Shown piece after piece: positions 1 to 44,555 of a stretch of 44,555 nt of DNA. The notes below the pieces were generated by a model, which was not told the origin of the DNA, made no database searches, and was given only the letters and a program-made list of their open reading frames with translations. The stretch is taken from assembly GCA_011526015.1 (NCBI GenBank), contig WYBG01000315.1, forward strand, positions 1 through 44,555, written 5' to 3'. The position numbers were made by a program, and so were the translations under genes. Source of the DNA: Deltaproteobacteria bacterium. Lineage in GTDB: Bacteria; Calditrichota; Calditrichia; RBG-13-44-9; J075. How positions within the stretch are numbered: position 1 is the first letter of the stretch; every line of letters starts with the position of its first letter.

Positions 1-113
1 CCATGTCCTCGCTCCTGGTTTGTGAAAATTGGCGGGCGGAAATCTACCAATTTTCAAAGTCAGGTGCTAACCCAATCGCCACAAAGATTTGAGGCAATAT
101 AAATGCGTCTTAA

Positions 114-680
114 GTGAACGGTATTGATTCTAAAAACTATGGAGAGTTTTTTGAAAAATTGGCTTCTGATAAGACAGAAATTGTTCTTGTAAAAGAATCA
201 CTTGACAAATTTGACTTAAAATATTTTGAGATTGTTAATTACAAGAATAATGAGGTGAAAATACAATTTTTTCCTATCAACATAAAAAACAAAGATATAA
301 AATATTATTCTTTTGCGAAATTCGCTGCATACTTTAGTTGGTATGAAAAAGTATTCGCATTGCTCTTATATATTTTTTTGATTGTATTATTTACAAGAGG
401 ATTATGGGAAACTTTCAGAAAAGCGGGACGAAACAGCAATCTTTCCATAATTCCGATTATTCGGTTCATAGAAATTGGCAAAATATTGGAATTGCCAAAA
501 TGGCAAATATTTATATTATGTATTCCACTTATAAGAATGGTTTTGTCCTATCATATATCTATTAAAACCTGTAAAGCCTATGGACTAAAAGGTAATTTGC
601 TTAAAGGTGTTGGAATAATTTTTCCTGGAATATTATGGACCTATATTGGATTGAATTATAATGTCAAATATTTGGGATGA
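114..680 (+). CDS. DUF5684-like small integral membrane protein with an N-terminal soluble extension
   Basis: GTG-start ORF. The C-terminal half (WETFRKAGRNSNLSIIPIIRFIEIGKILELPKWQIFILCIPL...AYGLKG...GIIFPGILWTYIGL) follows the KAG..W..lIP...WW..l..iP...FGK pattern I associate with the DUF5684 family and has several hydrophobic helices. The next ORF starts 10 nt downstream. Confidence 0.5.
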   Translation: MNGIDSKNYGEFFEKLASDKTEIVLVKESLDKFDLKYFEIVNYKNNEVKIQFFPINIKNKDIKYYSFAKFAAYFSWYEKVFALLLYIFLIVLFTRGLWETFRKAGRNSNLSIIPIIRFIEIGKILELPKWQIFILCIPLIRMVLSYHISIKTCKAYGLKGNLLKGVGIIFPGILWTYIGLNYNVKYLG

Positions 681-689
681 AAGGTTCTT

Positions 690-1301
690 ATGGGAAACGA
701 ATCTCAACTACCCGTTGATGAAATTGTCGGCTTTCTCAATTCCTATCATAATGAAACTCTAATCAAATTAAAAACCAAGTACCCGGAATACAGTGAAATA
801 TTTGAAATTGGCATTAGAGCTGGAGAAGAAATACGCGACAAGAATGAACTTGAAGTAAGAACTGAGCTTTGCATAGAAGGATTAAAGGCAATTGTTCTAT
901 CGTGCGAAGAATACATCCCAAAAATTAGGAAAAAAATCAGAACAAGTAATAGACTTTCCTTCACTGCTCAAATTATAATCCTAATAAGTAGCGGCTCAAT
1001 AATTCTTTTACTAAAAGAAAACTATGGAAAGTTAATGGGGTATATTGGGGCTTCATTGGCTTTGATCGGTTCAATCATATCTTTGATAGCTCAAAACAGG
1101 TTAAGCAATCTCAGGCCAAATTCAGATGATTTAGTTAAGACTTTGGAAAAACTGGTTTCAAACAAATTAGAGGCACAAAGAATTCTGCAAGAATTAAAAA
1201 TTTCCATAAAGTTTCAAAATTCTTTTGAAACTATTAAATCATTTATAATTGCAGGCAATGACCTTTCGTTTAAGACACAGAAGCTCTTGGATTTAATCTG
1301 A
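690..1301 (+). CDS. Hypothetical protein with two central TM helices flanked by helical/coiled regions (possible SLATT-like membrane effector)
   Basis: ATG at 690 is preceded by AAAGG. Two adjacent hydrophobic helices (FTAQIIILISSGSIILLL and LMGYIGASLALIGSIISLIA) sit mid-protein. The SLATT-like idea rests on topology only. Confidence 0.45.
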   Translation: MGNESQLPVDEIVGFLNSYHNETLIKLKTKYPEYSEIFEIGIRAGEEIRDKNELEVRTELCIEGLKAIVLSCEEYIPKIRKKIRTSNRLSFTAQIIILISSGSIILLLKENYGKLMGYIGASLALIGSIISLIAQNRLSNLRPNSDDLVKTLEKLVSNKLEAQRILQELKISIKFQNSFETIKSFIIAGNDLSFKTQKLLDLI

Positions 1302-1355
1302 AACAGAATTGATTCATCTTTATAAAATTTGATCTTGAAAATTGGAGAAAATCTT

Positions 1356-1679
1356 ATGAAGGCACTTACGAGATTCGAATTAGGAGACGGAACCATAATT
1401 TATGTAGAAGATGATTCAATTCAAGGACTAACTAATGTAACTCCGGTAGTACGGGGAGGTGAAATTCCACCTAAGATTAAACAGAAGTTTGAAGGTGAAA
1501 TAGAAAAGGTAAAACCGGTTTCCGAAAAATTGATTTCAGAATTAAGTGGGTTAAGCAAAAAACCTTCTGAAATCGAGGTAGAATTCGGCTTCAAATTGAG
1601 TGGGAGTGTAGGATTTGTAATTACTTCTGGAGAAGCAGAAGCAAATTTTAAGGTAAAATTGGTATGGAAACAAAAATAG
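1356..1679 (+). CDS. Trypco-type (trypsin/CHAT co-occurring, CU044_2847-like) small protein
   Basis: The track ORF starts at a TTG (1329). I prefer the ATG at 1356, preceded by GGAGAAA. N-terminus MKALTRFELGDGTIIYVEDD and C-terminus EIEVEFGFKLSGSVGFVITSGEAEANFKVKLVWK match the family pattern (FEL.dG..v.VEvd ... veFg.kl....g.vi......a.f.V.L.W) as I recall it. Confidence 0.6.
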   Translation: MKALTRFELGDGTIIYVEDDSIQGLTNVTPVVRGGEIPPKIKQKFEGEIEKVKPVSEKLISELSGLSKKPSEIEVEFGFKLSGSVGFVITSGEAEANFKVKLVWKQK

Positions 1680-1687
1680 TAACCCCT

Positions 1688-3202
1688 TTAATCTTGCATT
1701 ATTAAAATTGGAGAAATCCATGTAAAATCATCCCGATTTATAGTAGCCAGTTTGCGTCTTGCATCTAGTAATGCAAGTTCGGGCAGCCCATGTTTTGCCA
1801 ATGATTTATAAAATTCTACTGCAAGGGTTTTTGCGCCTTCATCAGAGACATTCCAGCGGAAACCTAATATTGCTGGAATTCCTGTGTGTGTCAAGAGGCT
1901 ATCTGCAAGTCCTAAGGAGTTATCATTAAGTAACTTAGAGATCTCCCCTGTTTCCATTCCTCTGCAACAACTTAAATAAACGAAGCGAGTTTCAGAATCT
2001 TGAAGAAGCATTTGAAGTTGATCAGCTGCCATTGGTTTGATTTCACCTGCACAATTAGGTTTTTCCCAGAAAAAGATAGAGCTTTTTTCTGGAGATTCTA
2101 CGTCAAAAGAGCCATGTCCTGCATAATGAATTACATGATACTCTTTACATTTTTCTAACTCCTCACAAACCACATCATATGTTGCTTCATTAGTTCGAAT
2201 CGATTTAATAAAGACAGGAATTTGTTTCTCTTCAAACAGTTCCCTTAAAGAATCGTTTAAGATGTTAATCTCTTCATCAACCAAAGGCATATTGCCTATA
2301 TCCGAAGCAATGAGAAGTATTTTAAACTCAGTATGAGAAGCCCAGATCTCATTGTTAAAAAATTCAGGTGTTATAGTTTTTTTCTTTTTTTCAGTATGAC
2401 TAATCAATCTTGTTAATGGATGTCTTAGAACAAGATAATCTTTTTTGTTAAAAAGAAATTCAATTGGTACTTTCAAAAAGTGAATATTTGATACAAATTG
2501 AAGATGTAATTCACGTGGATGTTCTAGTTTGCCATACGTCTCATGATATTTGTCATAGACTTCTTTATGTTCATCAAAAATTTTCCTATATAAATCTTCT
2601 CCTACTTTAGATGATATGTACCGCCAAAAGTTTTGTCTATTCTCGTCATCTTTGAAATTTTGAGAAAACGCCGTTTTTGCCTCGCTGTTAAGTATGTCGA
2701 CCTCAATATCCAATACATTTTTGGTATAGGACTGATAAGTCTTCGCACCACGTAGATTAATATAAATTGAACGTTGCGATTCACATGAAAGAGAGAGTGT
2801 GTAACCTATCTTAGATTTTCTAAATGGAGGCAATTCCTCTAATAATTTATTTACTTTTGCTTCAAGAACTGTTTTACCGTATGGCTTAGGCAAATAATCA
2901 TCTGCCCCTATAGTTAAGCCTTTTGTAACATCTTGATCACTACGCTTATGCGTAAGCATCAATATCTTTATATGTTTGGTCTCAGGGGATGATTTTAAAT
3001 GTTTACATACTTCATACCCGTCCATTTTAGGCATTACGATATCGAGTATAATCAATTCTGGATTATATTTTTTTACTTTTTCTATTGCTTCAATTCCATC
3101 ATGGGCAATCACGACCTCATGCCCAAGACTTTTTAATTGATCTTCAAGAAAAATTACTATTCTTGGATCGTCTTCCGCAATCAATATATTAGCTTTTCTC
3201 AT
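1688..3202 (-). CDS. Response-regulator receiver domain fused to a CHAT (caspase-like) protease domain
   Basis: The N-terminal REC domain reads ILIAEDDP...ELIILDIVMPKMDGYEV...KILMLTHK...GADDYLPKP. The C-terminal CHAT-like domain has a His motif (HVIHYAGHG) and a Cys motif (VYLSCCRG). Its ATG overlaps the kinase stop by 1 nt (TAATG). Confidence 0.85.
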   Translation of the reverse strand: MRKANILIAEDDPRIVIFLEDQLKSLGHEVVIAHDGIEAIEKVKKYNPELIILDIVMPKMDGYEVCKHLKSSPETKHIKILMLTHKRSDQDVTKGLTIGADDYLPKPYGKTVLEAKVNKLLEELPPFRKSKIGYTLSLSCESQRSIYINLRGAKTYQSYTKNVLDIEVDILNSEAKTAFSQNFKDDENRQNFWRYISSKVGEDLYRKIFDEHKEVYDKYHETYGKLEHPRELHLQFVSNIHFLKVPIEFLFNKKDYLVLRHPLTRLISHTEKKKKTITPEFFNNEIWASHTEFKILLIASDIGNMPLVDEEINILNDSLRELFEEKQIPVFIKSIRTNEATYDVVCEELEKCKEYHVIHYAGHGSFDVESPEKSSIFFWEKPNCAGEIKPMAADQLQMLLQDSETRFVYLSCCRGMETGEISKLLNDNSLGLADSLLTHTGIPAILGFRWNVSDEGAKTLAVEFYKSLAKHGLPELALLDARRKLATINRDDFTWISPILIMQD

Positions 3203-6200
3203 TACAATCCTCTCTGCTTTAAAGGTAAAGTAAAGATAAACGTACTTCCTGAGTAGAGTTTACTCTTCTCGACCGCAATTTTACCACCATGCATTTCAAT
3301 ATACTTTTTTACAATATACAAGCCAACACCTGTACCCTGAACTTTAAATTCAGGATGAGAGACAACTTGATACCGCTCGAATATCTTTTCATATTGATTT
3401 TCGGGGATTCCTCTTCCTGTATCTTCTACTCTAACTACAACCTCGCCTTGTTCAACACTAACTAATAATATTACAGACCCTTTGGGAGCCTCAATGTATT
3501 TGATAGCGTTGTAGATCAATTCTGAAACAACAAATTTAATTTTTTCTTCATCTAATAAAATCTCATAATTAGTATTATCTTTAGTATTCAATTTTAACTC
3601 GATTCCCTTCGATTCGGCCCAAAATGTAAACTTTTCGATTACCTTAAGAATTATTGATGATATGTTTACGAATTCGGGATTAAAGGATTCATTGTTTTTT
3701 TGTAATTGAAAATGATATCTGTATTTTTCAATCAAATCTACAGCTTCATTAACACTCGAAAAAGCTAATTCTACTTTGGAGCGCTGATCTTTCGTAATTT
3801 TTCCATATTTTCCATCTAATAGCATCTCTAAACAACTTTTGATCGGGGTGAGAGGGTTACTTAATTCATGATAGGCAGTCGAGAAAAGATCTGTTTTCTC
3901 TTGGTCAGATGCTTTCAGCTGTTCATATGCCTTTTCCAAATCTGATGCTCGCATTTCGAGATTTTGATTTATATTTGCATTTTCTAATGCAATAGCTGCA
4001 TAAGAAGCTAAGTTTTCGAGCCATCTTCGAGCACGCTCTTTGTATGCATTTTTCTCCATGCTCTGAACAGTTAGCTCGCCTATAAATTTGTCTTTTACAA
4101 TGAGAGGTAGGTATATCAGTGATAAAGGAGTACCACTTACCCCCTTCTCATCTTCAATAGGTGCTTTTTCAAAGCGATCATCATTTAGCAAATCATTACT
4201 AATAATAATATCCTTCTCTACATAACATTTCACAGCAGCGCGATTTTTATCCTCTTCGGAGTTTAATGATATAGGATTTGCTTTTGACCTTGTATGATTT
4301 TCAATGTAGAGGTCATATAGCAACAACCCTCTTTCCTCATCTAAACTAATAATTGCAAATGTATATGCATCGACTGCTTTATTAACTTCTTCATAAATTT
4401 TCTCTAAAGTTTGATCAATTGACAGTGTAGAGGTCAATTTTCGGCCAATTTCACTTAAAGTTTCTAAATCTTTATTTCGTGCTTCTGCCTGTTCCTCTTT
4501 GATTTTGTGGAGGTGAATTTTTTTTCTGGCAGAAGATCTGTATAGGGCAAAGATTAAAGAAAAAATCAAACCCAGAGATATAATTAAGGTAGGCAAGAAG
4601 TATTTTTCCGAAATTGGAGAGTCTTTAATTTTTATTTTAAATGACTTTTCCGTTGAGGAGCTTACATCTACTCTAACGTTAAATGTGTATTCTCCGGGTG
4701 GTAAACTAGAATATTCCCTAAAATTACTCGTACTCTTAACGAAACCAGTATCCACCCCTTCAAGTTTAGACTCATAAAGATGTTTTCCTTGACGTGCAAA
4801 ATCAGATGTAGTAAAACTAATTTTGAATGAAGTCTGTGTATATGGTAATTCTATACCCTTCTCAGAAATAGGTCTTTTGGTTGGGACCGTATCACTGCCA
4901 TAAGATTCAAAGTCAGTTATGATCACTTGAGGAGGGTTAGTATCTTGTTTTATAGTTATACTATCGGGATGAAAAACGTTGAACCCATTAATTCCTCCAA
5001 AAAACATCCACCCCTCATTATTCTTAAGATACGCACCTCCATTAAATTCATCCCCCTGGACTCCATCTTCGATAGAAAAGTTAGTAAAAGCTTCTTGATC
5101 ACAATCAAATTTTGAGATGCCTCTGTTCGTACTTAACCATAAATTGTCACGAGCATCGATTAATATTCCATAAATCAAATTATCTAGTAAGCCTTTTTTC
5201 TGATCATACACCTTCGCTGAATCTTTATCAATTTCATATTTTATTAGTCCGTTTTCTGTTCCTAACCACAAACCGTGTTTATTCTGATTTATTGCATAAA
5301 CATTTTCAGTTTTATTAATAACAGTATCTTGTTTTACTGTTTTATTCTCCCCATCACCAACACATTTCCACAACCCTTTTCCCATAGTTCCGATCCATAA
5401 AGTCGCGTTAAATGAATCATCATATAAGGCATAGATAGAGATCGTGTCTAATTCTTGAACTCTATTCGGATAAGATTCAATATCTTTAACCTCCTCATTA
5501 AATTTGTAGCGGAAAAGTCCGCTATCATTCGTTGCAATCCAAAGTGTATTGTCCCGATCCTTTAAAATTTTCAAAATTCTTAACTGTAATGGAAATACTT
5601 TGGAAGGTTCTATCTTTTTCTCTTTTATATCAAAAATATACAGGCCGTCTCCCTCTGTTCCCAAGAAAATTACATCCTTCTCTTTATATATGGACCTAAT
5701 TGTTAGTGCGAAAGGATTACGATTTTGGAAATATGATTTATTGTTTTTGAATTCTGCCTTACAAAAATCATCAGAAAAATTAGCTTCTACCAAACCATAG
5801 CTACTTGTACCAATCCAAATCGTGCCTGATTTATCATTTGGTTCTTGAAAGAAAGACCAAATAAAATTATTCTGTATGTTGAAATCATTAGCAGTATCTA
5901 ATGCGATATTACCGCAAGGTTTATAGTAATAGTGATAGAATTTTTCCTCATGGAGCCTGTTTACCCCCCCACCCAAAGTTCCAATCCATAATCCACCATA
6001 TTCATCTTGATAAATTGAGCGAATTCTGTCGTTACTGATAGATTTATAATTACAGGGATCATAAACGTAATTAATAACCGTATCAATTTTTTTCTTATTA
6101 GGTGACTCAAAGATTAATTTATTAAGCCCGCCCTCCTCAGTTCCAATCCACAATATTTTTGGAGACAACCTATCCTCTAAAATGCATCTGATGAATTTAC

Positions 6201-7155
6201 CAAATTGATTGGGACGCTCTGCCTTTATTTTGGTGGCATAATCTACACTCTCAAAATTAATTTTAGAGATATCGACACTTTGATCTAAAGTTACTTTTGA
6301 TCTCCAAAGGCCATGTCTCTCAGTTCCTATCCATAATACTTCTGAGTTATCTCTATATATCGTTCTTATACTGCATGTATCAAATTCACTAAAGTGGATA
6401 AAAACTTTTTCTTCAGACTTACTTTGATTCTTTTTTCCCAATAGATTTAATCCTTTTCCAGTCCCAATCCACAGGTTTCCTTTCCTATCCTTTTCAATAG
6501 AATAAACATTGTTATGACTTAATGCTTGTAGTTCATCAGTCTTCTTAATTTTTTTTCCATCATTTTTATAAGGATGAAACTCAGACTTCCTTTTATCGAA
6601 TCTATTTAGTCCGCCACCTTCGGTTCCAATCCAAAGAATATTCTTTGTGGTAGACGTATCTTGGAAGATAACTGTAACCCGATTATGGCTTATACTTTGT
6701 TTCGAAGTACCTTTCTTGAAAGACTTGAATTCTTCTTTATATTTATCAAATCTAATTAAACCTCCCGCATTAGTACCAATCCACAAAAGACTTGAATCAC
6801 CTTTGTCTTTTTCTTCGTGTAAACAGAGAATGAATTTATTTAAACTATCTCCAAACTGCTTATTATAAACAATGAAATCCTTACCATTATATTTATTTAA
6901 GCCATTTTGGGTACCAAACCACATGAGTTTATCCCTATCCTGAAGAATACAATTCACAGCATTAATGGATAAACCATCCTTCGTTGTTAAATGTTGAAAC
7001 TGAACCTCTTTTTCCTCCTGACCGGCATATAGAGCTACCCCCCAAATGAATACTAAAGAAAATAGAATAATGGTTGTAAGTAGTTGGAAGGACAATGTTG
7101 ATTGAATAAGAATTAAATTAGACCTTAAAGATAAAAAATCTTTCGTCTCCATCAT
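3202..7155 (-). CDS. Sensor histidine kinase: TM, two-component-regulator propeller repeats, Y_Y_Y, TM, GAF, HisKA, HATPase_c
   Basis: An N-terminal TM helix is followed by many LWIGT..GL propeller repeats and a Y_Y_Y-like segment (YESKLEGVD...PPGEYTFNVRV). A second TM helix (LPTLIISLGLIFSLIFALY), a GAF-like region, the H-box FSTAYHELSNPLTPI and ATPase motifs (DTGRGIP, GTGVGLYIVKKYIEMHGG) follow. GAGGAGG precedes the ATG. Confidence 0.85.
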   Translation of the reverse strand: MMETKDFLSLRSNLILIQSTLSFQLLTTIILFSLVFIWGVALYAGQEEKEVQFQHLTTKDGLSINAVNCILQDRDKLMWFGTQNGLNKYNGKDFIVYNKQFGDSLNKFILCLHEEKDKGDSSLLWIGTNAGGLIRFDKYKEEFKSFKKGTSKQSISHNRVTVIFQDTSTTKNILWIGTEGGGLNRFDKRKSEFHPYKNDGKKIKKTDELQALSHNNVYSIEKDRKGNLWIGTGKGLNLLGKKNQSKSEEKVFIHFSEFDTCSIRTIYRDNSEVLWIGTERHGLWRSKVTLDQSVDISKINFESVDYATKIKAERPNQFGKFIRCILEDRLSPKILWIGTEEGGLNKLIFESPNKKKIDTVINYVYDPCNYKSISNDRIRSIYQDEYGGLWIGTLGGGVNRLHEEKFYHYYYKPCGNIALDTANDFNIQNNFIWSFFQEPNDKSGTIWIGTSSYGLVEANFSDDFCKAEFKNNKSYFQNRNPFALTIRSIYKEKDVIFLGTEGDGLYIFDIKEKKIEPSKVFPLQLRILKILKDRDNTLWIATNDSGLFRYKFNEEVKDIESYPNRVQELDTISIYALYDDSFNATLWIGTMGKGLWKCVGDGENKTVKQDTVINKTENVYAINQNKHGLWLGTENGLIKYEIDKDSAKVYDQKKGLLDNLIYGILIDARDNLWLSTNRGISKFDCDQEAFTNFSIEDGVQGDEFNGGAYLKNNEGWMFFGGINGFNVFHPDSITIKQDTNPPQVIITDFESYGSDTVPTKRPISEKGIELPYTQTSFKISFTTSDFARQGKHLYESKLEGVDTGFVKSTSNFREYSSLPPGEYTFNVRVDVSSSTEKSFKIKIKDSPISEKYFLPTLIISLGLIFSLIFALYRSSARKKIHLHKIKEEQAEARNKDLETLSEIGRKLTSTLSIDQTLEKIYEEVNKAVDAYTFAIISLDEERGLLLYDLYIENHTRSKANPISLNSEEDKNRAAVKCYVEKDIIISNDLLNDDRFEKAPIEDEKGVSGTPLSLIYLPLIVKDKFIGELTVQSMEKNAYKERARRWLENLASYAAIALENANINQNLEMRASDLEKAYEQLKASDQEKTDLFSTAYHELSNPLTPIKSCLEMLLDGKYGKITKDQRSKVELAFSSVNEAVDLIEKYRYHFQLQKNNESFNPEFVNISSIILKVIEKFTFWAESKGIELKLNTKDNTNYEILLDEEKIKFVVSELIYNAIKYIEAPKGSVILLVSVEQGEVVVRVEDTGRGIPENQYEKIFERYQVVSHPEFKVQGTGVGLYIVKKYIEMHGGKIAVEKSKLYSGSTFIFTLPLKQRGL

Positions 7156-7218
7156 GCCTCCTCATGGCAGATATATTCATTCAGGTTTTTGAGCACTAAA
7201 AGTATTTCATCGATTCCA

Positions 7219-8307
7219 TCATTCCCTGTTCAAATCATTTTCCCCCTCCTCCACCGCATGAACTACAATCCCCGTATCCATAACAACGTAGCCCATTCCA
7301 TTCAGCAGTTTCTCCATGGCCACAGGATCATCGAGCGCCTGAAGGAGAATAAGTTTGACAGTCTGGGGGCTTTCAGCGCCGAATTGCGGTAATATTGATT
7401 TTGCCAGCCGCCAATAGGATTTTTCAAGCTGAGTGCGAATGAGCAGCTTAAATTCAGGGCTCATAAACTTTACTGCGTGCGTGAACGGAGGCTTAATTAG
7501 AACCCATTTTAACTTTTCACCCACTCTCGCAAAAAAGTCAACTTGTCCGCCGACAAATCCTGCCCGTGCCAGCATGCCCGATAGAGATTTACTGCCACCC
7601 AATTCCGGCGCCAGGGGAGTGGCAAAAACTCCTTTGGCGCCTTTAAGTATTTTCATAGAGGTTTTTGAAGTGGCCTCGATACTTTTTGCTGCTGCCCTGT
7701 GCGTATAATGCCAGAGCGGCGTGCTTTGACCCGCAGCACGCTTGATGATTGTGCCGGCAGTTTTGAGAGCGCCGGCGACATCCCTTCCTTGCACTACTTT
7801 GGCAGGCGTTACCAACGCTACCTCAATCTGGCCTGCTAATTGGCCGGTCATTTCAGCAAATTTTTCCGGCTCTTCACTTGCCGCTCTCCAATATTCTTCA
7901 ACCAGCTTCTTCATTCCCTTCTTCGTCTGGTCAAAATTTACCACTAACGTATACATCCCTTTCGCCGTTTCGATGGGATGAAGCACCATGTCCAGCATTC
8001 CCTTGCCAGCCTCCAGAGCTCCTTTAACAACCCCTCTTAAATACCCAAACGACTGTTTCATAATCCCAACTTCTTTCAGACTTTCCCACAAAAGTTCGCT
8101 ATTGCGGATTTCGAGTTCGCCGGCTTCTTCTTTATCAGAATAGTGCTTCTCAACCACCCGCCGCACCGCCTGAGTCCCCACCAGTTGCTGCATCTCAAAG
8201 ATCGGATGCGCCTCCTGCGCACTCAACGCAGTTGAACCCGCGGGGTGAAGAACACTTTTGTTCTTATCCGCCTGCTTTATTCTGATCGCTTCAAAAAAAG
8301 GCATCAA
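7219..8307 (-). CDS. Hypothetical protein, putative eCIS payload/effector
   Basis: This is the last GC-rich gene of the eCIS operon. The N-terminal segment IFEMQQLVGTQAVRRVVE resembles the LQR.iGNqAv.rLl leader seen at the N-termini of DUF4157/eCIS-associated proteins. The internal LWHYTHRAAAKSIE...GAKGVFATP loosely resembles HYD1-type ART toxin signatures (weak). Confidence 0.5.
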   Translation of the reverse strand: MMPFFEAIRIKQADKNKSVLHPAGSTALSAQEAHPIFEMQQLVGTQAVRRVVEKHYSDKEEAGELEIRNSELLWESLKEVGIMKQSFGYLRGVVKGALEAGKGMLDMVLHPIETAKGMYTLVVNFDQTKKGMKKLVEEYWRAASEEPEKFAEMTGQLAGQIEVALVTPAKVVQGRDVAGALKTAGTIIKRAAGQSTPLWHYTHRAAAKSIEATSKTSMKILKGAKGVFATPLAPELGGSKSLSGMLARAGFVGGQVDFFARVGEKLKWVLIKPPFTHAVKFMSPEFKLLIRTQLEKSYWRLAKSILPQFGAESPQTVKLILLQALDDPVAMEKLLNGMGYVVMDTGIVVHAVEEGENDLNRE

Positions 8308-8323
8308 TTCCCTCGATTCCTCT

Positions 8324-8545
8324 TCATTTCGCTTTGCCGGTTTTCTCCCCTTTGGGATTATTCTCCTCCCCCTCCTTCCCCAACTCCTCCTCCAACACCT
8401 GAATCGCCCCGCTGATGCGCAGCAGGGTGCTGCGCAGGTTGGCTTCCTGGGCTTCCAATTCCGCTAACCGCTTCTGGCCGGCTTCGAATTCGGCTTTAAG
8501 CTCAGCGAGTCGTTTTTTTAGCTGTTCCTGCATATTGTTCTCCAC
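8324..8545 (-). CDS. Small coiled-coil protein (possible fibre-assembly or adaptor factor)
   Basis: 73 aa with heptad-like LAELKAEFEAGQKRLAELEAQEANL and a charged lysine/glutamate tail. It is tightly packed between the fibre gene and the putative payload gene. Confidence 0.5.
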   Translation of the reverse strand: MENNMQEQLKKRLAELKAEFEAGQKRLAELEAQEANLRSTLLRISGAIQVLEEELGKEGEENNPKGEKTGKAK

Positions 8546-8549
8546 ACTT

Positions 8550-10748
8550 TCACTTTACCAGCCATAACTCTACTTTATCCGAAATGTCTTTAATTTTAAT
8601 CCAACTGGGAGCGACAGGTTGACCTTTGCGCAGCGGTAATTGGCCCAGCAATCCCACGCAATTCCATTCCCCCCGTTTTTCCCGGGGAATGTATTTTTGG
8701 GTCTCATCATAATCGGGATTCAATTTCGGGCGAAGTTTCTTTTCGAATTTTCCGGTTCCTGCCATTACCGGGTTTCCTTCTTCATCCAAAACATCAATTT
8801 CTTCAGTTACTTTCTTTTTACCTTTTTCATCTTTTTTAATCACCTTTTCTTTTTTCGGAGCCATGATCTCCTCTTTGTATTCTTCCATAATCACCTGGCC
8901 AAATTCATCTCGAAGATATTTTTTGGGCCACTCTTTATAACAATTCCCTACGATAGAGGGGTTCGCAGATATAATACCGATGGGAACATCTCCTTTCATT
9001 GCAGATCTGATTTTCCCCCTTTCTGTTAACTTTACAGATGTTCCAATGGGAATCTCAGAGGCGTTATCGGATTCGAAATACTCAGCATAGTCAGTATTCG
9101 TCGTATACCACCCTACCGAACTATAACAGCGGCCTCGAACATCTAATCGGTCATCTTCAGGATCAATCACAAATGGTCCAATACCAACATGACCGCCTAT
9201 ATAGTTATATCCCCCCCCTATTCTCATTAAAGTTGCATACCCAAGCCGAGGAACGGGATATCCTATGTGAAATATCCCTAATAATCCTACATTTAATTTT
9301 AGTTCCTTGGTAGAAACTCTGGAAAACCACATTTGATTAGCATTTGGAGCGGATGTACTTATCGCCAAACTGCCATTTACATCTAAGGTTCCCTGGGGAT
9401 CAGCCGTGCCAATCCCAACCTTCCCCTTCACAATCAAATCATTTTTACCGGGATTGGCATAATTATAATTGTCGGACACTAAAATTCCACCTGCTTGTAA
9501 TCCCCAGGCAGAGGTTTCACCGGTTGCGTTTATAAGTTTAAGATAGTGGTTGTGTTCTACGTTATCGGAAGCGCCATATAAAACTACACTTCCTCCTTGT
9601 TTGTCAAGCACAACATCTCCGGCAACGTGTAATTTTTTAGCAGGGCTTGTCGTTCCGATACCAATATTCCCGGTAGCATTCGAGATAAATAACCTGTCTG
9701 TCCCGGAAGTTCGCAAATGGAGATTGGTCGTTCCCTCTCCATCGAACACGGCGCCGCCCGTTCCCACCCAGAATTGAGCGCTTTTACTTCCATCCGCATT
9801 TTCAATTCGTAATCCACGCTGGGAGCTGGATGCAGTTTCTTTTATTACCAGGCGATAGTTGCCGGTAGTAATCGTACCGATGCCGACATTGCCGGTCCCC
9901 CTGATCACCAGGGAGGGTTCTACAATGCCATCATTACCCGTATTCACAAATACGATGCCGCCATCCGGATCGGGGTCGTTACCATCTGTTTTCTCTATAA
10001 TAAGGGCATCCAGGCTGGAGCCAAAAAAATGGTTCTCCTGTCTTATCCTGAAACCATCCGAATTCGGGGTTCCGGATTCATTTGTTCGATGGAAAAGTAA
10101 TGTTACTGGGGATCCGGAATTTGATAATTTTATAGCTCCCTGGACATCCAGGGAGCCTTCCAACCTTGCCAGCCGGTTTTCCTCCAGTCTCAAATATGCC
10201 CATTCGCCCTCCGGAAATTTTGGATCCCCGATAGTCAGGCTGCCGGCAGCGCCGGAAATCCGGCGGTGGTTGGGCGGCTCGCCCTCTCCAACCGGCTCCT
10301 GAACGATCCCGCCGGCAATTTGAACCACCCCCAGGATCAACTGACTGCCGGGGTCCGCCGGGGGATTCTCCAGAATTTCGATTTCCCATTTCTCGGTCCA
10401 GCGGGTGCGCTCTTCGGAGGTCAGGTTGCCTTCCGGGGGATCGGTTTTCTCCTCGTAATACTTGATGGTGACATACCGGCTTGCGCTGCCGCTTACCGCA
10501 ATGGATTTAGTCTCTGCCAGCGGCAGAACAATCTCCCGCCCGGAACTGTCAATTGCCATTCCCGGGGAGATGCGGATCTCCTGGTCGCTCTCTTTGCTGA
10601 CCAGCAGCCCCTTCACCACCCCGGAAGTGTGCAGGCTGCGGTTGTGGCGGCGGCACTTTTCCAGGTGGTATTTTTGCTCATCGGTAAAATCCGCTTCTTT
10701 TAAAAATTGCTGATCGTAATAATGCAGACGTTTGATCTCTTCCGGCAT
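8550..10748 (-). CDS. eCIS tail fibre (Afp13-like) with a C-terminal peptidase-G2-type intramolecular chaperone/autocleavage domain
   Basis: Repeated GN(V/I)GIGT and GKVGIGTADPQGTLDVNGS fibre motifs occur mid-protein. The C-terminal TDYAEYFES...IPIGTSV...PIGIISANPSIVGN...WPKKYLRDEFGQ...REKRGEWNCVGLLGQLP matches the phi29 gp12-like IMC domain pattern. Confidence 0.75.
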   Translation of the reverse strand: MPEEIKRLHYYDQQFLKEADFTDEQKYHLEKCRRHNRSLHTSGVVKGLLVSKESDQEIRISPGMAIDSSGREIVLPLAETKSIAVSGSASRYVTIKYYEEKTDPPEGNLTSEERTRWTEKWEIEILENPPADPGSQLILGVVQIAGGIVQEPVGEGEPPNHRRISGAAGSLTIGDPKFPEGEWAYLRLEENRLARLEGSLDVQGAIKLSNSGSPVTLLFHRTNESGTPNSDGFRIRQENHFFGSSLDALIIEKTDGNDPDPDGGIVFVNTGNDGIVEPSLVIRGTGNVGIGTITTGNYRLVIKETASSSQRGLRIENADGSKSAQFWVGTGGAVFDGEGTTNLHLRTSGTDRLFISNATGNIGIGTTSPAKKLHVAGDVVLDKQGGSVVLYGASDNVEHNHYLKLINATGETSAWGLQAGGILVSDNYNYANPGKNDLIVKGKVGIGTADPQGTLDVNGSLAISTSAPNANQMWFSRVSTKELKLNVGLLGIFHIGYPVPRLGYATLMRIGGGYNYIGGHVGIGPFVIDPEDDRLDVRGRCYSSVGWYTTNTDYAEYFESDNASEIPIGTSVKLTERGKIRSAMKGDVPIGIISANPSIVGNCYKEWPKKYLRDEFGQVIMEEYKEEIMAPKKEKVIKKDEKGKKKVTEEIDVLDEEGNPVMAGTGKFEKKLRPKLNPDYDETQKYIPREKRGEWNCVGLLGQLPLRKGQPVAPSWIKIKDISDKVELWLVK

Positions 10749-10769
10749 GGCGCCCTCCGGTTAATATTC

Positions 10770-11357
10770 TCAGGTAGTAGTTGTGGTTCCTAAAATGGTA
10801 TCCACCCCGATGGTGGAGTGAACCCCGATCTGCAAGGTCGGGTGCTGAATTGAAAGGTTATAGAAAGTATGGGCAGGTTTTTCCCGGTCTAAAAGGGCAA
10901 TAACCTGCCGGGCCTTCCGCCTCAACTCCGGATGGTTATACCCCGGAAATTGCATGATCACTTTAAATCCATGAATATTATCCTCATCGTCCGGGGGCAG
11001 CTCCTCGACATCTACAAATGAGCCTACATAAAGCCGCAGGTAGCTCCGCAAACCCTCCAGTGTGCCCCGCTGCCGGTACAGCTCCCCGATATGGCGCAGC
11101 ACATTGCGGGTCTGCCATTCGCTCCAATCCTCGTCGATGTAAAGCGCCGCCCAGGCCGCTAAGTAGGGCAGGAATGCTGCCGGGGTGCTGGAAGCATTGA
11201 ACAGTTTCGGAAGATCATCCACCCTGCTTTCCAGGTCGTAAAACAGGCGCTGGAAGATTCTTAAGAAGCGGCGCAGAAAATCTTTCGGCGCTTCTTCATG
11301 CTCCCAGAGCGCCGGCGGAAGGTATTGTAAAAAGCTCTCTTCGTTCTCATACGCCAT
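10770..11357 (-). CDS. P2 gpI-like phage tail/baseplate protein (Afp12-like)
   Basis: The track start is a TTG at 11363. I prefer the ATG at 11357. FLQYLPPALWE...FLRRFLRIFQ...LPKLFNASSTPAAFLPYLAAW is typical of the conserved phage-tail-region protein found next to baseplate J. Confidence 0.7.
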   Translation of the reverse strand: MAYENEESFLQYLPPALWEHEEAPKDFLRRFLRIFQRLFYDLESRVDDLPKLFNASSTPAAFLPYLAAWAALYIDEDWSEWQTRNVLRHIGELYRQRGTLEGLRSYLRLYVGSFVDVEELPPDDEDNIHGFKVIMQFPGYNHPELRRKARQVIALLDREKPAHTFYNLSIQHPTLQIGVHSTIGVDTILGTTTTT

Positions 11358-11359
11358 GG

Positions 11360-13402
11360 TCAACTCCCCGGTATGATTTCATTCTCTTCCTGTTCCACGG
11401 TGATGTCATAATTGAGATCGTTTTTCTCTGCAGGACAGATCAATTGGTAATCTTCTAATGCCAGGCGAATCCCGGCGGTCGAAACCGGTGCGTTGTTATG
11501 ATCTACCCCTTCAACGGTTAGCTCCGCCACGTAACTGATCGCCGACAATGCATTCATAATCTGGAAAACCTCCGGGATATACAAACTCTGCCCGATATTC
11601 CACCCCTTCCCCTCGAGGCCGCCTTTTACCGGGTGCAGAAAATCGTAGAGGGTATCCTGGATTTCTTTTTTAACATTTTCGGGATTGTAAGCGGGTTTCG
11701 CATACACCGTGGCTTTTACTTTGATCTCCACGTAATAGGGCTTCAGCGGATCCATTAATATGCTGGTGACCGTTCTCCGTTGATCCAGGTAGCTTTTCAC
11801 CGCGGCGATCAGATCCACATCCGGTTCCGGTCGGCGCTCTTCCTTATCTTCCGGAACGATGATCAGGTTTACCTTTCCGGGGGTTCTTTCGAACGGCTGG
11901 GTTACCCAGGGTTCATTGACCCCTCTTTTCGGCGGGAAGCAGCGCGCCTTCGCCACCTCGGTGCTCGCTTCCCGGGCCAGGAATTCATAATCTTCCGTGC
12001 TGACTGCCCGGTTGTGGGTTCTGATCGCTTCCGGCGCCCGTTTTTTGGTCTCCTCTATCGGTTCCCAGTCGGTTCCGCCCCGGGCGGCTTCCTCGTTGGC
12101 CACCCCGCTGACGCCGGCGATGGGGGTGCGCTGCACCTTAATCGTACGGGCGGGAACGTTTCCGTTGCTTTCCCCGGCAACATAGCGGTAAGAAACCGCT
12201 TTGATCTGGCTGCCCTCGTCGGGAATCCGCCCCTGTCCCGGTTTTTCCGGATTGCCGGTGGGATAATTGCCGAAGGTAATTTCCCCGGTTATTGGGTTGC
12301 ATAAATACTGCTCTACGTTTTCACCGCTAAAATTTTCCACCCGCTGCCAGTTGAGCCAACCGTTTCCTTCATCCACCGCAATCACCAGGTGTGCTAGGCC
12401 GTTTGCTCCCTGGTGCAGGGGGGTGTTTTTCAGGCTAAATATCTGGAAGGGTTTTCCGCTGCTGACCCCCAGCAATTCTTCTTTAACCGTGATAACATTG
12501 CGGGCGGCGGTGATATTGCCGGCTAAGCGCTGCAACTCGATTTCCAGTGGGTTTTGCGCATCCAGGTTAGTCAGCCGCGCACCGATCCAATAAAAGGGTT
12601 CGCTGACTGCTACTTCATTCTCGGCCGGCGTTGCTCCCCAGTCTGCCGGTTTAAAAGATTGCCAGTCGGCAGTATTCGTGATATGGATATTTACCCGGGC
12701 GGATGATTCGAATAAAAACAGGCGGTCCGGGGTTGCCAGGGGCCAGCCCTCCGGCGGCGGCGTTACCGTGGGATTCTGGGGATCGATACCGGAATGGCGC
12801 CAGAAGACCTCCGTATCAGGCTCGCTCGGCGGTTTCAGCCGGAAGGTCAGCGCCAAATCCTGATCGGTGGGCAAAACCAACCCCATCAGGAGCCAGCGGG
12901 TGGCGCCTGCGGGAACGGTCAGGGTTACCTTTTGAAATTTTTCAACACATAACTTGGATGACAAATTTTGATAGGCATTATCTTCTCTTAAAAAAATACA
13001 ACTTTTAATATTCACGGCATGGAATGTCCTGTCGGTTTCGAAGATAATCCCGTCTTCGCTTCCCGAAGGCAGGGTGGATACCTGGGTCCCCCCGGGAATG
13101 GCGAGGGCAGTATCCCCGGTAAGGTCGAAGGTAATATCCGCCTGCGCCGGCATGGGCGGGTCGCGGGTAATCCCGATCAAATTGAGGAATTCGAAGTAAT
13201 TCTTTTCCGGAACCCGGTTGAGGCGGTAGATCATCTGTTCAGTCAGCCAGGCGAACAACTCGATCAGGGTGATCCCCAGGTCCGAAGGATTGTGGTCGGT
13301 CCACTCCGGGGTGTAGCGCGGGATCAATTTTTTTGCCTCCTCAACCAGGTCCACCCAGGTGCGGTCATCTAAATTGGGCGCGGTCAGTTTACCTTTGGAC
13401 AT
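11360..13402 (-). CDS. Baseplate J-like protein (gp6/Afp11-like baseplate wedge)
   Basis: The track start is a TTG at 13420. The ATG at 13402 has AGAAGGA upstream. The N-terminus (LDDRTWVDLVEEAKKLIPRYTPEWTDHNPSDLGITLIELFAWL) is the canonical putative-baseplate-assembly-protein start. The gene lies between the gp25 and gpI homologues. Confidence 0.8.
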   Translation of the reverse strand: MSKGKLTAPNLDDRTWVDLVEEAKKLIPRYTPEWTDHNPSDLGITLIELFAWLTEQMIYRLNRVPEKNYFEFLNLIGITRDPPMPAQADITFDLTGDTALAIPGGTQVSTLPSGSEDGIIFETDRTFHAVNIKSCIFLREDNAYQNLSSKLCVEKFQKVTLTVPAGATRWLLMGLVLPTDQDLALTFRLKPPSEPDTEVFWRHSGIDPQNPTVTPPPEGWPLATPDRLFLFESSARVNIHITNTADWQSFKPADWGATPAENEVAVSEPFYWIGARLTNLDAQNPLEIELQRLAGNITAARNVITVKEELLGVSSGKPFQIFSLKNTPLHQGANGLAHLVIAVDEGNGWLNWQRVENFSGENVEQYLCNPITGEITFGNYPTGNPEKPGQGRIPDEGSQIKAVSYRYVAGESNGNVPARTIKVQRTPIAGVSGVANEEAARGGTDWEPIEETKKRAPEAIRTHNRAVSTEDYEFLAREASTEVAKARCFPPKRGVNEPWVTQPFERTPGKVNLIIVPEDKEERRPEPDVDLIAAVKSYLDQRRTVTSILMDPLKPYYVEIKVKATVYAKPAYNPENVKKEIQDTLYDFLHPVKGGLEGKGWNIGQSLYIPEVFQIMNALSAISYVAELTVEGVDHNNAPVSTAGIRLALEDYQLICPAEKNDLNYDITVEQEENEIIPGS

Positions 13403-13416
13403 CAGCGGTTTCCTTC

Positions 13417-13809
13417 TCAAGGTTGTTGCAGACTGAACGGATAGATAATCTCACCCGGTTCCCGGGTGGATTTTATGTGATAGCGAATGTAGATGATCAA
13501 TTTCCCTTCGGTTTGATCGCTCTCCACGGTTACCTCTTCCAGAACGATCCGCGGCTCCCAGGTGCTTAGCGCCTCTTCCACGTAAAATTTCGCTAAGTTG
13601 GCGGTAGAGGCGTTCAGCGGGGCAAACAGGAGGCTTTTCAGATTGCTGCCGAAATTGGGCCGCATGAGCCGCTCCCCCCGCCCGGTGCCGAGAATAACCA
13701 GAACCGATTGGCGGATTTTTTCATCATCCCGGGCTTCTTGAATACCGCCGCGGTTATTCAGGCTGAGCGGGCAAGAAAAACCTTTATTGAGTGTTTCTCC
13801 ATTCGCCAT
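13417..13809 (-). CDS. GPW/gp25-family baseplate wedge protein (Afp9-like)
   Basis: 130 aa. ILGTGRGERLMRPNFGSNLKSLLFAPLN and the C-terminal beta region are typical of the gp25 lysozyme-like fold family. Confidence 0.85.
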   Translation of the reverse strand: MANGETLNKGFSCPLSLNNRGGIQEARDDEKIRQSVLVILGTGRGERLMRPNFGSNLKSLLFAPLNASTANLAKFYVEEALSTWEPRIVLEEVTVESDQTEGKLIIYIRYHIKSTREPGEIIYPFSLQQP

Positions 13810-13839
13810 AGCGGATTTTCTCCATAACTGAATTTTATA

Positions 13840-14238
13840 TTAATCGCCGGCAAAAACGGTGGTGTCTCCGGAGAGAACATTCCCGTTGGCATTGCCGTCA
13901 TTATGCAAAGTCGGATCGAACATCCTTATGATTGAAAAACCATTGACATACACACTCTGGCTGCCGCGGGTAAATCGAACCGGGCCTGCAACCGTATTGC
14001 TTTTAATGCCTTTCCCTGTACCCGCCTCATCCCCGGTGCTGAAGGGTATCTCGTGTTGTTTGTGCACCACTGCTTTACCCCGAATCCACACGTTAGCAGA
14101 GGAATCCTGAATATCTGCCAGGTCGCCGCTGTTGGGATATGGGACCGGCTGCTGGGAAGAACCTACCGGGGTCCAACATACATCCGGAAATCCATAACAA
14201 ATAAATCCCTTTGTCTGGGTAGCGACCGGTTTGCTCAT
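13840..14238 (-). CDS. PAAR-like spike-tip protein (DUF4150 type)
   Basis: FPDVCWTPVGSSQQPVPYPNSGDLAD...VWIRGKAVV...STGDEAGTGKGIKSNTVAGPVRFTRGSQSVYVNG...RMFDPTLHN matches the DUF4150 PAAR-like pattern. An ATGA overlap couples it to the upstream gene. Confidence 0.75.
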   Translation of the reverse strand: MSKPVATQTKGFICYGFPDVCWTPVGSSQQPVPYPNSGDLADIQDSSANVWIRGKAVVHKQHEIPFSTGDEAGTGKGIKSNTVAGPVRFTRGSQSVYVNGFSIIRMFDPTLHNDGNANGNVLSGDTTVFAGD

Positions 14239-15062
14239 GCCACGCCTCCTTCCACGGTCAGTGAGATATAGCTTTCCGGCGGATATGCCTCAAAGTCCCA
14301 ATACCCCCGCCAGACAATGATATAGGTATCCAGTTCCTTTTCGATAATGACGGTATCCAGAGCAAGCGGAATATTGATCTCTTCCTCGCTGCCATTTTCA
14401 TCCTTAATCCTTAGCGTTGCGGCCGGGCGGGTATCGGGCAGAAACACCTGAAAACTCACCGGCGGCGGTGGGATGATGGGCGGAGCAGGGCGGCGCTCCG
14501 AACGGATGGTTAGTTTTACGCCGTCTTCCAGATGAGGCAAAGGAGTATCGCCGGTGATATTTCGGTCCCAGCCGTTGTAAAATTCATTTTCGAAGCCTTG
14601 TGGCAAAATCATGGATTCCGGATCAAAATGTTCCAAATCTACACCCGCCTGCTGCAACCGTGGGACTTCTCCCCGGGGCGCCCAGCCGTAGATCGTAAAT
14701 GGATTCGTCCCGGTAAAATCTTTTTCAATATGTAAACCGGTATCGGTTTCCACCACAATGTACCACATCCCTGACGGCAGTCCGTCGGGAGGTTCGGGAG
14801 TTCCCAGAATAATCATATCCGTATCGGGCTTAAAGGGAACCATGTCGCTTTCATAGCGGATAACCTTTTCGGGATTATTGTTGAACAGCACATCCCCGCG
14901 GCATACCGCTGCCTGGGATTCCCCGGGCATCACCACCGGCGCATCCATATCCTGAAAAGTTCCTTTGACGATAACGCTCCCTATTTTCTCAATCGTTCCG
15001 TTGGTCATTTTGTGGCCGATCAGGAACTCTGTTGGATAAATGTCATGTTTTTTTATTCGCAC
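14235..15062 (-). CDS. Hypothetical protein, DUF2169-like (VgrG/PAAR-associated adaptor-like), tentative
   Basis: GTG start with GAGG upstream. VKGTFQDMD...VIRYESDMVPFKPDTDMIILGTPEPPDGLP resembles the N-terminal DUF2169 pattern (l.y.sDl.p.Kp.tDvll.G.a..P.g). A proline run (PAPPIIPPPPV) is present. The gene lies between the spike and PAAR genes. Confidence 0.45.
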   Translation of the reverse strand: MRIKKHDIYPTEFLIGHKMTNGTIEKIGSVIVKGTFQDMDAPVVMPGESQAAVCRGDVLFNNNPEKVIRYESDMVPFKPDTDMIILGTPEPPDGLPSGMWYIVVETDTGLHIEKDFTGTNPFTIYGWAPRGEVPRLQQAGVDLEHFDPESMILPQGFENEFYNGWDRNITGDTPLPHLEDGVKLTIRSERRPAPPIIPPPPVSFQVFLPDTRPAATLRIKDENGSEEEINIPLALDTVIIEKELDTYIIVWRGYWDFEAYPPESYISLTVEGGVA

Positions 15063-15072
15063 CTGCAGTACC

Positions 15073-16644
15073 TCATTCCGGGGGATTCAGATCAATGCGA
15101 TTGGTTGCCCCCTCAAGCTTTATTTTTGCCCCGCCGCGGGTTTGTAGGATAATATTCCCCTGCGCATCCAGTTCAATTTTTGCTCCGCCGGCGCTTTCCA
15201 AAATAATCCCCCCGCTGTCCGGATGATCATCCAGAATGATAGTATGCCCGGCCCGGCTTTTGATCACCCGCCGGTAGTTTTGCGGGCTGGGAGGTTCCGG
15301 GGGCTTTTTTTTCACGTTCCAGAACGTGCCGCTCACAACCGGGCGGTCGAAGTCGCCCTTATCAAAGGTTACCAGCACATCCTCTCCCCGGTCCGGTATA
15401 AAGTACATCCCGGAATCCGGGCGCACTACTTCTGCCCAGTGGCAGATCAATTCCTCGGAAATCCCCGGATAGCTTACCTGCACCCGCCCCAGGCCCTCCG
15501 GATCCACATTATTGACCACCGTGCCGACCACCGGGCTGTGCGCTTTTTTCATTTTATCCGGCGAAGACTCTTCGGAAAGGATTTTTCGGAAGAGCCGCAG
15601 CATGGTCGCGCTGCTGCGCTGGGTCACCTCAAAAGAACTGCGGTAGCCGCCGGCGTCCAGGGTATGGGTTACCTGCTGCAGGCGATATTTTCCGCTGAAC
15701 CGTTTCCCGACTCCCCGGATATCGACCGTTTCACCCGCCCGTAATTCCGGAATCCCGATGCAGCTCCCGCTGCCTTCGTACAGTCCTTCTAAAATCTCAT
15801 TTAAGATCGCTTTTGCAAAGGTGAGGGCGTCCGGGAAGGAATTGACGCTCTCGGTCACCACATGCTTTACCCCGAAATTCTTTATTTTATCAATAAAGGC
15901 GCTCCCCAGCCGCTCCACCATTCCGTCTAAATCCAGATCCGCTGCGGTCAAAGGTATCAGGCCCACAATCGTCTGGGCAAGTTCCTGGTCGTAATCCCGC
16001 AGCGCCACCATCCCGGTCTGCCCGGAAGTCGATAGGCGGGGGCTGAAAGAACCGAGGTTCTTCCCCCATTCCAGGTAAACCGCCTCGGTTTGGGGACGGG
16101 GGAAGCGAAAATAGAGTTTATCCCAGTGCACGTAGGTCTCAAAGAAATTCCGCCGCGCCAGTTCTTTCAGAAACGCCATGTCGCTGCCCATCTGGGTTTT
16201 ACACTTGAACGGTACCACGCTGGGGTCAACGATGGGAATCAGCAGATTTTCCGCCGCAATCTGGGCTGCCATAACGCTGGCATTGGAAAACCGGAAGCTG
16301 CGGATTCGATGGTTGTGGCGCATGCGGTGGGATTTATCATACCCGCGAATGCTGAGGGTGGGCGCGCCCCCTTCCGGGAAGGAGGGCTGCACTTCCACAA
16401 TTTCGCCTAACATCATCGGGTGCAGGTTGCCGACGTATCCCAGGTGAATTTCCACTTCTTTCCCGGCTTCAAATAACGAGGAGTCGGTCCAGCGTAAACC
16501 GGAATTGTTCAGCGTCAATTGGAACATGTCCGCCTGCTCCAGGTTGTTGGAATAGCTCAGGCTGATGACCGCCTTGCGCACATCCGCCTCCAGGGTCAGC
16601 CCCTGGATTTTTACCTCGAAGTCTGGTGCATAATATTGACGCAT
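15073..16644 (-). CDS. Spike/baseplate hub protein: gpD (late control D) plus gpV/gp5 OB-fold plus beta-helix (VgrG/Afp8-like)
   Basis: The N-terminus YAPDFEVKIQG...LSYSNNLEQADMFQLTL is gpD-like. SPVVGTVVNNVDPEGLGRVQV is the gp5/gpV OB motif. The C-terminal repeats read GGIILESAGGAKIELDAQGNIILQTRGGAKIKLEG. Confidence 0.85.
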   Translation of the reverse strand: MRQYYAPDFEVKIQGLTLEADVRKAVISLSYSNNLEQADMFQLTLNNSGLRWTDSSLFEAGKEVEIHLGYVGNLHPMMLGEIVEVQPSFPEGGAPTLSIRGYDKSHRMRHNHRIRSFRFSNASVMAAQIAAENLLIPIVDPSVVPFKCKTQMGSDMAFLKELARRNFFETYVHWDKLYFRFPRPQTEAVYLEWGKNLGSFSPRLSTSGQTGMVALRDYDQELAQTIVGLIPLTAADLDLDGMVERLGSAFIDKIKNFGVKHVVTESVNSFPDALTFAKAILNEILEGLYEGSGSCIGIPELRAGETVDIRGVGKRFSGKYRLQQVTHTLDAGGYRSSFEVTQRSSATMLRLFRKILSEESSPDKMKKAHSPVVGTVVNNVDPEGLGRVQVSYPGISEELICHWAEVVRPDSGMYFIPDRGEDVLVTFDKGDFDRPVVSGTFWNVKKKPPEPPSPQNYRRVIKSRAGHTIILDDHPDSGGIILESAGGAKIELDAQGNIILQTRGGAKIKLEGATNRIDLNPPE

Positions 16645-16655
16645 CTTTCAATTCC

Positions 16656-17288
16656 TTACCGCGGTTTGGTCAGCCGCTTTGCCGGGGGAATCTTCAATTG
16701 GGTGCCCGGCGGTATCCTTCGCGGATCGTCGATATTGTTGTACTCCGCAATTTCCCGCCAGGCGGCAGGATCGCCCAGCGCTTCTCCGGCAATTCCGCTC
16801 AGGGTCTGCCCGGAGAGCAGGTTATGAACGGTAGGCGGGCCGATAAAAAAGCCCCGCCGCACCTCGATCTCTACCGGTTGAAATTCTTTGAAATTTACCG
16901 AAAGGGTTGCCCGCACCGGGACGCCGTCGCGCAGAAACATGGTAAATTTTTGGCTGACGCTCTCCAGCACGCATTTAAAATTAAACCGCCCCCAGGAGAA
17001 CAACAGCAACGGCGGCGCCTTGCTGATGGGGTTATTATCCAGCAGCGCGGTGATCCGCCGGGTGTGGGCGCGCACATCGGTCTTTGATTCATAGGTATCA
17101 AAAAACAGTTCCATCTTCAAGGTCTGGATATTCCCCCGGATGTATTGAAGGGGCGGATTGGCCAGTCCCGGGATGCCGATCTCCGCAAAGGCGTTGCTCT
17201 TATCCAGGGAATATTCTTCCGGGTTGAACATCACCGGGATCTGTTCATGAGTCTGGGTATTGATAATCAGGGCTTTTTCTAAGGCCAT
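16656..17288 (-). CDS. LysM-containing CIS tube-initiator protein (Afp7/gpU-X-like)
   Basis: The N-terminal tube-like domain reads PVMFNPEEYSLDKSNAFAEIGIPGL...LKMELFFDTY. The C-terminal LysM reads GQTLSGIAGEALGDPAAWREIAEYNNIDDPRRIPPGTQLKIP. Confidence 0.85.
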   Translation of the reverse strand: MALEKALIINTQTHEQIPVMFNPEEYSLDKSNAFAEIGIPGLANPPLQYIRGNIQTLKMELFFDTYESKTDVRAHTRRITALLDNNPISKAPPLLLFSWGRFNFKCVLESVSQKFTMFLRDGVPVRATLSVNFKEFQPVEIEVRRGFFIGPPTVHNLLSGQTLSGIAGEALGDPAAWREIAEYNNIDDPRRIPPGTQLKIPPAKRLTKPR

Positions 17289-24879: not shown

Positions 24880-25271
24880 TCCCTTTCTGCAAAGATTACT
24901 TACTAATCCCTTTTGGTTTGTGAACAATTATACGAATATCAAATGATTTTATCAATACCTAAAATCAATTTTAATAGTATGGAATGATGGGGTATTACTC
25001 CAAAGGAGTCATTTTGTGAGAAAATCCTTCCACTCAACACTTCCTATCGATCTGCCCGATGCAGGCGGGCCGCCAGGCAGCTAATACTCCGTTTACCCCC
25101 ACAAAAATCTATTTCTTAAATACTACAAAACCACGCCGCATCGCTCCTTCTCCCCTTCCAGGTGGTAATATACTGGTAATACACCCCCCATTTTCAGGTA
25201 ATTTTAGGTAATTTGAGGAGGAGGAAAATAAGCACTTAATTACAATGAAATCAATATAATGTATTCCGATT

Positions 25272-25358
25272 GCCAAATTCAGGAAAATGGCGAAAATCGG
25301 ACTCAAAATCCGGTTTGGGTGATACCAAGCGTGGGTTCGAGTCCCACCTCCGGTACCA
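25272..25358 (+). tRNA. tRNA-Leu(CAA)-derived sequence, canonical from the anticodon arm to CCA but with an unfoldable 5' acceptor/D arm (likely truncated or pseudo)
   Basis: The anticodon arm is TCGGA-CTCAAAA-TCCGG (CAA at 25304-25306). A long variable arm (TTGG-GTGATA-CCAA) follows, then the T arm GTGGG-TTCGAGT-CCCAC and the 3' strand CTCCGGT-A-CCA. The required 5' strand (ACCGGAG or G-U variants) is absent within ~200 nt upstream. Confidence 0.5.
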
Positions 25359-25375
25359 GTAATATCAACAACTTA

Positions 25376-25413
25376 GGGCTGATCGTAAATTTCGCGGTCA
25401 GCCCTTGTTTTTT
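25376..25413 (+). terminator. Rho-independent terminator after the tRNA-like sequence
   Basis: The stem is GGGCTGATCG / CGGTCAGCCC (one mismatch) with a 9-nt loop, followed by TTGTTTTTTG. Confidence 0.7.
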
Positions 25414-25667
25414 GTTAGATGATGATCTTTGAAAAAATAATCAGGCCATTGCAACTCCGGCGACTGCGACGCGGAGCGTCGCCATTCATTGCGCACCGAT
25501 GCAGAGCATCGGCGCGAGTAACTGCGGATGGCCCGATTATTTAAACAAACTTCATAATCGCGGGGCTGTGCAAATTAAAATATATGAGTATTTTTAAAGA
25601 TTTTTTTTTACCTTCGGATGTGATTTTTTAAACTTTTTTCGACAATGGCAACTATCATGGAGCAGCT

Positions 25668-27455
25668 ATGAAGCGGAATGATATGGATAAGATGAACATT
25701 GTTGCGCAATGGGCATTTGATACCCGCCCGATATTGGGACGCTTTCATTTATGGCTGGAAGATATCGATATGGAATGGGCCCGCGGCAACGACGGCAGGG
25801 AAGCCTCTAAAAATATTTCCTTCGTCGGCGGGAGGTTGGAAAGGCTTTTGATAATGACCGCGGCAGTAACCGCATTGGGAACAAAACTATTCGGCCGCTA
25901 CGGGGAAGGAGAAGGGGCGGAAAAAAAGGCCCTGAACCAGGTAAAAAAAGATGCCGACGCGATTTCCGCCTATGCCATGAGCGAAAGTTTGTGGTATCTC
26001 TCCCGTTCTCTTCCGGAAAATCACGCGATTATGGTCTGCCTGGGCGAAGGGCTAATGCCCAAAGGCGGGGAAACTCCCGAAATGGGCTCTAACCCGATGT
26101 TAGGATTTGGCAGAATTTACGCCCGGCCCCAGGTTGCCCGATTTTTGGATGGTTGCGTCCAAAAGTTAATCAATGCCAAAAAATATGATTGGGCTGATTT
26201 TCGCAAGGAGATTAATAACGCCGGAATCACCATCTGGGGTGCGGCCATCGACACGCTTGAGAACACCTCCCGGTTTGCCAAAGGCAGCGAGACCGGCCCC
26301 ATGACCGTTCTTCATTTGTTCGACCAGCCGCTTGCAATAACCAAACCTTATGAAGGTTACATCGGAAACCTGGTACTGCCCCGGGCGGTCGTGCAAAATG
26401 CAGAGGAAAAATCATTGTTGATCAATTTCCTGACCCCGCGTGAGAAAGTACTGGAAGCGATAAAAGCAACCTACCCGGGCATAAAAAATGAAAACATACA
26501 CGTCTGGACGCTTGCGGGAAAGAGCCGGGAGCCGCGCATCGGTAAATTATGGGAAGACTGGCGAAAGCTCGGCGTGCACCTGGTCGAAGAGGGCTGGGAA
26601 TTACCCAGCGGATATAAGGCTTTTACGGAGTCCGGAACTTATGCCCCCACGTTTCTGGTGGGAACCTGGGAAGGCGATCAAAATGAAACACACCTCTTTA
26701 TTGTCGATGGCTATGCCGCTTCCGCAGAGGCGATTCAGGCCGCCAGTTTGTGCCCGATACTTGATTTAGATGCCTCCCTGGCAGTTTTTTCTTCCACCTT
26801 CAAACTCAGTTATGAGAAAGAAGCGCTTATCATGCACCTCGATCCGGATGCGCCGGGCTTCTCAAAAAAATTGGCGGAGATTTTTGAGCAGGAAGTGGAT
26901 GAAGAAATGGTTCAGTGGTTCCGGGATGATATAAAACTGGCCGATAACGCAGGGATTCCTTTAGACAAACGAATCGTTTCGATCGATGATTTCCTCCCCG
27001 AGAAAAAATGGCGGATAATGGCAATTTCAGGATACATGCTCCCCGATCCTTATACCGGCGCTCCCGGCATCAGGGAAGTATCTGAAAATACTTATGAGGT
27101 GACCGTTCGCCTGTCCACCCGCATGGGCGATAAACACACCAAAATTACGCTCCGCCTGTTAAAACCGTTTGATCAAAGCCGGCTGGTATTTAATCCGCTG
27201 CTGAACCGGTTTATGCGGGGCGAAAATTACCGGGAGCGCCCGGTAAAGATATCGGATTCCGGGAGAATTCGAAACGAACTGCAAACGCTTTGCTCGGAAG
27301 CGCTGGAGCATTTCGGCGCCAACAGCATCCGGGTGCACTTTGATAAAATTTCTCCGGATGTTATTTCACCCCATGACCAGAAAGCATTACGGGAAATTCT
27401 CACCTGGTATAAGGAGAATCATCCGATCTGGTTTGCCTGGCTTAATTTAGGTTAG
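25668..27455 (+). CDS. GlpX-like (class II fructose-1,6-bisphosphatase fold) protein with divergent active-site motifs and a ~200-aa C-terminal extension
   Basis: GGAG lies upstream of the ATG. Segments CLGEGLMPKGGETPEMGSNPMLGFG, AAIDTLENTSRFAKGSETGPMTVLHL and FIVDGYAASAEAIQAASLC parallel the GlpX GEGE..APML, DPLEGT..A.G and GiGGaPEGV.aA motifs but are not identical. Resemblance judged by eye only. Confidence 0.4.
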   Translation: MKRNDMDKMNIVAQWAFDTRPILGRFHLWLEDIDMEWARGNDGREASKNISFVGGRLERLLIMTAAVTALGTKLFGRYGEGEGAEKKALNQVKKDADAISAYAMSESLWYLSRSLPENHAIMVCLGEGLMPKGGETPEMGSNPMLGFGRIYARPQVARFLDGCVQKLINAKKYDWADFRKEINNAGITIWGAAIDTLENTSRFAKGSETGPMTVLHLFDQPLAITKPYEGYIGNLVLPRAVVQNAEEKSLLINFLTPREKVLEAIKATYPGIKNENIHVWTLAGKSREPRIGKLWEDWRKLGVHLVEEGWELPSGYKAFTESGTYAPTFLVGTWEGDQNETHLFIVDGYAASAEAIQAASLCPILDLDASLAVFSSTFKLSYEKEALIMHLDPDAPGFSKKLAEIFEQEVDEEMVQWFRDDIKLADNAGIPLDKRIVSIDDFLPEKKWRIMAISGYMLPDPYTGAPGIREVSENTYEVTVRLSTRMGDKHTKITLRLLKPFDQSRLVFNPLLNRFMRGENYRERPVKISDSGRIRNELQTLCSEALEHFGANSIRVHFDKISPDVISPHDQKALREILTWYKENHPIWFAWLNLG

Positions 27456-27503
27456 TATTGATCCGGGAATAAGGTATTCCGTAGCAGTCATGCGTCTTTC
27501 ATT

Positions 27504-27550
27504 AAAAAAATGGGCGAAACCCGGCCAGCGGGTTTCGCCCATTGATTTTC
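27504..27550. terminator. Bidirectional intrinsic terminator between convergent genes
   Basis: A perfect 12-bp stem GGGCGAAACCCG / CGGGTTTCGCCC (27512-27540) has loop GCCAG. It is flanked by AAAAAAAT on the left (a U-run for the minus-strand transcript) and ATTGATTTTC on the right. Confidence 0.8.
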
Positions 27551-27658
27551 GCAAACCGAAATTTTAGGGCTTTCGCCCTTTTTATTGTACCACTGAACGC
27601 TAATGTGTTTCAATCACTCTGTGCGCTCAGTTGGGTACATTATTTTTTTCTGGCTCCC

Positions 27659-30600
27659 TTATTTCACCAACAGCATTCGTTTCGTCTGGAAGAAAGCCGC
27701 ATTGCTGCCGTCAAGGGCACGCACGGAAATCGAATAAAAATAAAGACCGGAAGCTGCAAAAGCGCCGGCTTCGTTCCGCCCGTCCCAGTTTGTGGAGTAA
27801 TACCCGGCTTCTTTAGCGGAATTGGCGATCAAGCGGCTCACTTCCCGCCCGCTAATATCATAAACCGTTAACGTGACCATCGCCGGATACGGCAGTTCAA
27901 AGCGAATGGTAGTGGAAGGATTGAACGGGTTGGGGTAGTTTTGTTCCAACTCGAATTCAGCCGGCACGGCAATAGTCGCAAGATTGCCGGAAGCCAGCGA
28001 ATTGCCCCCGGGTTTAAAAAATGTGCCGCCTTGTGGCTGAATTTGCACCCCGATAACCGCCCAATCGGTTTTGCCGTTGAAACTGCCCGCTAAATTGATC
28101 GCAGAAGGATTCACGACCGTGGAATCGAAAACCGTCACGCCGGCGGTGTTTCCGCCGCTGCCCTGGTAGAATTCTTCGCGCTCGATAAAAGAACCGCCGG
28201 GCAGGTGATTTTTGTTGCGTATGGCCGCGGCGCCAAATATCAGGGTGTTAGCGACGCCGGTGTCAAAGGGGAAAGAATAACTCGCATTGTCGGCGCCGCC
28301 GGAACAGGTCCCATCCACGCCGTTGGTATTTCCGGAGATGACGCCCAGGGGGTTGGTGGTCGATGCGCCGGAATACCGCGATACCACGAGAGCGGCGTTC
28401 GAGGCCGCTGCGCTGAGAGTCGCCGTAACCGTTCCGCCGGTTGGAACCCCCTGCGCCATCCACACGGATATGCCGGTCTGGCTGCGCCCCGCGCACTGGG
28501 CATCCACCAGGGTCCAGGTTAAACCCAATCCTTCGACATTGACAACTTCCCGGTATGGTTTTGTGGAAATCGCCGCTAAGAACAAATCCCCGGGCGCACC
28601 GGAAAGCGTTCCCGCCGTAGAAACGGCAGCAGAATTCGCAGAGCCTCCGCTCCGGGTTTCCTCAAAATTCACCGTGGCGCCGGGCGGCGGGGTCTCCACC
28701 GCGGTTCCGGCCAGGGGAACGTCGAGGGGATTCTCATCGGGATCATCACTAACAATCCGCAGCGTGGCGCTCTTGGAACCCGCCGTTGAGGGTGTAAATC
28801 CTACGGTGACGAAGTGGGTATCTCCCGGGGCCAGGGTAAACGGCGTTGCCCCGCCTCCGGCGATGCTAAATTCCGCTGCATCCGCTCCTTCCAGGGAAAT
28901 TGCGCTGACTTGCAAATCTGCCGCCCCTTCATTCGTCAGGGCGAACTGCTGCGAGGCGCTGGAAAGGAGCACCACGGTTCCGAAATCATGTTCAGCCGGG
29001 TCGATTGCAATATCCGGCATGGGAGTTAAAGCGGTTCCGCTGAGCGGCACGTCCAAGGTACCCTGGTCGGGATCGTTGCTCGGAATGCGCCAGGCTGCAC
29101 TTTTCCCCCCTGGCGTGGCGGGATTAAAGGTGATTTCCACCGCCTGGCTGTCCCCGGGAGCAATGGAAAACGGCCCTCCGCCAGCAATACCAAACTCGCC
29201 GGCGTCAGCGCCGGTCAGGGTGGTTGCGCTTACTTCCAGCGTCGCGCTGCCGGTATTCCGAATGGTAAAAGAGTGCGCAGCGCTGTTTCCGATATAGACA
29301 TTTCCGTAATTATACGATGCAGGCGTTACGGCGATATTGGGTTCCGGAGTGGGAACCGCGTTGCCCGAAAGCGGCACGTCCAGGGGATTTTCATTGGGAT
29401 CGTTACTATCGAAGCGTAACGTGCCGCTCTTGGCCCCGGGGGTGAGCGGATTGAAGCTTACCGTAACATCGCGGGCGGCGTTTGGCGCCAGGGTGAACGA
29501 TCCCCCGCCATTGTCGATGTTGAATTCCGCGGCATTATTGCCCAAAAGGGAAACGCTGTTAACGGTCAGATCAGCCGTTCCGGTATTTTTGACCTCAAAG
29601 ATTTGCGAAGCGCTGCTGTTGACCACCACGTCCCCGAAATTGTGATTGGCCGGCGTCACGGTAATATTTGGCGCATCCGCTGCCGCGCCGGGGATAATTT
29701 CGACTCCCACGACCGCCCAATCCACGCTGCCGCCGAATTGGCCGCTCAAACTGACCGTGGCGGGATTTTCTATGGTCGCATCTATTACCGCCACGCTGGT
29801 TTCATCTCCCCCGCTGCCCTGGTGGAGCTCCTGGCGTTCGATAAACGAACCGCCGGGGGTGTGGGTGCGGTTGCGCATCGCCGCGGCCCCGAAAACGAGC
29901 GCATTGTTGGCGCCGGTGCTAAAGGGGAAGGCGTAGGAAGCGTTATCGACCCCGCCGGAGCAGGTTCCGCTGACGCCGTTGGTGTTGCCGGAAAGAACGT
30001 TCCCGAGGGGATCGCTGGGATGCGCCCCGGAATAGCGGGCGACGACAATGGCCGCATTCCGCGGGGCGCCTGCCAGGGTAGCGGTAACCGTTCCGGCGGT
30101 GGGGTTTCCCTGCGCCATCCACACCGAGACGCCGGTCTGGCTGCGACCGCCGCATTGGCTGCGCACCTCTGTCCAGATTAATCCCAGGCCGCTAACGCTG
30201 GAGACCGCCATGTAGGGTTTCATGGAGATGGACGCCAAATAAAGATCGCCGGGTATGCCAGAGAGGCTCGCCGCGGTGGAAACGGTATTGGAAGAGGCCG
30301 ATCCCCCGCCCTGGCTTTCTACAAAATCAACCGTGGTGCTGGGGGGCGGCGTTTCCACGGCGGTTCCGCCCAGGGGAACATCAAAGGGATTCTCATCGGG
30401 ATCATTGCTGTTGATACGCAGCGTGGTGCTTTTGGAGCCGAGGGTGAGCGGATCGAAGCTTACCACAACCGATTCGCTTTCCCCGGGGGCCAGGGTAAAG
30501 GGGGCGCTGCTGCCGGTAATGTGAAATTCCAACAGATCGCCGCCGTTTAAGAATATATCACTGACCGAAAGGTTTTGGTTGCCGTCGTTACGTATTGCGA

Positions 30601-31909
30601 ACGATTGGGAAACGCTGGTGTTGATAACCACAAAACCGAATTGATGCATGGCCGGCGTTACGGTTATATCCGGCGCAGGTATGACCCCGGCGCCGGAAAG
30701 CGCTACATTTAGGGGATTTTCATTGGGATCATTGCTGTTGATACGCAGAGTGGTGCTTTTCGCTCCCTGGGAGATGGGCGTGAAACTGACCGGCACCACC
30801 TGGCTCTCCCCGGCGTTCAGGGTAAACGGCACCGCGCTGTTGTCCACCTCGAATTCTGCGGCATTTCCACCGGTCAAAGAAATACCCGTAACGCTTAAAT
30901 CCTGGCTGCCATCATTACGGATAACTAAATTCAGGGTAGCCGTGCTGCCAATGAAGACGTTGCCAAAATTGTGGGCATCGGGAATGACCGTTATATCGGG
31001 ACTGGGATTGTGCAGGCCGGGAATATTTGCTTCATAAACCCTTCCGATCCCGTCGGCGATATAAAGGTGCTGGATTCCCGGGTCATCGTTGGGGTCGGAA
31101 GAGGGCGCAAAAGTTAATCCCTGCGGCGAGTGCGGCGCGGGGCTAAAACCGCTGATGCTATATTGCTTTAAAACATTGCCGCTTAAATCAACTTCGTAAA
31201 CCAGCTTGGCAGGGGTAGATACCAGGAATAGATGCCCGCTGCCTTCGTGATAGGCAATACCTTCCGGATCGGAGGTAATGGAGGGAATTGTAAATGACAG
31301 GGCGGGGAAGTAATTCAAATTGCCGTCATATACCAGTATCCTGGGGGAAGAACCCGTCCCGGAGACTTTGGCGATCAGCACGTACAAACGACCGGAGACG
31401 CGGTCTGCGGCAACGCCTTCCGCGTCATTATAGCCCGCGGTTTGAACTTGCAGCAGCGGGGCGCCGAAATTGCCGTCGTGTTTCATAACGGCGTGTTCAT
31501 CATCATCGGTGATATAGAAAAAACCGTTCAGATAATCAATGCCGGTAGGCTCGCGGTGGTTGTTACCCGGGGGGCAGGGGCTGCCGCCCTGGGCATACGC
31601 GTCGTAAGAGTTTACCAGGGTATTGCCCAAAGTCGGCACTTCAAAAATATTTTCGCAATTCCAGTCGCCTTCGGCGTTGATCTCCGAATCTGATATGTAC
31701 AGGTTCCCGGAGGGCGGGTGATAACCGATCCCGGCGGGCGTGGAGCTGCGGATAGTGGAATTATCGGTTACAAATACCCGCACAAATTCAATAACACCCT
31801 GGGTCTGCCCGAACCCGCTCAGGTTCATTGTAATCAAGAAAACGAGGGCGGCTTGAAATATGGCCAAAAACAAATTCGCACTGATTTTACGGTAGCAATC
31901 GGGTTGCAT
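27659..31909 (-). CDS. Giant T9SS-sorted surface protein: signal/anchor, SdiA-regulated-like beta-propeller, 5 choice-of-anchor-D/ASH-like Ig domains, 2 copies of a ~220-aa module, T9SS C-terminal domain
   Basis: The N-terminus is hydrophobic. Propeller-type motifs include EPTGIDY, AEGVAAD, PEGIAYH and PQGLTF. A ~105-aa unit (FG.V..g....L.IRN.G...L.V....L.G.NA.EF......PFTL.PG.S..V.V.F.P...G.KS.TLRI.SNDPDENPL.VPL.G.A) occurs five times. The C-terminus is LEQNYPNPFNPSTTIRFELP...LTVYDISGREV...GLYFY...KRMLLVK. Confidence 0.85.
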   Translation of the reverse strand: MQPDCYRKISANLFLAIFQAALVFLITMNLSGFGQTQGVIEFVRVFVTDNSTIRSSTPAGIGYHPPSGNLYISDSEINAEGDWNCENIFEVPTLGNTLVNSYDAYAQGGSPCPPGNNHREPTGIDYLNGFFYITDDDEHAVMKHDGNFGAPLLQVQTAGYNDAEGVAADRVSGRLYVLIAKVSGTGSSPRILVYDGNLNYFPALSFTIPSITSDPEGIAYHEGSGHLFLVSTPAKLVYEVDLSGNVLKQYSISGFSPAPHSPQGLTFAPSSDPNDDPGIQHLYIADGIGRVYEANIPGLHNPSPDITVIPDAHNFGNVFIGSTATLNLVIRNDGSQDLSVTGISLTGGNAAEFEVDNSAVPFTLNAGESQVVPVSFTPISQGAKSTTLRINSNDPNENPLNVALSGAGVIPAPDITVTPAMHQFGFVVINTSVSQSFAIRNDGNQNLSVSDIFLNGGDLLEFHITGSSAPFTLAPGESESVVVSFDPLTLGSKSTTLRINSNDPDENPFDVPLGGTAVETPPPSTTVDFVESQGGGSASSNTVSTAASLSGIPGDLYLASISMKPYMAVSSVSGLGLIWTEVRSQCGGRSQTGVSVWMAQGNPTAGTVTATLAGAPRNAAIVVARYSGAHPSDPLGNVLSGNTNGVSGTCSGGVDNASYAFPFSTGANNALVFGAAAMRNRTHTPGGSFIERQELHQGSGGDETSVAVIDATIENPATVSLSGQFGGSVDWAVVGVEIIPGAAADAPNITVTPANHNFGDVVVNSSASQIFEVKNTGTADLTVNSVSLLGNNAAEFNIDNGGGSFTLAPNAARDVTVSFNPLTPGAKSGTLRFDSNDPNENPLDVPLSGNAVPTPEPNIAVTPASYNYGNVYIGNSAAHSFTIRNTGSATLEVSATTLTGADAGEFGIAGGGPFSIAPGDSQAVEITFNPATPGGKSAAWRIPSNDPDQGTLDVPLSGTALTPMPDIAIDPAEHDFGTVVLLSSASQQFALTNEGAADLQVSAISLEGADAAEFSIAGGGATPFTLAPGDTHFVTVGFTPSTAGSKSATLRIVSDDPDENPLDVPLAGTAVETPPPGATVNFEETRSGGSANSAAVSTAGTLSGAPGDLFLAAISTKPYREVVNVEGLGLTWTLVDAQCAGRSQTGISVWMAQGVPTGGTVTATLSAAASNAALVVSRYSGASTTNPLGVISGNTNGVDGTCSGGADNASYSFPFDTGVANTLIFGAAAIRNKNHLPGGSFIEREEFYQGSGGNTAGVTVFDSTVVNPSAINLAGSFNGKTDWAVIGVQIQPQGGTFFKPGGNSLASGNLATIAVPAEFELEQNYPNPFNPSTTIRFELPYPAMVTLTVYDISGREVSRLIANSAKEAGYYSTNWDGRNEAGAFAASGLYFYSISVRALDGSNAAFFQTKRMLLVK
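27662..27958 (-). other. T9SS (Por) C-terminal sorting domain of the 1416-aa protein
   Basis: Residues ~1318-1416 carry NYPNPFNPSTTI, VYDISGREV, GLYFY and the terminal KxxLLVK, the type-A CTD pattern. Confidence 0.8.
28034..28696 (-). repeat. Internal module copy 2 (aa ~1072-1292) of the T9SS protein
   Basis: TVNFEETRSGGSANSAAVSTAGTLSGAPGDLFLAAISTKPY...GRSQTGISVWMAQGVPTGGTVTATL...GNTNGVDGTCSGGADNASYSFPF...GAAAIRN..HLPGGSFIEREE..QGSGG...DWAVIGVQI. Confidence 0.8.
29684..30352 (-). repeat. Internal module copy 1 (aa ~520-742) of the T9SS protein
   Basis: TVDFVESQGGGSASSNTVSTAASLSGIPGDLYLASISMKPY...GRSQTGVSVWMAQGNPTAGTVTATL...GNTNGVSGTCSGGVDNASYAFPF...GAAAMRN..HTPGGSFIERQE..QGSGG...DWAVVGVEI. 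It is collinear with copy 2 along its whole length. Confidence 0.8.
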
Positions 31910-32364
31910 ATATACTCCTCCTGGGGTTTTATTTCATGGAATATTCACCAATCCCGAGTACCGGGAAATTGGCTTTGGCAGGTTATGGGTTCCCATTTTG
32001 GTGAAATGGCGTAGCGGATTGGGAAAATGGCATTCCCAAAAACAGGAGAATCCTTATCACCTGTTTACACACTTCTCAGTATGAGCGAGGGTATTCCGAT
32101 TTTTCAATGTTCAGGATGGCGCATAATGTTAGTTCCGAAAAAGATTGCTTAACGTGTTCGACTGCACAAATTAGCCGGGGAAATAAAAATTTTAACGTGT
32201 GTTTAGTATATTCAGCGAAGACTATTCAGGCATTTCATATTTAAAACTTAATCGATTGCTGATGCTTTATATTCAAAATTTAATTAAATGGTAATACCAA
32301 ACTCATCTTTGTTTTAAAGATTTACTGATGGAATTACTATGAATTTTCAGCGAGGTTTTCGATA

Positions 32365-33738
32365 ATGAAGTTCATTCCGGTTTTCTTCGTTTTGCTGTTT
32401 ATCCTATTTTCATCTGCTGGCCGGGCAATTACTTATTTTGTGGACGCCGCAAACGGCGATGACGCCAATTCCGGCGCCAGCCCGTCTTCCGCCTTCAAAA
32501 CCATTCAAAAAGCCGCCGATACCATGGCGGCGGGAGACAGTTGCCGGGTTTTTACCGGGGAGTACGATGAAAGAGTGATGGTAAACGACTCCGGGGCTTC
32601 CGCAGCGCCGATTGTGTACCAGGCGGAGGGTAATGTTCTGATGAAAGGGTTCAAAATTACCGCGGATTACATTCACATCATCGGGTTTGATATGACCCGT
32701 TGGGGCGTTTCCGTTAAGGGCAAGTACTGCCAGATTTTAAATAACAACATCCACGATGTGGGTTTTGTGGGGATAGACCTGCTGACCGAACCCGCGTATG
32801 CCAATAACAGCACTTGCAGTAATTGCATTGTTAAAGGAAATACTATCGCTTACGCGGTAAAATGCGGCATCCGGGTGATGGGGCAAAATCACCTGATAGA
32901 AGACAACGACATCAGCCACACGCTGGAATGTTCGCCCTACACCTCTTATTGCGATGACGCCGACGGCATCCGTTTTTTTGGCAGCGGGCATATATTCCGC
33001 AGGAACTATATTCACGATATTCTCCACGAACCGGAAAATTTTGACGATCCCCATATTGATTTTTTCCAAACCTGGAAAACCGCCCAAAACATCATTTTTG
33101 AACAAAATATTTGTGTGAGTCCCAATACCAGCGGCAGCAACCAGATTGTAATGATTTCCGAAGATGACGGCGAAACCGTCAGCGATTTAATTTTCCGCAA
33201 TAATATTTTTATTATGAGCGACCCGGGTTACTGTGCGTTCAATATTCATCAAAAAAATCCCGGGGGATGGATTGAGAACATTGTCATTGCTAACAATCTA
33301 TTTTATCATGCCAACCCCGCGGGGATGGGAGAATATGCGATTCGATTAATCGGAACGCGCAATGTCACCGTTAAAAATAACGCCTTTTATGATTTTGGCG
33401 ACAACGCCGCTTATGCAAATTATATAACGATTGAAAATTCGGAAAACATTGATATTGGGAATAATAGTGTATATGTCACCGGCGGCCAGGCGCCCTACGG
33501 AGGGCCTTTTCCCAATGATGTATGGATGATCGACCCCCTCTTTCTCGATCCCCAGAACCGGAATTTTTTCATACCGGCGAATTCTCCGCTGATCGATGCC
33601 GGAATAGCCCTGCCGGAAGTCAGCGATGATTTTGCCGGCACTCCCCGCCCCCAGGGTTCTGCTTACGATATAGGCGTGTATGAATTTACCGGCGACAGTT
33701 TGCTTTCCCCGCCGCAGAACATACGGGTTACGAAATAA
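32365..33738 (+). CDS. Secreted right-handed parallel beta-helix protein (pectate-lyase-fold, DUF1565-like)
   Basis: The signal peptide is MKFIPVFFVLLFILFSSAGRA. YFVDAANGDDANSGASPSSAFKTIQKAADTMAAGDSCRVFTGEY is the typical N-terminal cap. Many NN.I / GI.. beta-helix rungs follow. Confidence 0.75.
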   Translation: MKFIPVFFVLLFILFSSAGRAITYFVDAANGDDANSGASPSSAFKTIQKAADTMAAGDSCRVFTGEYDERVMVNDSGASAAPIVYQAEGNVLMKGFKITADYIHIIGFDMTRWGVSVKGKYCQILNNNIHDVGFVGIDLLTEPAYANNSTCSNCIVKGNTIAYAVKCGIRVMGQNHLIEDNDISHTLECSPYTSYCDDADGIRFFGSGHIFRRNYIHDILHEPENFDDPHIDFFQTWKTAQNIIFEQNICVSPNTSGSNQIVMISEDDGETVSDLIFRNNIFIMSDPGYCAFNIHQKNPGGWIENIVIANNLFYHANPAGMGEYAIRLIGTRNVTVKNNAFYDFGDNAAYANYITIENSENIDIGNNSVYVTGGQAPYGGPFPNDVWMIDPLFLDPQNRNFFIPANSPLIDAGIALPEVSDDFAGTPRPQGSAYDIGVYEFTGDSLLSPPQNIRVTK

Positions 33739-33760
33739 ACCATTTCCGCAATAAAAAAAA

Positions 33761-33785
33761 CCCCGCCGGGAGGTGGGGTTTTTTA
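33761..33785 (+). terminator. Rho-independent terminator of the beta-helix gene
   Basis: An A-run precedes the stem CCCCGCC / GGTGGGG (one G-U pair) with loop GGGA, followed by TTTTTT. A second palindrome CCGGAGGTTC-C-GAACCTCCGG lies at 33806-33826. Confidence 0.75.
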
Positions 33786-33879
33786 GGGATTCCTCGGAAA
33801 ATCTTCCGGAGGTTCCGAACCTCCGGGAGGTTTTAGCACTTCAAAACATCTCAAAAAAATAGGAGGAATATATTAGACT

Positions 33880-35121
33880 TTAAAGGAATCGGCGTCTCCG
33901 GTCTAACGCCAGAATATAAAAATAAAACAGCATCACATTGGGGCCGATTTTCATTGCCAAATCCGCTTCGGTGATGGAATATACCACAAACATGGATACC
34001 ACAATCGCAGCCCGGAGGGTAAAATCCGTGGTGTATATTTCCGAAAGAGAGCCAAAGTTGAAAACCCATTTCAGCCCGTAAAACAATAATACCATCAATG
34101 CAAAAAACCCCAGAAAACCTGTGGAAAGCAGCGCCTCTAAGTAGGCATTATGGGCGTGGTAGGCGTACCAGAAGGTGGTTAAATTCCCTTCGTTCAGCAC
34201 AAAGCGGCTCATGCAATACCCGTGGCCAAACACAAAGGAGAGCGCATCATCAAATATTACCATTACCGCTTTCGCCCAAATATCCGTGCGGCCGGTGACG
34301 GACATAATTTTATCCGTAGTTTGCCCGCGATTAACCGTCTCCAACAGATTCTCAAAGATGGGAATTTCCGCAGCGAGGGCCAGGATAAAAAAAGAGCCAA
34401 CCGCCATGACCAGGCTGAGGCTGCCCAATCTTAAGTATAATGATTCAGCCCTGTTGCGCCCCAGGAGGAACCATACCCACAAAAAACCGCCGATCAGTAA
34501 GCAAATCATCGAAATACGGGTTCTGGCGAGCGCCATAATCAAAAGGTAAATCATTCTTACCCCCCATAAAAGCCAGGAATAGCGAACTTTTCCGGTTCTG
34601 AAAGACAACCAGAAAGCCAGCGCGGAGAGGAAACTGATCTCGTTGGCATGGGTAACCCCTATTCCTAATCTTTGCACTTCATGATCGATTTTCGGCTGCA
34701 CCAGGAACAACGAGGTAATTCCATCTTTGACAATGATCAGGGAAATTACAATTAACCAGAGTTTTTCCACTCTCTTTAAATCATCCACCGAATCAGCGCC
34801 CTGAATCATCCCCATTGTAAGCAGGGCGGTTCCGGCCAGTAAAATCCAATAACCGATCACTTTGGTGGGATAGGGATTGAATGCAGCGGAGAGTAAAGCG
34901 AGGGCGATAAATGTTATCAACGTTCCGGCGCCAAATCCGATATTTTTTTCTTTGAATAGTTGCCGCGCCCCGATAAAACCGCCGACCATCGCGACGCCAA
35001 TTTGCACGAAAATCAGCCAGTCAACTTCCAGGGACTCCACACTCTGGCCGTCACGGGTGCGGAAATGCGTGCCGGTCAGGACAACAATGGCAAGCCAAAT
35101 TACTAATGCGGCATGTTTCAT
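33880..35121 (-). CDS. O-antigen ligase/polymerase-like (Wzy/WaaL family) polytopic membrane protein
   Basis: About 10-12 hydrophobic helices and a central loop region. It sits at the distal end of the polysaccharide locus. Confidence 0.65.
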   Translation of the reverse strand: MKHAALVIWLAIVVLTGTHFRTRDGQSVESLEVDWLIFVQIGVAMVGGFIGARQLFKEKNIGFGAGTLITFIALALLSAAFNPYPTKVIGYWILLAGTALLTMGMIQGADSVDDLKRVEKLWLIVISLIIVKDGITSLFLVQPKIDHEVQRLGIGVTHANEISFLSALAFWLSFRTGKVRYSWLLWGVRMIYLLIMALARTRISMICLLIGGFLWVWFLLGRNRAESLYLRLGSLSLVMAVGSFFILALAAEIPIFENLLETVNRGQTTDKIMSVTGRTDIWAKAVMVIFDDALSFVFGHGYCMSRFVLNEGNLTTFWYAYHAHNAYLEALLSTGFLGFFALMVLLFYGLKWVFNFGSLSEIYTTDFTLRAAIVVSMFVVYSITEADLAMKIGPNVMLFYFYILALDRRRRFL

Positions 35122-35188
35122 TTGCTCAGTTGATGCCTTGTGTTTTTTGTTTTATGGTAAATAGTTCAGCTATCGCAACACGCAGGCG

Positions 35189-36472
35189 TCAGCGTTTTGC
35201 GGTGATGATTACCGGAATCTCCGATTGATCGCGCCTGGGACTCCTTTCAAGCTTCATGATCCGTTTCATATAATAGTAAGTCATCATTACCCAGGGTAAG
35301 GGGTCGGACCATGCAAACGCTTCAAAATGCTGGCGGTGCAAAACGCTGCCCAGCCACTGCTTCCAGGTAAGCAATCCCCGGCGATGGGCATCGCGGAACG
35401 ATAAAAAATCCCGCAGTGGCCGGATCAGTCGCACTCCCCGGCGATATTCACCCGGCGGCGGAAGCGGCTGGCCGGCCAACCGGTTGTAAACAAACAGGGC
35501 AATATCAAAACCGCACTGCCGGATCAATTCGGTGGCATTGGTGAGACGGGGATTACATTCCATCAATTTCAATACGCCGTCCCGGGGGTCGCGTTTGAAT
35601 TCCACCGCGCCCAATCCGAAATAACCGATTCCCTTCAGGAACTTCAGACCGACTTCCGCCACCTCCGGATTCCAATCGGTCATGTGATAGGTTCCGTTTC
35701 CGGAATCATTGGGATACTGGCGGAGTTTTCGTTTGGTGAAATGGAAAAGCGGCGTTCCTTCCTCGTCCAAATAGGAATAATAACTTTGAAATAGATCTTC
35801 TCCTTCGCCGGGAATAACCTCCGTGACGATTAAATCGGAGCGAAACTTGTGGCGGATGCCGAGGTTGTGGATATGATTGAATTCCCGTAGAAGCTCCTCG
35901 CGACTATTGACGATGAACAGTTTTTTCATAAACTGTTTTCCCCGGAACTCATGGGAATAGCGAGGTTTGAGCGCGCAGGGGAAAGGCACCCGGTCGATGA
36001 TCGCTTCGATATCCTTGCGGTCATTCACTACCCAGGTTTTCGGCGCCGGCACCCCGATTTTCTCCGCCAGTTTGTAGGTTTCGGCTTTATCGAGCATGGC
36101 CAGGAGCAAATTCTCTTTTACTTCCGGTAAAAAATAATGCTCAGCAAGCTCCACCCGATGGCGGGCGGCCATCTCAACCGCATCATCGGAACAGGGAAAA
36201 ATAACCGCGCCTCGATATTGATTTAACCCCTCCCCCGTCAGCCACTCCACCCAGGCGGGCACGTTGTCGCCCCGGAACGGAATTCGTTTGCTAAATCGCG
36301 AGAAGCGGGCATGGTTTTGGGGAATATCCAGCGCGTAAACCGGGATGCCGCGCCTTCCTAAGCTTCGCGCCACGGAAAGGGAGACGATTCCCCCATCCAA
36401 TAATATCACCGGCGGTGTATCAGGCTTGTAATTTCTGTTGAACAAACTCATAATTGATCCTTTCTGTATCAT
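35189..36472 (-). CDS. ATP-grasp carboxylate-amine ligase (COG3919-like)
   Basis: PPVILLDGGIVSLSVARSLGRRGIPVYALD is the pre-ATP-grasp Rossmann region. PFPCALKPRYSHEF and VLKLMECNPRL are ATP-grasp motifs. Confidence 0.7.
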   Translation of the reverse strand: MIQKGSIMSLFNRNYKPDTPPVILLDGGIVSLSVARSLGRRGIPVYALDIPQNHARFSRFSKRIPFRGDNVPAWVEWLTGEGLNQYRGAVIFPCSDDAVEMAARHRVELAEHYFLPEVKENLLLAMLDKAETYKLAEKIGVPAPKTWVVNDRKDIEAIIDRVPFPCALKPRYSHEFRGKQFMKKLFIVNSREELLREFNHIHNLGIRHKFRSDLIVTEVIPGEGEDLFQSYYSYLDEEGTPLFHFTKRKLRQYPNDSGNGTYHMTDWNPEVAEVGLKFLKGIGYFGLGAVEFKRDPRDGVLKLMECNPRLTNATELIRQCGFDIALFVYNRLAGQPLPPPGEYRRGVRLIRPLRDFLSFRDAHRRGLLTWKQWLGSVLHRQHFEAFAWSDPLPWVMMTYYYMKRIMKLERSPRRDQSEIPVIITAKR

Positions 36473-37682
36473 TTTGAATATCCAATAGGCGGCGTAAAAT
36501 CGGAATCGCGACCGCGACGCGATCTTCCGGATTGCGGGTTTGATAATGATAATGCAGTCCCGGCGAGGCGTTGACCTCGATAATTTTTCCGCCGCTTTGT
36601 TTTAACGGAATGCTTACATCAGTCGTCATTACATCGATGCCCGCCAGGCGAATGCCCAGTACCTCTGCGGCGCGGGCGCCTTCTCGAATCAGTTCTTTGG
36701 GGATTAGATTCAAGATAGATTCGCATTCAAACGCCCCGCTTTCGTTGGTGGTGGTTTTGACGGCGACCGCCTGATCTTTTTGCGGAATTAAATTTAAGGA
36801 AAGCCCGTTTCTTTTCAGGGTTTTGCGGCAGTCAACGTCGATTACCAGCACTTTCAGCGCCAAATGCCCGGATTGCTCAACCCGCCGTTTGTTCTCGGCG
36901 CGGATCAGTTCCCGAATCGTGGAGCGCCCGTCGCCAATGACCTGAGGCGGGCGGCGGCGGATCGCGTCGATCAGTTCCCCGTCGAGGTAGAGGAATCGAT
37001 ACACATCGCCGGGTACCTGCCGTTCTATCATAATCAGCGGGCAGAAAGCGGAGGCAAAAATCGCGGCGCGGATAAGTTCGCGGTCTGTTTTTACGTGGGT
37101 TGTAACGCCTTTCCCTCCCGCGCTCTCCAGCGCCGGCTTTACCACGCAGGGCGCATTCTGATTGCGGAGAAATTCCTTTGCCGAAGCAATATTGTTCAGG
37201 GTGAAGGCGTGGAAAGGAGGAACGGGAACGCCATGTTCCGACAACACCTTGCTGACCAGCGGTTTATTGCGTGCCACCTGGAGCGTTACGTGATGATCGA
37301 GCTCCACCAGGTAATCCTGTATCCAGGTGGAACGCTCTCCGTAATGGGCGCGATAAAATCCGCCGGAATAGCGTACCAGCTTAACCGAAAGCTCATTAGC
37401 AGCCTCACGCCACATATCCTCGTGGAATTCGCTGAAAACATCTTTAAGATCAAGGGCATTATTCCTTAACTTTTTCCATCCATGCCTTAAGAAATACAGT
37501 ATGCGTAAAAGCTTGAAAATCCATTTTCGCGGGGAGAAGAAACGCATGAATAACCTCTGTTGGTAAATAGACTTTATCGGAAATAATTTTTTGACAGCCT
37601 GCCCGACTGAAGTGCAGGCGGGGATAAACAGGATTTCCGGGATATGGGAAATCGATTTTTCGACATTTTTATCCCGTTCCAT
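36420..37682 (-). CDS. ATP-grasp ligase (RimK / cyanophycin-synthetase-like)
   Basis: CVVKPALESAGGKGVT, DVYRFLYLDGELIDA and IIEVNASPGLHYH are typical ATP-grasp motifs. The 3' end overlaps the next ATP-grasp gene by 32-53 nt depending on that gene's start. Confidence 0.7.
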   Translation of the reverse strand: MERDKNVEKSISHIPEILFIPACTSVGQAVKKLFPIKSIYQQRLFMRFFSPRKWIFKLLRILYFLRHGWKKLRNNALDLKDVFSEFHEDMWREAANELSVKLVRYSGGFYRAHYGERSTWIQDYLVELDHHVTLQVARNKPLVSKVLSEHGVPVPPFHAFTLNNIASAKEFLRNQNAPCVVKPALESAGGKGVTTHVKTDRELIRAAIFASAFCPLIMIERQVPGDVYRFLYLDGELIDAIRRRPPQVIGDGRSTIRELIRAENKRRVEQSGHLALKVLVIDVDCRKTLKRNGLSLNLIPQKDQAVAVKTTTNESGAFECESILNLIPKELIREGARAAEVLGIRLAGIDVMTTDVSIPLKQSGGKIIEVNASPGLHYHYQTRNPEDRVAVAIPILRRLLDIQNDTERINYEFVQQKLQA

Positions 37683-37704
37683 CCTGTATATGCTGTCTAA
37701 TTTT

Positions 37705-38964
37705 TTATTTCCAATATCTCAGGGCAATAGGAGCGTAAGAGCTCAAACCGGCCAGGGCTCCGACCAATACGGTAATTGCAGCGCCCAGCGGCCCCCAGGC
37801 GGGGATCAACAACCAGGCGGTGAGCAACGTAGCGCCCAGGGCGATCAGCCTGCTCATGCTCTCGATGTTCGCCCGCCCTCTCCCGACCAGAACCGCCGTA
37901 ATCACGCTGTGAATGCCCAGTATGGCCATCCCCAACGCCTGGAAGAGATACACCGGCAACCCGATCAGATATTGCGTCCCGAAGAATTTGCCCACGAACC
38001 ACTCCACGGAGAACAGATAAATGACCAACAGGCTGATATTTATTGCTAAAGTGGCGCCCAACATCCCCATCAGCATTTTGCGATGTTCGCTAAAATCCGA
38101 TGAAGCGGTTTTGGGCATCAAAACGGTTGAAATGTTTGAAGGTACGAAGAAAAATATAATTCCCAGGTTTCGCGCCATGGAATACAACCCTACATCGGTA
38201 TTGCCGCCATAATGCTCCAGGAAAAGGATGGGAATAGCGCGGTATAACATGTAACTGGCGTGGGATATCCAGATAGGCCCGGAAAAGCGCAGCACCTCTT
38301 TAATCGTATCCCGGTGAACCAGGGAGGCGTTAAATCCCATGGGAAGCGCCCAGAAAATCTGTAACAGCGCCAGGGGCAGGAAATAAGACATCCCGTAGAT
38401 CATCAGGGCGAGGAGCGGGGATTCGATTTTGAGGAAATAAATCAGCGCAACCACCAGAATCAATTGAATAAAATTGCTCCCCAGGTAAGCGGCGGTAAGC
38501 CTTTCCATCGACAGGAAACCGCTGGATATTCCCCAGTAGGCATAGAATACGGTTAAACCGATCAGGATTACAATAATGCCGATATTAAATTTCCCGAGTG
38601 CGTGAAGAGCGGGCACGGCTATCAGCAGGGTGAGCAATAAAACCGCCGCCAATACCAGCCAGAGATTGGTCAAAAGATAGGGAAGTTTATCCCGGTCCTG
38701 GTGATATTTGCCGATAAACCGGGACATCACGTGCTGCCCGAGGGGCTGCGCGCCGATAGAAATAATCATCGCCAGGGTAATCCCGTATTGGATCAATCCG
38801 TACTCTTCCGGCGCAAACACCGCCGCCAAAACCAGGGGAAAAGCCATTCCCAAAATTCTGGCCAGCCCCATCCCGAAGGGAAGCAGCACCGCTCCTTTCA
38901 GGATAAAGCGCCAATCCAAACTTTGCAGCCGCTGCATCAAGCGGAAAGCGGAGATGTTCTGCAA
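37705..38964 (-). CDS. Wzx-type oligosaccharide flippase (MOP superfamily)
   Basis: About 12 TM helices with polysaccharide-biosynthesis-protein-like spacing. It lies within a glycan locus. Confidence 0.65.
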   Translation of the reverse strand: MQNISAFRLMQRLQSLDWRFILKGAVLLPFGMGLARILGMAFPLVLAAVFAPEEYGLIQYGITLAMIISIGAQPLGQHVMSRFIGKYHQDRDKLPYLLTNLWLVLAAVLLLTLLIAVPALHALGKFNIGIIVILIGLTVFYAYWGISSGFLSMERLTAAYLGSNFIQLILVVALIYFLKIESPLLALMIYGMSYFLPLALLQIFWALPMGFNASLVHRDTIKEVLRFSGPIWISHASYMLYRAIPILFLEHYGGNTDVGLYSMARNLGIIFFFVPSNISTVLMPKTASSDFSEHRKMLMGMLGATLAINISLLVIYLFSVEWFVGKFFGTQYLIGLPVYLFQALGMAILGIHSVITAVLVGRGRANIESMSRLIALGATLLTAWLLIPAWGPLGAAITVLVGALAGLSSYAPIALRYWK

Positions 38965-39992
38965 ACCTCGCCTCCCATTAACTCTGTCAACTCTTCAAAC
39001 GCGCCATTCCAGCGGTTCTGTTTTTCTCTCGACAATTCGGAAATTTCTCTCAGGAGGCGATTTTCTTTTTTCCGCGCCTGCTGCAAGCCCTCTACAATGC
39101 TTTCTACACTGTGCTCGACAAAAACAGCGCCCCTGGTAAAATACTCCGTAAGAGCAGGCTGGCGGGATAATATAAGCGGTTTGCCGACCGCCATTCCCTC
39201 CACGCCGCCGGCAACTAAGGAGTACGGGGTGGTCGTTAAGGTCATAATCGCATTGGAGGAATACAATTGATCCCAATACTGGTGATGCAACAGGTAACCG
39301 GGGAATATGACATTGGGGGGCGCTTTTTCCAGCAAGTTTTTATCCGCGCGGGATTTATTACCGAGGATATAAATGCGCGTATCCGGCAACTGCCGGGCGG
39401 CTTCCACCACCAATTCCAGGGGTTCATCCCCGTGGAAATTACTGATGACCGTTACCGTAAACAGGCTCAAGTTCGCCGGTTCATTTTTTCCATTGGGATG
39501 CAGAACGAAGGGCGGACGCTCCAGCAGGATCGTTTTTCCGCCCCAGGATTCAACAACCCTTTTGTGATTGGAATGGGGTGTAATATTGACAAGGGCTCTT
39601 TTAGTCAAAAATTGTTGCAACGGCGCAGCCCACCCCCATTTCCAGCCGATAAATGAATGCCCGTGTATATTCATCACGAAGGGGGCGCCGGTGAGCCTGC
39701 TATACATATAAACACACAGCGGGGCAAAAACCGGGGTGTTAATAACGTAAATTACCGAGGGCTTTTCCCGGAAAAGCAATTGCCAGGTTTTTATAAACAT
39801 CAAAGGATACTTAACCGGCGCCAGAATGGGGACCTTGTGACGCAGATAATGAACGAAATGCATGGAAGCGTTTAGCCGTTTTGCAATATCCTCGCTGTGA
39901 GGATTATCCGGCCCCCAGTAAATAACAACCGGTTTGAAGCGGCGGCGATTTTGTGTCGAACTCCTTTTCATGGTTGCAACTCCTTTGAACAT
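38937..39992 (-). CDS. GT-B glycosyltransferase (group 1 / GT4-like)
   Basis: The C-terminal half (IYILGNKS...VIFPGYL...SNAIMTLTTTPYSLVAGGVEGMAVGKPLILS) resembles the GT1/GT4 nucleotide-sugar-binding domain. Confidence 0.6.
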   Translation of the reverse strand: MFKGVATMKRSSTQNRRRFKPVVIYWGPDNPHSEDIAKRLNASMHFVHYLRHKVPILAPVKYPLMFIKTWQLLFREKPSVIYVINTPVFAPLCVYMYSRLTGAPFVMNIHGHSFIGWKWGWAAPLQQFLTKRALVNITPHSNHKRVVESWGGKTILLERPPFVLHPNGKNEPANLSLFTVTVISNFHGDEPLELVVEAARQLPDTRIYILGNKSRADKNLLEKAPPNVIFPGYLLHHQYWDQLYSSNAIMTLTTTPYSLVAGGVEGMAVGKPLILSRQPALTEYFTRGAVFVEHSVESIVEGLQQARKKENRLLREISELSREKQNRWNGAFEELTELMGGEVCRTSPLSA

Positions 39993-40037
39993 TTTAAAAA
40001 AAGTGGAGAGGGATAGCGCGGGTAAACAGAGGATATA

Positions 40038-41201
40038 TTAAGCAATTTTCTCCGGGGAGAAAGCGTAAAGAATCCACCCTAAATGATAGGGGCGGCATTC
40101 GTAATTCACTTTGATGTCATCATGCCCGTTTTTCTTTTCCGGCAATTGCAAGAGAGACCAGAGCATATCGTAATTCATTTTGTGTTTCGCGCGATAAAAA
40201 CTTCTCCAAATGACATTGTGAGTAGTGTCAATCATATCCACCCCCAACTCATTGTTTCCATCCACCCATAATAATCCTTTATAAATTTGGGGCCGGAAAT
40301 TGATGCCCGCGGCCTCGCCAATGGCAAACAACGCCATGGGGGCCATTCCGTTTTGGTGGGTGCCAAAAACCGGGTATTGCCCGACCATTTTTCCGGTTGA
40401 AGAATCATAATGCCACCACCATTGGCCGTAAGGCCCTTGCAGGCGGCAAACGGTATTTGCGCACTCCAATGCAATCCCCGCCGCTTCCTCATTTTGATAC
40501 GCCCGGGCAAATTTGGTAAATGCATAAATGGGATACACCTGGTCGGCAAAACAGCCGATGCGACCCCGCAAAGTCCCTTTTATGGAAGCTTTTTTGAGAT
40601 GCCCGAAAATTCCCTTTCCGCTGTAATTGTTTTTTATCAATTGATAAGTTTGTTCAGCCGGAATACGCCAGCGGGCTGAAGTATCTTTTAAGGTTAAAGC
40701 GGCAGATGAGACGCCGGTTAAAAACCAGGCCATCTCCGTGGTATAGCCCCGGATGGCATCCTGGTATTTTGCCAGCGCGGCGCCAACCTGCAAATCGGTA
40801 TAGAGTTGAGGCAGCCTCCCCGCTTCTACACGGGACGCCAGCCAGAGCAGCAATCCCAAATTTCCGATGTTATCTATGGTGCCTGTTTTTTCGATCAAAC
40901 TGTTCAGCGCGCGTTTCACATCTATTGGCGAACGGCCTCCGAATCTTTCATATTGATTAAGCCCCAGCAGGGAGATAATCGTGTAGCGATACGATTTCTT
41001 TTCCTGAACCACCGAACCGGCGCCGGTTCGTTTGACCGTGAAGCAAAAAAGCTGCTCTTTCTCATCAAAGGTTGCCTGAAGACCCTTCACGGCCACCTGC
41101 AGGACTTTTTTCTGTAAATTCGCAATCGTCTGGGGGGAATTCGCAAAATGGGTGTTATCCCGGCGAGCGCCGACAATAGAATACGCTTCCGCGTTACTCA
41201 T
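40038..41201 (-). CDS. Hypothetical protein, possibly an (alpha/alpha)6-toroid enzyme
   Basis: Helix-repeat character and the aromatic-rich WWWHYDSSTGKMVGQYPVFGTHQNGMAPMALF segment. I recognise no family with confidence. Confidence 0.35.
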   Translation of the reverse strand: MSNAEAYSIVGARRDNTHFANSPQTIANLQKKVLQVAVKGLQATFDEKEQLFCFTVKRTGAGSVVQEKKSYRYTIISLLGLNQYERFGGRSPIDVKRALNSLIEKTGTIDNIGNLGLLLWLASRVEAGRLPQLYTDLQVGAALAKYQDAIRGYTTEMAWFLTGVSSAALTLKDTSARWRIPAEQTYQLIKNNYSGKGIFGHLKKASIKGTLRGRIGCFADQVYPIYAFTKFARAYQNEEAAGIALECANTVCRLQGPYGQWWWHYDSSTGKMVGQYPVFGTHQNGMAPMALFAIGEAAGINFRPQIYKGLLWVDGNNELGVDMIDTTHNVIWRSFYRAKHKMNYDMLWSLLQLPEKKNGHDDIKVNYECRPYHLGWILYAFSPEKIA

Positions 41202-42316
41202 TTTTCCTCCAGCATTTTAATAATTTCACCTACAATTTTGTCCAAAACCGCATGGGAGTGATGCCCGTTCTTTTCCGAACGCTTACGCCGTTCCAGGTTC
41301 ATTTTCTCATAAACGTCTTCCGGTTTCTCCAGCAACACCAAACGCCCGGAGCTTTCAAGATACTTGTCAATAGCGCCAATGGCGCCGCGAAAGATGCTGT
41401 ACACCGGAACTCCCAGCGCCGCCGCTTCCCGGTTCATGGTTCCTCCCCCGCTCACCACTATATCAGAGTGCCAGATCAGGTTCAGGCCGTTGTAGGCTCG
41501 CCGGGGAATCATAAGTTTCCCCTCGTTAAAAAGATTGGCCCACTTTTGCTTAATTTCGTTCGCCTGGCGATCGTTGCGCGGCAGGATGATCCCCCGGGCG
41601 TTTGGATGGGAGCTTACCCGATGTATCAGCGCTTCCAAAAGCTGCTCGCTGTGGGAATTATGGTAGTGCGCCTCGGTGGCGGGGGGACGGATGGTGACCA
41701 CAATATCATTTCCGTTGAGGGACATTTCTTTTAAGATGCTGCCATCGGGCTTGAATTCCGGCAGGTAAACCTCTTCTTTTAAACCGGGATATCTGACAAC
41801 TCTGCCAAATTTCTTCAGTTTGGGAAGATCCGCAGGGAGCGCTTCCGGGATAATCGCGCAATCCGGTTTGATAAACGGCATTCCCTGGGTATGTTCGTAA
41901 TCAAACATGACCACCGTGGGGATCTCTAAAAACGAAGTCAGCACTGTCTGCCCCCGGGAACCATGCGAGACGGCAAGATGCGGGCGTTTTAGCAAAACCA
42001 ATGGCATCAGTTGGGAAATTCGCAGGAAAAGTCCCAGCGCTTTCAGATATTTGTTTTTTCCGTAATGTCCGCCGATCACCTGCGCTTTCAGGTTATACAC
42101 CTTCAAGAGTTCCCGTACCTGGTATGCATCGCGCCCGGTCAGCCACACCTCGTATCCCGATTGTTCCAGTTTTTTGATAATCGGCTGGAAAAACGGGACG
42201 TGGGGAGAGTTATCCAGGTCGATCCAAATCCTTTTTTTTCTGAAATGTTTGTCATTCCTGACGTTCATGGCGACTCCGTTAACAAAATGTTTATGCAACA
42301 ATTGATTTTGGCACAT
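41198..42316 (-). CDS. DUF354 protein (GT-B / UDP-GlcNAc 2-epimerase-like fold)
   Basis: RIWIDLDNSPHVPFFQPIIKKLEQSGYEVWLTGRD is the characteristic DUF354 N-terminus. Its stop overlaps the start of the next gene by 4 nt. Confidence 0.7.
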   Translation of the reverse strand: MCQNQLLHKHFVNGVAMNVRNDKHFRKKRIWIDLDNSPHVPFFQPIIKKLEQSGYEVWLTGRDAYQVRELLKVYNLKAQVIGGHYGKNKYLKALGLFLRISQLMPLVLLKRPHLAVSHGSRGQTVLTSFLEIPTVVMFDYEHTQGMPFIKPDCAIIPEALPADLPKLKKFGRVVRYPGLKEEVYLPEFKPDGSILKEMSLNGNDIVVTIRPPATEAHYHNSHSEQLLEALIHRVSSHPNARGIILPRNDRQANEIKQKWANLFNEGKLMIPRRAYNGLNLIWHSDIVVSGGGTMNREAAALGVPVYSIFRGAIGAIDKYLESSGRLVLLEKPEDVYEKMNLERRKRSEKNGHHSHAVLDKIVGEIIKMLEEK

Positions 42317-43283
42317 ACTGCTCGTAACGCTCCTGCTGGTTATCTCTATTCACCCAAAACCGCGCGATTGTTCGGGGAAGGGCGTGCCAGTATTCCCCGC
42401 GGTATTGGGTTTTTACATAAGTCAGGAATTCGGTATAAAATTCGGCGGGGAATTCTTCCAATCCCGCTTTCCTCCGGTGGAAATTGAGGTAGTCCGGGTG
42501 AACGTTGAGCAGCGCCATTCCCCCCTGCTCGGCAATCCAATCCAGCTTTCGTTTCCAAATATCGATGTTCTTTTCGCGCAACAGAATAAACAGGGTAAAA
42601 TCCTGAACCAGGGTGTAGGGAAGCTCCACATACCCCCTGCCGGTAAACTCATTGCGAACATAAAAGGGGAAAATGGTATTTACGCCGTCGGATTGCGGCT
42701 CGAACGGGTCGGTATCAAAAGTGGAGGCGTCATACAGAATATCCAATTGATGAATCCAGTCCAGGTTATGGTGCATCGCGGGGGAGCGGAAACCCACCGC
42801 GTGCCATGCTTTGATGTATTGATTGATTCTTTTCGCCCGTTCAGCGAATATTTCCTTGTTTTTATAGAGTTTGCCGTCGTGTTTCAGACCATGAACGCCC
42901 ACCTCAAATCCTCTTTTCACCATTATTCTGCGCAAGATTTCGGAAACAAAATATCGTTCCGGCACAAAATTAAAGGAGGAGCGGAAGCCTAATTTTTCCT
43001 CGGCATTCATCACGTCAATGCATTTTGCCTGCCCGATCACCGTTTCAACATCATGGGTGAGGACAAAAGCGAAACGTTTGTTATCCGGCCAGCCCCTCCA
43101 ATCCGGCGGAGGCGTGGCGGCATCCGCTGAAACGGGCCAGGTGGATGCGTGCTTTTTTCTCTTCCGCAGCGCTAATTGGCGCCTTAAAAAAATTTGCATT
43201 CTTCGCGACATAAAGGGCTTGACGATATAATAAAAGTCTTTGAGATCCATATAGCACCTAAGCAATGTGTTTGTAGATAACAT
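42291..43283 (-). CDS. Polysaccharide deacetylase-like (NodB-fold) protein
   Basis: FAFVLTHDVETVIG and GFEVGVHGLKHDG resemble the metal-binding motifs of EPS-locus deacetylases. Confidence 0.6.
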   Translation of the reverse strand: MLSTNTLLRCYMDLKDFYYIVKPFMSRRMQIFLRRQLALRKRKKHASTWPVSADAATPPPDWRGWPDNKRFAFVLTHDVETVIGQAKCIDVMNAEEKLGFRSSFNFVPERYFVSEILRRIMVKRGFEVGVHGLKHDGKLYKNKEIFAERAKRINQYIKAWHAVGFRSPAMHHNLDWIHQLDILYDASTFDTDPFEPQSDGVNTIFPFYVRNEFTGRGYVELPYTLVQDFTLFILLREKNIDIWKRKLDWIAEQGGMALLNVHPDYLNFHRRKAGLEEFPAEFYTEFLTYVKTQYRGEYWHALPRTIARFWVNRDNQQERYEQYVPKSIVA

Positions 43284-44301
43284 TCCCGATTGATTTCAAA
43301 ACCGGGATGGGCATCCGGTTAAATATTTTGGTGTAAAAACCGGAAACTTCCGCATTCTGTTGGATAAACGCGTTTCGTTTCAAATCGTATTTGAAATAAG
43401 GAACCGCCTTTTCTTCCGCTCCCCAGCCGGTTTTAAACTGGCGCAATCCTTTGTTATTCGGTTCGGTTCTTCCGAATGAGAACATCCGGTACCCATTGCG
43501 GGCGTATTGGCGGATGGCTTCCCACATGACCAGGTTATTAGCGCGCAAATGCTGATATTTCATATCCGACGCGCCAAATTTGTAAATGGCCTGGTCGCCA
43601 AAATGGAAAAAAATCGCCCCGGCAATGGCGGTTTTCTCAAATTCCGCTAAAACCACGTTGCCCATATTTTTTGAAATGATATGATCAAAAATTGAGCGGA
43701 AGAAATGATAAGGCTGGGGAGGAAGGCCGTGTTTTTGGCGGGTCAAACAGTGCAGTTTATAATATTCTTTCAGCGCCGCGGGGGAATTTTCCATGCGGAT
43801 TTCAAGCCCGCTTTGCGCCGCTTTTTTGATATTCCGCTTCATGCTGCCCCGGAAAGCGGCGAACACTTTTTCCTCGTTATCGGTGAGATGAATCGAATGG
43901 TTGTAGAAATAAACCGAGGGTTTCATCTCCCCGTTAAACCGGCCGGCTCCCCGCAGTTCAAAGTATTTCCAACCCTTTTCCAGGCTAAAATCGATAAGAT
44001 ATTGCTTCAAAGCCGCCGGGGGGATTTCAGCATCCATCAGCGGCTCACAGAAATCCGTAAAAGGGAGAGAGATACCGCGCTTGCCGGTAAGGGCGCTGCG
44101 TATTTCCATGAATGGAAGCAGAACCCGGAATTCGGAATGGTCAACCAGCGCCAGGTAAAGCGGCTGATAACCGTAGGATTCGTTCAGGACCTTTGCCCAG
44201 GCGGCGGTGTAAAAGATATCGCCTTTGGGGGTGTGCAATAAAAGGTCGTCCCATCCCCGGTAATCCAGGGGATTGATCACTTCCAGGTGTAATTGTTCCA
44301 A
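43258..44301 (-). CDS. FemAB-like / GNAT-fold aminoacyl- or acyl-transferase (EPS-associated FemAB family)
   Basis: IFYTAAWAKVL...YQPLYL, FRGSMKRNIKKAAQSGLEI, HLRANNLVMWEAIRQYARNGYRMFSFGRT and GLRQFKTGWGAEE match the FemAB/BioF2-like acetyltransferase pattern. Confidence 0.7.
   Translation of the reverse strand: MEQLHLEVINPLDYRGWDDLLLHTPKGDIFYTAAWAKVLNESYGYQPLYLALVDHSEFRVLLPFMEIRSALTGKRGISLPFTDFCEPLMDAEIPPAALKQYLIDFSLEKGWKYFELRGAGRFNGEMKPSVYFYNHSIHLTDNEEKVFAAFRGSMKRNIKKAAQSGLEIRMENSPAALKEYYKLHCLTRQKHGLPPQPYHFFRSIFDHIISKNMGNVVLAEFEKTAIAGAIFFHFGDQAIYKFGASDMKYQHLRANNLVMWEAIRQYARNGYRMFSFGRTEPNNKGLRQFKTGWGAEEKAVPYFKYDLKRNAFIQQNAEVSGFYTKIFNRMPIPVLKSIGNVIYKHIA

Positions 44302-44555: not shown

Follow-up and report, generated by a model that had tools for sequence, protein, structure and literature searches.

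A Pepco gene beside a REC-CHAT protease and its coupled sensor kinase, and a neighbouring gene pair that may be the remnant of a separate module

Three short genes lie at the left end of the window, by which is meant the whole 44,555-nt stretch of contig WYBG01000315.1 analysed here, from a bacterium deposited as Deltaproteobacteria. On balance, these genes are judged to form a composite of two unrelated modules placed side by side and not one set of protease targets. Module A would consist of a Pepco gene, a REC-CHAT protease gene and a sensor kinase gene, and module B (g1'-g2) would be what is left of a separate module. As far as their sequences indicate, module A appears to be a known type of toxin-protease system with a new sensor, and module B a broken module of a new type.

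Open reading frame calls place g1 at positions 114-680, g2 at 690-1301 and g3 at 1356-1679, all on the plus strand. The initial annotation correctly described three short plus-strand genes, the last of which ends 8 nt short of the REC-CHAT stop codon. It gave the spacers as 10 and about 55 nt; read from the sequence, the first is 9 nt and the second, as stated, is close to that figure at 54 nt. Pepco and REC-CHAT converge, with a gap of 8 nt (1680-1687) between their stop codons, and a terminator scan found no terminator in it. Such a gap is too short for a terminator, so the transcripts of both genes must overlap. A promoter and terminator scan of positions 1-3400 gave the same result as for shuffled sequence. 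On the minus strand are the REC-CHAT response regulator (1688-3202, 504 amino acids) and a sensor histidine kinase (3202-7155, 1317 amino acids). Positions 1-122, at the contig start, form a flank of higher G+C content that is unrelated to the sequence upstream of position 123 in the related locus L096.

The five genes (g1', g2, Pepco, REC-CHAT and kinase) are packed in an island of about 7 kb with 33% G+C, next to an extracellular contractile injection system (eCIS) with about 46-55% G+C. A chimeric contig was considered as the cause of this break and rejected, as independent assemblies span the 7.2-kb junction. The same five-gene arrangement was assembled independently in at least eight public samples, and identical island proteins were recovered from many samples. 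L096 also keeps the five genes together, and its REC-CHAT is 47% identical to that of the window. Five independent Logan contigs begin exactly at base 97. Neither a tRNA nor an Rfam match was found at the left end of the island, and searching five related genomes turned up neither an island-free site nor the left flank. Within the phylum, only two of 86 genomes contain Trypco1, and two other genomes of the same genus lack it.

By its profile matches, g3 is a full-length Pepco/Trypco1 protein, a member of a family of latent beta-barrel pore toxins. The match to Pfam Trypco1 (PF19493) takes in all 98 model positions (E 1.4e-22, 80.5 bits, cut-off 24.6), and there is a second match to the NCBIfam family CU044_2847_fam (NF041216; E 1.8e-16, 60.6 bits, cut-off 23), so that the assignment made in the initial annotation stands far above both cut-offs. 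The gene encodes 107 amino acids from an ATG at 1356 with a GGAG 8 nt before it; a TTG at 1329, which merely gives the longest reading frame, was rejected as the start. No signal peptide was found on the protein. A homologue search with a word index had made Pepco appear a near-orphan, with three clusters. Kaur et al. (2020; PMC7159879) defined the Trypco1/Trypco2 family, and the description of it as known only computationally is now out of date: according to Evans et al. (2025; bioRxiv 10.1101/2025.11.14.688446), Pepco is a pore toxin that a protease activates, the latent beta-barrel pore becoming active by loss of the C-terminal tail. The barrel that characterises the family is a stable 9-10-mer, toxic only once proteolysis has shortened the protein. 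The window protein ends in EANF-K99-V100-KLVW104-KQK and keeps the family-conserved [V/I]xLxW C-terminus. Its motif F98-K99-V100-K-L-V-W104-KQK aligns with the [YF][EK][IV]TLKW motif of protease-paired Pepcos, and may include the equivalent of I97, the putative cleavage-site residue of SsPepco.

Pepco genes were found next to protease genes in each of the locus sets that were compared. A trypsin-like gene follows Pepco immediately in 20 of 40 cyanobacterial Pepco loci, and a divergent Peptidase_C14 caspase accompanies it in six. Of 80 loci from genomes with Pepcos of the same subtype as in the window, 73 pair with trypsin and one with a CHAT-TPR protein at a 4-nt gap. Of 79 metagenome loci, 56 are trypsin-paired and nine CHAT-paired, at gaps of -3 to 46 nt; 12 contigs were too short to judge. 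Besides the window, Pepco thus stands directly upstream of a CHAT protease gene in 10 loci, a recurrent adjacency. In these 10 pairs both genes are on the same strand, Pepco is upstream and the CHAT domain is N-terminal in the protease. Neither the convergent orientation nor the REC-CHAT domain order, with CHAT C-terminal, was seen in any other Pepco locus outside the lineage of the window and L096, and REC-CHAT is combined with Pepco in that one lineage only. On a tree of Pepcos, CHAT partners require at least three origins; the tree is poorly resolved, and on it the window's Pepco clusters with trypsin-paired sequences. The orientation, the domain order, the restriction to one lineage and the place on the tree count against a pairing of Pepco with REC-CHAT. 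F-K-[V/I] precedes the xLxW end in all 11 CHAT-paired Pepcos, including that of the window, and a lysine stands at this place in only 20 of 121 trypsin-paired ones. This shared lysine provides a concrete P1 candidate for the cleavage site. Because related Pepcos adjoin proteases, among them CHAT in 10 loci, and because the F-K-[V/I] signature is shared with CHAT-paired Pepcos, the window's Pepco is probably the effector of the adjacent REC-CHAT and its coupled kinase.

Both of these proteins look functional from their sequences. REC-CHAT matches Pfam Response_reg (1.8e-26, 92.9 bits, cut-off 30.2) and CHAT (PF12770; 1.3e-24, 87.6 bits, cut-off 24). The receiver residues D11/D12, D54, T84 and K106 are present, and the G-H363-G and C412/C413 dyad of the CHAT domain is intact; G-H363-G and C413 are also kept in the 47%-identical L096 allele. 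According to Pfam, the kinase carries Reg_prop beta-propellers and a Y_Y_Y domain, followed by a transmembrane segment, GAF, HisKA and HATPase. The two genes overlap by 1 nt (TAATG) and are translationally coupled. With the whole REC-CHAT protein as query, no CHAT relative was found among 80 loci, as the matches were swamped by receiver domains, and the CHAT part alone found nothing as a locus-search query. The intact frames of Pepco, g2, REC-CHAT and kinase and the intact catalytic residues weigh against the view that the whole island is decaying cargo, in which Pepco, g2 and g1' would be non-functional leftovers and the adjacency of REC-CHAT would mean nothing. That view draws on the clear truncation of g1, the loss of the left island end and the rarity of Trypco1 in the phylum and genus. 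It is considered very improbable, given also the dN/dS of 0.15-0.42 against L096 for the same four genes and the identical proteins in many samples.

In the mechanism proposed for module A, an extracytoplasmic cue would be sensed by the membrane kinase through its beta-propeller/Y_Y_Y domain, and the kinase would phosphorylate, and thereby presumably activate, the receiver of REC-CHAT at D54. The phosphorylated receiver would then release or dimerise the caspase-like CHAT domain, which may trim Pepco's short tail at the C-terminus, near the putative site F98-K99-V100. Once clipped, Pepco would form an active beta-barrel pore and make the membrane permeable, and opening of the pore would kill the cell or arrest its growth, in the manner of abortive infection or programmed death. 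The protease-activated, membrane-disrupting system that was first suggested for the locus is plausible with Pepco as the CHAT effector; the part of that suggestion that made g1 and g2 further substrates or effectors was not supported.

The closest comparison is with SsPepco-SsAvs4 of Streptomyces subrutilus (bioRxiv 10.1101/2025.11.14.688446), in which a small Pepco/Trypco1 protein (about 107-117 amino acids) is likewise encoded beside a protease gene. The protease in the window is a CHAT protein of clan CD, whereas that of S. subrutilus is the trypsin-like Avs4. Behind the conserved V/I, 7 amino acids follow in the window protein and about 20 in SsPepco. More generally, the sensor in Pepco-protease modules is a STAND ATPase, an FGE or a peptidoglycan-binding domain, and Pepco precedes the protease on one strand; in the window the sensing part is a receiver domain that takes its input from a membrane histidine kinase, and the genes are convergent. 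The links known so far for such modules are to intracellular sensors, of STAND/Avs type or similar. In the window, a classical two-component phosphorelay whose sensor faces outwards has the protease as its output domain, which would be a new input for a known toxin. If this is true, an envelope signal could fire a pore-forming suicide effector in a bacterium.

Detocs (DtcA/DtcB/DtcC; Rousset et al., bioRxiv 10.1101/2023.01.24.525353) resembles the window in that a kinase drives a response regulator with a swappable cell-killing effector domain instead of a DNA-binding output. It differs in three respects. The window lacks the stand-alone buffer receiver DtcB, and no stand-alone receiver gene is found among the five genes of the island. 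The window kinase is membrane-bound with periplasmic beta-propellers, whereas the Detocs kinase is a cytoplasmic TPR protein. Also, the output in the window is a protease that would kill only through a second protein, Pepco. REC-CHAT matched no PADLOC model of Detocs, and PADLOC has no models for g1, g2 or Pepco. The logic of module A is that of bacterial gasdermin-protease pairs and of the CHAT-based Craspase (TPR-CHAT/Csx29 with Csx30), in which a sensor-licensed protease of caspase fold cuts the product of a neighbouring gene and causes death or arrest. The substrate in module A would be a Pepco beta-barrel and not a gasdermin or Csx30, and the sensor a phosphorelay and not, as in those systems, a complex guided by CRISPR RNA or an unknown trigger.

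The kinase and REC-CHAT genes are on the same strand as the eCIS and follow directly after its last genes, at a gap of 63 nt, and the eCIS-cassette junction is 88% identical in L096. Extracellular contractile injection particles need cell lysis for their exit. These points could be explained if kinase, REC-CHAT and Pepco, with the biochemistry proposed for module A, were a signal-controlled lysis or release switch of the adjacent eCIS and not an anti-phage suicide system. The cassette would have been captured at the 3' end of the eCIS operon, and an extracellular cue would open Pepco pores and free the phage-tail-like particles. Against this, the cassette looks like a later insertion because its G+C content (33%) is below that of the eCIS (about 46-55%), and Pepco-protease modules occur in many genomes with no eCIS nearby. 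The explanation is held to be quite remote; if true, it would mean that protease-activated pore toxins act beyond anti-phage suicide.

The first gene of the trio had been described as a small polytopic membrane protein, DUF5684-like. The match to Pfam DUF5684 is sound (residues 111-188, model positions 3-80 of 81, E 9.6e-12, 45.8 bits, cut-off 27.4), but the gene is a fragment. From its alignments, g1 in the window is the 5'-truncated stump of the partner of g2. Its L096 homologue has at least 472 amino acids, with DUF5684 likewise C-terminal, and the 188 amino acids of g1' are a 3' remnant of a gene of that size. Homology to L096 starts at window base 123, which puts the breakpoint at 122/123; codons 1-3 of g1', including its GTG start, are the only ones that derive from the new junction. 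The remnant retains the last 80 or so amino acids of a soluble domain and the C-terminal DUF5684 domain with three transmembrane segments, and it has neither the signal peptide nor the invariant LGHxE/GCx[TS] caspase-like core. Neither the window nor the rest of the MAG contains the N-terminal His/Cys part of g1. A rearrangement at 122/123 would have removed the signal peptide and the His/Cys core, and because of this loss module B has most likely no activity in the window. Against L096, both the g1 remnant and g2 are under purifying selection (omega 0.26-0.28); therefore, they may have kept a function, or the truncation may date from very recent times.

Intact g1-type proteins have N-terminal signal peptides and the invariant motifs LGHxE and GCx[TS], with His and Cys about 40 residues apart. 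No Pfam match was found for their His/Cys domain. An AlphaFold2 model of one of them, made from a shallow alignment of four sequences (mean pLDDT 48, domain 70-88), places both His and Cys at the ends of beta-strands (E272-280 and E312-319). Foldseek returned caspases as 25 of the 27 best matches to this model, with probabilities of 0.9-0.99 but E-values of 4e-3 to 3e-2 and TM scores of about 0.4. A caspase-like fold is predicted for the modelled domain, which would probably make it a clan CD peptidase. Such a protein could itself be the protease of Pepco: g1, g2 and Pepco are co-directional in the window and L096 with spacers of 9 and 54 nt, and a Pepco is normally on the same strand as its protease. 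Pepco would then belong to a g1-g2-Pepco operon and be processed by intact g1, with REC-CHAT and kinase as unrelated neighbours, and the truncation of g1 would have orphaned it here. This is thought unlikely. The signal peptides put the His/Cys domain outside the cytoplasm, and Pepco has none; the canonical Pepco lies immediately upstream of its protease and not two genes downstream; four other g1-g2 loci have no Pepco; and the lysine signature fits CHAT-paired Pepcos.

The middle gene is intact and encodes a helical protein of 203 amino acids with a transmembrane hairpin at about residues 91-135. Its AlphaFold2 model is all-helical (pLDDT 90.4), with the hairpin made up of helices 51-110 and 114-139, and both termini are predicted to be cytoplasmic because their flanks are rich in K and R. 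No PDB fold matched the model below E 0.1. A likeness to chemoreceptors or to ClyA/MakA/AhlC-type toxins was set aside as generic to helical hairpins (E at least 0.1, TM 0.2-0.4) and not taken as evidence. Exhaustive phmmer searches gave a family of about 200 amino acids and 214 clusters that has no Pfam entry. This overturned the near-orphan look of a word-index search, which had given two clusters; a profile search of the word-indexed database with the g2 alignment found only 10 proteins. The family is rare, and among 301 Bacteroidota genomes it is present solely in the centre genome.

The SLATT-like topology first assigned to g2 is real, in that both g2 and SLATT proteins (Burroughs et al., 2015; Pfam SLATT_1-6) have a central two-transmembrane hairpin with cytoplasmic flanking helices and are of similar size. 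Membership was not supported by HMM, profile or neighbourhood tests. The match of g2 to NCBIfam SLATT_1 is below threshold (12.3 bits, cut-off 41, E 0.12), and two of 78 family members touch Pfam SLATT_4, at a best E of 1.3e-4. Alignment with hhalign of the family profile to a bona fide SLATT_4 protein, a single-sequence template that was the one member found among 151 cyanobacteria, gave a probability of 2.8%. The neighbour lists of the five loci examined contain no SMODS, SLOG or TIR, the nucleotide-signal enzymes that accompany SLATT, whereas the conserved partner of g2 is a secreted His/Cys protein.

The gene g2 follows directly after a g1-type gene in all five independent loci (L096, L099, L100-102, L103-104 and L150), at gaps of 0-25 nt or with a short overlap. 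Four of them, all but L096, have no Pepco, and three of these four have no CHAT; about 200 other Pepco loci contain neither g1 nor g2. With g1 truncated in the window as well, the earlier placement of g1 and g2 in the same system as CHAT is not supported. Among the five loci, a CHAT gene outside L096 lies near g1-g2 only in Tenacibaculum. There, 2.3 kb separate g1-g2 from a TPR-CHAT gene that is accompanied by a sigma/anti-sigma-like pair and is probably unconnected with them. This Tenacibaculum gene and the tight packing of five genes in one low-GC island, still together in L096, are what speaks for a single effector set, in which REC-CHAT would cleave the Pepco, two-transmembrane and DUF5684 proteins and these would jointly disrupt the membrane. 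Such a set is doubtful, with little probability assigned to it: apart from the loci just described, its conserved g1 core is lost here and the system would have to run with a broken part. Under the two-module explanation, which is held to be somewhat probable, g1' and g2 are not CHAT substrates. Annotators should be cautious in such cases, as inference from adjacency within an island may join modules that are unrelated or even broken. Module B would then be the remnant of a separate two-gene cassette of a secreted, probably caspase-fold His/Cys protein and a cytoplasm-facing helical protein with a transmembrane hairpin. This g1-g2 cassette is undescribed and, from its sequences and neighbourhoods, a candidate new conflict or signalling module; the genes around the pair are typical of islands and include those for restriction, methylases and transposases.

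The window is the entire contig C213 of an 88%-complete MAG with 53.8% G+C. An island of 32–35% G+C extends from about base 97 to 7190, and none of the genome's 669 five-kb windows (mean 0.537, sd 0.031) has a lower G+C than the first 5 kb. Gene 1 (114–680; 188 aa, GTG start), gene 2 (690–1301; 203 aa) and gene 3 (1356–1679; 107 aa, ATG start with GGAG 8 nt before) are on the plus strand, with spacers of 9 and 54 nt. The minus strand encodes a REC-CHAT protein (1688–3202; 504 aa), whose stop lies 8 nt from that of gene 3, and a sensor histidine kinase (3202–7155; 1317 aa), the kinase stop and REC-CHAT start having one base in common (TAATG). Independent Logan assemblies from at least eight samples contain the same gene order with identical proteins, and a single 10.6-kb Logan contig crosses the G+C break into the adjoining genes. 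Thus, the five-gene arrangement is real and is neither a binning nor an assembly chimera. Base 97 is the exact start of five Logan contigs, each from a different sample, which indicates an assembly-graph branch, by strain variant or repeat, just left of gene 1. In the host phylum, Trypco1, the family of gene 3, occurs in 2 of 86 species genomes and is absent from both other genomes of the window's genus, and this sparse distribution fits horizontal acquisition.

The earlier assignment of gene 3 to the CU044_2847-like Trypco family was borne out by HMM search. Gene 3 matched Pfam Trypco1 over its full length (E 1.4e-22; 80.5 bits, cut-off 24.6) and NCBIfam CU044_2847 with 60.6 bits (cut-off 23). 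Computational work first defined the family, as a domain that co-occurs with trypsin (Kaur et al., 2020; PMC7159879). The initial annotation held that it had been described only computationally, which is outdated since an experimental study has appeared, in which Trypco1/2 were named 'Pepco' (Evans et al., bioRxiv 10.1101/2025.11.14.688446). According to that study, SsPepco is a 9–10-mer beta-barrel stable to heat and SDS, its C-terminal tail is cut off after a conserved Ile by the partner protease, and only the precisely truncated protein kills E. coli.

Pairing of Pepco with proteases was tested on three samples. The first consisted of 40 Trypco1 loci, found in 30 of 151 cyanobacterial genomes: 20 were followed directly by a co-directional trypsin-like gene, six had a divergently transcribed Peptidase_C14 caspase (alone, or fused to nSTAND1 with FGE, WD40 or HisKA-HATPase, or to iSTAND) and 14 had no recognised protease. 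Among 80 species-genome loci picked by similarity to the window's Pepco, trypsin was adjacent in 73, none in six and CHAT in one, an Acidobacteriaceae MAG in which a 946-aa CHAT-TPR protein (Pfam CHAT 2.9e-26; BLASTP against the window's CHAT domain 2e-12) begins 4 nt after Pepco. Similarly, 79 metagenome loci, 12 of them too short to judge, gave trypsin in 56, CHAT in nine and none in two; these CHAT genes, at gaps of −3 to 46 nt, encoded CHAT-TPR, CHAT-TonB_C or CHAT followed by unknown sequence. Pepco-CHAT therefore recurs in 10 other loci and is a recurrent minority pairing, trypsin being found in most. Neither REC-CHAT nor the convergent arrangement was seen in the approximately 200 Pepco loci surveyed; together with Pepco they were seen at just two loci, that of the window and that of L096, which is an island relative from another sample.

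A tree of 180 Pepcos calls for at least three origins of CHAT pairing and places the window's Pepco, on a long branch, with Pepcos that are paired with trypsin; partner swapping is therefore common. All 11 CHAT-paired Pepcos, including those of the window and L096, carry F-K-[V/I] just before the xLxW end, and its Lys is a candidate P1 for a clan CD protease. Lys occupies that position in only 20 of 121 trypsin-paired Pepcos, most of which have Y-E-I, a contrast inflated by relatedness. The caspase-paired cyanobacterial Pepcos form a separate subtype ending in C-x-F-P. A link of Pepco-protease modules to phosphorelay signalling also occurs in a cyanobacterial genome (L149, 2097–4886), where a Peptidase_C14-nSTAND1-HisKA-HATPase_c fusion, which joins a histidine-kinase transmitter to a caspase and STAND protein, is divergent from the Pepco gene. 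In a Zixibacteria MAG (L152, 1048–8353), a Pepco among the closest relatives outside the lineage (45% identity) overlaps a Trypsin_2-NB-ARC-TPR gene and is divergent from a 1221-aa hybrid kinase of the order REC-GAF-PAS-HisKA-HATPase-REC. CHAT-TonB_C fusions 3–4 nt downstream of Pepco on two metagenome contigs (L252, 4837–7446; L261, 979–3546) suggest envelope-anchored CHAT sensors.

Both minus-strand proteins look functional from their residues and domains. REC-CHAT contains the receiver residues D11/D12, D54, T84 and K106 and, in its CHAT domain, G-H363-G and C412/C413, the second Cys being the one retained in the L096 allele (47% identical). The kinase contains eight Reg_prop repeats, Y_Y_Y, a TM segment, GAF, HisKA and HATPase_c (Pfam). 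The most likely reading of Pepco, REC-CHAT and the kinase is a protease-activated pore module under phosphorelay control, in which the kinase would activate REC-CHAT by phosphorylation and CHAT would cleave Pepco at a predicted cut site. The closest described logic is that of Detocs, in which a kinase drives a receiver-effector protein and the cell is killed (bioRxiv 10.1101/2023.01.24.525353). The window locus is no Detocs member, however, because a DtcB buffer receiver is lacking, the kinase is membrane-bound and of a different type, and the PADLOC Detocs model gave no match. Two-component sensors for Pepco modules are not mentioned by Evans and colleagues (bioRxiv 10.1101/2025.11.14.688446).

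Genes 1 and 2 appear to be a decapitated copy of a separate, undescribed two-gene module adjoining the Pepco module. The pairing was found in five independent loci. L096 carries the island's genes at 86–90% nucleotide identity, and its gene 1 encodes at least 472 aa, open at the contig end. At three distant loci (L099 of an Aquimarina genome, L100-102 on metagenome contigs, and L103-104), gene 2 is immediately preceded, in the same orientation and after 0–25 nt, by a gene for a Pfam-less homologue (410–480 aa) of the L096 gene 1 protein. In the fifth, L150 of Tenacibaculum, the gene 2 ORF starts within that of an approximately 658-aa protein sharing their C-terminal domain. L-G-H-x-E and G-C-x-[T/S], about 40 residues apart, are invariant in all full-length g1-type proteins. 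This His/Cys domain is predicted to be extracytoplasmic because all four complete proteins start with a signal peptide (L096 is open at the N-terminus). In a model of the L100 protein (pLDDT 48 overall and 70–88 in the His/Cys domain, from an alignment of only four sequences), the His and Cys terminate neighbouring strands, and 25 of the 27 best PDB matches were caspases-3, -6 and -7 (prob 0.87–0.99, E 4e-3 to 3e-2); a clan CD-like fold is probable but unproven.

The window is homologous to L096 from base 123 onwards. Unrelated junction sequence supplies no more than the first three codons of the window's gene 1, GTG included, and the His/Cys core with everything upstream is absent from the contig and the whole MAG. 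Gene 1 of the window is thus a stump of about 80 aa of soluble tail and a 3-TM DUF5684 domain. Two rivals propose one integrated system or a Pepco serving gene 1; across the five g1-g2 loci other than the window, no Pepco was found apart from that of L096. Of the three genes earlier proposed as CHAT substrates or effectors, Pepco remains a plausible candidate, its pairing with CHAT being recurrent, and genes 1 and 2 do not, as they appear to belong to the separate module and gene 1 is a stump. The distant loci have island-type neighbours (Vsr, DNA methylase, PLD, ORC/Cdc6-like with PRTase, IS91, integrase), and PADLOC has no model for either protein. In Tenacibaculum sp. MAR_2009_124 (L150, 1565–5989), a gene for a 1038-aa TPR-CHAT protein follows the pair at a distance of 2.3 kb, and in front of it lie two small genes resembling an ECF sigma/anti-sigma pair; this second case of a nearby CHAT is probably coincidence. 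In Aquimarina (L099, 8640–9032), the gene 2 homologue is followed after 3 nt by a 130-aa ORF that matches nothing in Pfam or PADLOC and could be a third component of the module in some lineages.

A word-indexed search with gene 2 returned only itself and a 94% variant. Exhaustive phmmer retrieved 214 clusters at E ≤ 1e-3 (87 at ≤ 1e-10), nearly all full-length at about 200 aa, and gene 2 is no orphan. The SLATT-like character once suggested for it holds for topology, but SLATT membership failed in profile comparison: SLATT_1 of NCBIfam scored 12.3 bits (cut-off 41), hhalign of the family against a true SLATT_4 protein gave a probability of 2.8%, and Pfam does not cover the family, 2 of 78 members brushing SLATT_4 (1.3e-4). 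An AlphaFold2 model from the 78-sequence alignment (pLDDT 90.4, pTM 0.85) begins with a small bundle of three helices, continues with a 60-residue helix that leads to a TM hairpin, and ends in two further helices; Foldseek gave no match better than E 0.1. Judged by sequence, Lys/Arg-rich flanks would place both termini in the cytoplasm.

Divergence between the two strains represented by the window and L096 is mosaic. dS is 0.11 in genes 1 and 2, 0.16 in the kinase sensor and 0.30 in Pepco, and is saturated (1.7–3.2) in the kinase GAF and transmitter and in REC-CHAT, a block (1688–4500) with 38–60% amino acid identity. It looks as if the signalling core and protease were swapped together for a distant allele, since the flanks are nearly identical. 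Plain decay of the island, the remaining rival but one, is argued against by dN/dS of 0.15–0.42 throughout its genes. The last rival makes the locus a release switch for the extracellular contractile injection system to the right of the kinase gene. That locus (7219–24517, minus strand) is complete, with Peptidase_G2/IMC fibre, Baseplate_J, spike, eCIS_core/DUF4157, sheath and AAA+ ATPase; 63 nt separate its end from the kinase gene, and L096 shows 88% conservation across this junction.

Follow-up and report, generated by a model that had tools for sequence, protein, structure and literature searches.

A cassette of five low-GC genes at positions 123..7190 of the window (the whole 44,555-nt stretch of DNA that was analyzed) encodes a sensor histidine kinase and a response regulator in which the receiver is fused to a predicted caspase-like protease of the CHAT type. 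The remaining three genes, for a Trypco1/Pepco-family small protein and two 2-TM proteins, form another operon. We read the cassette as a two-component death or defence switch in which the Pepco-type protein would be the most probable target of CHAT in this locus, and give this reading a probability of about one half.

The Sensor Kinase and Its Coupling to the Regulator

The kinase gene (3202..7155, minus strand) encodes a protein of 1317 aa, and its ATG is preceded by the Shine-Dalgarno-like sequence GAGGAGG. A preliminary description had proposed Reg_prop beta-propellers and Y_Y_Y between two TM helices, followed by GAF, HisKA and HATPase domains, and this architecture is borne out by Pfam, hydropathy and the positions of motifs and codons. 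The hydrophobic segments TM1 (residues 14-43, nt 7027-7116) and TM2 (residues 853-875, nt 4531-4599) bracket a region of ~810 aa (residues 44-852, nt 4600-7026) with Reg_prop (E-value 7e-40) and Y_Y_Y (1.9e-7), a double-propeller/Y_Y_Y sensor. The positively charged stretch YRSSARKKIHLHK directly after TM2 is consistent with an extracytoplasmic location of this sensor. On the other, cytoplasmic side of TM2 follow GAF (residues 911-1058, nt 3982-4425; GAF_2, 2.2e-13), HisKA (residues 1087-1145) and HATPase_c (residues 1202-1313, nt 3217-3552; 8e-25). HisKA scores barely over the Pfam cutoff (E-value 3.6e-6, 27.4 bits versus 26.9); its H-box reads AYHELSNPL, with His1096 at nt 3868-3870 and an intact E-x-x-N phosphatase motif. 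The N, G1 and G2 boxes for ATP binding were all found (YNAIKY, DTGRGI and GTGVGL).

The sensor part resembles that of the Bacteroides hybrid sensors (BT4663 type), as stated before, with extracytoplasmic Reg_prop propellers and Y_Y_Y between two TM helices. However, in difference to these hybrids the cassette kinase carries an inserted GAF domain ahead of HisKA and ends after HATPase_c, and Pfam detects neither a fused receiver nor an AraC-type DNA-binding output.

At the junction of the two genes (...GGATTGTAATGAGAAAA) the stop codon of the kinase (TAA) and the start codon of the regulator (ATG) have one A in common, which agrees with the 1-nt TAATG overlap described earlier and with the ORF ends at 3202. 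Kinase and REC-CHAT form a cognate, translationally coupled histidine kinase/response regulator operon.

A Receiver Fused to a CHAT Domain

The regulator (1688..3202, minus strand; 504 aa) was analyzed by Pfam, alignment, an AF2 model and Foldseek. It consists of a REC domain (residues 6-117, nt 2852-3187; Response_reg, 1.8e-26), a conserved PPF linker with an N-terminal CHAT extension (residues 125-227, from the alignment) and a CHAT domain (PF12770; residues 228-491, nt 1730-2521; 1.3e-24, 87.6 bits versus a cutoff of 24). For both the kinase and the regulator domains the Pfam E-values are far under chance level. The receiver carries the acidic pair E10/D11, the phospho-acceptor D54 (nt 3041-3043) within ILDIVMPKMDG, T84 and K106, so that the claim of an intact receiver joined to CHAT instead of a DNA-binding output holds. 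All of 34 homologues have D54, while T84 and K106 are each kept in at least 90%.

The motif HYAGHG holds H359 and H363, and LSCCRG holds C412 and C413; the His/Cys dyad recognized before is formed by H363 (nt 2114-2116, followed by G364) and C413 (nt 1964-1966). Its conservation in orthologues had been set as a test beforehand, and 33 of the 34 aligned members keep it. The sole exception is P0078, where both His and Cys are gone. The CHAT output is therefore predicted to be a catalytically intact, caspase-like protease. Each detail of the preliminary description that can be checked, both ORFs included, proved correct, and its interpretation is supported in all parts accessible to sequence analysis.

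The AF2 model of the regulator has a pLDDT of 89.4 and a pTM of 0.88, with low confidence for loop 415-428 right after the dyad Cys. In Foldseek its REC part matches OmpR/PhoB-type receivers, including BeF3-activated PhoB and YycF, with target-normalised TM-scores of 0.92-0.97. The CHAT part matches Csx29 (8eex_B, 7y9x_B; E ~6e-11, query-normalised TM-score 0.42), which is the sole non-receiver match among the top matches. No sequence similarity is detectable between the CHAT part and solved CHAT structures. The model predicts a caspase/hemoglobinase fold for this part.

REC-CHAT Proteins Form a Rare, Kinase-Linked Family

A survey of the REC+CHAT architecture and its neighbourhoods, proposed as a check in the preliminary description, showed that REC-CHAT proteins are a genuine family, albeit a rare one (~180 representatives in 1.84 billion). 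Its members all come from MAGs, mainly of Chloroflexota and Desulfobacterota. A histidine kinase lies upstream of REC-CHAT in 32/34 metagenome loci (~94%) whose upstream flank spans at least 1.5 kb, and immediately upstream in all nine relatives that were inspected individually. A strict script finds it for 27 of 40 distinct REC-CHAT ORFs, which is a lower bound due to short contigs and missed starts. In CHAT relatives without REC an upstream kinase was detected in 1/29 genome-scan loci and 3/10 metagenome loci. Kinase linkage is thus specific to the REC-containing members. The divergence of kinase and REC-CHAT is correlated as well (Mantel r = 0.89), but this carries little weight because co-inherited neighbours generally give such a correlation.

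These data also bear on the idea that CHAT is a non-catalytic scaffold, or that the receiver is a kinase-independent pseudo-receiver, e.g., a nucleotide-responsive switch. Receiver domains of conflict systems do occur without histidine kinases (Aravind and colleagues; PMC7159879, PMC8195603), and P0078 shows that a family member can lack the dyad. However, conservation of D54, T84, K106 and the acidic pair, the adjacent kinase in nearly all loci with enough flank, the retained dyad and the H-box with its intact phosphatase motif all speak against this idea, which we consider very improbable.

The propeller/Y_Y_Y sensor is exceptional in the family, as most members use cytoplasmic multi-GAF kinases. 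In clade-B relatives the gene order is HK, REC, REC, REC-TCAD9, REC-CHAT, with stand-alone receivers included. Fusions to EAD7, TIR_2 and STAND occur, and restriction, Mrr, TIR and transposase genes are found as neighbours. Judged by these fusions and neighbours, the family context appears immune-like.

The Low-GC Cassette and Its Insertion Site

The cassette genes show a GC of 28-36% and a GC3 of 25-31%, whereas the flanking genes of a contractile injection system (eCIS) have a GC3 of 47-69%. The last eCIS-side ORF (7219-8307) lies 63 nt upstream of the inserted cassette, on the same strand. The ~7-kb cassette is mobile and horizontally acquired, and its foreign composition indicates that it was inserted beside the eCIS later. 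An assembly chimera as source of the GC jump is ruled out, as independent Logan contigs and a second lineage (L100) show the same junction; several Logan runs also yielded this gene order in independent assemblies. Neither flanking repeats nor target-site duplications were found at the cassette ends, and a promoter and terminator scan gave site numbers not above those in shuffled sequence. A phage origin was discarded since there was no real match in IMG/VR.

L100 is closely related to the window lineage and carries the same set of five genes at the corresponding position, with the same junction to the eCIS side. Outside of one block the two lineages share 88-98% nucleotide identity (123-1750 and 4650-7642, with the sensor and the Trypco1 operon). 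Within the block (1770..4620, minus strand) identity falls to 42-63%. The block covers TM2, GAF, HisKA and HATPase of the kinase (residues ~845-1317) and nearly all of REC-CHAT; the cytoplasmic kinase module and REC-CHAT were swapped as a single block. The L100 REC-CHAT variant keeps the dyad too. Between the lineages the protease is 47% identical and Trypco1 90%.

The Trypco1/Pepco Protein as a Candidate Substrate

The 'neighbouring small proteins' mentioned in the preliminary description include a Trypco1/Pepco homologue of 107 aa (1356..1679, plus strand; 116 aa if translation starts at an alternative TTG at 1329). It matches PF19493 over the full length (2.1e-22, 80 bits, cutoff 24.6) and the NCBIfam CU044_2847 family (2e-16). 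Work from 2025 demonstrated that Pepco proteins are pore toxins activated by a protease, and SsPepco is activated when its charged, proline-rich C-terminal tail of 20 residues is removed (bioRxiv 10.1101/2025.11.14.688446). Of the oligomeric, membrane-permeabilising beta-barrel of such toxins, the sequence of the window protein shows only an alternating polar/hydrophobic pattern (EIEVEFGFKL, NFKVKLVW), and its monomer model, built from a three-sequence alignment, is unusable with a pLDDT of 47. By analogy, it is a candidate protease substrate and a candidate pore-forming effector.

It shares the operon with the orphan protein p203 (690..1301, plus strand; 203 aa), for which hydropathy indicates a 2-TM hairpin (residues 89-107 and 115-133). 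For p203 there is no Pfam, NCBIfam or PADLOC match, and among 5.8 billion clusters the L100 copy (94% identical) is its sole homologue. The third gene is an ORF of 188 aa (114..680, plus strand) with a DUF5684 membrane domain (9.6e-12). It is a 5'-truncated remnant whose homology to L100 begins at nt 123; in L100 the gene is intact, extends further upstream and encodes at least 471 aa. Both p203 and DUF5684 are absent from all other loci searched (78 genome loci and 80 metagenome loci), and the same search found Trypco1 only in L033 and L034, where it directly follows distant clade-B CHAT genes with the same orientation.

In the proposed mechanism, a signal would lead to autophosphorylation of the kinase at His1096 and the phosphate would be passed to Asp54. 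The phosphorylated OmpR/PhoB-like receiver may then dimerise or free the protease domain, comparable to proximity-induced caspase activation or to CheB-type relief of inhibition. His363/Cys413 would then cleave the target, which here would most probably be the adjacent Pepco-type protein. The cleaved form would permeabilise the membrane, so that the cell would stop growing, die or lyse. Most family members have no effector nearby, and in these the effector role probably falls to the protease, by broad proteolysis or proteolysis of host factors.

The link to Trypco1 is favoured by CHAT being the only peptidase encoded in the cassette and by the Trypco1-CHAT neighbourhood in L033 and L034. The common GC/GC3 signature, the same five genes at the L100 site and the exchange en bloc argue for the unity of the cassette. 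On the other hand, Trypco1 lies beside REC-CHAT in only four (window, L100, L033 and L034) of ~86 distinct loci. Its gene is convergent with that of REC-CHAT, with the stop codons 8 nt apart, and thus belongs to a separate transcription unit. In addition, the window Trypco1 lacks a tail like that of SsPepco: only three residues (KQK) follow the conserved ...KLVW strand, versus the 20 residues removed from SsPepco. In the L033 and L034 proteins the tails reach 10 and 15 residues and contain Pro, Asp and Glu. The swap of the protease, with Trypco1 kept, is also awkward if substrate recognition is highly specific. Against the defence reading, phages are not typically sensed from outside the cytoplasm, where this sensor lies. 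Likewise, a PADLOC search gave only weak candidate-model matches and no defence model, in a release that may not include Detocs profiles.

Alternatively, the REC-CHAT protein might be a phosphorylation-gated regulatory or effector-independent protease, which cleaves itself, the kinase or cellular proteins encoded elsewhere and serves developmental or stress control or broad proteolysis, with the Trypco1 operon as a passenger. We regard this as possible but rather unlikely. In its favour, histidine kinase plus REC-CHAT is the only universally conserved unit, and clustering of the downstream genes of 75 REC-CHAT loci gave no recurrent family. The EAD7-REC-CHAT variant points to recruitment to partner proteins from other loci (PMC7159879), Evans et al. 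describe defence by a caspase-like protease that has no dedicated effector, and the window Trypco1 offers no long cleavable tail. However, Trypco1/Pepco is defined by co-occurrence with peptidases, and in this compositionally uniform cassette CHAT is the sole one. The pairing recurs at two other, distant loci, and Trypco1 was retained in L100 although the protease was replaced.

Position next to the eCIS suggests yet another role, namely a regulated lysis module for the contractile injection system. A cue sensed by the propeller domain would trigger CHAT, Pepco and the 2-TM proteins would act holin-like, and the GH108 lysozyme would lyse the cell and free the eCIS particles. Release of such particles needs cell lysis, and the eCIS locus has a GH108/PG_binding_3 lysozyme without an obvious holin. 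The extracytoplasmic sensor, the short distance to the last eCIS-side gene on the same strand and the conservation of this junction in L100 would fit as well. However, no eCIS genes were found near other REC-CHAT loci, the foreign composition implies that the cassette arrived later, and the two lineages sharing the junction are close relatives and hence not independent evidence. We therefore judge a lysis module improbable. The same low probability applies to the full sequence from an extracellular cue, read by the glycan-sensor-like propeller domain, via phosphotransfer, the caspase-like protease and the Pepco pore to programmed lysis coupled to the release of the adjacent injection particles. 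It would be a bacterial counterpart of a 'death receptor to caspase to pore' pathway, with the trigger outside the cell.

Relation to Known Systems

The closest precedents for the two-component switch are Detocs and Avs4-protease-Pepco. Detocs consists of the kinase DtcA, the buffer receiver DtcB and the receiver-PNP effector DtcC, and is an experimental precedent for a phosphorelay gating a killing effector (Rousset et al., 2023, bioRxiv 10.1101/2023.01.24.525353). As in the cassette, a histidine kinase acts on a receiver fused to a cell-killing enzyme rather than to a DNA-binding domain, and the effector domain is modular; the stand-alone receivers of the clade-B relatives recall DtcB. However, the CHAT protease is not among the listed Detocs effectors (PNP, REase, TOPRIM, TM and alpha/beta-hydrolase). 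Detocs has a three-gene dtcA/dtcB/dtcC operon whereas the window cassette is without a stand-alone receiver, and Detocs senses by cytoplasmic TPRs instead of a transmembrane propeller/Y_Y_Y sensor (or the multi-GAF kinases of the relatives).

In the Avs4 system a sensor-controlled protease likewise adjoins a Trypco1/Pepco small protein, and proteolysis licenses the pore-forming toxin (Evans et al., 2025, bioRxiv 10.1101/2025.11.14.688446). There, a STAND ATPase recognising the phage portal protein works with a trypsin-like protease, in place of a two-component phosphorelay with CHAT, and SsPepco carries the C-terminal tail that the cassette Pepco almost lacks. The Avs4-Pepco paper makes no mention of kinase-linked versions.

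Craspase (type III-E Cas7-11 with the TPR-CHAT protein Csx29) and SAVED-CHAT are also CHAT-fold His/Cys proteases that are inactive until an upstream sensor signals, but they are switched on by target-RNA binding or cyclic oligoadenylate, where phosphorylation is proposed for REC-CHAT. In CheB (REC-methylesterase) and PleD (REC-GGDEF) receiver phosphorylation directly controls a fused enzyme; the REC-CHAT output would instead be a caspase-like endopeptidase. To our knowledge, no response regulator with such an output has been characterised. In line with the novelty claimed earlier, no description of a REC-CHAT regulator was found in the literature searched. The general principle of a phosphorelay-gated killing effector is already known from Detocs, and it is the protease version alone that is unexplored.

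With two to five genes the system is compact, and each component can be expressed and assayed directly. The natural block exchange provides ready-made chimeras to test kinase-regulator and protease-substrate specificity. If phosphorylation gates the protease, REC-CHAT would be the first case of a caspase-like output in a response regulator and would add a third trigger of protease-licensed bacterial cell death, after nucleotide signals and STAND oligomerisation. The transmembrane sensor would place it among the rare death or defence effectors whose control comes from outside the cytoplasm.

Kinase and regulator genes

Both genes of the preliminary description were found where it had placed them, and both lie on the minus strand, a sensor histidine kinase of 1317 amino acids (3202..7155) and a REC-CHAT regulator of 504 amino acids (1688..3202), in which a receiver domain (REC) is fused to a caspase-like CHAT protease. 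Their translational overlap was confirmed as well: at the junction TTGTAATGAG one base belongs both to the TAA stop of the kinase gene and to the ATG of the regulator gene. The kinase gene starts 63 nt past the last ORF on the side of the extracellular contractile injection system (eCIS) and is preceded by a GAGGAGG motif. Its proposed architecture was recovered with Pfam (Reg_prop, 7e-40; Y_Y_Y, GAF_2, HisKA and HATPase_c), and in the hydropathy analysis hydrophobic segments (residues 14-43 and 853-875) flank the propeller/Y_Y_Y region. The H-box (AYH1096ELSNPL) is intact, likewise the N, G1 and G2 boxes. In the regulator, Pfam assigned residues 6-117 to Response_reg (1.8e-26) and residues 228-491 to CHAT (1.3e-24). 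The receiver carries E10/D11, D54, T84 and K106, the CHAT part H359, H363, C412 and C413.

The REC-CHAT family

When 5.8 billion protein clusters were searched by word index, about 90 REC-CHAT proteins of full length, about 500 amino acids, were found with 30-53% identity. HMMER was run exhaustively against 1.84 billion representatives with the CHAT part alone as query, and 181 matched at E <= 1e-30; the majority are about 500 amino acids long with an N-terminal extension of receiver size, and proteins of about 700-770 amino acids, which are STAND-NTPase fusions, form a second group. Among 185,579 species genomes scanned, all matches were MAGs, mostly of Chloroflexota/Anaerolineae, but also of Desulfobacterota, Acidobacteriota and a few others, and the family was not found in IMG/VR viral contigs. 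It is rare and known so far from uncultured bacteria only.

In a 34-member alignment D54 is invariant and T84 and K106 are conserved to at least 90%, so that the intact phospho-acceptor claimed for the receiver holds for the family. The His/Cys dyad, which had been proposed from the window alone, is conserved too, with His-Gly at 363 and Cys at 413 in 33 of the 34 members. The sole exception, family member P0078, has lost the equivalents of both H363 and C413 and retains H359, a pattern that identifies H363/C413 as the predicted functional dyad. The AlphaFold2 model of REC-CHAT is confident (pLDDT 89.4, pTM 0.88), and its sole disordered stretch, residues 415-428, directly follows the catalytic Cys. 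With Foldseek the N-terminus matched OmpR/PhoB-type receivers, BeF3-activated forms among them, and the remainder matched the type III-E CRISPR protease Csx29, likewise a CHAT protein. A sequence-only search detected no similar solved structure.

A large histidine kinase, usually with multiple GAF domains, lies directly upstream on the same strand in all nine individually examined relatives. By a strict script applied to the genome scan, 27 of the 40 distinct REC-CHAT ORFs have a kinase in the 8 kb upstream, compared with 1 of 29 REC-less CHAT relatives; short contigs and overlapping start calls make the first figure a minimum. In a metagenome sample, where REC-CHAT ORFs with an upstream flank of 1.5 kb or more were counted, 32 of 34 were preceded by a kinase.

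Two layouts occur. In clade A, which includes the window, REC-CHAT directly follows the kinase, and in clade B the order is kinase, REC, REC, REC-TCAD9 (kinase-like) and REC-CHAT. Clade-B operons were seen at the relative loci L033 (7556-11849), L034 (6324-11375), L022, L029, L040 and L042; TCAD9 is an aminoglycoside/RIO-kinase-like domain. The propeller/Y_Y_Y sensor is restricted to the window, L100 (a Logan contig of a second lineage) and L020, a Caldilinea MAG. In L020 (4187-9969) a Uma2-family endonuclease gene lies between a Reg_prop/Y_Y_Y/GAF ORF and a GAF-HisKA-HATPase ORF, both upstream of REC-CHAT, which looks like a propeller-type kinase split through insertion. Unusual S1 (RNA-binding)-REC-GAF-HATPase proteins (L006/L013, 1-1143; L096, 2170-4488) adjoin the giant multi-GAF kinase of EAD7-REC-CHAT and related loci, a hint that RNA sensing feeds the relay.

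A low-GC cassette with an exchanged signalling module

GC content is 33% in the initial 7.2 kb and 46-60% in the remainder of the window. Five cassette genes share a GC3 of 25-31%, as against 47-69% in neighbouring genes: the kinase and REC-CHAT genes, a DUF5684 membrane ORF (114-680, plus strand), an orphan 203-amino-acid protein with two TM helices (690-1301, plus strand) and Trypco1, a small Pepco-family protein (1356-1679, plus strand). The latter three form a tight operon convergent with REC-CHAT, and the stops of Trypco1 and REC-CHAT are 8 nt apart.

On L100 lie both the closest Trypco1 homologue and the sole homologues of the 2-TM protein, and this contig has the same cassette gene set at the same site. 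In L100 the DUF5684 gene encodes at least 471 amino acids, and the ORF in the window is what remains of such a gene after truncation at the 5' end; homology starts at nt 123, and nt 1-122 are unrelated and GC-richer. The frame in L100 runs on upstream for at least 286 more codons and enters a domain without Pfam match. Logan contigs of the window lineage all break about 17 nt before the DUF5684 ORF, which suggests a repeat or insertion at this position.

Amino acid identity between window and L100 is 87% for a flanking 362-amino-acid protein, 90% for Trypco1, 94% for the 2-TM protein and 93.5% for the DUF5684 region, compared with 71% for the whole kinase and 47% for REC-CHAT. Sliding nucleotide identity is 88-98% across 123-1750 and 4650-7642 and 42-63% across about 1770-4620. 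This divergent block comprises TM2-GAF-HisKA-HATPase of the kinase (residues about 845-1317) and nearly all of REC-CHAT, and D54, His and Cys are retained in the L100 protein. The entire cytoplasmic signalling and output unit was thus exchanged in one piece, with the sensor and the Trypco1 operon retained. Such a swap argues for the transmitter module and REC-CHAT being a cognate, co-selected pair.

Trypco1 as candidate substrate

The name Trypco1 comes from Kaur et al., who gave it to a domain of conflict systems that co-occurs with peptidases (PMC7159879), and Evans et al. renamed Trypco1 and Trypco2 Pepco (bioRxiv 10.1101/2025.11.14.688446). [quoted passage not shown] Trypco1 may likewise be the protein cut by the window CHAT, the sole peptidase of the cassette, and in two Chloroflexota MAGs (L033 and L034) it is added at the operon end, directly downstream of the clade-B CHAT genes. 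However, the window protein extends merely three residues past the conserved last strand, compared with tails of 10 and 15 residues in L033 and L034, and Trypco1 was absent from all of the about 80 other loci with usable flanks. No alternative downstream family recurs either. In most family members the protease itself is therefore probably the effector, as Evans et al. suggest may hold for partner-less caspase-like proteases (bioRxiv 10.1101/2025.11.14.688446).

Other loci of the window

A complete eCIS locus occupies 8550-24517 on the minus strand. It encodes a WHD-AAA ATPase, a GH108+PG_binding_3 lysozyme, Pvc16, sheath and tube proteins, eCIS_core (DUF4157), LysM-tube, a VgrG-like spike, DUF2169, a PAAR-like protein, gp25, Baseplate_J, Tail_P2_I and a 732-amino-acid fibre with an autoproteolytic Peptidase_G2 domain. 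Orphan ORFs between fibre and cassette (7219-8307 and 8324-8545) could be eCIS cargo. Upstream of the ATPase gene an intergenic 40-nt direct repeat (24772-24811 and 24843-24882) is 98% identical with 71-nt spacing. The 595-amino-acid ORF at 25668-27455 had no Pfam match. A 1416-amino-acid protein (27659-31909, minus strand) has HYDIN/ASH/Cep192-type Ig-like repeats and a FlgD_ig-like C-terminus, with internal DNA repeats of 142 and 300 nt in its gene, and a polysaccharide/O-antigen cluster (33880-44301) contains Wzy_C ligase-like, Polysacc_synt flippase and ATP-grasp-like genes besides several ORFs without Pfam match.

Relation to immune systems

In family variants EAD7, TIR_2 or STAND NTPase modules are joined to the same CHAT domain, and restriction enzymes, Mrr, TIR proteins and transposases are frequent neighbours, a context that places REC-CHAT with conflict or immunity systems. 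STAND(nSTAND2/AAA_35)-CHAT fusions whose CHAT domains are closely related (L043-L049, about 8900-14250 each) precede conserved nSTAND2-Trans_reg_C and nSTAND-adenylate/guanylate cyclase genes. PADLOC gave no model match in the window.

The principle of a kinase that signals to a receiver with an attached killing enzyme was demonstrated for Detocs (bioRxiv 10.1101/2023.01.24.525353). In difference to REC-CHAT, its listed effectors include no protease; it senses through a cytoplasmic TPR domain, and its operon includes a buffer receiver, which the two stand-alone receivers of clade B recall. Conflict-system receivers were described by Aravind and colleagues as lacking histidine kinases (PMC7159879, PMC8195603), unlike the kinase-linked REC-CHAT family. 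Full-text literature searches yielded no REC-CHAT regulator, in agreement with the earlier statement that no phosphorelay-gated version is known to have been characterised experimentally.

As far as sequence analysis reaches, the preliminary interpretation is supported, and three additions sharpen it: the link to Pepco, the cassette of five genes and the exchanged module. The kinase would phosphorylate the receiver, REC-CHAT would then be activated through dimerisation or de-repression, and cleavage of a substrate would presumably set the cellular outcome. By analogy, the cassette would be akin to Detocs-like phosphorelay immunity and to protease-Pepco modules, and the system is readily testable.
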